Positions 1 through 60,000 of a DNA stretch of 60,000 nt are shown one piece after another. Location: assembly GCA_038087875.1 (NCBI GenBank), contig CM075988.1, forward strand, positions 15,936,001 through 15,996,000, in the 5' to 3' direction. The position numbers and the translations under genes were made by a program. Under the pieces are notes generated by a model. It saw nothing but the letters and a program-made list of their open reading frames with translations. It did no database searches and was not told the DNA's origin. Each line of letters starts with the position of its first letter. Within the stretch, counting starts at the first letter, position 1. The DNA comes from Malacoraja senta. Lineage: Eukaryota.

Positions 1-747
1 CACCTACCTAAAACATTTATGAAGCCGCCCAAATTCTATGGTGTAAAATCTGTACCCACTGCTCCAAAGCTCCAATGTCTCACAATTGTATCCCTGTACC
101 AGACAGAGCTCCTGTCCCTCTGTGATACTGTAATAGCTCCGTACCCACGTGCTATACCCTAATGGTATAACTTGTCAGACCTGTACTGTGTTCAAGCAAT
201 GGCAGACTTTTTTTAACCAAGTGTCATAGAGCTAAAAATGTCCTCTTACCATGATGTGAGTTTGGAAGGAGATGATTTGTCATATTTGTTTTAGAACTTA
301 CCCTGCAGGTGGAGCACTTTGTGCATTTTTTTAACTGTGTGAATTCACTGGATCAGCTGCCAGAGTTAAAGTAAAAGAATAAAGGGAGATTCCAAAATGA
401 AGCTGAATGTTTGTGCTGAATGTTGGAGGAGGTTGACTTGAGTGGAGGTCTCCACTGTTGAAGTGTGGGTCATCGTGAGAAATAGTTTTCATGGTTAGGA
501 AGGAACACGAAGAATATTTGAAGATAATCAGACATGGGGCAAGGCTGGAATAAAATAATGTGAGATGAACAAAAATGGTTATATTCTGGCAGATGGTGCT
601 GATTCATAAGAGTATTGCAACAATCTGAATTTGCTCATTTCTAGGGAGTAAATATGCCCAATTAGGGAGTTACTGAGCAGTTTTGCAGTTGCGTTATCTG
701 GGGAATTTTGATTCTCATCAACGTGAAGTACGTGCTCATCAATACAG

Positions 748-868
748 AGAGTCATACAGTGTGAAACACACCCTTTGGCCCAACTTGCCCACACCGACCA
801 ACATACCCCATCCAAACCAGTCCCACTTGCCTGTGTTTGGTCCATATCCCTCTAAACCTTTCCTATCA
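748..868 (-). mobile_element. CR1 LINE 3' end
   Basis: gagtcatacag..ggcccaac..tcccacttgcctgtgtttggtccatatccctctaaacctttcctatc. Confidence 0.7.
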
Positions 869-1345
869 TAGAGTCATAGAGTCTCAAGGAATACAATTTT
901 TTAGGAGTGAGTTCGGGTTTGGCTCGTGTTTCAGGGGCAGTGAAATTTTCCGCCCTGATCTACTCACTCTGTGCTTGATATTCCAATTTTTACGACATCT
1001 TTCCCATGCTTTCTGACTTTGCAGAGTCTATGCAGAACTTGGGGCTGTTTGGCTCCAGTTTCTATCTTCCAGTGTTAAGACTATTCATCTTGATTTATAA
1101 ATGATACTTACAGCTGACTGACCTGAGTAGATCACCTCTTACTGATTGGGCTGCCTAAAACCCAGTTGAGCTAATCCAATGCACCTTAAAGATACATTCT
1201 GCCTTTCATTGTCTGAAAATGGGACTGGGTGTATGAGGGAAGTTCTGAGTGAAAGAACTAATGCTTATTCCACCTCCAAAGACCTGATTGTTCCTGATTG
1301 GTTCCAGAGAGGAACATCGAACACTTCTATACTTAATAACATATA

Positions 1346-1519
1346 GATAGACACAAAATTGTGGAGTCACTCAGCGGGACAGGCGGACAGTCTGAAGAAG
1401 GGTCTTGACCCGAAACGTCACTATTCCTTCTCTCCAGAGATGCTGCCTGTCCCACTGAGTTACTCCAGCAATCTGTGTCTATCTTTGGGGTATAACCAGC
1501 ATCTGCAGCTTCTTCCTAC
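1346..1519 (+). mobile_element. Short Penelope-derived fold-back element with intact hammerhead core
   Basis: Inverted arms tagacacaaaa..ggagtcactcagcgggacaggc / gcctgtcccactgagttactccagc..tgtgtcta enclose agt-CTGAAGA-A-GGGTC-tt-GACCC-GAAA-C-GTC-act (1389-1422). Degenerate TSD acttaataacatata (1331-1345) / acttattaacgtgta (1520-1534). Confidence 0.8.
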
Positions 1520-1579
1520 ACTTATTAACGTGTACCCTGGCTTGAGGTACAGACTTAAATCTAATTGCTAGCTTTTGGG

Positions 1580-1583
<4 letters not shown>

Positions 1584-1609
<26 letters not shown>
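1584..1609. repeat. (TA)n microsatellite
   Basis: Run of about 13 TA units. Confidence 0.9.
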
Positions 1610-1615
<6 letters not shown>

Positions 1616-3359
1616 ACTTGCAAAAGGATAAGATGTCAAAATCTAAATGAGGGATGTTGATGGGATAATATTTGGATAAGATACACCAGAAATGGGTTTT
1701 AGTGACGTATTTAAGAAGCTTGCATGTGGATTAATGGTCCTTGGGATGGGATACACGCTGAGGTCACAGTGAGAGTAACAGGAAAGATGTGATTGCTCTG
1801 GAATTAGTGCAATCGAGATTTGAGGATGTTGCCAGGACTGGAAAATGTAGCTTTGACAGAAGATTAGATAAACTAGAGTTGTATTCCTTGTACTAGTGGC
1901 AGCTGAATGGTGACTTAATGGGATGTATACAATTATGAGCTGCTTATATTGTGTAAATGGGAAGGATCTATTAATCTATTTCCCAAAGCACAGGGTCCGA
2001 AATAGGGATCATAATGTTTTAGATGGGATATAAGGGGCGAAGAGTCATCCATAAAACTCTCACACATAAATTGTTTAATGAAATGGGACATTTGCACACA
2101 GGAAATATCAATGTGATAAATGACCAGGTCGGGTAATGAGTTCTGGGAATGAGGTGTGAGAGGGTGTTACGGTTGAGTTTATAGTAGACAGCGAATAGCC
2201 AAGGGACCATATAAATTGCTCTGATGTTTTTTTAATTAATTTTTATTTGCACAGGTTAGAAATAGGAACTTGTAATATTTTCAAGCGTACTGCAGCGGTA
2301 GGTAAATGATAACAACCTCTACCCCATGTGACAGACGTAGCGTTGAGTTAAATTTAGTTTGGAATTGTAGGCTGTGAGTTCAATTTGTTTGTGCAGGACA
2401 TGGAATTTTGTTTTGACCAGGCTGTAAGCCTGGCCACGGAGGCTAGGTTTTTAATTGGGAAAATTATTAATCTGAGCTTGGTTACGAGCCCAGGTCTCAT
2501 CTGATTTTCTAGGGTTCATGCATCCACAAATTCTGTTCCAGAGTATAAGAGCCAGCTTTTCATTTTGTTAATGGGTCACTTAACACTGGTGTCGAGTGAC
2601 CATTTGCCATTGCGGAGCTGCAGTTTTAGCAACGTTTGGTTTAAAACAAAATTCTGGATCAAGTTGCAGGAGAGAGAACGAGTGAATCACTCAGTGACTG
2701 AATGACAGTGTGAGAGGAGACGGTGGGAGGGGAACGGGGCCTCAAGCAGATCAAATCCTGATCTCAATTCCAGCTCGATGGACAATCTTTGCACAGCTGA
2801 ACATTTCAGATTCTTCGGGCAGATTTGAACTAAGATTGCAGAGACGGAATAAAGCAGTAAGTGGGAAAACCTACAGTTTTGTTTTCAAACCTTGTATGAC
2901 TGCACAGAAGCAGGATTAATGTAGCACTCTAAAATAGTGATGGAACTTAATTCCCTTCAGCATAGGTGCACGAGAAGTGAAAGAGATTAGGCATGCACAA
3001 TCGATGGGGTTAGGGTGTGTACGGGCATGGCTAAGGTGTGCAGGGATAGGCTGGGTGTGCCTGTGTAGGCGGTGTGTGTGTGCTCATATGTGGATGAGTG
3101 CATCTGGGATATGAAGGTATTTGGGGGAGGAGTATGGGCATGTCTACTTGAATGTTGTAAAAGGCCTCCATGTGTAGGAGGCAGAAAGATAACCTTATAG
3201 GGGTGTATACAATCTGGAAGGGAATATAACAAATAAATGAATGCCACTTCTTCCTCCTAACACAGCAGACCCTTGGGTTTGTTTTATTATTAATACCAAT
3301 GGATGTTTTGTGAATCATGGGGGAGAGGGATTAATTACAAAAGGGACTGGGTTTCCTCT

Positions 3360-4623
3360 GCGCCTTCCTCCCTCGCAACATGGACCCGCTCAGTTCGCAT
3401 TACCGTCCGAACAGATCCACGGACGATGCGGTCGCCCAGGTTCTGCACACCGCTCTCCTCACCTTGACAGCCAGAAGGGGGGCTATGTGAGGGTGCTGTT
3501 CATTGACTTCAGTTCAGCCTTCAACACGATAGTCCCCACCAGACCTCCTGAGAAGCTGCTGGAATTGGGGCTTAACACCCCCCTGTGTGCCTGGGTCCTG
3601 GACTTTCTCCAGGTAGTCAAGATGGGAGGAAATACATCAAAGACCCTCACCCTGAGCACAGGATCCCCCCAGGATTACGTCCTCAGCCCCCTACTGTACT
3701 CTCTGTACACAAATGATTGTGTGGCTAGGTTCAGCTCCAATCTGTAATCAAGTTTGCTGATCACACTGTGGTGGTGGGCCTGATCACCGAAAATAATGAG
3801 AAGGCCTACCGGGAAGAGGTGGCTGATCTGGCACTCTGATGTCAGGACAACAGCCTCCTTGAATGTCAAAAAAACGAAGGAGCTGATCGTGGACGTTAGG
3901 AGGACACAACATCCGAGGATGTACACGCCACTGAAGATAAATGGGGATACTGTGGATAGGGTGAGCTGCTTTAAATACCTGGGAGTCCACATCTCAGAGG
4001 ATCTGACATGGACATCACACGCTGCCGCACTGGTGTGTAAGGCAAGGCAACGCCTTTACCACCTCAGGCAGCTGAGGAAATTCAGAGTCTCTCTGAGAAT
4101 CCTCCAGTGCTTCTACTCAGCGGCTGTAGAAAGCATCTTGTCCGGAAACATCACAATCTGGTTTGGGAACTGCTCTGCCCAGGACAAGAAGGCTCTGCAA
4201 AGAGTAGTGCGTTCGGCCGAACGCACTATGGGAACTACACTCGCCTCACTGCAGGAACTATACATCAGAAGGTGTAGATCCAGAGCCAGCAACATTATGG
4301 GGGACCCCTTCCACCCCAGCTGCTACGGTCAGGCAAACGCCTCCGCTGTCATGCTGTGGAAACAGAGAGGATGAGAAGGAGTTTCTTCCCAGAGGCCATT
4401 AGGACTGTAAACTCTTATCTCACCAGGGACTAACTTACTGTACCAATTTACTGTTGTGTTGTGTCTTTTTAAAATTGCTGTTTTTTTCTATCAAATATGT
4501 AATTACTGATTCTGTTCTGTTTTGTAGGGGTTTTTTTGCACAATCCGCAAGCATTGCCACTTTTCATTTCACTGCACATCTCGTGTGCGTATGTGACAAA
4601 TAAACTTGACTTGACTCGACTTG
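3360..4623 (+). mobile_element. Rex1/Babar-type LINE, 5'-truncated and frameshifted RT plus C-terminal domain
   Basis: [81 protein letters not shown]. 3' end aataaa(cttga)n at ~4599-4623. Confidence 0.9.
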
Positions 4624-4649
4624 TTAAGAGTAGCTCTCTCTTTGAGTCA

Positions 4650-5580
4650 GAGTCAAGTCAAGTCAAGTCACATTTATTTATATAGCACATTTAAAAAACA
4701 ACTCTCGTTGGCCAAAGTGCTTTACATTTGTTATAAGAATAGCACAAAACAAACAAACTACATACATATATACATGTAGCCCTCACTCAGAGAACGTCTG
4801 GAAAGGCTTGGGAGTATAGATAAGTCTTTAGTCTTGACTTAAAAGAGTCGATGGAGGGGGCAGTTCTGATGGGAAAGGGGATGCTGTTCCACAGTCTAAG
4901 GGCTGCAACCGCAAAGGCGCGGTCGCCCCTGAGCTTATGCCTAGACCGTGGGATATTCAGCAACCCCAAATCGGCTGATCTGAGGGGCCTGGAGGTGGAG
5001 TGGTGGGTGAGAAGACTTTTTATGTAGGTGGGGGCAAGCCCATTGAGGGCTTTGTAGACATAGAGGAGGATCTTGAAGTTTATACGGAACCGCACAGGGA
5101 GCCAATGGAGAGAGGCCAGGATCGGGGTGATGTGGTCCCTTTTTCGGGTGCCCGTCAGGAGTCTCGCTGCGGCGTTTTGGACCAGTTGCAGGCGGGACAG
5201 GGAAGATTGGCTGATGCCAGTGTAAAGGGAGTTGCAGTAATCTAGGCGGGAGGAGATGAATGTGTGGATGATCTTTTCGAGGTCATCAAACTGGAGGAAT
5301 TGTTTTATTTTAGCTATCGTCCGAAGCTGAAAGAAGCTAGCTTTTACCACGGCATTGACTTGTTTGTCAAATTTCAGTGCTGAGTCAAATATCACGCCAA
5401 GGTTTTTGACGTGAGGTTTGAGTAGTGGGGTAAGGCTTCCAAGGCTGCCTGCTATCATTTTGATTGAGTCCGAGGGGCCGAGAAAGATGACCTCAGACTT
5501 ACTCTCGTTTAGTTGGAGGAAGTTCTGGGCCATCCAACACTTTATATCCTCGAGGCAGTGGGTTAGGTTAAACAGATTTA
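4650..5580 (-). mobile_element. L2-clade LINE, 5'-truncated, with uninterrupted C-terminal ORF (4787-5533)
   Basis: WMAQNFLQLNESKSEV, VKNLGVIFDS, SSRLDYCNSL, LQLVQNAAARLLT, HITPILASLHWLPV, GDRAFAVAA..LWN. 3' tail (ttgac)n. Confidence 0.92.
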
Positions 5581-6217
5581 AAGAGAGATCTTATGGAGTT
5601 CAAATCCCAATTCTAGATTTGGGCGCAAGGTCTAGGCTTTTGCTCAGAATATAGCACTTGTGAGGTATGATACTCATATGATGTTAAAACCATCTCTCCG
5701 ATGGGTGTAATATAAATGTTTCCAGATTACAACTAGTACTATGTGCCAGTCATAGTCATACGGCATTGAAACAGGCCCTTTGACCCAACTCGTGCACACC
5801 GATCAAGATACGCCATCTGCCCTTGTTCCACCTGTCCACTTCTGGCCCATATCTCTCTACACCTTTCCTATCTGTGTACCTGTCAAAATGTGTTTTATAT
5901 GTTGTTATAGTAGCTGCCTCAACTATCTCCTACAGCAGCTCATTTCATTCACCCATCACGTAGTGATTCCAGAAATCCAGAAAATGGATGCATGTGTGAA
6001 GGGAAGGTTTTAAATTTTTGGGGAACTAAAATTGTCTCTGAGGGATGTCGAACCCCCCCCCCCCCCCCCCCACACACACAAGCTAGGCAGGTGGCATCTT
6101 AGCAGAAGAACAACCAATATCATCACTGAATGGCAGGGGATGGATTGCATGTGCTTATGGTAAGGATTTAAACCAACTTGGCAAGGACAATGGGAGCCTG
6201 AGGTTAAAATCAGAAGA

Positions 6218-6312
6218 CAGACACAAAGTGCTGGAGTAGCTCAGCAGAACAGGCAGCATCTCTGGAGAGAAGAGATGGGTGACATTTCAGATCGAGACCC
6301 TTCTTCAGACCC
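6218..6312 (-). mobile_element. Penelope-derived short element with hammerhead motif
   Basis: Reverse complement of 6277-6312 reads GGGT-CTGAAGA-A-GGGTC-tc-GATCT-GAAA-T-GTC-ACCC, followed by the family's 3' tail. Confidence 0.75.
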
Positions 6313-7028
6313 TTTGATTGAAGAAGCGTTTCTCTGGAATGGATTAGAGATAACATAACGGGTCATTCAAATACCAATGACACCACTTTAAAGGCACATC
6401 TCCAAAATAAGTTTCTCAAGTCAAGTCCTGTGCTTGCCTGGAAAAGGCAATTGACTGGATAATTATTCAAACCCCCAGATATGCGCTTGAATTCCATTTA
6501 TTATTAGAGAAAATTGAATTAAAGTATACTAGGATTGAACAAAACGATTAAAACAACACAAAATGTGTATTCTTAAGAGCTGAAAGTGAAAAGGAAAATA
6601 TGTTATTAATTAGATCACTTTTAATCCTATGTTATCTCCATTTCCTCCTTTTAGTTTTTAAGATTATCCAATTATTGTATAATATTCTGATGCACTTTCA
6701 TGGATATTGACACAACTAGAAGTTGTTGCAGAATGAAATGTCAATGAAGTGTTCAGGTTAATCTCATGGTATTAAAACTCTAAAACTAACCAGGCTGTCT
6801 GCATAGCATAACATCCTATTTGTGCTTTTGCATGAGAGATACAGAACCAACCATAACAAATTAATACTTTGATAGTTTCCAATTCAATAGCATTAACATA
6901 AACATGGACCAAATTTCTGTGATTTCCAAATGCTAAGCTATCATGATACATTTCTGAAGAGCTGATATATTCTCGGGGGGATTGGACATGCTCCTTTGAG
7001 CAAACAGCTGGAAAGATGTACTGTATAT

Positions 7029-7106
7029 GAGCTGCCTCACCCGCTGAGTTTCTCTAGCATTTTTGTCTACCTTCGATTTTCCAGCATCTGCAGTCCTTCT
7101 TAAACA
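7029..7106 (+). mobile_element. Penelope-derived short element, 3' part only
   Basis: gctgcctcacccgctgagtttctctagcatttttgtctacc..ccagcatctgcag. Flanked by actgtatat at 7020-7028 and 7107-7115. Confidence 0.7.
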
Positions 7107-7953
7107 ACTGTATATTAAACAATCATCTTATGCAGCCTTTGTTGCCCATAGCACACGATTTGATACAATTTTACAGAGTTGTATGGCCATTAACTTTTAA
7201 GTTAAATACTGCATGGGTGAGTTTGTATATAATCTACAAGTATTGGGGATGTAATTTTGTTGAAATAATCTTTTACAGTGTGAATGTAATAGGATTGAGG
7301 CAAGTATATGGATAGATTATAGAGTAGGGAATAATTCTGCAGCCGTGCTTGCTGCTTTATGTAGGTTGGCGATGTTTTGCCTTGAATACGCTTTTCAAAT
7401 AGTTGACATGCTTATAAATTATCTGTATTATCAGGTATAAACAAGCAAAAGGATCAACATGTGAATGGTGAGATGCAAGATTTGTGGTCAAAGAATTTTA
7501 AATAGAGATAGTGTTTGGACAATTTCACTTCATACCTTTATTGTTTATAATGATCAAATGATAGTTTGGACTAATTTACCTTTGCTAGTCCACAGAACCT
7601 CTGTGGATTTGTCACAAACTGAGAAATTATTTTATTTGATGCATATAGCTGGCACCTTTGCGCAGTTTCTGTATATATTTCACATATTGTCAGTGTGAAG
7701 TGTGAACTAGTTTGCATTAAATGTGCAAACAGTTCCTTTCAGTAAAACCAATTTTGTAGCCTGTCAGTTCTTATAGCAACTAGCTTTATGACCCATTTAG
7801 GGAGGAGGATGTAGGAGGTAAATAATTATATTAGACTGTTTAGAATTTTTATGTTTTTGCAATGGACTGATGTTTTACAAGTAATTGATTTTTCTTCAAG
7901 CTCTGTTGGTATTGAATTATCCCTGTGGAAGAGATAGTGATAACCCACTATCT

Positions 7954-8264
7954 GGGCTGCATGGTGGCATAGCGGTAGAGCTACTGCCTTACAGCGCCAA
8001 AGACCCGGGTTCGATCCTGACTACAGGTACTGTCTGTCCGTAGTTTGTGGGTTCTCCCCATGACCTATGTGGGTATTCTCCGAGATCGTCGTTTTTCTCC
8101 CACACTCCAAAGACATACAGGTTTGTAGGTTAATTGGCTTGGTATAAATGTTTAAAAAATTGTCCCCAGTGTGTGTAGAGTAGTGTTAATGTGCTGGGAT
8201 CACTGGTTGGTGCGGACTCAGTGGGAAGAAGGGCCTGTTTCCACAGTGTAATTCTGAACTAAAC
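7954..8264 (+). mobile_element. tRNA-derived V-SINE (HE1-like), near full length
   Basis: A box tggcatagcggt, B box ggttcgatcc, V-domain-like gttctcccc..tcccacactccaaagac, CR1-derived tail gggcctgtttcc..aactaaac. Confidence 0.85.
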
Positions 8265-8307
8265 CCCAATCCTACCACGCAACACCTCAGAAGCTAGATC
8301 ATCAAAG

Positions 8308-8430
8308 TAGGTCTGAAGAAGGCTCTCAACCCTGGACATCACCTATCCATGTTCTAGATGCTGCCTGACCTGTTGATTTACTCCAGCACTTTGTGTCCTT
8401 CTATGTATTAACCAGTATGTACAGTTTCTA
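8308..8430 (+). mobile_element. Penelope-derived short element, degenerate hammerhead
   Basis: aggtCTGAAGAaggctctcaaccctggacatcacct (GAAA lost), followed by the gatgctgcctgacc..ttactccagcactttgtgtc tail. Confidence 0.65.
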
Positions 8431-11400
8431 GATTGTCCCATTCCTCCCCACAGCACCCCCAGAGTTATACGTTGTGAATCATATAAAGAGTTAATCTCCC
8501 ACCATTCTTTTGTGTTGTTGGAGGTACATATTGTGAGGTACTTTACTGCAGGAGTTCACAGTGTGTGAAGTACCTTCCTGGTGTTATGGATGGTGTGCAT
8601 ATGTAGTATTCTGGGGTACTCATGGTAGATGGGCCATTTAAGGAGACCTGCATTCTGCAGTAATACCAAGGCCATATGCAAATACAAAAATACTTTACTT
8701 TTGTCATTACTGAAGCTACATTTTGTTATCTCCTTAATTGTCTGGTGGACCTGCATTTGGTCTTCAGTGAAGTGTATAAGCAAACCCAGTCCCAATCCCA
8801 AACCCAATCAACACTACCCAATCTCTCACTGGTTAGCAAATCCTCTGCTTTTCTGTTATGTTCACCAAAGTGGATGACATCATGTTTTTTTTACATTGTA
8901 TTCCATCTGCTATTTTCTTGCCCACATACCCAGCTTTTTGGTATCCCAATGAAGCCTCTTTACGCATTCCTCTGTACTCACGCTTCCGCCTAGTTAAATA
9001 TTTACAGCAAACTTAGCAATAAGATATTTGAGCACCTCAGCCACATTTTTGGTATAGATTGGGAATAGGCACAAAAAATGATTTCTATATGCCTGTCAAC
9101 CTAAGAAGGATCTGCTTATTCCCATTCCTTTGCTTCATGTGCAATACTGAATTCTCTTTCCATGTCCATACATTAACCCCGATTCAATGTACTCTAACCT
9201 TGTTGACTAGCCTCCTGTGTGGAACTTGATCGATAGGGTTACAAACCGGCACTGATTCCATTTTATCATTCTCTTTGTCCCTCCCTTTCTTCCTCCTTTC
9301 TTAAAGGGTGTGGTCATTAAACAAGAACAATTGCTCAACCTTTTGAATCCTGGAAGATGACAACCAGAGTCTCTGTCAAAACCTTATAATCATCATGGAT
9401 AACTTTTCTATATTGCAAGCCAACTATCCCCACCCATCTGAGAATGGATTGATTGTTTCAATTTGCAAAGATGCACCCCAGTTAACCCAAACCTTTCTGG
9501 CCTGACTTTAATTTCTTCCTAACCTCGAGGTTATTTCCATTATATTCGAAACATCCAAATGCCTCTTAAAATATTATTTTGTGCTGATGTCTCTCCACTC
9601 TCTCTATGGAATATTCATACTTTCTTAGGGTGTGAGTTATGCATGCATACCAGGGGAGTGGTTGCCTGTAGCTATGTGACATGATGACAAGACATAGTAA
9701 TGTGGATGCATGGAGGAATTTCCTTGCTAACTTTTGGCTCCAATCCGGTCTTTGGACATTGTAGTCTGGGAACTGAATCAATGGGAGTGGCCTTAAACAT
9801 AATTGCTCGCTACTGCTCGTCTATTTCTGAGGCGGACTTGTTTCTACACCTCAGAAGCAACTAAACTGAATTAGTAACTCCAGACAGACGATGAGCATAC
9901 ATTCATGTGGCAACACCATGGGTGCCTCCAATATCCTTGGCTCAAATTGGTCTGTTCTCAATCTAACTGGATGTCCTCGATCATATAACCGTGAGCTGTT
10001 TTCTGTTTTGCTCGGGGAGGGCTGGGCGATGTTCAGCCAGAACATTAGACATTTGCCAGGCACTGAAATGTTGAAGGTGGGGTGGGGGGGAGGGGGAGTT
10101 GGTGGTAGATACATGGGAGCAGTGGCATAGAAGTGAAGGTAAATGATTTGAATGCATGGTTTCAAATTCCAGCTTGGTTGCTGGGGAATTAAAGTTCAGA
10201 TTCGTAAAATATTCATGACTTTTAAAACAGAAATTAGCCACTTGGTGACTATGATGCTTGCTGCAAAACTATCTGGTTTACTCTAATTTCCTTAATAGAA
10301 GGGAGTCTGTATCCCTTACATGGTTTTGCTCATCTATGACTCCAGACCCACAACATTCTGGTTACGTCGTAACTGGCTTAGCAAGCAAGTTGTGTCAAAT
10401 ATTTCCATGTTAAAACATAACAAGAAAACTGAGCAGATCACGTGGCATTGACCTGGTCACCAGATTAGCACAGGGCAAAGACATTCCCAATCCAATCAAT
10501 CGCAGAAGTAGTTCATGTGAATATCTGGGAATTGGTGTTCGCATTTGGAGAGCTACCTCACAGACTGTCTTTTAACCTCTCACCGTGGTCTCTGGGAACC
10601 TCTGTCATATCCAGTAAGGCAGGTCCATTAGTTATGGTAGCAGATAAGTATTTAGTTGCAAAGGAATGGCCCTGCAAATCCTAATTTAGCATTGCCTCTG
10701 GACCCCATGATAACCTATGGCATCAATGAATCCCATTTTCATCCTTATTGGACAACACTTGAAAGCAGCACTGAAAATGGGACACCATTGTCCTGTGTTG
10801 GGGATTCACTGTTTATTGTCAAGAGTAGGTTGGTAACACTGACATTGATAGATCTGAAATATTTAGCTTCTAAACTGTGTTTGTGGCAGGTGATGAGATC
10901 TAAACAAGGACCTCGCCCTTGCCAATTCATGTTGTAAATGCTTTTGTTCCTGGTCTCTGTGTGTACTGTCTGCAAAATGCACTGCAAATATTCAGCAGGA
11001 GTATATAGCACCTCACAAACCACTGGAGAACCTTGTATGAGGTCCTATAAACCTATGATTTCATAATGTTGAAGGGCAAAGGCAGCAGTCTCATTTGAAT
11101 GGTCTAATTTGTAAGTTCTACTCCTAGTCATACGGACATGTCAAAAGGCATTTCTAACATGGCCAATAAAAAGTTGTGGAAATTTTCTCTAGCCTGAACA
11201 CCTGAAAAAGCTGCCGAGGTTGAAAATGGCTGATTTTCAAATATCGTTAATTAAGGATATTCAGGGTACTGAACTCAGGCTGGAAGATGATCACCCTGGC
11301 TCTAATTTACTCCTTTCCATTGTTCTTGGAAAAAAATCAAATTGTTGCTCTAAAGCCAGGAGAAAGTTGAGACCGGCGAGAGTTTGTAGTTTAATTAATA

Positions 11401-13164
11401 TTTCAAAAGACATTGATGCTCTGTATTGTACAGATTGCCTTTGAGAATTTAACCGGAATTTCGCTATTAGGATTGCGTCATTGCTGGTGAGAATTGAATA
11501 AATAAATATGGGCAATCCTCATTAGGACTATATGGAAAAGATTGACTGATTTCAAATATCTGCCTTGTTGAATGTTAACCTATACAAATGGTGACTGAGT
11601 ATTGGGAATGTCTGACTGTATGTTTGATTTGGGAGTATTGGTTCGATGTTTTATAACAAGTTATGGGGCAAGTATATTATTCTGTGCAAATCTCAAGAAA
11701 AGAGAGAAACCCGTGATTTTATTAGCAAACTCTGGCAGTCTGCCACACATTTCTTCTTCATGTGGCCGAGTGCAAATGGTGACTGGAAACTGAATAACCG
11801 GCTGTTGCCAAGTGCTAGTTGTTTCCCCTGGAACCTGCTCCTGGTGGTTAGTGCCACACTGAATGGCCTCATCTCATTTTGAATTCCTTATCAGGAAATG
11901 AAGGGGAAGAGGATAATTTTAGATTCGCATTCCTTTTTACTGTGTTGAGATAGCTAAGCCCTGGTTAACTTTTTTCTATTTAGCCAGCTGGGTCTAATGT
12001 AACCTAGAATCAGCCAGAACGACCAGAGCTGGAAACATGGAGCAGTAGAGAGAGGGACAAAACTACCCTTTAAACTAAATGCTGCAGTTCTAACCGCAAC
12101 TCCAGGTGATATCACTGCTGTGGCATGTGCTTGTCATCTGAACTCTTGCGTTTGAATTCCTGTGTCCATATTACGAGGGGGTCAGCAACAGAAAAATGTT
12201 CACCCGTGAATATGCAGTTGCTGCTGAAAACTCTGGTCGTCGAGGATCCAAGATGGCAAAGTCTCTTTACTTCCTTTTATGTTTCATGGATTCTAGCATT
12301 GGAATGATCAAGAATTTAGAATAATTTAGAGTTGGTGAGTTTATGTTGTGCTGTTTATGTTGTGAAACAGAGTCATAATTTAATTCAGAATGAATGATTT
12401 CATACATGTTCTATGGTAAAATGTTCCCCCATATTACCTTGGGAAAACATTTAAAATATCCCTCTAATTCTGACAAGGGCCTATTTTTCTGTTCATGAGT
12501 TAGCTTTAAGTTTTGACTTTTTAAATTCTCCATGGTTCAAATTATGGTCGTGACAGGCATTAGTTCTGCAAAATATATTTTGCTTGATGCACTTGCATGT
12601 AGTTGGACAATGTTGTTATCAGTTGATGTAACACATTAATTTAGAAATCTTTTAACTTGAATTCAAATTTGTTACATCTTTTATTAGAAGCTTATTATAG
12701 CATGGATGTAATCTGCTTATGTTTGTACTTCTTGAGACAGATTTTCTTCCCATTTTGAGATATTGTGATCTGAGGTAAGGTCTGCACATACGTTGATACC
12801 TCTGAGGAACTGATCGTCTTTTTTAGTTTTAAGTTACATTCAAGGTGGATCAGAGAACAGCAAGATGTTGGCGCTGGAAAATAGATCATTTCCTATCTTT
12901 AGCATTCTGTGCCAGCATCAAACAGACATGGAGAAAGGCTGCTTGTGTGCCTCACCCTCAACCTCAGAATTGCTCTTCGAACACTATTAAGTCAACTCTG
13001 CCATTCAATCATGGCTGATCTATCTCCCTCCCAACCCCATTCTCCTGCCTTCTCCCTATAACCTCTGACACCCTGTACTAAACAAGAATCTATCCATCTC
13101 TGCCGTAAAAATATCCACTGACTTGGCCTCCACAGCCTTCTGGGTACTAGCTACAAGGAGATTT

Positions 13165-13570
13165 TGGACAAACTTGGATTTTTGTTTTCCTGGAGTGTCA
13201 AAGATTGAGAGGAGACCTACTCAAAGTTTATAAAATTGTGAGAGGCATAGATAAAGTAGATGGTCAGAACCTTTACCCCAGGGTGGAAATGTCAAAGACT
13301 AGAGGGCATAGCTTTAACATCAGAAGAAGAAAGTTTAAGGAAATGTGAGGGGCAGTATTTCATGCAGAGAAGTGCCTGGAATGCACTGCCAAGGGTGGTG
13401 GTGGAGACATACAATAGTTACATTTAAGAAGTTTTTAGATAAGCTCAGGAAAGCTATGCAGGAAATGGAAGTATCATGCACAGGCAAAAAGGTCTAGCTT
13501 AATTTGGCATTATGTTCGGTACAGATATTATGGGCAAAATGGCCTGTTCCTGTGTTGTACTGTCCATGTT
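13165..13570 (+). mobile_element. CR1 LINE 3' fragment
   Basis: LRGDL..VYKI.RGID, TRGHSF, ggcctgttcctgtgttgtac tail. An opposite-strand CR1 3' end lies at ~12995-13140. Confidence 0.75.
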
Positions 13571-15512
13571 CTTAACATTGAATAAAAATCAGGATGAGGA
13601 ATTGAATCATCAAGGACTAGAAGGCCACAGTGGTAAGTACCAGTAAATGGGATTAATATAGTTGGGTACTTTATGATTGACATTGACGTGGTTAACCATA
13701 CGGCTTGTTTCTGTGTTATATGACTCTATATTTGACTCTACCAATCCAATGAGAAATTCTGGTTAAATCTTTTATCTGCTGATACCATCTAAACCAGCAA
13801 CAGCATAAAGACACCTTGGGTCCATTAGTCATGCCAGAATTTAATTTCAGGTTGAGGAGTGATGTCTAATTCACTGCACAGCCAGTCCCCTAGGCGACCT
13901 ATTGCTCATGTTGCCTGTGTGGTTCTGCTCTGTTAAGAGATTAAATATTACATTTCATTCTTTCAAATAGCATTAGTGAATGTGCACAGGTTTGACAGTG
14001 CTAAACTGCTGCTCTTCTTTCCATGGTATATTCTTTATAAACTGGCGTGATTCCATTATACCACTTCCAGCCTGAATTTTAAGATTGTAGTCTGCTCTGA
14101 TATAAAATGAAATCTCACCCAGACCAGAGACAAATGTCCTGACCAGCATTCACCTGTAATCACAATACAAAAAATGTCTGTTTATTTCACAACTTTGTTA
14201 CTGAGTATTAAGCCAGAAAGTATTTTAAAAAAGGGCATATTCAGATTCAGAATTCAATTTTTAAAAGAAATCTGAAAATAAATAGTTTTGGTCAATAATA
14301 AAGACAAGGAAGCAATTAGATTATCATAACGTTTCACTGTACCTTAATTGGTACACGTGACAATAAACTCACCTAGAAACATTCACTGAGTCAATAATAT
14401 ATTTTTGAGAAGGAAGCCTACAATTTTTCTCATCTAAATGTCACATGAGCCCTACAGCGATGTGGTTAAGATTTGAAGTGACAGCACCTTTTCTGATTGT
14501 GGTGAATGATATACACAGCTTGTACATTAGAAAGGAGCAATGGGCCTCGGGTTCATTTACAGCTAATGGTACTTCAGCGGTTTTGGCTGCTGTCTCTCCC
14601 TGTATTCCCTCTCTTTCACTCCCATACCTTTGCTTGTACAAGTCACTTGGGCTCTGTTAGCTTCATCACCAGGGGTAAGATTATAAACTCAGCACATTGA
14701 ATAGACTGAAGAAGGAAATTAGCTTCAGCCTTGTTAAAGAGACTGCTATCGACCATTTAAAATACTCCTTCAGATCTGATCCATGCTTGGAACTGCATGG
14801 ATGTCAGTTTGTTATTAGGGCCATACAAAGAGCACTGAAAGTGTTAACCTTTCAAACCTGCTTGTAAGGAAATAGTGAGAGATTTAGCTGCTGTAACTGG
14901 ACCTGTTGTACACAATCTATTTAAAGCCACAGAGTGCTCCACTTGGGCGGCAAGAGATACAAACACCATCTTTCAATATGTTATTGCCTCAAGTGTTTTG
15001 GGATGCCTTGAGGTTTCGAAAGACTCTATATAAATGCAAGTGTTTTTTTCTTTGCCAGTCTAGTTAAGGCTTTTTTGTAATTGGCATTTACTTTGAGTTC
15101 CATTGAAAGTCATATTCATCTCAATTCCACAGCAACACAATAGTCATCTAAAAGCTTCCAATAAAATATTGATGAACTCGAGTTACTGGCTTCAATTCAC
15201 TGTCAAGCACGTGAGTCATACAGCTCGGAAACAGGCCCTTTGGCCCAATTTGCCCATGGCGACCAAGTATCAGCATTGACACCAGGGTACTGCAGCGAAC
15301 CTGTATGAAATTGCCAACTTTATTATGCTTGTAGGAATTCAGGGTTAGTTAAGATGAGTGCAGCATTACATTTTAAATTAATTGCAGTATGTGTCGAGGA
15401 AGCAATCTGAAGAAACATAGATATTCTAAAGATGCACTCAATCTGCAAAACAATCACAGCAAAATGTGTTTCAGAAATAGTTGTAGTTTAAAAATTATTC
15501 TGCTTAAGCTTA

Positions 15513-15918
15513 TAAGAGGGCAGGAGGATGAGAGGTGATCTTGTAGAGTTGTATAAGATCCTGAGGGGAATAGGGAGGGTAAATGCAGTCTTTTATACAA
15601 GAGTAGTGAAATCGAGAACCAGGGAACATAGGTTTAAGGTGAGAGGAGAAAGATTTAATAGGGATAGGAGAAAGATTTAATAGGAACCGGAGGGACAACT
15701 TTTTTACACAGGGTGGTGGGTGTATGGACTAAGCTACCAGAGTAGGTGCTTGAGGTAAGTACTATAACAACATTTAAAAGACATTTGGGAGGGTACATGG
15801 ATAGGAAAAGTTTAGAGGGATATGGGCCAAACACGGGCAGGTGGGACTCGTGTGGATGGGGTATCTTAGTCAGCATGGTCAAGTTTTGTTAAAGGACCTG
15901 TTTCCATGCTGTATGACT
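15513..15918 (+). mobile_element. CR1 LINE 3' fragment
   Basis: gaggtgatctt..agaaccagggaacataggtttaagg..acacagggtggtggg..cctgtttccatgctgtatgact. Confidence 0.8.
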
Positions 15919-17036
15919 AATGGAATTTAAGGGTAGGATCTCTGGGAACCCATGAGTTGGGTTACAAAGAAGTTTAGAAAGGTTGTGGTCAGAATGCAAG
16001 AGTTTGGTGCATGAAGGGACAGGGTGGAAAGATATGAGAAGTCAGGGGCAATATAAGGATGTAGGGGAAGCTGGAGCAGGATAGAGTGTTGCAGAAAGTC
16101 AGGGGAAGGGTTTGGGGAAGTGGGGCACCATGTGAAAGTGGGACATCCGGGACAGGGTGGAAAGTAGGTGACAGTGGATAGAACAGAGTGGTACTGAGAG
16201 AGGAGAGAGAGTGGAGCGTCGGGTAGAAGAATGGAAGAATCTAGGAAGGCAGGTACACAGTGTCAAAGGGCATCTGATTGACTCGTACCATGCCTGAAAC
16301 CTCTTCAGGTGTGATAGAGATAGGGTGTGAATCAGAGCCCAATGTGGAGGTTGCAAGAATAGACAAACCTCCAGAGGAAAGATGAAAGTTTGGGCTATAT
16401 TCAATCGTCAACTGAGGAGGAGCTTTAGTGTTGCAGGTGTTGACTTTCGATAGCCATTAAACGGTGGACTCACTTCAACTCAATGGATTCAAAAGATCAT
16501 GACATTTCAAAGTGGAGGGAGAATTTAACAATCTGATCTTACAAAGATAATGTTGATATCTTAACTAATTTCACTTAAGCAAATTGTTTGGTAATCCCCG
16601 ATTCATTGGTTAATGTGGATTTAGTTTAGATTATTGTTACCAATTAGATTACCACGGTACAGTGAAAATCTTTTGTTGCATGCTGACCAAAGCTTGTTAT
16701 ATTAAACAGACGGTTCATTTTCTACATTACACCAGTGAACAGAAATGCTTTCTTGAATATGAAAGCTTTTGGGACCTCGTAAGTGAAGGTCACTCCAGGA
16801 ATACATTGTCTTTTCATAACTTCTATTGCGGTCACGAATACACCAACCAATGGTGAAGAGTTCTTCATGGACAATTTCATTTTATCCCTTTTTCATGATA
16901 ATGTGTAAAGAATCATATGTATTAGATATTATGAATGGAATGCAAAGCCAAAGAAAGTATTTCCTTTGATCAACATGAATAGCCATTTTTTCAATTTGTG
17001 TCAAATGACTCCCTTTGTCTGGAGAGAGTAGACATA

Positions 17037-17391
17037 AGGGCCTGTCCCACTGTAAGAGGTTATTCAAGAGTTCTCCCGAGTTTTCCCCTGATTTTAACTC
17101 GGAGAATGTCCGTAGCGGGTCCGTAGGTGTTCGTGGATGTCTCGTAGCGGCTCGTACGAATAAAAAGTAAAAATTGTTTTCATCACGAATATTTTTTTAC
17201 TCGTGGACATTTTTCACAGTGTTGAAAAAACGTCACGAGTTTACCGGATTTCCCGAGTACCTACCGTTACTCATACGAGCTGCTATGAGACATCCACGAA
17301 CTCCTACGGACCCGCTACGGACATTCTCTGAGTTCGAATCGGGAAAACTCGGGAGAACTCTTGAATTACCTCGTACAGTGGGACAGGCCCT
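17037..17391. mobile_element. MITE, PIF/Harbinger-like, 355 bp
   Basis: Inverted arms of ~120 bp: AGGGCCTGTCCCACTGTA...TACAGTGGGACAGGCCCT. Flanks ATA/TTA fit a TWA-type 3-bp TSD with one mismatch. CpG-rich. Confidence 0.85.
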
Positions 17392-17892
17392 TTAGACTAT
17401 AAAGAATGATGGTTGGCACACATTTCCCAGTAAAAATCCTGTTAGTTTTCCATCTGGACCATTGAATAGCAGGCAGTGATTCCTGCAGACTTATCGTCTG
17501 CTTTGTTCTGTCGTCCATGTCATATATGCATGGTTAGTATTTTTACTCGAGTATTGACCATTAAACAGAAGGTGATAGTGTGGGCTAACTATGTGACAAA
17601 CTGTGTTTAGCAGCTGATGAGGCCACTTAAAGGTAGAGCCTACCCTGTGCCTGCACTTTGTCACATCTACTGTGAGGCTTTTCTCACCCTCCATATATTT
17701 CCTTGCATTCTGTTTTCAAATTGTCATTGCACCAGGGGAAGAAATGGAGAAATATATGGAAATATATTTTATTGAACAAACAGGCAGTTCAGCTCAACAG
17801 TTCATGTCAACATTGAGGCTAACACATAATTAGCTGCCCTATTCCCTATCCAACTCTTCTGATCCCAATCTAAACTAACCTTGAATAATATT

Positions 17893-18201
17893 TTCAGAAG
17901 TGGGAGACTCCAGGACCAGAGGGCACGACCTCAGAATAAAAGGACGTACCTTTAGAATGGAGATGAGGAATTCCTTTAGCCAGAGGGTGGTGAATCTTTG
18001 GAATTCATTGCCACAGATGGCTGTGGAAGCCGTCATTGGGTATTTTTAAAGTGGCGCTTGATAGGCTCTTGATCAGTAAGGTTACTGGGAGAAAGCAGAA
18101 GAATTGGGGTTTAGAGGGAAGAATATATCAGCCATGATGGAATTGCAGAGCAGACTGAATGGGCCGAATTGCCTAATTCTGCTTCTGTCTTCTGATCTTA
18201 T
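17893..18201 (+). mobile_element. CR1 LINE 3' fragment
   Basis: SRTRGHDLRIKG..cagagggtggtgaatc..ggccgaattgcctaattctgct tail. Confidence 0.8.
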
Positions 18202-18589
18202 GTCACCAATTTGCCCCCAAGTACAATATGGGTTCTCTACAACCTATAGGATATTGTTTCTGCTTAAAAAATGTTAAAAGCCTTTTACACTTGTTAAAGG
18301 CCATTCATTGTCAAGAGTTAAGAGTGTTTAATTGTCATATGCACTGCGTCTGGAACAATTAAATTCTTACTTGCTGCAGTTTTACAGGCACATTAAATGC
18401 ACCAACACAACAAATAAATGTACAGTAAATTATCAGTTATACTAGGAAAACAGACCACAATAGTATAATCTTTGGAGAGAAGGAACAAGTGATGTTTCTG
18501 GTTGGAACCCTTCTTCACACCTTTCTTCTCTCTAAACCAGCATCTACAGTTCCATCCAATCCATAATAGTTCCGTTCTGACGTAATGTG

Positions 18590-18940
18590 TCATTAGAGTT
18601 GTGCAAGGTGATTCAACTTCCAGATGGTTGAAGGGAAGAAGTTGTTTTTGAACCTGGAGGTAACAGTTCTTGTAGCACCTCCCCGATGATAGCAGTGAGA
18701 TGACAATGTGGCCAGGCTGTTGTTGGTCTTTGATATTAGCTGCCTTCTTGATGCAGCACTTCCTGTGGATGGTGGGGAGGTCAGCACCTGTAATGGATTG
18801 AGCAATGTCTAGCACATTCTGCAGACTCTTTCATTCTTGGGTATTTGAGTCACCGAACCAGCCATGATGCAACTAGTTAGAATGGTCTCTGATGTGCATC
18901 TATTGAAATTCTATAGAGTGTCGACGTGCTGAATCTCAAG
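18590..18940 (-). mobile_element. Rex1/Babar LINE C-terminal fragment
   Basis: AQSITGADLPTI..CCIKKAANIKD..PGH..ISLLSSGR and TSRFKNNFFPSTI. A 3' UTR-like tail lies near 18315-18400. Confidence 0.75.
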
Positions 18941-19124
18941 TGTCAGTTGAAATATCTTTTCCCTCTCTTTTAGAAGCTTCATTGCATCATCCAAAAAATA
19001 GTGTAGTTGTACTAAAAGAAACCTCACTTGGTCATTTCACTTGTTCCTTGTACCTTATACCTCCCGAAGAGTCCACCAGGGACTATATTGAAAGTTGGAC
19101 AATTTTATACTGGACATTTGTTAC

Positions 19125-19318
19125 ATTTATCAAGCCAGTTAACTTACAAACCTGTACATCTTTGGAGTGTGGGAGGAAACTGAAGATCTCGAAGAAAACC
19201 CATGCAGATCACGGGGAGAACGTACAAACTCCATACAGACAGGACCCGTAGTCGGGATTGAATCCAGGTCTCCGGCGCTGCATTTTGCTGTGGCAGCAAC
19301 TCTACCGCTGCGCCACCT
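19125..19318 (-). mobile_element. V-SINE (HE1-like), 5' part
   Basis: Reverse complement ggtggcgcagcggtagagttgctgcc..gattcaatcc..ttcctcccacactccaaaga. Confidence 0.8.
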
Positions 19319-22300
19319 GCAATCACTCCCTGCTAAAAAGACATGCAGAGAGGAGAGTACATCAGGAGAGCACGGGGAAGAGCACAGAAACTGGCCAAGA
19401 AATTGTAATAGTATTGAAGTAGCATCGTGGGTCACCCTAACAGTCTGAAGTCTCATCAGGACCCAAATAAGATCATTTTATGAAGAATTATGTAAAGGAA
19501 TTTCTGCATCACTATTTCTCTGCCCTTGGATTGGTTTTGATTTTGATCATTTAAAGCATAAAGTGGAAGGCCACAGTGCATTGAATCTTCCCGAAAGAGT
19601 CTTTACATTTTATTTATGTAATGGTATTGACCTGTGAACTAGCAAATTTGATGCAGTTGAAAGCTTAGGCCAAATTCCATATGACAAGAGCATGACCTTG
19701 GGATTGGCCTCAGCTGATGGTCACATCTTAAACTCAAGCTGCTAAATGTTTCCCATTTTTGGCTAAATTTTCGTGATGTAGCCATTAGTAGCAAGATCTG
19801 GAAATAGGATGACAAAACCTTAGAAAGGTTTCAAAAGAGCTTTACCAGATTAGTATCAGGATTGAAGGACTTGAACTATGAGATCTAATTGGAATCTATG
19901 TGATTAATATCCTTTAAGCAGAGCAGACTGAAAGCAGAATTCCTGACCTGCTTTAATAGAGGAAATGTGAAACTATTTGCAAGAACGGAAGGACTGGTAA
20001 CCAGATGACACAAATTCAAAGACAATTGCTGAACAAAGTTGTGGAGATGATCAGAAATGTTTCCAGCAAAAAAAAAAATTGTTAATGATCTGGATTGTAC
20101 TGCTTGTATGAGTGGTGAAAGCAGATCCTGTAGTAAATTAAAAAAAAAGATATTTGTTCAAATGCAGGACCAGTGGGAAGGAGCAGAGGATTGAGCTGAG
20201 TTGCAAAACTCTTTCCAAAAGCCATCCCAGTTTAATAAATTGAATGGCTCCCTTCTGTGATGCACAGTAATATAATCAAACTGTAGTTGTCTTGGGGACA
20301 TGACAGTATGGCATCGAGAGCAATCTAACACAACTGAGAAACTTATTAGTTCAGTAGGTCAGAAATAGTTACTGGATTCTAATAACAAAAAAAGCAATGG
20401 AAAGTGCGAGATTTTGGTGATGAGATTAGATTAATGGCCCTTTTGATGTACAACTAAGGTTGGGGTATGATGTGGTGTTGATGTGGGAGTATTCAGAAAT
20501 ATTGTGAATTGTTTATGTGCATAGGCCTTTGAATTGTTTCTGAAATCAGATTGATTATTGCATAACAAAATAATAGTGTGGCTGAATGATTTGCTGTAGG
20601 AATTACTGTCACGTTTAGCTTTTATAATAATTAATTCTTGGAATGTGTCTGTCACTTGGCTAAACCCGATTGTTAGAACGGTTTAGGGTTTGAACTCGAA
20701 GCCGAATGTGTATTAAATTTAACACATCTCCAGGGAATGCATGTTCAAACTAACACCAAGAGATATAGGTTCTACTTGGATTTGTTCCCTGCAATCTAGC
20801 AACTGTTTAAGGAGTGTTTAAGTTTTCGTTTTACTGAAACTGTTGGTTGGATCATTGCACAATATCAAGTGAGTGATTGTGGGAGAAATACACGCAGTCT
20901 ATTTCTCTGTAGCCTGTTTCCATCCACTCCTCTAACCCTCAATCTTCTGCCTTAGAGTGTAGGTGCAGCAGAGAAAATAGAAAATTAACCCTTATCTGCA
21001 CAAAATGAACAGATTCAATACTCTTAGTGATCAATTGCAACAAGTTATACACATAGTGACACAGTGCTATTTATGAATATTATGCAAGATTATTGCACCA
21101 AAAGGTCTCAAAACATCCTGGATATCTGTCATTCTGTAATATAAACTACCCAGACACCTTGGTTGCTGTCCTTTAACTACTCCCCCAAAATCTGTTACTC
21201 TATAAGGCACCAAAATTCCTTGATTAGATTCCAGCTTGTAACTCCTGAATATCCTTTTAAACTCCTCAAATAAATTCCATCTGACAATCTATGGGAGTTT
21301 GTTATTCCATTTGAAAACCCTTTTTAAAAATAAATCTAATCTGTGTTTCACTTCTGACTATTCACCATTTTAGAATTTATTTAGTTTGTTGCGGATATCT
21401 GGCAAATAGGGATAATATCTGTAACAGTTTAAAAATCATGAGGTTAGTCACTTTGCATAAATAGTTTCTGTTTGATCAAAACATTTTGCTTACTTTCTAC
21501 ATGTTAAAAAAAAAAAGAAGCTTAAAATTTATAAAAGTTAAATTGGAACATACAGTCTGCAGAATCCTAACACAAATCTGACTGATTTCCTACTGAATCC
21601 TGCTATTCATTGCACTTCACCTATTATTGGGTTGTGAGTGCTGGAATTTCAGATTCAGAGTACTTTTTTTATATAAAGAAAGATTCAGACAAGATGCTAA
21701 CAGTCATCTGAATGCATACTTCTGCTTGTCTGATGTCTTGGATTCTGCAGTTTAATATGTCTGGGATGTTTATCCTGATTTGGAATGAATACAAAATCTA
21801 CGTTTGTTCAGATCTCTCAGAACAATCTGTTCCAGAAAGTTTGGTTGGTGGTGGGGGAGGGAGGTAATAAAGTCACTGTCTCCAATGTAAAACTGGAGAT
21901 ACTTGAGCTGTTCTCATGCCTCAAATTATATGTTGTCATTTGCAGCAAGTGGACTGATGAAAGCATCAGTATCAAACTGTTTTTAATGCTTTCTGATAAC
22001 TGTTTTTGTAAAATTGGATCAGAACTGCACCCACTTCACTGTGACTTTGTGCAATAATGACTGTTCTTTAGTCATTGCCACCCACAAGAATTCACCTTAA
22101 ACTCAAATATCACTAAGTCAGTGCTATGTCTCAATATTAAAGTTTACTTCGTGTAATGTAAGTGTTCTTTTCCTTAAGTAGTTCCTGCTGTCTAGAACAG
22201 AGTTATTGATTGAATGGACTGTGAAGAAATGGATAAAGCTTTCCTGGTAAATATGGATATCCAGCTACACCAATGAACACCCCCACAAATACCCATTTAA

Positions 22301-22465
22301 AAGTCAATACTGAGACTTTGAAAAGAGAACTGAATGGTGGATCTGACTGGAAACCTTTGTGTTCTGATTTTACCCAACTCCTTTGTGTCCTTACAGTTTA
22401 AATATTACAGTCAGATCCTCGCTTGTAAAAAAATAAATGTCATTGCTGTAATTTGCAGCACGTAG

Positions 22466-24078
22466 AATAAGCAACTTCGGTATCGCGATAAACGCAAGGA
22501 ATCATGGGATTTGTCAAAAGCCATTCGGGATTAAAAAAAAGCGAATGCAGCGCTGTATAAACTGTGTATAAAATTGTTAAATATTCTACCAAGGAATTAA
22601 TCTAGAATTCTGTCAACTCAATAGCTTCCTTTCTTGGTCTGCTGTTCACACACTACTTCAGTACATTAATCTGCAATTATGAGATATTCAAATATTTAAA
22701 GAATTTATTATTTTCATTTAATCCTTAATGTGTTTGATACTGGAATAAGAAAATATTACTTGTTTGAAACATTTTCTTATCTTTATTCATAATTTATGTG
22801 TAAAAATATATTTAATCTGAGGCAGGCAGTGACTATCAGTGTGATGCTTGATGCTTTACCAACAGGCAGTGTGAATGTACCGTTAAGGAAAATATTAATC
22901 TTTGAGGAAAACTGAGTACAGGGTTGGCCCTGTGAAGGAGCCGCCAATCCGATATAAGACATTTAACTGCAAAATGCCTGCCGTTTAGTATTGGATAGAT
23001 TGAGTGGAGGGTCTGTGTAGTTCCAAGTTTCCCCCAGCTATCTCACCCAGTGCACGTTGACCAGCACACTTCGCCAGCCCTTGTTAGCAGGGGCTCTTTG
23101 TGCAGGTGTTACCTGAAGCCCAAAGGTTTTGTGGAGGTTCTGCGTTAGGATCGGGCACGCAGCGAGCTAACGAGAGGGCTGTCAGATTAGATCAACCCAG
23201 GTTGCCGGGTGGCTGAAGGGCGGATTTTAATGTGTCGTTATTAAACTGTTCCGTTTGTGCAGCATCACCAGCTCTCTCTCTCCCAGATCCCCCACCCCAA
23301 ATGTCGACAAAGTCTGATTGAGAAAATGCTCCCACTCATATTAGGGGTTGACTCCACGTTTGCCCACTCGCTGGGGCGGGCGGTGCCTCCTTCAACGAGA
23401 GCGAGAATAGGTCCCGTCAACTAGGGAGCTGCGACCCACTCCTGAGTGAAGCCTCTAGTTTGGCTCCGGTTCAAATGGCTGCAAATTCTCATAATTATCA
23501 CTGCACGGTCACCCGGACCCGGCTCCCAACTGTGTGCCCTGACAGACTGGAACCAACTTCAGAGGTTAACGCGACAGCATCTTTATTTAAACCAACCCAC
23601 CTCAAGTTTAACCAGCCTGTTCGAATCCAATCTGAACTTTCCAACCTATCCCCCACACAGCACATTCTCCTCGTTTCCTTCAATCCTGGAAGGTTGTTTA
23701 GATAGGAATGTAAGGACTGTCTCAAATTGGTTGACCACACAACTTGTAATTCGTGTAAATCAATATCGAATTTGAATGGCTGTGACTCAGGCTAATGCCA
23801 GGGATTTGATAATTGACAGGTTCGTTCCAGGCATTCTTGCGTTTTCAAGGCTGGTGCTGTATTGAGTCAATAATTTAAATCGATACAATTGTGGATTTGA
23901 GCAGCCTGCAGTACGCAATGGCCTACTGCTGACATATTTGACGGATACATTTATTTATAAATCTCATTGAAATGAATGCGCAGGTCCATACACACACAGT
24001 AGTTCAGCTGGTGAGAATGTTTATCCCGAATGACCCATGACCTGGGCATGCGCAGTTGTAATACCGAACTCGCTTATT
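22466..24078. mobile_element. Candidate non-autonomous DNA transposon with imperfect inverted ends, unclassified
   Basis: Left end aataagcaacttcggtat..tcatggg..cattcgggat; right end (reverse complement) aataagcgagttcggtat..tcatgggtcattcgggat. The right ~100 bp recurs at 36258-36358. Confidence 0.5.
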
Positions 24079-24188
24079 TCCTTTCCTCTTCTGCTTGCTT
24101 TATGGAACATATCTTAATGTTGGGATTGCGCATCACTGCCAACTGCACTGTAGCTCTGTTTTTCTCTGAGTTAACTGTACTGCCGCTC

Positions 24189-24280
24189 TGTCTGAAGAAG
24201 AGTCTCGACCCGAATCATCACCCATTCCTTTTGTCTTGAGATGCTGCCTGTCCCGCTGAGTTTTTGTGTCTATCTTCTGT
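24189..24280 (+). mobile_element. Penelope-derived short element, degenerate hammerhead
   Basis: tgtCTGAAGAagagtctcgacccGAATcatcacccattcc..gatgctgcctgtcccgctgag. Confidence 0.7.
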
Positions 24281-26038
24281 AAAACTGTTCTGTTTTACAT
24301 TGTTTTGCTCTTGGTGATCTCAATATTCAGACTTGGGACACAGGAGGTGACATTTGACCCATTGAGTCTATGCCCACATTCAGAGCCTTCCCATCAGTTT
24401 TCTTCTCAGACTTGCTTCCCCATCAGTACCTTCTCTCACATGACCATCAACTTCCCCTTGATTCTCCTGACACTCACCTACACCAGCAGCAATTAACCTA
24501 TCAACTAACATACCTTTTCGATCTGGGATACATAGATACATAGAAAATAGGTGCAGGAGTAGGCCATTCAGCCCTTCGAGCCTGCACCGCCATTCAATAT
24601 GATCATGGCTGATCATCCAACTCGGTATCCCGTACCTGCCTTCTCTCCATACCCCCTGATCCCTTTAGCCACAAGGGCCACATCTAACTCCCTCTTAAAT
24701 ATAGCTGATGAAACTGGAACATTCGGGAGAGACACGTGGTTATAGAGAGAACGTGCAAACCCCCTCTCACAAACCCCACCTATGTCACGACTGAACCTGG
24801 GTCACTGGATCTGTACTACCTGCTGTACAGCTTGGCTGGCCTATCTCTGTCACTTATGTACAAGTTATGTGAACAACTGTTCTAAACAGAGTTCAGAGTG
24901 CATGAATATATCTATCCCTTGGTGATAGGCTGCAACCTGTAACATTTGTTCACCTTTAGTTGTCTCCAGTGACAGTAGTTTTCCGATGTTTCAAGTCTGA
25001 CACTGAACCATCACTCGGATTCCATAATCCTGGTCCAGAATGGATCATAAGAGTAGAACTCTTTAATTTTTACGTGTTGCCTTACCACAGCATGACTATT
25101 CCAGTTATGGAAATTTAGTTTATTATTGTTCGGTGTGCCGAGGTACAGTGAAAAGCTTTTGTTGAGTGCTAACCAGTCAGCAGAAAGACAATACATGATT
25201 ACAATCGAGCCATCCACAGTGCACAGATGCATAATAAAGGGAATTTGTACATTCAACTCTGAAACAAAATTTCTCCTCTCCTGAAACTTGTTTTGCTCCT
25301 TAATTTCATACTTTTGTCCTCATGCATTCACTCAGATATCTACATGCCTCTCCATGATCTGTTCATTAATGCTGTAAGCTTTGATTTGTCAAATATATTA
25401 AATCCAGGAACCAGAAATACAAAGAAAGAGTTTAATATCATATATAATCAGTACTGTACCTGAGCTGAAACTAGTAAGGCACTGATCAGTCATTGTGCAG
25501 CACTGCAATGCAGTACTGGTGGGATCAGATCTGACACTGCATAATACTAAGGTAGAGTACTGGTGAATGTAAAGGGGTCTTGATGTAATGCTGGGGTACT
25601 CGTCAGTAAAGCAACATGTATTCATGCAACACCTTCAGCATCCCAAAGCAATTAGGATAGGGATTAATTAAAAAACAGATCAGAGAGAGCGATTTAAAGG
25701 CGAACCTAGTGGGAAGAAGGATAGAATGGTTCAGGGCACTGGAGATGTAATAAGGCATTTTTTAAATGGTGTAAATATGTGATTTGAAAGTTATCTTGAG
25801 GCCAAGGGGATGCCATGGTTACAAACAATCTGATTCAGCCTCAAGACAGTTGCCAAGGATAGTGATTAAACTACGACGATAGATCATAGCAGATACAGGT
25901 CTTTTACTAGAATGCTAAAGAATGTTACTAGTGAGTATGAATCTATTATGGGGTACAAGTCTATTACTGAGACTGGTGTATTCTTCTTATACTGGGGTAC
26001 AGTGCTACTCGTGGGTGCAGATCTATTTCTTTATACAA

Positions 26039-26237
26039 GGTAGACACAGCGTAACTCAGCGGGTGAGGCAGCATCTCTGGAGAAAAGGAACTGGCGACGT
26101 TTCGGGTCGAGACCCTTCTTCAGACTGATGTCGGGGAGGGGGCGGGACAGAGATAGAATGTAGTCGGAGACAGTAAGACTAGTGGGAGAACTGGAAAGGG
26201 GATGGAGAGAGAAAGCAAGGGCTATCTTAAATTTCTT
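26039..26237 (-). mobile_element. Penelope 3'-end fragment (ORF stop, 3' UTR, intact hammerhead core)
   Basis: Minus strand reads aatttaagatagccc...catcagtCTGAAGAagggtctcgacccGAAAcgtc. TSD tatttctttataca at 26024-26037 recurs at 26238-26251 and 26255-26268. Confidence 0.8.
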
Positions 26238-26974
26238 TATTTCTTTATACATTTTATTTCTTTATACAACCATATTAATCTAATACATCTTACTTAAGAT
26301 AATAACCAAAGAACTACTAGAAGATCTTTTTCAGAATTTTTTTACATTAATAAGACTGATGTTGGCAATATATTTTGTAATATCAACATGCATTTTGCTC
26401 AACGAATAATGGATTAAAATGTGGAAATAAACCTGATTAGTAAAAGCATGGGCGACAAATGATGACTTCCCACTGGCAGATATTATTGTCAATATTAAAA
26501 TGGTAACAATTTGTAATATTAAACAAGTTCTAAACTGCAGATGTAGGAAATTTGAAATAAAACCTGAACATTCTGCAAACATCCAGTAGTTCAGGCAGCA
26601 TCTGGTAAAAGAAAAACCTGTTAAAATAGCAGGTCAAAACTCCTTCAAAGGAACTGAAAAAAATGAGAAAACAAGTTGGTTGTAATTAGCAGTTGAATGC
26701 GGAGCAGGGATGCATTGGACAGAGGAAATATTTTGGTAGGATGTTGCCAAGGTTGCTGGGGTAATACATTGTTTACAAAGCTGTCTGATTTTAGATTAAT
26801 GAGGGCAGTGAAATGCAGGTCAGAACTATTGAAGAGAACTAAAACCAAAGGAATGTTAGAAATGATCAGCATACCAGGCAGCGTCTGTGGGGGGATAAAA
26901 AAACAAGTTCATGGTGCAAATGGATAAACTTTCAGCACCAATGGCCAGTTCTGACACAGAGAGAGAAAGCAAAT

Positions 26975-27140
26975 TATCTGAAATTGTTAAATTTGACATT
27001 TGAGCCAAGAAGGCTGCAACATGCCATATTGAAAGTGATGAGCTGTTCTCAAGCTTAATTTGCACCTATTGGAACGGTGCAGGAGTCCAGAGAGTGTCAG
27101 TAGGATGCAGAATTAAAGTGATAGGTGATTGGAAGCTTGG
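26975..27140 (-). mobile_element. Old degenerate Penelope GIY-YIG C-terminal fragment
   Basis: By eye it aligns with the reverse complement of 45790-45920 (KLE..HLIF..F.N region). Confidence 0.5.
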
Positions 27141-27231
27141 GTCATACCAGTGGACTAAACAAGTGTTCTTCTCAAAACGTTCTGCAGTAGAGTAGACCAC
27201 AACATGAGATGATAATGATCCTTCGCCTCTC

Positions 27232-27335
27232 CATCCATCAGTCTGAAGAAGGATACTGACCTGAAACGGCTTCTGTCCATTTCCCTCCACAGATACTGAC
27301 AGGCCCGCTTAGTTCTTCCAATAGTCTGTTTTTGC
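27232..27335 (+). mobile_element. Penelope-derived short element, diverged hammerhead
   Basis: catcagtCTGAAGAaggatactgacctGAAAcggc..tccatttccctccacagatactgac. Confidence 0.6.
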
Positions 27336-27349
27336 ATTAAATTAGGCGA

Positions 27350-27595
27350 AGAATGAGGAGGAATTTCCTTAGTCAGAGGGTGGTGAAACTGCAGAATTCA
27401 TTGCCACAGAAGGTTGTGGAGTCCAAGTTAATAGATATTTTTAAGGTGGAGATTGATAGGTTCTTGATTAATATGGGTATCAGGGGTTATGGGGAGAAGG
27501 CAGGAGAATGGGGTTGAGAGGGAAAGATAGATCAGCCATGATTGAATGGCGGAGTAGGCTCGTTGGACCGAATAGCCTCATTCGGCTCCTTGAAT
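27350..27595 (+). mobile_element. CR1 LINE 3' fragment
   Basis: cagagggtggtgaa..gatcagccatgattgaatggcgg tail. Confidence 0.75.
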
Positions 27596-27667
27596 ATATG
27601 AAGAATGATGGGGTCATGGTACGAGGAGATCACTGAGAGAAGACTTTTGTGTTCCGTGCGATAGAAG

Positions 27668-27912
27668 TTTAATGTTCAGAGATAAAGCGTAGAACAGACC
27701 CTTTGAACTATCGAGTCCACACCGACCGGCAATCACCAATACACAAGTTCTGTGCTACACACTAGAGACAATTTACCCAGAGCATCCAGTGAAAACCCAC
27801 GCGGTCACAGGAAGAACATACCAGCTCCGTACAGAGAGACAGCACTCATAGTCAGGATCGAACCGGGGGTCTCTGGTGCTGTAAGGCAGCAACTCTACTG
27901 CTGCGCCACTGC
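27668..27912 (-). mobile_element. V-SINE (HE1-like) with internal deletion
   Basis: Reverse complement gtggcgcagcagtagagttgctgccttacagc..ggttcgatcctgac. Confidence 0.75.
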
Positions 27913-29554
27913 ATGGCTGTTCACTAAATCATAAATGCACCCGCCTTGCCAATTTATTCTGTTCCTTTTGATTTCCGTTCTCTGCAGCAGTACTGACTTC
28001 CAATACACATGCTTCACGTTCCTTTATTTTCCATCCCAGCCCTTAGTGATGTATCAATCAGACAGCTTTGTTAATGGTGCATCACCTTGGCAACCCAGGC
28101 CTTGCCCTGTTCCTTTGTCCTATCCTTCCACCCACACAGTCTGCCTGCAATTGAAAACTAATCTGCTTTCACACTATCCCAGTTCTGATGAAGGTGCTTT
28201 TAGTGTGACCCATTAGGTCTGATTCATTTTTCCACAGATGCTGACTGACCTGCTGAGTATTTCCAGTATATTCATGTTTATATTAACTACACCTTTGCTG
28301 AGATGGATTAGGCCTTGTATTTAATAAATGTTTTAGCCTCCAGGTAATGTTTTGCAGCAGAACATTGGGAGATAATGAAAGTTAGTGTTTACTCCTTAAG
28401 TTCTCACAGAAGTTATTTTCAAACTTCCTTGCTCATCTGTCAATTAATATCTCCCTCTCTTTTGCATTGTCCCTCCGTGGGGCACTCTCCTTCCCTTCTG
28501 CGCTCACCTACTGTGTCGCTTGCCCCATCCTTCCCGCATCCTCCCTCTTTCCTGTCTCCCTCACTCCCTATCCCCTCCTCACTCTCTCTCGTCCTCCCAA
28601 CTTGTGTTATCGCCCCAACCTTCTTCCACCCCATTCCAAACTCTCTGGCTGTCTCACATACTCTTTCCACCCCCCCCCCCCCCTGTACTCCCTGGCCTCC
28701 CATATCATATTGTCTGCCCATCCTAGTCCGAATTCCTGCTCCTTGTGCAGTTTAACCTGCACCTTACTTGTTTCATTCGAGTAGCTTGTGTTTGAAGTTC
28801 CAGTGGGAACTAGCCTGACACTTTCAAAACCTTTCTTGGGGTCTTGGCTCTTTCTTCTGGAGTGTTCTCTGACGAATTTCAGTCTACAGCCACCATCCTG
28901 TCTCTTGTTGACAAAAGTTTGTTCTCGCTTCAGGTCCAGGTCCCATGCCAGCTTTTTGGCGCTGTTACAATAGCACACAGTTTTCGGCAGCTTTACTTTG
29001 GCTTCTGCCTCGTGCTCTCTGTGCAACAGCTTGTTTCCAAGGTTACGTGGCCTGTGCCAGTTGCAGCTCCCCTGTTGGTAATCATTCGACAACGAGAAAA
29101 ACTGTGGTACTTAAAGTCGGGAAGCTGCAGAGTCCTGGAGCTGTGTGGAGGTGTAGAAATAGCAGCACCGTGAAACCAAGGTTAGAAATTGCGCAGGGGG
29201 TATGAACAAGGCACTTGCCCCACTATGTTATGGCTGGCTAAGACACCATCATTTCAGTTCAATAAGTCACCATGATTTGTTTCCTGTCTTGGGTGTGGTG
29301 ACTTGTGGAGCAGCTGAGAAAGAGACAGTGTAAGGTGGTGCCGAAGGCAAATTGACATCCTTCACATCTGACCCTCAGTGCTGCACGCCTTGACACTACC
29401 CTGTCTAGCATGCAAAGTGGTGGTCCACTCTGCTCCACGCTCAAGAGCCAACATTTCCCTCACCAGCAGCATTCACCCACCCCACCCCAAGGTATAGCAT
29501 CTATTCTTTGCTGGGATCCCTGATGTATGTGATTATATAACCAGGACTGAAATG

Positions 29555-30300
29555 TAATCTGGGTAAGTGTGAGGTGTTGCACTTGAGAGGTCAAATATAA
29601 GGGGAAAGTAGCCAGCTAAAGGCAAGTATTGATGTACAGAGTGATCTTGATATCTAAGTCTATAGAACCTTGACAGGTGCAACACAAGTAGATAGAGTGG
29701 TAAAGAAGGCATGTGGTCTGATGCCTTCACTGGTCGGGCCATTGAGTATAAGATTCAGGAAGTCATTTAGCTTTATAAAACTGCTTAAGTCACCTTCAGA
29801 ATAGACTTGTGCAGTTTTGAACACCTCATTACAGCAAGGTTGTTGGAGCTTTGGAGAGGGTGCAGAGGAGGTTTACGGGATTGCTGCTTGGATTAGAAGG
29901 TATTCGTTATTAAGAGAGGTTGACAAAATTAGATTGTATTCTCTGGAACATCAGAGGCATGGATGCGGTAGACTGTCAGAACCTCACCCCAAGGTGGAAA
30001 AGTTAAAGACTAGAGGGCATAGCTTTAAGATGAGTGGGGGAAAGTTTAAAGGGGATGTGTGAGACAAGTTTTTCTACATAGAAAGTGGTAGGTGTATGGA
30101 ACGGGCCGCGGAGGTGGTGGTGGAAGCAGACACGATAGTGGCTTTTAAGATGAATTTAGATTGGCACATGAATATTCAGGGAATGGAGGGATATGGTTCA
30201 TGTGCCGGCAGAAGGGATAAGTTCAACTTGGTATCATGTTTGTCATCGACGTCATGGATTGAAGCACTGCTCCTGTGCTGTACTCTTCCATGTCCTATGC
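29555..30300 (+). mobile_element. CR1 LINE 3' fragment, degenerate
   Basis: LERVQRRFT-like, LYSLE, KTRGHSFK segments. Confidence 0.75.
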
Positions 30301-32631
30301 TTTCTATGCCCAGTACTCCCCCTCTGACCAGACAGTGACTCCCAGTATTGCTTGCAATGTCAGTCCTCAGTACCAGTTTCCCCAGGCGAGTATCCCAAGC
30401 ACTCATTCCCACTCCTTATTCCGTTTGGATTTGGTCAGAACCACTGCACCCTCTGCAGTCATGGTGTCAGCTGAGGGAGAGTGATTGAATCGGAAACTAA
30501 GCCTCTGTGAGCAGACATTGGCTGCAGTCCATTCCCCTTCTTTACCACCCTCACTGGAATGTGAAACTAAATGCTAGGATGAAGATTTGAATCGGCTGCT
30601 GTGTGTGCACACAGGCCTGGGTTTAATGTACGATCCATGCTGTGCTTAATGCTGTAATAATGTGGCCATCCAGTGACCCCTGCTGGCTTGTGTGACCATA
30701 GTCTGGGACAGGGTGAAGCCTACACTGTACAATGCCATAAAAAGCAGCAAATGTTTCAGCTCGTGTTCAGCTGGGTTAAATAGCAGTGGAACCTGGACCA
30801 TTAGTACTCCTCTGGGAGGGGGGCAGTGAGCTCCCACAGGGCAGAGTGAACAAGTTTGAGATAAAAGTGTAGTAAAAATAGCTTTAGACATTATTCTATT
30901 GGGCAGTGTCATTAATTGTAAGGAAATATCTTTCTTATCTTGTTTTAAAAGGCGCAAGCTCCAGTTTCATGTTCCCATTGGCTGCACCTCACTGCTGGGC
31001 TCCACTTACTTCAAGCTGAATATCATTCCATCGAACCAGGGCAGCACCGGGATTCAGTTTCACTTGTGATAGCATGTGCCTTCACTGACCCACTTCAGGC
31101 TGTCAAGCTGAAGCTACTCGGGTGGCTCCAGCAACGCAGGTTAATTCCTATAACTTTTGAAACCCTCGTTCCTGCACTCCTTCCTAGCTTTTACCGCACC
31201 TCCCTACCCTCCTCAGCCCTGCAACTCTCAAAGCAATCTATACGCTTCCTATACCATGCTTTGTGCCAGCACATATTGCTGGAATTTCCCTGCATAAATC
31301 TCCTATTCTCACTCTTTTTCTGTAGGTGTTCTGCTTCATACCTACTTACTGCCCAAGCTTTTAGTTACTTGTCCACAATCTCGTGGTGTGGTGTCAATTC
31401 TGTTTGCTTGCACTCTTGTAATCCTCTTTATTAATTTAAGAATACTATATCAATGGAAATTGTTGTAGAGTTGATATAAGTCTTGAGGTGTTGTTTCCAC
31501 TGGAGTGTCGTGAATTTAGCAGCCAATCTGTGTACAGAAAGAGCCACAATAGCAATGACGTTTTCTTATAGCAATACAGAAGGAGGCTCTTTAGTTTACT
31601 GGATCCATGCCAGTTCCCATATTTCCTAGTATTCCCGTATTGTATTCTCCCTTGCACATGTCCTTAGCTTCCCGAGCACTAACACTATCCTACACAGTCT
31701 TTGGGATATGGCAGGAAACCTGTGTGTTCTCAAGGGAGATGTAAACTGAAGGTCGGGATTGAATCTTGAGCTGCAGCAATGAAACAGCAGCAGTACCTCC
31801 TACCCAGTGATTAGAACATTTTAATATGGCCATGGATATTTGAAAGGGTAGATGCAGACCATTTAAAAAAAATTGTAATCAAAGGACACATGCATTCTTT
31901 TCTTGCTTAAACCCTGGCTCTTACATGGATAGAGATCCTTTATTTGGATTTGCTGAATATATTCAAGGTCGGGATTGGAACACATTTAAAGGATATGAGG
32001 AGAGATTGGGAGAGTAGTATTGAGGCCCAGACTAGATCAGCCATGATGCCATTCAGTGGTATAGAGGGGCCACAGGCCTCTTTATTTCTTGCATCTCATC
32101 CTTGTCGACCAAAAATCGATCTGAACCTTCGAATTGGACATAAGCGGGTAATGTTCACAGACATCCTTTCCTGAAGGGCATTTGTAAATTGGATTTCATA
32201 ATCCATTTAAAAACTAAAGTTGGTTTCCATTTTAACTAATTGCTCAATTTACAATCGATCCTCATAGCACTTTTGCAATTCAACTTGATTTGAATTTAAA
32301 ATCACCTACGGCCATGGTTGAATTAGAATTTATATCTCTGACAATTGTCTTCTCATTTGGAAATGAGATATATGATCTTGGCATCATGTTCAGCACAGAT
32401 ATTGTGGGCCAAAGGGCCTGTTCTTGTGCTGTTCATTGTACTATTTCCCAGTAATTTAAAGGCACGACGGGAGCAATGTAATTATTAACAGTTCTATGTA
32501 GTGACATTGCCTGCGTGAGCAGTTTGGGGATCAGTTTTGTGTCCGCCATGTCACTCTGGAAGTGGTGTCATTTGTAGGTCTAAATCAGTCAGGACAGCAG
32601 TTTTCATTTCTGAAGACCATTAGTGATCTGA

Positions 32632-32810
32632 ACACAAAATACTGGAGGAATTTGGTGGGTCAGGCAGCATCTGGGGACCGTATGGACAGGTGAACTATCG
32701 GGTTGGGACCCTTCTTCAGATTGATTCAGAAGGGTCCTGACCGGAAAGGTCACCTATCCTTTTTCTCTAGAGATGCCGCCTGCCTGCAGAGTTACTCTAG
32801 TGTTTTGCGA
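32632..32810. mobile_element. Head-to-head inverted Penelope-derived short element, degenerate
   Basis: acacaaaatactggagg..gggacccttcttcaga / agaagggtcctgaccggaaaggtcacc..gagttactctagtgttttg. Confidence 0.7.
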
Positions 32811-33075
32811 CTCTCTTTGCAATAATTACAGCCTGTCTAGTTTCACTCGCATTCTGTGTATAAATGTTAAAATCCCATTCCTTGCTGCAGCCAGCAGGAG
32901 TTCACCACGCGCATTCTTCCACCCTGTCCTGTTCATCCACACACTTCCACCCACCCACGAGCCAGTGGATAGTGGTCAGAGCAAAAGCCTGGCTGAAATC
33001 TTCCCACTTTACAAACCAGGATTTACCAAGGCCAGTCACACCAGCCCCGCGAAGAAGATGTCAATCACTGTCTTG

Positions 33076-33242
33076 CCTAAGAAGGAACTGCAGATGCTGG
33101 TTTAAACCGAAGATAGGCACAAAAAGCTGGAGTAACTCAGCAGGGCAGGCTTCTTCGGGGTCTCAACCGAAACGTCACCTATTCCTTCTCTCCAGAGATG
33201 CTGCCTGTCCCGCTGAGTTACTCCAGCTATTTGTGTCTATCT
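33076..33242. mobile_element. Fold-back Penelope-derived short element, hammerhead 5' core deleted
   Basis: Inverted arms enclose gggtctcaaccGAAAcgtc. TSD tcaatcactgtcttg (33061-33075) / tcaatcactgccgtg (33243-33257). Confidence 0.8.
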
Positions 33243-36200
33243 TCAATCACTGCCGTGTGGGTTTGCTAGCTGCACCCACACGGGGAGAAAATAATAAAGG
33301 GCAGCAAGCTGTAGCAGGTCAGGCATTGTGTACAGCGAAACAAGGTTATCACTTCAGCTCAGTGACAGTTCCAATGAAAGAACATCCACCTTAGACGTTA
33401 ATTATTCTCGGTCTCCATGGAGTATTTCTAATTTTTGGGGGGTTTAATGTCAAAGTTCCAATGTCGTACTTTTCTTTTATATTGTCTACCATCCTATTCC
33501 CATATATTAGGGCAGAAATAGTAGATGATGAGAAAAACGGTTTCTCAGTCTCCATATTTAAACTGTGTGTTTGCGTATACTGTATTTGTGGGCGTAAGTG
33601 TCTGTCTATTTTTTTCTATGTGTGTCAATAGCTGATTCTTGTATCCGTATTTCGCTCTGCATGTTTATAAGGTCATTTTGTTACAGCAAACAAGCCCAGA
33701 CCTGCCTGTAAACATGACTCCCTCTCTCTGTAAACCAAAGATCTATGATCTTTGCTGTAAATGCTCGCTCGCTGCTGTGTTGTCCTGCAGTGTAGTCTGG
33801 GATATTTGTAATCAAAGCAGTTGCCATAGTGACCACAGGAAGCTGTTTAGCTATGTTGGAAGTAATGAACATGCTGCCTGATATCGAGAGAAGAATGAGA
33901 AATGGAAGTAGGTTTTTTTGACTTGTTCAGTTTTCCTCATCCCAAACTTTGTTCTCTTTGTACATACTGCAAAGTCTCTGATCTGTGCTGTAAATCTACA
34001 AAGTTCTGTATTAACTTCAGAGGGACTGATTCCTGCATATTTATTTCTGTGTTTATCAGTGCCAGCACAGATTCTCAGGGTAGGTTCATCTTGAGCTAGA
34101 CTCTGAGTAAAGCTCCCTCTGGACTGTCCCATAGGACATCCTTGTGCCAGACACAACAACAATTAGATAACATTAGATCCTCTATACTGTTCCAAGAAAC
34201 ATTCTCAGGATGGGCACAGACCAGGCTAGATGCAGACTAAAGCACCCTCCGTACTGGTCCAGCTGAGGGGCACAGCACCTGAATGGTGCTCCCCAGTGCA
34301 CAAACAGTATTTCCACGCCCCATTTACCACAGTATCTTGCAGCTGAAGATCACACACAGGTTATGCCACTCTCACTCTCTTCCGCTGCCTCCCCCACGCG
34401 CACTTGACTCGGAGCCTACGTGAGAGACATTTCTCTGAACAACTTGGTGGACGGTGAACTTGAATCTCAGAAAGAACAGGACAATGCTTCATGCTCTCTG
34501 CCTGACATTTGGAAATGGAAGATGCAGTACTTTTAGAAGGCTTGTCAAAGCACATATTGAAGCTGTGATTCCTGGATCCAACTGCTTTGTTTGAGTTTTT
34601 ACTCTTCTGCAAGCAGTATTTTGGAAGTTTATGCATGTTCTCCCCTCATCTGTGGTCTCATCAAGTCCAGCTATCATTGATATTATAGATGGAAGGCCAT
34701 GGATGGTCAGGATAAATTCTGAGGAGCATTGTGTAAATAGAAGATTGAAAGGTGAAAGTGATGCAGTTGAGGCCTTTACAGTGTTAACAGGATTTGTTAC
34801 AGTGGTTTAACTTAAAGTGTTTCCGCTGGTAAATATTTAGATGTGGGAATTAGAAACATAGAACATAGGTGCAGGAGTTGGCCATTCGGCCCTTCCAGCC
34901 ATTCAATATGTTCATAGCCGATCATCCAAAATCAGTACCCCTTTCCTGCTTTTTCCACATATCTCTTCATTCTGTTAGCCCTTGGAGCTAAATCTAACAC
35001 TCTTGATAATATCCAGTGAATTGGCCTCCACTGCCTTCTGTGGCAGAGAATAAACAGTGTTATGATGATGGGTCTGATGACTATACTATTGAGAATGAGT
35101 TAAACTGCCTATATTTGTCCTTCTGGAACATGCTGCTGGTATTAGGCATGTATAAGTTGGTAATACTGTATATTTGCCTTAAAGCAACAACGCTGAAGGT
35201 TCGATTCCCTGAACATAAATATCTAGTCTAACAAGCTAGTCCATATCAGGGAATGTTATATTGACAGCAGTACCAACAAATAAAATGGCCCTACTGCATG
35301 GAAACAGGCTCTTTGGCGCACCTTGTCCATGCTGACCAAGATCTGAGCTTGACCCATATCGCACTAATCCTTTCCATAAATATTAAACCAAGGCTTACTG
35401 TTCCTTCTCAGACAAACATGAAGTTTTGCAGCACAACCTAAAATAAATGCAGGGAATTATCTCGGGTCTATTGTGCATTGTGCTCTGACTTATTAACATC
35501 ACACACAAAAAGTTATATTGTTGTTTTCATGTTACTATCTGTGGATGGCATATTTATTCAGCCAGTAACCATGTTTTCCGCATTACAATTGTGTGATAAT
35601 TGTGTACATCATTGCACATAAAATGTTTGAGTGGAGTCATATAAATTTACAGTGTTTTGGAGGCTGAAGAGTCATTTTGAATACTGTAATCCAAAAGCGT
35701 GGGGCACATTTTCCCTGAGTAGAATTGTTCATTTTAAATTGACAAACCAAGCTGCAGAATAACCAAGTGGGGATTAAGATGTTTCCTGTGCTTCGGTGGG
35801 TAACTCTCCCAGCAACTTTGGGGAAAAGGAATAGGTGACATTTCGGGTCGAGATCCTGCTCCAGAGATGTTGCCTGACCCGCTGAGTTACTGCAGCATTT
35901 TGTGTGTATTCCAGTTGATGAATGGTGCTCGATTTTCGCTGGCACCGAGGAGGTTTACCGACAGCCACTGGATAAGGCGAGAGGTGCAGGTGACGGTTCC
36001 CGGCCCATCGGGGAACGAGTTCCTCGGGAGTTGGAGCAGAGTTGAGCTGGAGTTAGCGCTTCTTCTCCGCGCTGACTGTAAGCCTGGGGCCACCACTGCT
36101 CCGGGCCGGTGTCCCATCAGTCCAGGGGTCACCCCGGACATCTCCGGCCACCCTCGGACAGTGATGGAACACTCGGGATGGGACGGGGACGGTCCAGTAG

Positions 36201-36439
36201 CAATTCAACAGCGCTTGCAGCGCTGGAGACTCAGGTTAGATCCTGACTACGGATGAAATGCAGGTCTGTTCACATGCAGCAGCTCAGCTGCCGAGAATGT
36301 TTATCGCGAGTGACCTATGACCTGGGCATGCTTAGTTGAAATACTGAACTCGCTGATTATCGTAGTTCTGGTTTCTGCATGTTTCCATCTGGCCATTAGA
36401 TGGAGCTCTAGTCTCACTTTTATTAAGAAACGCTTGCAG

Positions 36440-37115
36440 GGTTGTACATCACAGAAACCGGCCCTTCAGCGCCACATATCTATGCTGATCTTACTGTCGA
36501 TCTACAACAGTCCCATTTTCCTGTATTAGAAATGCATCCTTCTATGTCTCGTCTACATACAACATAGCAGTTGTATGTCACCCCGCCACCACCTCTGGCC
36601 GCACCATCCAGGTATCAGTCGCTCTCCGTGTTGTAAATAAGAAGCCTCTCTGATCCGCTTCCTTTCATATTAAGTCTATGGCCACTTAATTTTGAGCCCC
36701 CCGCCATGGACAAAAACATTTTTGACCATCAACCCTATCTATGCCGTTCATAATCTTGTCTACTTTCAGGTCACCCTTCAGCCTCCTTTGCTCCAGTGAA
36801 AACAGGTTCAGCCTATCCAGTCTCTCTCCATAACTAAAGTCCTCCACCCCGGCAATATCCTGGAGAATTTCATCTGCACTGTTCTCGCATTCATCCATTC
36901 TATACATTTTGTGCCAAGCTCTAACCAAGTTGTTAACATATTGCGACAGGAAGGGTCCAGTATCTATCCTTGTGGTACACCACTAGTTGTGGACTTCTAA
37001 TCAGAAAAGCATCCTTCTTCCACATTCTGCCTCCTCTCACTTTTAGATCCAATTACCCAGCTCGCCTTGGATCCCATATGTCTTGGCCTTCTATAGCAGC
37101 TTATTATATGGGCTT
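36440..37115 (-). mobile_element. CR1 LINE 3' fragment, degenerate
   Basis: SYGERLDRLNLFSLEQRRLKGDL..KIMNGIDRVD. Confidence 0.75.
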
Positions 37116-37249
37116 TGTAAAATAGTTCAAATATTAAAATTTAAAAGGAAATGTGGAGATATAGTGTATATTTTTCATTCTAACCATCCAGTAGGCAGGT
37201 AAATGCATTTCCTCTTTTCCACTTCCATCAGTCAAATGTGAAAGAGCAG

Positions 37250-37700
37250 GATGCATAATGGGCCAAAATGTAAAAGTGTAGATAGAGTTGTGGGAGTTTG
37301 TGATGCTTGGAGGGTTGAACTGCGGAGAGATTTGAACCCAAGGACTGTCATTTTAATATTGAGTTGCTGTTAACCTGGGAGCCATTGCAGATCATTAATC
37401 ACAGGGGTAATTGGTGAAGAACATTTGATATGAATTAGGATACTGGCAGCAGAGATTTGGAGGAGCTCAAGTTTAAGAGGGTGGGTGGTGACAGAGCAAC
37501 ATGACGACAGCTCAGCCTGGGAACGTGGAGAATGGTTTTGGCAATAGATGACTGTGGCAGTTTTCACAGTAGGTGAAATTGCACAGGAGTTTTTGTGATG
37601 GAGAATGGCAGCTTATCTGAGGATGAAGTGGCATTCTGACATTGCATCTAATGTGGTTTAGTTCAGGTGATTCCAAGAAAGGGTTGACTAGTAGACGAAG
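37250..37700 (-). mobile_element. Old L2 LINE fragment
   Basis: LELLQISAASIL..SPITPVINDLQWLP resembles the L2 LQNAAAR..ITP.L..LHWLP motif. Confidence 0.6.
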
Positions 37701-37844
37701 CAGAATGTTCCAACTTCATGTGTCATTTAAAACGCATTCAAAGGTTTTCAGACTATCCTTGAGTGAAGGTAATTGGCTAGAAGGATAACGCAAATAGACC
37801 AAGAGGGTCGTCTTGTTGCTGTGGTCCTATACTTGAGTTTATGT

Positions 37845-38030
37845 TTTTAGTTTAGAGATACAGCGCGGAAACAGGCTCTTCAGCCCACCGAGTCCGCACC
37901 AACCAGCGATCCCTGCACATCAACACTATCCGACGCACACTAGGGACAATTTACAATTATACTAAGCCAACTAATCTACAAACCTGTATGTCTTTGGAGT
38001 GTGGGAGGAAACCGGAGATCCTGGAGAGAT
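37845..38030 (-). mobile_element. V-SINE (HE1-like), 3' part
   Basis: tttagtttagagatacagcgcggaaacaggc..ttggagtgtgggaggaaaccggag. Confidence 0.8.
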
Positions 38031-38139
38031 GTGAGCATCAAAGGCTAGCCAGCATTTTGTGTCCACCATTCTGTGCAACTTCTTAGGCTCCTGTATTTTG
38101 GAATTTCTGTACCAGGCCATGATGCAACCAGTCGGCACT

Positions 38140-38430
38140 GAGGTGCAGTGATAGAGTTGCTGCCTTACAGCACCCGAGACCTGGGTTCGATCCTGACCAT
38201 GGGTGTTGTCTGTACGGAGTTTGTACATTCTCCCTGTGAACCGCATGGGTTTGCTCTGGGTGCTCGGGTTTCCTCCCACATTCCAAAGAAGTACAGGTTT
38301 GTAGGTTAATTGGCTTCTACAAATTTCCCCGAGTGCGTAGGATAGTAGAATTAGTGTATGGGTGATTGTTGGTCGGCGTGGACTCGGTGGGCCAAATGAT
38401 CTGTTTCAATGCTGTACCTCCAATCTAAAC
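38140..38430 (+). mobile_element. V-SINE (HE1-like) inserted into a Rex1 fragment
   Basis: B box ggttcgatcc, V domain, CR1-type tail. Rex1 sequence lies on both sides. Confidence 0.85.
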
Positions 38431-38935
38431 AGTCAGGATGCTTTCTACAATTTATTAGACTCTTTAGTCACCTGCAGAACCTCTTTAAAATTCTAAGTAG
38501 ATGCACTGATGTGCTCTTTGCGATTACAGCTATGTGCTCATTCCAGGACGGGCCATCCACGTTAAAGCACAAGATTTTGCCACCTCTCTCCACTGCAATC
38601 CTACCCATGAAAACTGTTGCATGGTCTCCTAGCTTCCCCTTTCTGAAGGCAACAATTAGCTCCTTGGCCTTGTTGATATTGAGCGAGAGGTTGTTGTTGC
38701 AGCAACCAGGTGTTCTATCTCTCTCCTGTAAACTGACTCATCACCCTCTGTAATTTGGCCAACAGCAGTGGTGCCATCGGCAAATTTGTAGATGGAATTG
38801 GAGCTACATTTAGCCACGCAGTTATGGGTGTAAAGAGAGTAGAGCAGGGGGCTAAGCATTCGGCCTTGGGATCCAACTATATTGATGGTCAGTGAGGAGG
38901 AGATGCTGGCACAGGTTGAAGAGTGCCGCCGCCAG
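38430..38935 (-). mobile_element. Rex1/Babar LINE RT fragment (continues at ~38045-38135)
   Basis: [44 protein letters not shown]. Confidence 0.8.
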
Positions 38936-39368
38936 TTTTCCTCCTTGAATGAAATGAATCAGGGTTTTACCAACAATCTGTCAGTTTCCTGCTCTCTGTT
39001 GGACTGTTCAATTATTAAATTATTTAAGTTAGATTCCCTATTGGCTGTGATAAGGTTTGAACTTGTACTGCAGAGAGAGAGGAGTCAGAGTGGTCCCTTT
39101 GAGTGAAGAGCTCATCACCAATGGGCTTTGGAGTGGCTAAGGTCATCCATGATAATGTGGGAGACTTCCCCGAACAAGGTGTAAGATGATGGGTGTTGGC
39201 CAGAAAGTGGTGTTACAACAAGCACCCTGAATATTATTGGTCCCTGCACAAGAGAGGCAGGGTGGGAGTGGGGGGAATTGGGGGGCAAATGCTTTAATGG
39301 TCTGACGTGTGTTTCTTTCACCGGCAGTAAATGCGAGGTGTGGCCTTCTGTGTGAGGTCGAGGTTGAC

Positions 39369-40067
39369 ATGTCACGGGTCTCATCGTCCACCACCAAGCG
39401 GATCGGGAACTACTCGAACAGCACCTTCACCAGCCCCCACTATGGCTCCTCGTACCACAGCTACAGCCCCAACCTGGGCACCAACTACGTGGACAAGGAC
39501 AAACTGCTCTACAAGCCGATGTACCCCAGCTACATCCCCCGCGCCAACTCGGGCAGGGTGGCCAGCAAGTATGCCCTGGAGGTCGACCGTGGCCGGCAGC
39601 TCCCTCGGCCTGAGGTGCTGAGTAGACGCAGTGAAAGCTTGAGCCGGGCTCCCTTCAAGGCCTTCCCCGCTGGATTAAGCGGAGGGTACTCCAGCACCTA
39701 CGGTTACAGCACGGGGAGCAGCCCTTCCACTTACACATCGCCCGCGTTGTCCCTGAGTCGAAGGAAATCCATCAGTCAGACGGAACTGAACCGGGACCTG
39801 CTGAACCTTCACATGGTGGATACGTACCAGCTGAACACTGTGAAGAGCCCCTCGCTCAGTCGACGTGACGCAGACCCCCACCAGGTATCCCGCAGGAGTG
39901 AGGTTGGAGATGCTTACTGCACCAAGGGCTCTGGTGCTTATGGCCTGCCACGCAGTGTGACACAAGAGACCATAACCGCTTCGTTCAAAAGCACGGACCG
40001 CTTCAGCCCAGCCTGGGAGAGGAGTGGGAGCAGCGGCAGCTGTGGGTCGCCCGTCCGAGACACACCA
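39369..40067 (+). CDS. USP2: USP2 (ubiquitin-specific peptidase 2, long isoform) first coding exon, 233 codons, phase-0 donor; catalytic-domain exons not found in window
   Basis: ORF MSRVSSSTTKR...DKDKLLYKP...EVDRGRQLPRPEVLSRRSESLSR...GLSGG...SRRKSISQTELNRDL...SPVRDTP resembles the Ser/Tyr-rich N-terminal extension of vertebrate USP2a (DRGR..RP, RxES, SQ.DL.RD, SP.RD motifs). Polypyrimidine tract plus CAG acceptor ends at 39327. CCA|GTAAGT donor at 40068. Codon third positions are GC-rich against an AT-rich background. Confidence 0.9.
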
Positions 40068-40624
40068 GTAAGTGCGGGGTTGGCATAAAGATCAAACTGC
40101 TGAGTGGATGCAATCATAGGCAGCTTTTTTTTTTCACCTTTTCATGTATATGCCCATTCCTCTTCTGATTCTCTTCCCACAGCCCTTTAAGTCTGTTTAA
40201 AAAATCCTCTGTAGGGAGTTGACACATTTGGAAGTAGGGAAGTTAAAAAAATTTGCAATGTATACGTTTGTTTAGCAGATTACAGACGCACTGTTAATGG
40301 TTGGTATGTCTGGCAGTAGTGGTGCTTGCATGGGTATGGATTAGTCCGTATACATCAGGTGGGTGGAGGGGCACCCACCGAAAATGTTGGAGATGCCTGG
40401 CAAGGTGAGCAGCATCTGCTAAGTGACCTTTCCCAATCAGAAGCATGAACTCTGTTTCTAGACTTTGACCGCTTCCGATGTTTTCTGTTTTCTGGAGTAT
40501 TTTGTTTTAAATCAACTACGGTACGGTCGCTAGCTTTCTCGCATCCTAGCCAGATTATTGTAGTTCAAAATCTATTCCAATTTCTTGGACAAAAAGGTCT
40601 TGGTGGATGTTTAAGTAAATACCG

Positions 40625-40915
40625 AGTGGATGCTGCACTCTGAATATTACCTGTTGGCTGAGAGCCGCTCTGCCCTCTGGTGGTGTAATACACCCCATGA
40701 CACAATATTGAAGAAAGACACACAACTTGTTTCCCAGTGACCTGACAATGTTTATTCAGCATCAGGAAAGCAGATTATCTAATCAATGTCTCATTATATT
40801 TTGTGGGAGCCTGCAGGGTACAAATTGGCTGCCGTACTTTCCAAAACTGCAGCTGTGACTATATTTCAAAAATATTCTGAGATGTTATGAAAGGTGCCAT
40901 ATAAGTCTGTTCTTT
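40625..40915 (+). mobile_element. Degenerate DeuSINE-like (SacSINE1-like) element
   Basis: gctgcact..ctgccctctggtgg..cccatgacac..tgaagaa..tgacaatgtttat..gcagattatc..caaattggctgcc..gaaaggtgccatataag resembles, from memory, the Deu domain plus an L2-type tail. Confidence 0.5.
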
Positions 40916-41274
40916 AATTGCACATAGTAAGGTACAGTTTAAAGACTGGTTATCAAATATTTCTCTTCCTTACCAGGGCTTTGGTCTTGTAGCCAGTTAA
41001 TTAAAGCATAATCCAATTTAAACTACAATCTTTGGTTGCTGAGACCTGCATTCTGCACATGGTATGTCCATGGCCACTTATCCTTACCTCAGATTGAGGG
41101 TGGCAATCCAATTGAGGGAATTGTGCTCTAGAATCCCCAAAAAGTTCAAAATACAATATGTCCTTCACTGGTATTAATACTGTCACTCAAAGCTTGATCT
41201 GCTTTGATCATCAAGCAAGATGTAGGTAGGGAGGGAAGGAAGCACGCACTCTGTCCCCCAGGCATGCTGAAGCT

Positions 41275-41340
41275 CCCAATGGCAAACCATTTTAACTCCC
41301 CTTCTCATTCCCATACTGACCTTTCTGTTCTTGGGTTCTC
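41275..41340 (+). mobile_element. Penelope GIY-YIG fragment, degenerate
   Basis: LPMANHFNSPSHSHTDLSVLG matches LPVAQHFNSPSHSESDLSVLG of the element at 45.7 kb. Confidence 0.7.
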
Positions 41341-42940
41341 CATAATCATGTCTGTGAAAGCTGCCTCACGCTCCCCTTTTTTCCTCCTGCTAACCATTAG
41401 TATGCATCCGCATCCCGTGTATTCCTCCATGGATTCACTTGATCGCAGCTGCCTTTACCTGACCCATGACTTTTTTTCTGACTGACATCTCTCATCATCG
41501 AGGGTTTTCACTTCCAGCCAGTCTTTTGTTTTTTCTAACAATAACATGCAAATCTTGAACTCTCGCTATCTCACTTTTACAATCCTCCCAATTTGTCAGG
41601 TGTCCATTTGCCCACAAACAACTTACTCAATTTCTGTGACCTCTTGTCTGATACCATCAAAATTCTCCGTGCCCCAACTTAGAACATACTCCATGTGGCA
41701 CTGGGAGTATTTCAGAGATTGCGACCCACGAAGCCCTGCTTTTTATTAATTTGCCCAGCACTCTACATTTTCTCTGCAGGTCCTCATTCTTTTTGCTGCC
41801 TGTGTCACTTTCTACCAAAGTGATGTTTCCATCACTTAAATTTATTTTTTAAACAGGCGAATAATCCAAACCAGTGTTTGAAGGGAAACTGAGGCATTCA
41901 TTACTCTTTGCTGAGAGATTCAGTGTAAGAATTGTGCAGAATGCTATACCTTAACTATCTGTGGGGAGAATTTATTAATAGGTTTGATATAGAATTAATA
42001 TAAATGGGTGGTTGATGGTTGGTGTGGACTCAAAGGGCTGAAGGGCCTGTTTCCCCACTATATCTCTCTGACGTTTTTGACTCGCAGTAGTTTCCCAGAA
42101 AAATGCCTGAGGAAAATGTTTTGATCAGACTTACCAATATATATATATCAAAATAAAATCTGTGTATATTGATGCAAACTTCAAGTAACAAGGAATTTTA
42201 TAAGGAAAGTTTCTCACATGCTTCTTTCTCTATCTTTCTGGTTTTTAATGTGTGGTGTGGATGGTGGATAAAACTGCCTATTTTTTTTTCATGTTGCACC
42301 TGGAAATCTTTAAAAATTACCTTAGCCAGTCAGATCTAAATGAACCTCTGATCTGAATGATGGCATCTTTATGAAGTACCACTTCCCAATTTTACACCAG
42401 TGTCGGCTTCAAGCCTTGTGACATGGGCTTTCAATTCTAGAGGCAAGTGAGCTAAATGAGTTGCCTCTGACCATGAAGACAGTACAGTGGCTGGACTTGT
42501 GAAACGTAGGGGGCCGGCAGGTATTATCTAACTTGGTTCTGTTTATCCTGATTTGTTCTACATTCCAGGCAATCATTCACCTGCCAGTAACGGCCATGCA
42601 TGAATTAAACATTCAGCTCTGCCTCCAGCATGCTATCTGATGAATCTGAAACAGCCACAATTTCTTATTAGCAGAGAGGAAAGGGATATGGGTTTGACCG
42701 GCAGGAAATTACTGCATGTTCCCAGTACTGACTTGAGTACTGGATTCAACTGTAGCAATTCAAACCAATCCTGTTCATGCCTTGAAATGCAACCTATTTT
42801 TATTGCCTCAATCAAAAAGGAACAAAAAAAAATAATCGGCACCTTAAGTCTGTTCCATCATTTATTTCGGTCATGACCGATGCCACCGTAACTCCATTCA
42901 CCCAGAAGGTCACAAAGAGCTAGAGTACTGAAGACTGATC

Positions 42941-43070
42941 TGTCTGACGAAGGATCCCGACCCGAGACATTGCCTGACTATGTTCTCCAGGGAAGCTACC
43001 TGACCTGCTTAGTTATGCCGGCATTTTGAGTCCTATTGTGTAAACTAGCTTCTGCAGTTCCTTGTTTCTC
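42941..43070 (+). mobile_element. Penelope-derived short element, degenerate hammerhead
   Basis: tgtCTGACGAaggatcccgacccGAGAcattgcc, followed by the family's 3' tail. Confidence 0.65.
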
Positions 43071-43395
43071 CATTTACTCAGACATTGCTCCAGGTTTCTT
43101 AATACCCTTCTTATCGATCTCAACCTTGAGATCCCTTCACATCTAAACCCGCAATATTCATGGCATGTTTTTGGAGGGAGAGAAAATTGAAGAGTGGAGA
43201 TTTACTTTCTAATCACAATCTAAATTGCCTAATTTTAACTTTAAGGTTAAGTCCCCTCAATCTTGATTGTGCCTGGATAGGGATTTGGTCCCGGGGAGAC
43301 ACAAAAAACCTGCAGACGCTAGAAGCTTGAGCAAAAAACAAAGTGCTGAGGAAGGGATCTGACCTGAAACAACATCTGTCGAATCCCTCCACAAA

Positions 43396-43622
43396 TAGAC
43401 AATAGACAATAGGTGCAGGAGTAGGTCATTCGGCCCTTCGAGCCAGCAACGCCATTCAATGTGATCATGGCTGATCATCCCCAATCAGTACCCCGTTCCT
43501 GCCTTCTCCCCATATCCCCTGACTCCGCTATTTTTAAGAGCCCTATCTAGCTCTCTCTTGAAAGCATCCAGAGAACCTGCCTCCACCACCCTCTGAGGCA
43601 GAGAATTCCACAGACTCACCAC
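43396..43622 (-). mobile_element. CR1 LINE 3' end, young, with (tagacaa)n tail
   Basis: atagacaatagacaataggtgcaggagtagg..gaattccacagactcaccac. Related 3' ends lie at ~24530-24712, ~34852-35050 and ~55620-55760. Confidence 0.8.
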
Positions 43623-44344
43623 ATTTCATCAGAAAAACAACCTTCAGCTAGATTTTATTTTGGATTTGGTGGCACAAAGAGTGAGAAATTGATCGAATGG
43701 AGTTGCCCTTTCTCTCTGATGTCCTGACAATATGGGACTGTGTGAGCTTGTGGTTTCCAGGTCCTGTCGGACTGGACTGCCGTCAGCTGGAGATCCTCCA
43801 GCGAAAACCTGTGACCAAGTTCCCTCCTCTTTATTCACTATGAAACATTGAACTCAATGTACCAGAAAATTTCAAAATAAACATGGGAAAAGGTTATGAG
43901 CGGCAGTCACTCAGGTGGATCTCTGCCAGGTGTCCAAACTACTTGGATCTCCACTGGGCTGAACATGCCTAACTATCTCTCTTACTGAATTCTCCCAAGG
44001 ATCTGCAGATGATAAATCTTCATGTATTGCAAGTCATGAATCTGACTGCTAAGTTTGGAAAACTATAAAAAAAAGTTATTTGAGATCCCAGGCTTCAGTC
44101 CGAGGGGTATGGAGTATCAAAGCAAGTAAGTTCTGTTAATTGATTAGCCTCAGTGGAAATGTGTGAGTTACCTTTAGTGTGACACTTCAGGAAGGGTGTC
44201 AGGAACGATGCCAGGGAGATTGTGGAGATTTATTAGAATGTAACCAGTGACATTAGGTGGAGAGATGAGAGAAGCTGGGGTTCCTACATTACAAGTGATT
44301 ACACTTGAAAAGAACCTCACAGGCTGTAACACCATGAGGTAACC

Positions 44345-44605
44345 TTGTAACTTGGTGCCAAACAACAAGCTCTCCCTCAATGTTAGCAAGACAAAGAAGA
44401 TTGTGATCGACTTCCAGAAGCAAAGCAGTACACACAGCATGTACATAGATGGCGCCGAAGTGGAGATGGTCGAGGGCTTCAAGTTCTTAAGAATAAATAT
44501 CACCAGCAATTTGTCCCTGACCAGCTTCATCGAAGCGATGGTCAAGAAAGCCCGTCAACGCCTCTGCTTTGTTAGAAGGCTTATGAAGTTTGGCAGGTCC
44601 CCAAC
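44345..44605 (+). mobile_element. Rex1/Babar LINE fragment
   Basis: NNKLSLNVSKTKKIVIDF..VEMVEGFKFL..KKARQRLCFVRRLMKFG. Confidence 0.8.
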
Positions 44606-45176
44606 AGGTCAGGCTCTGCACAAATCACAGAATCAAAACTACCTCCATCTAGTTTGTGTCTGTCAGGACCCAAGCATGATCTACAGCTGCTCACAGTATT
44701 CCACACATGGACAGTGTGCTCCATCCATTCTGTTACTATCTGTGTAAAGCACCAGGTTACTGTTGCGGTCAACATGGAATCATTTTGGCAAAAACATTTT
44801 TAAAATGGGTTGTAGCAATTCACTTTTTCTCCATGATGCTGAAAATGTGCATGTTATGTGAAAAGAGGGGGTGGGGATTAGTTGTATAGCTCATATTTGG
44901 CTTACAAGGCTCAATGATTGCCTTCTATGCTGTATGAGTCTGTATTTGTATGGTTTTGAGATGTTTTAAAAAGTGGAGAAAATGTTGAAATTGTGGTGGA
45001 AAATGACCACAGGAGACTTTAAAGGTCAGCTTTTTAAAAAAAACTAAGATTCTAAAACCTTATTGTCTGAAACTTTTGTTCCTTTCACAGTTCATGACTG
45101 CTTCCTGATTTTTGTTTTTCTCTCTAGTATTCAGCAGCTCCAGACTTTGAATTGAAAGAACTTACTTTCATGTAAT

Positions 45177-46116
45177 TAAGGTCCTCATTCTTCAGGGAAC
45201 GGGGGTTCCCCTCCCCTACTATAGATGAGGCTCGTACCAGGGTCTCTTCCATACCCCACAACACTGCTCTCTCTCCCCACCCCCCCCCCCACTCGTAACA
45301 AGGGCAGAGCCCCCCTAGTCCTCACCTTTCACTCCACTAGCCGTCACATACAACAAATAGTTCTCCGTCATTTTCGCCACCTCCAACGTAACCCCACCAC
45401 TCGCCACATCTTCCCATCTCCCCCCCTGTCTGCTTTCAGCAAAGACCGCTCCCTCCGTAACTCCCTGGTCAATTCTTCCCTTCCCTCCTGCACCACCCCC
45501 TCCCCGGGCACTTTCCCTTGCAACCGCAAGATATGCTACACTTTTCGCTTTACCTCCCCCCTCGACTCGATTCAAGGACCCAAGCAGTCGTTCCAGGTGC
45601 GACAGAGGTTCACCTGCATCTCCTCCAACCTCATCTATTGCATCCGCTGCTCTAGATGTCAGCTGATGTACATCGGTGAGACCAAGCACAGGCTTGGCGA
45701 TCGTTTCGCCGAATACCTCCGCTCAGTCTGCATTAACCAACCTGATCTCCCGGTGGCTCAGCACTTCAACTCCCCCTCCCATTCTGAATCCGACCTTTCT
45801 GTCCTGGGCCTCCTCCATGGCCAGAGTGAGCACCACCAGAAATTGGAGGAGCAGCACCTCATATTCCGCTTGGGCAGTTTGCACCCTGGTGGCATAAACA
45901 TTGACTTCTCCAATTTCCGGTAGCCCTTGCTGTCTCCTCCCCTTCTCAGCTCTCCCTCAGCCCTCGGGCTCCTCATCTTCCTTTCTCCTTTCTTCTCCCC
46001 GACCCCCCCCCCCCCACCCTACATCAGTCTGAAGAAGGGTTTAGGCCCGAAACGTTGCCTATTTCCTTTGCTCCATAGATGCTGCTGCACCCGCTGAGTT
46101 TCTCCAGCACTTTTGT
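45177..46116 (+). mobile_element. Penelope-like retroelement, 5'-truncated (RT C-terminus, GIY-YIG endonuclease, 3' UTR), frameshifted near poly-C at ~45280
   Basis: FFRERGFPSPTIDEA (RT thumb end) is followed by CISSNLIYCIRCSRCQLMYIGET..RLGDRFAE..VAQHFNSPSH..LEEQHLIFRLG, stop at 45923. Perfect 15-bp direct repeat TTACTTTCATGTAAT at 45162-45176 and 46117-46131. Confidence 0.93.
46025..46060 (+). ncRNA. Minimal type I hammerhead ribozyme motif in the Penelope 3' end
   Basis: CTGAAGA (46029-46035), extra A, stem II GGGT/ttag/GCCC, GAAA (46049-46052), palindromic ACGT stem III, GTT (NUH) triplet. Stem I is very short. Confidence 0.7.
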
Positions 46117-46752
46117 TTACTTTCATGTAATATGCCCACAGCATGTCACAAAGTTCTGCAAGCAATGATGTGCTTTTATGTTTTGGGTGCTACTACCCAC
46201 TGTAAATATGCCTTCTATAAGCTCTCACAAATCTGCAATCTGATTTGGCGCTCGGGGCACTCGGCGGGCCGGATGATTGCGGGAATATAATTCCACCTGC
46301 AGGCCGGATGATTTCGGGTTACGGACCGCATGTTCAGACCTCTGATGGCACAGAACTCTTGCAGCATTATCCTAACAACAATACAATGCTCCTTCATCAT
46401 TGGGATCAATTTCTGTCATATACTTGATAAAATTTGTTTATTGCATCATAGTACAGTCAGTATTTTAAAAGCACCACTAGAAGCACCCATGTGGAAATTT
46501 TCCTCAATTTTTCTGCCGGTGATAAATATGTACTAAAAATCTTGGAACTTTACTGAGTCAGTTTTGGTCTGTGGAATTTTACAACCAATTGCCTTTCGGC
46601 TTAGAACATGAAAGACACAGATCAAGATACTGAGCACCCACACATACACTTTCCAGATTCCAGAATAACCCGAAAGCATATGCTCGCCTATGGCATACTG
46701 CATGAGAGTTCTTTGGTAAGAGGCTTTTACATAGGCACATGGAATGGAGGGA

Positions 46753-46952
46753 GATACAAAATGCTGGAGTAACTCAGCGGGACAGGCAGCATCTCTGGAG
46801 AGAAAGAATGGGCAACGTTTCGGATCGAGACCCTTCTTCAGATTGAAGAAGGCCCATTTCTTCTCTCCAGAGATGCTGCCTATCCTGCTGAGTTACTCTA
46901 GCATTTTGTGTCTACCTTCGATTTAAACCAGCATCTGCAGTTCCTTCCTACT
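46753..46952. mobile_element. Head-to-head fold-back Penelope-derived element inserted into a CR1 3' tail
   Basis: Near-perfect inverted arms. Minus-strand CTGAAGAagggtctcgatccGAAAcgtt. TSD catggaatggaggga (46738-46752) / catggaatggatgga (46953-46967). Confidence 0.85.
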
Positions 46953-47239
46953 CATGGAATGGATGGATATGGATCATGTGCAAGCAAATACGATTAGTTA
47001 ATCTTGGCATCATGTCCAGCACAGTCATTGTGGGCTGAAGGGCCCATTCCTGTGCTGTACTTTTCCATGTATAATCACTATAATATCAAATTCAAACTTG
47101 TAAATTATTTATGAATATCTGTTATTTTGTGCATGTTATAATCCCTGGTTAGTTTCAAGGCTAACTCGCTGTTGAGTCAAACCAAACAAGTTTTTGCAAT
47201 AGGTTTCACTTCTAAAATATCTGAAAGAAAATACTTGTA

Positions 47240-47856
47240 CAGCAGGTAGATAGGTTGGTCAAAAAGCCTTTCGGCACATTGGCCTTCATCAGAGTATTGA
47301 ATATGGAAGTTGGGAGGTCATGTTGCAGTTATTTAAGACGTTGGTGAGGCTGCATTTAGAGTATTGTGTTCAGTTCTGGGCACCATGTTATAGGAAAAAT
47401 GGTGTTAAGCTGGAAAGGGTTCAGAGAAGATTTACAAGGATGTTACCAGGACTCGAGGGCCTGAGCTATAAGGAGAGGTTGAGCAGGCCAGGACTATTCC
47501 TTGGAGTGCAGGAGGATGAGAGGTGATCTTTTAGGGGTGTACAAAATCATGAGAGGTTAGACGCCCAGAGCAGGGGAATTGAGAACCAGAGGACATAGGT
47601 TAAGGTGAGGGGGAAAGATTTAAAATGAACCTGAGGGACAACTTTTTCACACAAAGGGTGGTGGATATATGGAATGAACTGCCAGAGGAGGTAGTCGTGA
47701 TCGCAACATTTAGAAAAAACACTTAGACAGGTAAATGGATAGGACAGGTTTGGAGGGTATATGGGCCAAACACAGGGAGGTGGGTCTCGTGTAGATGGGA
47801 CGATGGTTGGTGTGGACTAGTTAAGGGCCTGTTTCCATGCTCTGACTATGACTCTC
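47240..47856 (+). mobile_element. CR1 LINE 3' fragment
   Basis: LFKTLVRLHLEYCVQFWAP..LERVQRRFTRMLPGLEGLSYKERL. Tail (gactat)n. Confidence 0.88.
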
Positions 47857-50800
47857 TAAAAACTTGCTGTGTACAATTTCACACTTTACAGTTCAAAAGT
47901 ACTTAATTAGTTGTAAAGCTCTTTGTAACACTGAGGTTATAAAAACACTATTAAAATATGTTTCTTTTAATGATTGGCTTCTAATATTGACAGCTGAACT
48001 TGCTTTTCCTTATTGTTCAAGATCAGCATCTGGTTTGAGGCAGAATCGCCACACCAGTTACTGGTTGAATCTGTCAGTGTGCCAGCCCGACGCACAGGTC
48101 AACAACAATCTCCCACTTTGCCTTAGTTCCTGATCTGTTGCAGAAAGTTGGGTCAAAACTTGTGTTTATTTTCTTGCTTGCTTTATTTGTTTATTCCCTC
48201 CATTTGGTGCTGTCCAAAGAAACACATTCTAGATGAACTGGGTGGGGAATGACTGATGTGTTGTGAAGGGCAATTAAATAGCCATTTGGAGGGTTGCAGC
48301 AAGAGTCCTTCACGCCCCAGGTGCTGTACAGCACATTATGAAGCCAATGCCAAATGGAGACTTTGGGATGTAAGAGTGAGAGGTGGCAGAGTGTCAGTAG
48401 GGGTGTAAACATTTACTGATGTGGAATTGTGCTGACTAAATGGATATGATATTCTTTGATGTGCTTCTCTTTCTATGAAGCTGCTCAGAGTTCAAGGTTC
48501 CTTGTTATTTATTAACCTGCTCTAGTAGAGAATGTTGCAAATTTTGCATTGCCTGCAGGGTTTCAGTAACCTCTTTCCAGATTAATAGGGTCAAAAGCCG
48601 TTGTCAAAGGAGGGAAGGTGAGGAATATTCCTATATATGATGAACTCCTGATCAATATTTACTTCTGTCCATTCAGAATTCTGATGAGGGGAGCTAATAG
48701 GAGAGATTGATATGAATTAGTTCAGGTTAGTATGTTCAGTATATCAGCTAGTATCAGTTTAATATACTCTCTCACCTTTGGATTAAAGCTCTATCCGTGA
48801 TTAGATTTTATCTTTATTCACAAGAGGTGGGTGTTGCTGGCAAGGACACCTTTATCGTCCATTGCACATCATCTCTGATATACAGTATAATAATGAAAGA
48901 ATGTTCAGAAGGTGGATTGTACTTTCAAAGGGCAGTTACTCTTTTTACTGTTACTATTTAGTTTGCTATTGAGGGGCAATGTCCCATCAGACAGACAGAG
49001 GCAAGGGAACATTGATTAGAGAGTGCTACAGTGTCTGAAGAGCTTCATTGAGCAAACACTGCTCTGGAAATCTGTACTCCAGTAAATTAGTACGAGAAGA
49101 CCTTATAACATAGTAAAAGTTGCTACAAAAACAGTTAGCACAGGGATTTTTTTAAAGAAGCTCTGGGTGTTTAAGGAAACTTGTACTCCTATCCAAGATT
49201 ATGTCTTAGGAAATGAAATTGGAAATATTGAGCTCCAACTCAATGCTGAACTTTGACAAGAATACTGTGAACAGGCTTAGGAAAATTCCTAAAATATGTC
49301 CAGCAGTCTCCTTCAAACAGCCTGTCCATACGGATTTGAAGGTGCAGGGATGCTGTTGAATCTAATTTTTGATAATAGAATAGATTCAATAAATATAAGA
49401 GCGCTTTCCTCGAGCTAAGATTTAAGGTGCACATAGAATGAATAATATTATAGTACAAAGCAAGGTCACCAGATTTGAAGAGGACAGATTTTGAGGAATT
49501 GGTGAGCGAGTTAGCAGAAATGAGTTTTCAAGAAAGTTGGATGCCAGGCACTGTAGGTCAACAAGGACTTTTTTTAAACGCAGAATTACACACTAAATAC
49601 CATAACGAAAGGACTTTACTTCAGGGTTCAAAATGCATTGATATATGAAGGTTAGAGAAACAGAACCAGAAAGATTATGATTTCCAATGTACTGCCATCA
49701 AAATGGAATTGATAAGAGAGATATGAGGGAAAGAGTGAAGGAGAGGTGGCAGGCATGTTCTTCAGAAGCCATAGATGACATGAAGGATCATGGGTTCTTT
49801 TTACACTGTGTTATATCATGATTTGACAAAGGAGTCGGGTGGGTGGTGAAAGAAAGCTAGGAGACAAAAGAGGATACCTTATTTTTAAATTAAACTGGAA
49901 TGCAATTCCCTGGGATTAGATCAATTTAAAGCTGCTTGTAAAAGCTCCATGGTTCTTGGTCAATTATGAAGTACTTCTCGTTTGATACCGTGCCCTCCAC
50001 AATGTTTGGGACAAAGACCCATCATTTATTTATTTGCCTCTGTGCTCCACAATTTAAGATTTGTAATAGAAAAAATCATATGTGGTTAAAGTGCGCATTG
50101 TCAGATTTTAATAAAGGCCATTTTTATACATTTTGGTTTCACCATGTAGAAATCACAGCAGTGTTTACACATACACCCCCATTTCAGGGCACCAAAATGT
50201 TTGGGACACATGGCTTCACAGGTGTTTGCAATTGCTCAGGTGTGTTTAATTGCCTCCTTCATGCAGGTATAAGAAAGCTCTCGGCACCTAGTCATTCCTC
50301 CAGTTTTTCCATCACCTTTGGAAAATTGTATTGCTGTTTATCAACATGAGGACCAAAGTTGTGCCAATGAAAGTCAAAGAAGCCATTATGAGACTGAGAA
50401 TCAAGAATAAAACTGTTGGAGACACGAACCAAACCTTACCAAACCAACTGTTTGGAACAACTTTAAGAAGAAAGAGAGCACTGGTGAGCTTACTAATCGC
50501 AAAGGGACTGGCAAGCCAAGGAAGATCTCCACAGCTGATGACAGTAGAATTATCTCTTTAATAAAGAAAAATCTTCAAACACCTGTCCGACAGATCAGAA
50601 ACATTTTTCAGGAGTCAGGTGTGGATTTGTCAATGACCACTATCCGCAGAAGACGTCATGAACAGAAATACAGAGGCTACACTGCAAGATGCAACCCGCT
50701 GGTTAGCCACAAAAATAGAATGGCCAGGTTACAGTTTGCCAAGAAGAACTTAAAAGAGTAACCACAGTTCTGGAAAAAGTTCTTGTGGACAGATGAGACG

Positions 50801-51499
50801 AAGATTAACATATCAGAGTGATGGCAAGAGCAAAGTATGGAGGAGAGAAGGAACTGCCCAAGATCCAAAGCATACCACCTCATCTGTAAAACACAGTGGT
50901 GGGGGTGTTATGGCCTGGGCATGTATGGCTGCTGAAGGTACTGGCTTGTGTATTTTCATTGATGTTACAACTGCTGATGGTAGTAGCATAATGAATTCTG
51001 AAGTGTATAATACCAGGGCTCTCACTAAACTTTTTTTCCCTGTTGCCAGCCGGGCAACCTTGGCAGCTTTTTAGGTTGCCAAATGACAGTTTAGGTGGTC
51101 ATTTAAGACGGTTTGCATGACGCGTGCGATAATGTGCTCGGACGAAGTGCGTAGTTACCAGTCGGAATTATGCTCAATGAAGCATTCACATATTATTTCT
51201 GCTTCAAATAAAGTCACAAACTAAACATATTCATCAATCAAAACATGATGTATACCACAATGCAGCAAAATTATAATACAGTATCTCAACTCTTTTTAGA
51301 CATTGCAATTAATGCAATTTCTATTAGTTCTTTGCACTTCCAAACAAAAATGTGGTTGGATTATTCAGCGTATGATCAACCTGTGTCATGGACCATGGTA
51401 ACATATATGCTTAACTATGTACACTACAGATTGATGCAAGCATGTTTTCTGTGAAGGACCGAACATTACCATGACATGGCCATAGCATGGGTCGTTATT

Positions 51500-52670
51500 C
51501 AAGTCAAGTCACATTTATTTATATAGTACATTTAAAAAACAACTCTCGTTGGCCAAAGTGCTTTACATTTGTTATAAGAATAGTGTAACAAACAAATGAC
51601 ATACATATATACATATAGCCCTCGCTCAGAGGACGTCAAGAAGGGCTTGGGAGTATAGATACATTTTTAGTCTTGACTTAAAGGAGTCGATGGAGGGGGC
51701 AGTTCTGATGGGAAGGGGGATGCTGTTCCACAGTCTAGGAGCTGCAACCGTAAAGGCGCGGTCGCCCCTGAGCTTATGCCTAGACCGCGAGATATTCAGC
51801 AACCCCAAGTCGGCCGATCTGAGGGACCTGGAGGTGGAGTGGTGGGTAAGAAGACTTTTAATGTAGGTGGGGGCAAGCCCATTGAGGGCTTTGTAGACAT
51901 AGAGGAGGATCTTGAGGTATACGGAACCGCACAGGGAGCCAGTGGAGAGGCCAGGATCGGGGTGATGTGGTCCCTTTTTCGGGTGCCCGTCAGGAGTCTC
52001 GCTGCGGCGTTTTGGACCAGTTGCAGGCGGGACAGGGAAGATTGGCTGATGCCAGTGTAAAGGGAGTTGCAGTAATCTTGGCGGGAGGAGATAAATGTGT
52101 GGATGATCTTTTCGAGGTCATCAAAGTGGAGGAATTGTTTTATTTTAGCTATCGTCCGAAGCTGAAAGAAGCTAGCTTTTACCACGGCATTGACTTGTTT
52201 GTCAAATTTCAGTGCTGAGTCAAATATCACGCCAAGGTTTTTGACTTGAGGTTTGAGTAGTGGGGTAAGGCTTCCAAGGCTGCCTGCTATCATTTTGATT
52301 GAGTCCGAGGGGTCGAGAAGGATGACCTCAGACTTACTCTTGTTTAGTTGGAGGAAGTTCTGGGCCATCCAACACTTTATATCCTCGAGGCAGTGGGTAA
52401 GGTTAAGCAGATTTGATTGGTTTTTGGGCTTCAGGGGGGAGATAGAGTTGTGTATCGTCTGCGTAGCAATGGAAGGAAATGCCGTGCCTTTCAATGACTT
52501 GGCCTAAGCGGAGCATATACAGGGAGAAGAGAATGGGGCCAAGGATGGAACCTTGTGGAACCCCACAGCAGAGATTAGCTGGGGAGGAGAAAGAGTTGCC
52601 TATGTTAGTCGAGAAACTCCTACCTTTGAGGTAGGAGATGAACCAGCTCAGGGCAGTGCCATCAATACCA
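51500..52670 (-). mobile_element. L2-clade LINE, 5'-truncated, same family as 4650-5580, nested in the hAT-like element
   Basis: GIDGTALSWF..GVPQGSILGPILFSLYM..HCYADDTQLY, then the same C-terminus with small frameshifting deletions. Tail caagtcaagtc at 51500. Confidence 0.92.
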
Positions 52671-53384
52671 GTGCCAGCAATAGTTATTGCTATTGGTACA
52701 GAAACACTCTCGCTTCCCACATAATTTATCCATAACAAAATATCCAGGTTGCAAGGAAATTTCTAAAGGCATTTTATGATAATAGCTGTTAAAACCGACT
52801 ATACCCATCTGACAGGTTAAACATTACACTAACTGACAAGAGATGGCCAAAAGACATAACTGCAGCAAATGTTTTTTTGGTAATATGTTTAAAGGTATCA
52901 AAACGCCACATTACCGGATATTCAGATTAGATGTACGTGTTGTGAACAGCAATGAAGATACCCAGTTTGTACGCACCAGATTTAAAAAAAAATATTGATA
53001 AACGCTGTTTCCATCATTCCCACTTCAGAATTAATGTTAAAATTTCAACTGAAATATCTCCTGACCAAATTTGTGATGTATATGACCAACTGTAGAAGTA
53101 AAACCTGGATAAATCCAACATATAGTTGTGAATGTTTCTCATTAAATAACTACAGTACTGATACTCCATATTAAGAGCATTGATTTGCCGTTGAAATGAA
53201 TTCTGTAATAACGTGTCAATGGGACCAGTGACAATCGAACACTGCGGTTTTAATGTTTCACGTGTTCACAATTTAATTAATCCATCTTTATGGACTAAAA
53301 CAAATAATGAATGGATGGATTGAGGCAGGTGAATTAGTACGTGTTGGTTGGAGTATGTAAAATTGTGAGGGGAGAGCAGGGGGA

Positions 53385-53760
53385 TGTCAGTGGTGTTGAA
53401 TGGGGGGATCAGTACGGGATGGATGGGCGGGATCAGTACAGGATGAATGGGGGTAGACAAAAATGCTGGAGAAACTCAGCGGGTGAGGCAGCATCAATAG
53501 AGCGAAGGAAATAGGCAACGTTTCGGGTCGAGACCCTTCTTCAGACTGTTCCCCCCCATTCTTGAATGGGGGGATCAGTACAGGATGGATGGGGGGGCGG
53601 AATCAGCGCAGGATGAATGGGCGGGATCAGTACAGGATGAATGGGGGGGGGGGGTCAGTAAAGTGTGGATCGGAGGGTCTGTGCAGGATGAATGGTGAAT
53701 CACTACAGGATGAATGAGGGGATCATCGCAGGATGAATGGGGGGAATCAGCGGGATGGAG
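53385..53760. repeat. Degenerate minisatellite, unit ~gggatcagtacaggatgaatggg (21-24 bp), interrupted by a hammerhead element
   Basis: Roughly ten imperfect tandem units are visible on both sides of 53454-53548. Confidence 0.75.
53454..53548 (-). mobile_element. Penelope-derived short element with intact hammerhead core, inside the hAT-like element
   Basis: Reverse complement reads cagtCTGAAGAagggtctcgacccGAAAcgttgcc..gatgctgcctcacccgctgagtttctccagcatttttgtctac. Confidence 0.8.
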
Positions 53761-56700
53761 AGGGGGGGTCTCAGGATAAGGGAGGGGGTGGAGGGGGCGT
53801 ACAAGAGAGAGAGAGAGAGATAGAGGGGAGGTGGGGAGGAAGGAAGGTCAGTGCTTCTCGGACAACATCGCCCCGCTGCCTTGGCCGTCCCTGTCCACTG
53901 CCAAGTGCCGCCGCCAAAGGGGGAGGCGGTTGGGATCTCCTCGCCACCGCCTCCCCTCCTCCGCCAGCCAACACCAAGGTGCAGGGCTGAGCAGTGCAGC
54001 TCAGATCCTATAGCTATAGGATCTTTGGTGCAGCTGCTTCAGACGGCGGAAGGAGGCCTCCCCCACCCTCCCTCCTCCTGGCCTCGGCGTGCGAGATGGT
54101 TGGTTTTGAAAGCGCCGTTGGCAGAGTGGCAGGCAGCGGCCGCTCTCAGGGCGAGCGGGGTGCGGGAGGAGGAGGAGATAGAGCCGCTGCCGCTGTGCGG
54201 GGCCCGTCATTCGCTCCGACCCTTCGTCACCACGCACCTAGTATCTTTGCCCCGCAATACAGCTGCCGCCGACACGAAATGTCACGTTCCTTTTCTCCAG
54301 AGATGCTGCCTGACCCGCTGAGTTACTCCAATTTTTTGTGTCTACGGTATAAACCAGTATCTGCAGTGCCAAGCCGGGCAAAATGACTCGGCGTTTAGGT
54401 TGCCCGGCGGCACTTTGGGTTGTCATTGGCACCCGGGCAACCGTAAATTTCGAGCCCTGGTATGGACACATCCTATCTGCTCAAGTTCAAACAAATGCCT
54501 CAACACTAATTGGCCAGCGGTTCATTCTACAGCAAGACAATGATCCCAAACATACTACTAAAGCAACGAAGGATTTTTTTCAAAGCTAAAAATGGTTAAT
54601 CCTGAGTGGCCAAGTCAATTACCCAATCTGAACCCAATTGAGCATGCCTTTTATATGCTGAAGAGAAAACTGAAGGGGACTAGTCCCCAAAACAAGCATA
54701 AGCTAAAGATGGTTGCAATACAGGCCTGGCAGAGCATCACCAGAGAAGACACCCAGCAACTGGTGATGTCCATGAATCGCAGACTTCAAGCAGTCAGTGC
54801 ATGCAAAGGATATGCAACAAAATACTAAACATGACTACTTTCATTTACATGACATTGATGACATTGTCGTGTCCCAAATATTATGGTGCCCTGAAATGGG
54901 GGTGTATGTATAAACACTGCTGTCATTTCTACATGGTGAAACCAAAATGTATTAAAATGGCCTTTATTAAAATCTGACAATGTGCACTTTAACCACATGT
55001 GAATTTTTTTCTATTACAAGTCTCAAATTGTGGAGTACAGAGGCAAATAAATAAATGATGGGTCTTTGTCCCAAACATTATGGAGGGCACTGTGTATGCC
55101 TGGTCATACTTCAATGCTATTTATGGACCGCTCTGCATGCTTTGAGATAACCTGGGCTGTACTCCCTGCAATGGCTGCTTGCTCTTGGTACCTAATGGTG
55201 CATGCTGTTCTGTACCAGAAGAACTAACATATAGAGCCGCAGGTAGAATGGGTAGACAGTTACCTCTTCTTCATTGCAAACACTAAATATCTCCACTGAC
55301 CATCTAAGAGGCTGGACGAGCAAAGTGTCATGTCTTAGCTGATTATTTTCAACAGCCTGAGTATTTTAGTCACAGCCATCGAGAAAGGTGCTGGTAAAGA
55401 CTGCGTCACGCTTGCTGCACTAATTCCTGATTTGGGAGCATCTGCTGAGGCATTGGTCACTGCCTGATCTTCTTCACCATGGAAAGAATTCTTGAGCCCT
55501 TTTCATTTTAAATTGAAGTTGCATTTGGGAAGTAAGAAAATATGCTCAAGAGGCAGGAAGGGCAAAAGGAGATGAGGTGAGAGGATTTAAAGAGGGTGAT
55601 ACGATGGCTTGCAGGGGGAGTTTATAAGTTGTAGAAGCAGAATTAGGCCCTTCGGCCCCTCAAGTCTACACCGCCATTCAATCATGGCTGATCTATCTTT
55701 CCATCTCAACCCCATTCTCCTGCCTTCTCCCCATAAACCCTTGACACCCTTACTAATCAAATGAGGGATGATGATGCAGGAGAGGGGTAGGAACACAGAA
55801 CTAACTGTGGTGATTGAGGTGGTCTAGTCCAGCAGTGTTACCAAATCAATTGCACTCAGCAGTAACCGTCAGTCATCATACTTCAGTAATCTCTTAACCA
55901 CCGTGTGCCACAACGTAATTCTCCAGTTGTGTTACTCCTCTTACACTTGCTTTTACTTACTTTCTGTGGAGTGTTGGATTTTCTTTTGTATTTGTTGTAC
56001 TATATTGTTTTGTAACGTTGGAAGTTCTTGTTGGTCTTATGTTAATGGATGTTCTTGGTTCTTCCTGATTGTGGCATTGAACCAAACAGATTCTAGTCAC
56101 CTGCACACCATTCTGGTAAAGGTATAGTGGCTTTTGTATATCAATTTGAGCACGCTGTGTCTCGGTTTAATGTATCATACAAATGGCCACATCACTGACC
56201 ATGTAGCACACTCTCAACACTACAATGGGGTATAAGCTGAAATTATAGACTCGAGCATCCGGAATGGAATTTGAACTTGCAACCTTTTTAATTTAGAAAA
56301 GAATGTTACCCACTGAACCACGGCTGACACTCACATTTCCATGGTGAAGTGAACACTGAGACAAAGTGAAGAGTAGTGAAATTCTGAGAAAGTCTACTGG
56401 GAAGCCATTGATGAGCCATTATTTTCAAGCCATCAGGTTATTCATTTGTTATTCCTTTTTCCACCATTGACAAGATTCTATCCTGAACATTTCTATAGTG
56501 TGGACAGCAGGAAATATACTTGACGCAAGTATAAAACATTCTTGCAGCCTGTGACCAGGCACGCTGTATAAGCACCCTGCGAGACCGAATTCCAGGAATC
56601 TTTCCTTCTCCCTAATCAGCCCAATGTGGAATGGAATTTTACTGTCATTTGCCAATCAGAACATATTCCCTACGATGTAATGGAAACAATGGACAGTGGT

Positions 56701-56872
56701 GAGGCTTTAGTCCCTTTCTCTGACCTTGGCTCAAGTACGGCCAATGACGTAACACTCTTTGCTGAGCAATTATCCTTCTTTCACTACCAGGCAACATTGG
56801 CTTCCGGGGAACCTAGGGCATGAATCCAGGTTAATCAGATTCCTATAACTAGGTCATGGCTAGGAGAAGATT

Positions 56873-57490
56873 AATGCTGAGGCTCTAAGGTGCTGGTCAG
56901 GCCACATTTGGAATACAGTGATCAAATTTGGCCCCCATTTCTGAGGAAGAATGTGCTGGCTCTGGAGAGGGTCCAGCGGAGGTTTACAAGTATGGATCCA
57001 GGAATGAGTGGGTTAGCATATGATGAGCATTTGACAGCACTGGGCCTGTACCCGCTGGAGTTTGGAAGGTTGAGGGGGGACCTCATTGAAACCTACAGAA
57101 TAATGAAAGCCATAGATAGACTGGATGTGGAAAGGGTGTTTCCACTGGCGGGAGAGTCTAGGACCAGAGGTCATAGCCTCAGAATTAAAGGGTGCTCTTT
57201 TAGAAAGGAGGTGAGGAGGAACTTCTTTAGAGGGTAGTTAAACTGTGGAACTCATTGCCACAGAGGGCTGTGGAGGCCAAGTCAGTGGATATTTTTAAGG
57301 CAGAGATAGACAAATTCTTGATTAGAACAGGAATAAGCCTCCTGAGAGAAATAAAGTTCTATCTTATTGTATCGTGTCAAGGGTGGGGAGAAGGCAGAAA
57401 ATGGGATTAGGAGACAGAGATCAGCCATGATTGAATGGCAGAGTAGATTCGATTGGCCGAATGGCCTAATTTAACTGCCATAACTTGTGT
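56873..57490 (+). mobile_element. CR1 LINE 3' fragment
   Basis: LVRPHLEY..LERVQRRFT..LRGDLIETYRIM..SRTRGHSLRIKG. Confidence 0.88.
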
Positions 57491-57794
57491 ACTTGTGAAG
57501 ACAGATGCAAGGGGGCATTGATGATATGGGGGGGGGGGGGGGGATATAGTTAATGCAGCAGGACGACAAATGTCCGGAGGAGGGAATTGTATTAATTACT
57601 TCAGAAATCATAACTGGAGCAGCTGCATATAAAAGATTATGGAGGATTCTGTTAGCATCGCAAATTGTTCAGCAACCCCAATTCTCTGAATAAACAGCAT
57701 TGGGCTTTGACAGTTATTTTAAGTTTCAGGTCAGTAGATGTGACCCAACAGTTAATTATCTCTGAACATTATTTTTATTCAATCATGCTCTTTT

Positions 57795-57925
57795 TAGTTT
57801 AGAGATGCAGCGCGAAAACAGGTCCCTTCGGCCCACCGAGTCCACACCGACCAGCAATTCCTGCACCTTAACACTATCTTACCCACATTATGGACAATTT
57901 ACATTTATACAAAACCAATTAACCT
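57795..57925 (-). mobile_element. V-SINE 3' part
   Basis: tttagtttagagatgcagcgcgaaaacagg..ggcccaccgagtcc. Confidence 0.7.
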
Positions 57926-59554
57926 TAAATATTTTGCATCCATCTGACGTCCTCTCCGTTTAAAGTTGGAAAAGTAATTTCTCAGTATCGCAACAGTGAC
58001 TTGGATTCTGTTGTCAAACCACTGCAGTTTCAACTCGTATTCTTCCAATTTAGAAGCAAGCATGTTGTCCAGTGAGCCAATGTTAACATCCTAACGTAGC
58101 AAGGGAAGGATTTGCAATCGGGTTAGTGCATCCCAGGTTAAAGGATGTGAAAATGCCAGTTTCTATTTGTTTCTTGATCTCCATCCCTGTGAAAGTTGCC
58201 ATGAAAGAGCCTATGCTCAGCTGCTGTGAGATCCTAAACAACTGAATAGCAGGGTAACATCTACATCTAATCTTGAACATGAAGTATTTATTGCGTGGCC
58301 TATATTGGAAAGGGATCAAGGTGTGTCTCTGCCAGAGTCAGTAGCTTCAGGTAAAGAGAAAGGGGGGGGGGGGAGAGTGTTAAACAACTGATTAATGCAG
58401 CCATTGAAAGTGCTTCCAAGTTTCTATACTCTGGGAGATTGTGTCTGTGTTCTGTGGTACAAGTCTGCAGTGTGTGTGGCATTGTTTGTTTACAGTACGG
58501 TTGTCCATACAAAGCTTAACCACAGGTCAATGCTATATATAATGGAGCTGACCCAGCACAGTCAGTACTATGAGCTAGGTAGTGAAGGTACTGTACCCAT
58601 AGTCTCTGCACAAAGGACTGAACAAGTTACATGAAGCATGGCTCTTAATCTTCAGTGGTGCCAGTAGCTTTCTCCCTTGTCATGTAATGTTCCCTGGGTC
58701 ATATGAGATCCTTATTTCCAAAGTCAAACCCTGTGATTATCCCACTGTTTTAAATTGTTCTAATTATATTCCTTGTACAAAATATGTTTAGTTTGGTCTA
58801 GGCTGCCACCCAACCTCCCCTTCCCCACCAGGCTTAAACAGTATGTTTAACAGCTGTTCGGATTCTCCTGTAGATTAGGTACTAGACATTGTAGACTATT
58901 CATTCAAATTGTGATTACCAATCCAACTTTCAATGTTCATAAATATTCTATCTTTTAATTTCAAATCTTACTCTTACAACGGTCTGAAACTGGAGTGAGT
59001 TATATTGTGGGAGAGTGACTGTATTTGAATGACTGGAGCTGAGTGCAATGCTACCTTCTAATTCCAATCCATTGGTGGGATTGAGATACCTGGGGAAGGA
59101 AGAAAATATGTCCAATGTTTTAAAAAAAATCAAAACTATCCAAGTTGTGGATACATTTGAGAAGCTGCATTTTTTCAGCTCCGAGAAGATGATGAGAAAA
59201 TTTAACAGGTGTCCAAAACCATAGATTTGATTAAATAAATAAGGATAAACTGTTTCCTTTGATAAGAGGATCAGGAATCAAAATGCAGACTGTCAATGCT
59301 GAGGGAAAAAGCTCTTAGGGCTAAAGGAATCAAGGGATATGGGAAAAAGCATCAACAGGGTACTGATTTTAGATGATCAGCCATGATCAGCTGGCTTGAA
59401 GGGCCGAATGGCCTACCCTTGCTCCTATTTTTCTACATTTCTATGGAATAAGATTTTTTTTCTGGAGCAAGTTGTGACCTGGATTGTTGTGCTCGAAGTA
59501 GAATTAGATCCAATAATAACTTATTAAAGAGAATTGAATACATTCCAAAAATAA

Positions 59555-59818
59555 GAGCCAGAGACCCAAGTTTAATCCTGACTACGGGTGCTGTCTGTAA
59601 TGAGTTTGAATATTCTCCCTGTGACTGCGTGGGTTTTCTCCGGCTGTTCCGGTTTCTTCTCGCCTTCCAAAGATGTTTGAAGGTTAATTGGCTTCTATTA
59701 AAAAAACTGCCCCTAATGTGTAGAATAGAACTAGTGTACGGGTGATTGCTGATCATCATGGACTCAGTGGGCCGAAGGGCCTGTTTCCACGCTGTATCTC
59801 TAAACTAAAAAAACTAAA
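59555..59818 (+). mobile_element. V-SINE (HE1-like), 5'-truncated
   Basis: V domain plus gggcctgtttccacgctgtatctctaaactaaa tail. Confidence 0.8.
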
Positions 59819-60000
59819 TGTCTGGGCCAGTCAATTAGGTTGGGGACTGATTATATATCTCTTTTGAAGGAATTAGCGCAGGCACTGTGGGACATTAGCC
59901 ACTTCCTGTGCTCACTCGCAAAACTGCTTTCTATTATCTGTGTAGGACGCCATCAACCTGCAGGCACCAGGCTTACTGGATGCAGCTAGAACCTGTGCCA

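Follow-up and report, generated by a model that had tools for sequence, protein, structure and literature searches.

The closest described relatives of the repeat studied here are Penelope elements and the hammerhead motifs that they carry. A typical Penelope insertion has an inverted, 5'-truncated copy beside its 5' end and a tail of 30-40 bp at one end, as described in the available part of PMC8557442, and the accessible text of PMC3846280 gives the same anatomy of inverted copy and tail for rotifer Penelope insertions. For PAc, both target strands are cut and extended, reverse transcriptase (RT) starts internally at the borders of the tail, and hammerhead cleavage is not needed (PMC11167929). 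Mutants of the PAc hammerhead were without effect on insertion in vitro, and its cleavage required protein (PMC11167929). For head-to-head structures, self-priming on an antisense template has been proposed instead (PMC3846280, in part). The Penelope element of D. virilis possesses an internal TATA-less promoter, with transcription requirements contained in the 3' pLTR (excerpts of PMC2377424), and an Inr-like TCACT has been noted in a rotifer pLTR (PMC3846280, same portion).

Here we analyzed a window of 60,000 nucleotides from Malacoraja senta, in which Penelope pLTR pieces 70-200 bp long occur roughly once per 3 kb, giving ~19 insertions. The repeat is real, abundant and built from known Penelope parts, and it is not a retrozyme; the new part is its sharp 5' start and its scale. 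We propose, with a probability of roughly 0.58, that these are short pLTR copies of a Neptune-like Penelope, likely inserted by its own RT and endonuclease (EN) from an RNA that likely starts ~3 nt before the hammerhead core. Positions within the repeat are numbered with +1 at the C that opens the CTGAAGA core, which is window position 1392 in the copy at 1346-1519.

An earlier note on this DNA had listed 16 sites at which a Penelope 3' end recurs, and BLAST with the 1346-1519 copy and nine more probes showed that all 16 carry the repeat, which is the 3' terminal repeat (pLTR) of a Neptune-like Penelope element. Additional relics were identified by BLAST and core motif at 28.2 kb and 26.6 kb, and the 43.3 kb site proved to be a diverged subfamily, picked up via its core motif. 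Two of the listed sites, which had all been described as pieces lacking an ORF, are longer truncations: the one at 26.0 kb extends to around the ORF stop codon, and the one at 27.2 kb retains some upstream UTR. The core motif occurs ten times in the window, compared with 2.9 +/- 1.9 in shuffled sequence (0 of 100 shuffles reach 10). Eight of the ten belong to the family; the other two, at 45166 and 47269, have no other match to it. The motif at 47269-47292 (-) is hammerhead core-like, is not of the Penelope pLTR family by BLAST, lies within an apparent other repeat and is possibly due to chance. At least four subfamilies can be distinguished by eye in the alignment, and the 3' ends of the copies fall into two groups, at +85..+98 and +117..+128.

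Single short copies that start close to the core are found at 6202-6310 (-), starting at -2; at 8311-8429 (+), spanning -2..+122; at 24190-24276 (+), spanning -2..+94 with a target duplication (TSD) of 9/10 (p=0.03); and at 42938-43063 (+), an old copy spanning -6..+123. Two others start further in: 7031-7101 (+) spans +51..+123, lacks the hammerhead and has a 9/9 TSD, and 54271-54366 (+) spans +16..+117. The copy at 53453-53548 (-), spanning -4..+91, has an intact core and lies within a 23-24-bp minisatellite. That minisatellite (53397-53765) is split by the short copy, and an inverted piece of the target at the 5' junction suggests snap-back synthesis. Diverged copies include one at 27226-27329 (+) with a little upstream UTR, an old one at 28180-28284 (+) that was absent from the earlier list of sites, and one at 43296-43395 (+), with its core at 43346 and, by eye, an inverted tail piece apparently ahead of it. 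The longer truncation at 26036-26233 (-) is of the same subfamily as the 1346-1519 copy, extends back to the ORF stop region and has a 14/14 TSD.

The 1346-1519 copy is a head-to-head pair rather than one hairpin element. An inverted, 5'-truncated second copy on the minus strand (1345-1384, reference +54..+93) stands head-to-head with the main copy on the plus strand (1388-1519, reference -4..+128), which includes the 35-bp tail at 1485-1519; the junction between the inverted arm and the sense copy is 3 nt, and the tail is on the sense arm only. The left TSD (1331-1345), whose last base is common with the arm, matches the right TSD (1520-1534) at 12/15 positions, and the best flanking repeat found by script was 1327-1340/1516-1529 (12/14, p=0.004). 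The inverted arms of ~35 bp that were said to enclose the core are thus present in this copy (1345-1384/1445-1484, 34/40 identical), but they are not common to the family, as the six inverted copies have six junctions: +54/-4, -2/+90, -4/+5, +54/+9, +41/+8 and -4/+29. Because these junctions all differ, there is no fixed hairpin family within the window. We rejected a fixed hairpin family, or one resembling a MITE, on account of the differing junctions and the long TSDs. The 1346-1519 copy folds strongly (z = -8.45) because it is an inverted pair.

The five other pairs show the same arrangement with different extents. At 18468-18557 the minus arm spans -2..+50 and the plus arm about +90..+125, with a TSD of 9/10 (p=0.03); at 32632-32819 the arms span -4..+87 (minus) and +5..+96 (plus), and no TSD was found. 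The pair at 33078-33243 joins a minus arm of +54..+127 to a plus arm of +9..+94 within an exact TSD of 10/10, and the pair at 35810-35909 joins a plus arm of +41..+91 to a minus arm of about +8..+54, again with no TSD found. At 46752-46951, minus (-4..+89) and plus (+29..+128) arms are flanked by a 16/18 TSD. When the arms within pairs were compared to ask whether the two derive from different RNAs, they were 71-90% identical in four pairs and without real overlap in two. In the pair at 46752-46951, the second arm follows a 7-nt core piece (+4..+10) and starts where the hammerhead is predicted to cut, at +29/+30 (46846-46856); this is a single case. The pair at 33078-33243 also gives, at 33111-33242, a weak mir-1756 score (38.7 bits, where the cut-off is 100), and head-to-head pairs of this kind may be mis-annotated as miRNAs or enter dsRNA pathways.

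A 5'-truncated, ORF-bearing Penelope is present in the window at 45177-46116 (+), and it differs in subfamily from the 1346-1519 copy. Its GIY-YIG endonuclease ORF (45225-45923, +), open over 232 aa, shares 61-67% identity with proteins of sharks and rays that have RVT_1 and GIY-YIG hits; the window piece on its own gives a domain match of E=0.014. The ORF is followed by a 3'UTR and a hammerhead at 46029-46056, ~105 nt downstream of the stop. A CxxxxCxxC linker lies between RT and EN in all three full relatives (3/3), and in the window copy its last C is changed. Since a CX2-5CxxC linker is associated with Neptune in the available part of PMC8557442, we assign the element by this linker criterion as Neptune-like, probably Neptune rather than Nematis. 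In a separate observation, a skate neuromedin-U receptor gene model (P0004) ends with a piece of this endonuclease frame, probably through an annotation fusion.

The ORF-bearing copy is flanked by a 15/15 TSD (45162-45176 / 46117-46131). The TSDs, which had been given as ~14-15 bp in at least four copies, are real, with repeats of ~14-16 bp at 1345, 26031, 46752 and the ORF copy at 45177 (15/15). Across 18 insertions, flanking direct repeats reached p<0.01 in seven and p=0.03 in two more; of the seven, the repeat at 53453 was discounted since it sits in a tandem repeat. The short copies share both 3' sequence and TSD length with the ORF-bearing copy, in support of the suggestion that they ride on the Penelope RT/EN.

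At 1392-1419 (+), a match to the pattern in the available part of PMC4209133 predicts a minimal type I hammerhead, comprising CUGANGA, an extra A, stem II, GAAA, a palindromic ACGU and GUC, with the predicted cut after 1419. Every sequence mark of a minimal PLE hammerhead is found there and the core is intact, as the earlier note had stated; by pattern, it is intact in 6 of the 18 aligned segments. Stem I had been given as agt/act. These 3 bp are present in the 1346-1519 copy but arise from a 1-nt deletion private to it, and the majority has 2 bp, compared with a helix I of 4-5 bp in the minimal PLE hammerhead. The D. virilis hammerhead likewise has a helix I of 2 bp (PMC4209133, in part). The motif is minimal only, not a canonical type I hammerhead with loop 1-loop 2 contacts. 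Furthermore, the pairing said to be kept by the stem II variants is no sign of selection: the changes are mostly one-sided, from G-C to G-U, and 75% of cells pair compared with 76.5% in shuffles (443/500 at least as high). Covariation was not found in stems I and II, where the score lies under the shuffled mean (371/500 shuffles at least as high). The predicted fold buries the core in an alternative hairpin at ~+1..+46 in 7/7 folds, with a modeled stem II probability of <=0.04. A search of Rfam gave no hammerhead match at E<=1 and no tRNA match, with weak hairpin look-alikes only.

The core differs from the majority at fewer letters than the downstream region (7/143 compared with 72/565 in 15 rows, p=0.007), in a test that is biased because rows with a broken first half got later starts and that scores subfamily differences as divergence; over all 18 rows, 11/176 core letters and 101/667 downstream letters are off the majority. 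The catalytic G12, a CpG position, is changed in 12.7% of depth in contig run X1 and 11.9% in X8, and a downstream CpG in 11.6% and 13.3%. G12 decays at the CpG rate, which fits a neutral decay of copies with selection on source elements.

To examine the family at genome scale, contigs of 4 of 24 runs were aligned at 80% likeness on 25960-26300, which contains the copy at 26031-26240. The evidence comes from two related species: X1 is of organism A, possibly the source of the window itself, with 105,873 contigs, and X8 is of organism F, with 107,674. X18, probably DNA, showed a depth step that was steeper and head-to-tail joints that were deeper, both of which were excluded, and X24 consisted of 20 contigs only. 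The very large copy number proposed for the family is confirmed as at least of order 10^5, with >105,000 contigs per run. If the skate genome is roughly 2 Gb, as we assume, the density in the window corresponds to about 6x10^5 copies. Summed contig depth over flank depth is about 7x10^5, a rough upper scale and not a copy number.

The 5' ends of the copies are not distributed evenly. In the window, 9 of 23 arms begin within -6..-2 (p<=8e-5 against uniform ends over 100 nt, corrected for the choice of interval); arm starts were set partly by eye and the 43.3 and 26.6 kb relics were excluded from the 23. The other 14 begin elsewhere, from +5 to +90 or at -14 and further upstream. Among the contigs, summed depth falls across -4/-5 from 21.8M to 2.9M in X1 (7.5-fold) and from 7.9M to 0.74M in X8 (10.7-fold). 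Loose ends at -2 number 588 (X1) and 750 (X8), and at -3 they number 529 and 761, both sites being among the best six per run; their agreement is 0.31 (near-random) and their median length 151-214 nt, and therefore they represent unique, unrelated flank. Loose ends at -5, also among the best six sites per run, number 866 and 1226, agree at 0.39 and are pyrimidine-rich. Part of the depth step is thus an artefact, because these ends come partly from other subfamilies with different 3'UTRs. Since the UTRs of those subfamilies diverge just upstream of -5, the TCA at -5..-3 is common to the subfamilies, and it is unpaired in the majority hammerhead. The continuum of random 5' truncations that the earlier note regarded as evidence against a family is not what we observe; instead, the 5' ends peak at -2/-3.

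The contigs also contain 73 joints between copies. The eight opposite-strand joints among those listed have one arm at -5..+1 and the other at an apparent +34..+41, and there are 41 contigs at -3 in X1; no constant upstream exon was seen among the joints listed. The +34..+41 ends may mask +29..+33 because the reference copy differs there from the majority, and the cluster was not taken as hammerhead cleavage. Head-to-tail joints are rare, with 0-8 contigs per row and run among those listed. As a separate observation, each of the two species has a few contigs that seem to duplicate the hammerhead head-to-tail (reference 26093-26129, unit about 35-39 nt), at a depth of 100-300 compared with a flank of 30 (X1) or 7 (X8); this joint type is deduced from the intervening letters, and the contigs could adopt the dimeric fold required by minimal hammerheads.

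Our proposed mechanism begins with an RNA whose 5' end would lie at -2/-3 and would come from an internal Pol II promoter, with an initiator-like TCAGT whose A is at -3. We take TCAGT to be initiator-like by its consensus, which is short and often matched by chance. RT would start at two internal sites, +85..+98 and +117..+128, and the tail would be the stretch between them, as suggested by anole PAc in vitro. Starting either within a long RNA, in its first pLTR, or on the short RNA of a solo copy, the Neptune-like protein would produce the 95-130-bp unit by target-primed reverse transcription that preferentially ends at -3. Both nicked target strands would sometimes be extended and the cDNA ends joined, yielding head-to-head pairs with variable junctions. 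The hammerhead would be a passenger in the short copies, where it is single per strand, buried in the predicted hairpin and apparently decaying neutrally, and the source elements would be the target of any selection on it.

An RNA start at -3, as deduced from the copy ends, is likely. According to the available parts of PMC4209133 and PMC2377424, about 120 nt separate the start of the D. virilis RNA from the hammerhead downstream, made up of 46 nt and an intron of 75 nt. A protein scan identified ten distant loci with about 40% protein identity, five of which (L001, L002, L003, L006 and L008) have by pattern a family-type hammerhead in the same position, after the ORF; TCAGT lies ahead of the hammerhead in none of these five, and in L001, the one full-length relative, the pLTR begins at -118. 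The start in D. virilis, the distant relatives lacking TCAGT and the pLTR start at -118 all count against an RNA start at -3. L001 itself contains a 989-codon open frame, direct 201-bp pLTRs at 910-1110 and 3976-4176 and a minimal hammerhead, with its first ATG at the predicted cut site. A stronger version of the proposal, which we regard as possible but doubtful, is that the 95-130-bp unit is a self-contained retroposon with its own Pol II promoter (at -3) and an RT-loading hairpin, such that solo copies are transcribed and re-copied in trans. If this were true, it would be a Pol II-driven, Penelope-dependent 'SINE' at 10^5-10^6 copies in skates, and its 5' edge would be the Penelope transcription start.

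The strongest competing explanation, which we nevertheless consider unlikely, is that the short copies are dead-on-arrival 5' truncations of a full-length RNA: RT would clear the hairpin at +1..+46 and drop off at the C-rich tract just upstream, with neither a promoter at -3 nor a short family that is independent. The conserved hairpin is indeed present in the predicted fold, a second group of arm ends at ~+34..+54 falls at or near its 3' foot, and the subfamily of the 1346-1519 copy has an ORF-linked long form at 26031-26240. Additionally, most minimal hammerheads are single motifs, 'probably related to truncated PLEs' (PMC4209133, in part). However, a stall would be expected before or within the hairpin rather than 3 nt past it, and the conserved TCA at -5..-3 across subfamilies would be left unexplained. 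The pyrimidine tract and the CAG at -4..-2 could also be read as a splice acceptor, with short copies derived from chimeric spliced RNAs of host exon and pLTR. In D. virilis the intron has its 3' end at the 5' end of helix I (PMC4209133, available part), and the peaks at -2 and -3 are compatible with exons ending in G or AG. Yet the TSDs are only 0-11 nt from the 5' end and the head-to-head joints at -3 stand directly beside the other arm, so that scant space remains for an exon, and we consider this the least probable of all the explanations.

Transcription by Pol III from the opposite strand is improbable as well. In that explanation the unit would be an antisense SINE, transcribed from near +90 and copied from antisense RNA. 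Pol III A and B boxes had been reported as lacking, which is correct for the sense strand, but degenerate look-alikes of both boxes occur on the antisense strand. In two copies with the element antisense, 26052-26114 (+) and 46770-46832 (+), the boxes are 41 nt apart with 2 mismatches to a relaxed consensus (0/3000 shuffles), only three other window sites, with tRNA-SINE-like heads, are as good, and antisense templates have been proposed for head-to-head structures (PMC3846280, in part). Against the SINE consensus printed in the accessible part of PMC8969392, there are 3 mismatches in the A box and the boxes stand too far apart, at 41 instead of 30-35; what resembles a B box is the reverse reading of hammerhead stem II, the match is weaker in other subfamilies, 9 of the 14 segments tested, including ones that start at -2..-6, have 4-6 mismatches, the ORF-bearing copies have the same +88..+98 end, and Rfam gives no tRNA match. 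Good A/B box pairs do occur at 7965 (+), 27908 (-) and 19315 (-), where they are consistent with heads of tRNA-derived SINEs. The retrozyme-like label that was originally attached to the family also has to be dropped, as we found no tandem arrangement and a minimal rather than canonical hammerhead, one per strand, with the core buried in the predicted fold. A true retrozyme, in which double hammerhead cleavage yields a small circular RNA that is copied by the Penelope RT, is very improbable here. Such pLTR-derived tandem retrozymes are reported in vertebrates, one chondrichthyan included (bioRxiv 2026.07.22.740005, in part), and both the rare head-to-tail joints and, within the bias of that test, the better conserved core of the window copies would agree with one. 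However, none of the 9 TRF rows is a tandem array of the unit, G12 is mutated about as often as a downstream CpG in X1, few segments keep an intact core, and copies end at -3 and +88/+128, off the cut site (+28/+29), with one exception, the arm at 46852.

More than 100,000 short insertions naturally record where RT starts and stops, and their -3 peak, two 3' ends and junction spectrum are comparable with the in-vitro PAc model. The family bears on the Penelope transcription start, the role of the hammerhead and the origin of inverted ends. If solo copies are transcribed, skate introns and UTRs would contain cryptic promoters, hairpin RNAs and miRNA look-alikes in large number, and skates would, if the proposal is true, be among the genomes richest in hammerhead motifs. 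The window also contains a large USP2-like exon (39306-40088, +), of which 39366-40085 is 95% identical to a little-skate protein and <=86% to other rays and sharks, and many of the Penelope repeats probably lie within or near introns of this gene. Fragments of non-LTR RT frames are found at 3241-4374 (+), with an RVT_1 hit, 4787-5590 (-), 44343-44747 (+) and 51626-52503 (-), the two minus-strand fragments being near-identical to one another.

In searches of the openly accessible literature, neither this skate family nor solo pLTR copies with a fixed 5' start were found to be described. Scans by pattern had 0 matches in contigs from metagenomes, prokaryote genomes and viruses, and one searchable supplement of PMC4209133 contained no chondrichthyan terms. 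The skate motif resembles the minimal PLE hammerheads in the available part of PMC4209133 in its extra base after A9, its G10.1-C11.1 and its palindromic 15.2-16.2, and also in lying within an RT/GIY-YIG element's terminal repeat. Similarly, those hammerheads are mostly solo truncated copies with some opposite-strand pairs, as in the skate window. The counts given there are about 2,000-9,000 per genome, whereas here >100,000 contigs per run carry the Penelope end, and the fixed 5' start of solo copies seen here is not described in that portion of the paper.

Non-LTR retrozymes, as far as the accessible parts of PMC7229834 and bioRxiv 2026.07.22.740005 describe them, are also non-coding, hammerhead-bearing, related to pLTRs and presumed to be mobilised by Penelope. 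In contrast to the single or head-to-head skate copies with their minimal motif, they consist of tandem 150-450-bp units with at least two hammerheads on the same strand and a circular RNA. The bioRxiv text, in the part available, notes dispersed retrozyme monomers too and uses a definition that admits minimal motifs as well, and its tables may include this skate family. The Chlamys PLE derivatives such as MRC1 (PMC8557442, in part) are likewise short and have only the 3' end in common with their autonomous partner, but they have pLTRs, head-to-tail multimers and a body of their own, mostly without a hammerhead, whereas the skate copies are a piece of pLTR alone. The closest likeness in anatomy is to complex Penelope insertions (PMC11167929 and the available parts of PMC8557442 and PMC3846280), which have, as the 1346-1519 copy does, head-to-head arms, a tail on one arm, a TSD and two 3' ends. 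They differ in that in the skate window both arms are cut down to 40-130 bp, without an ORF between them.
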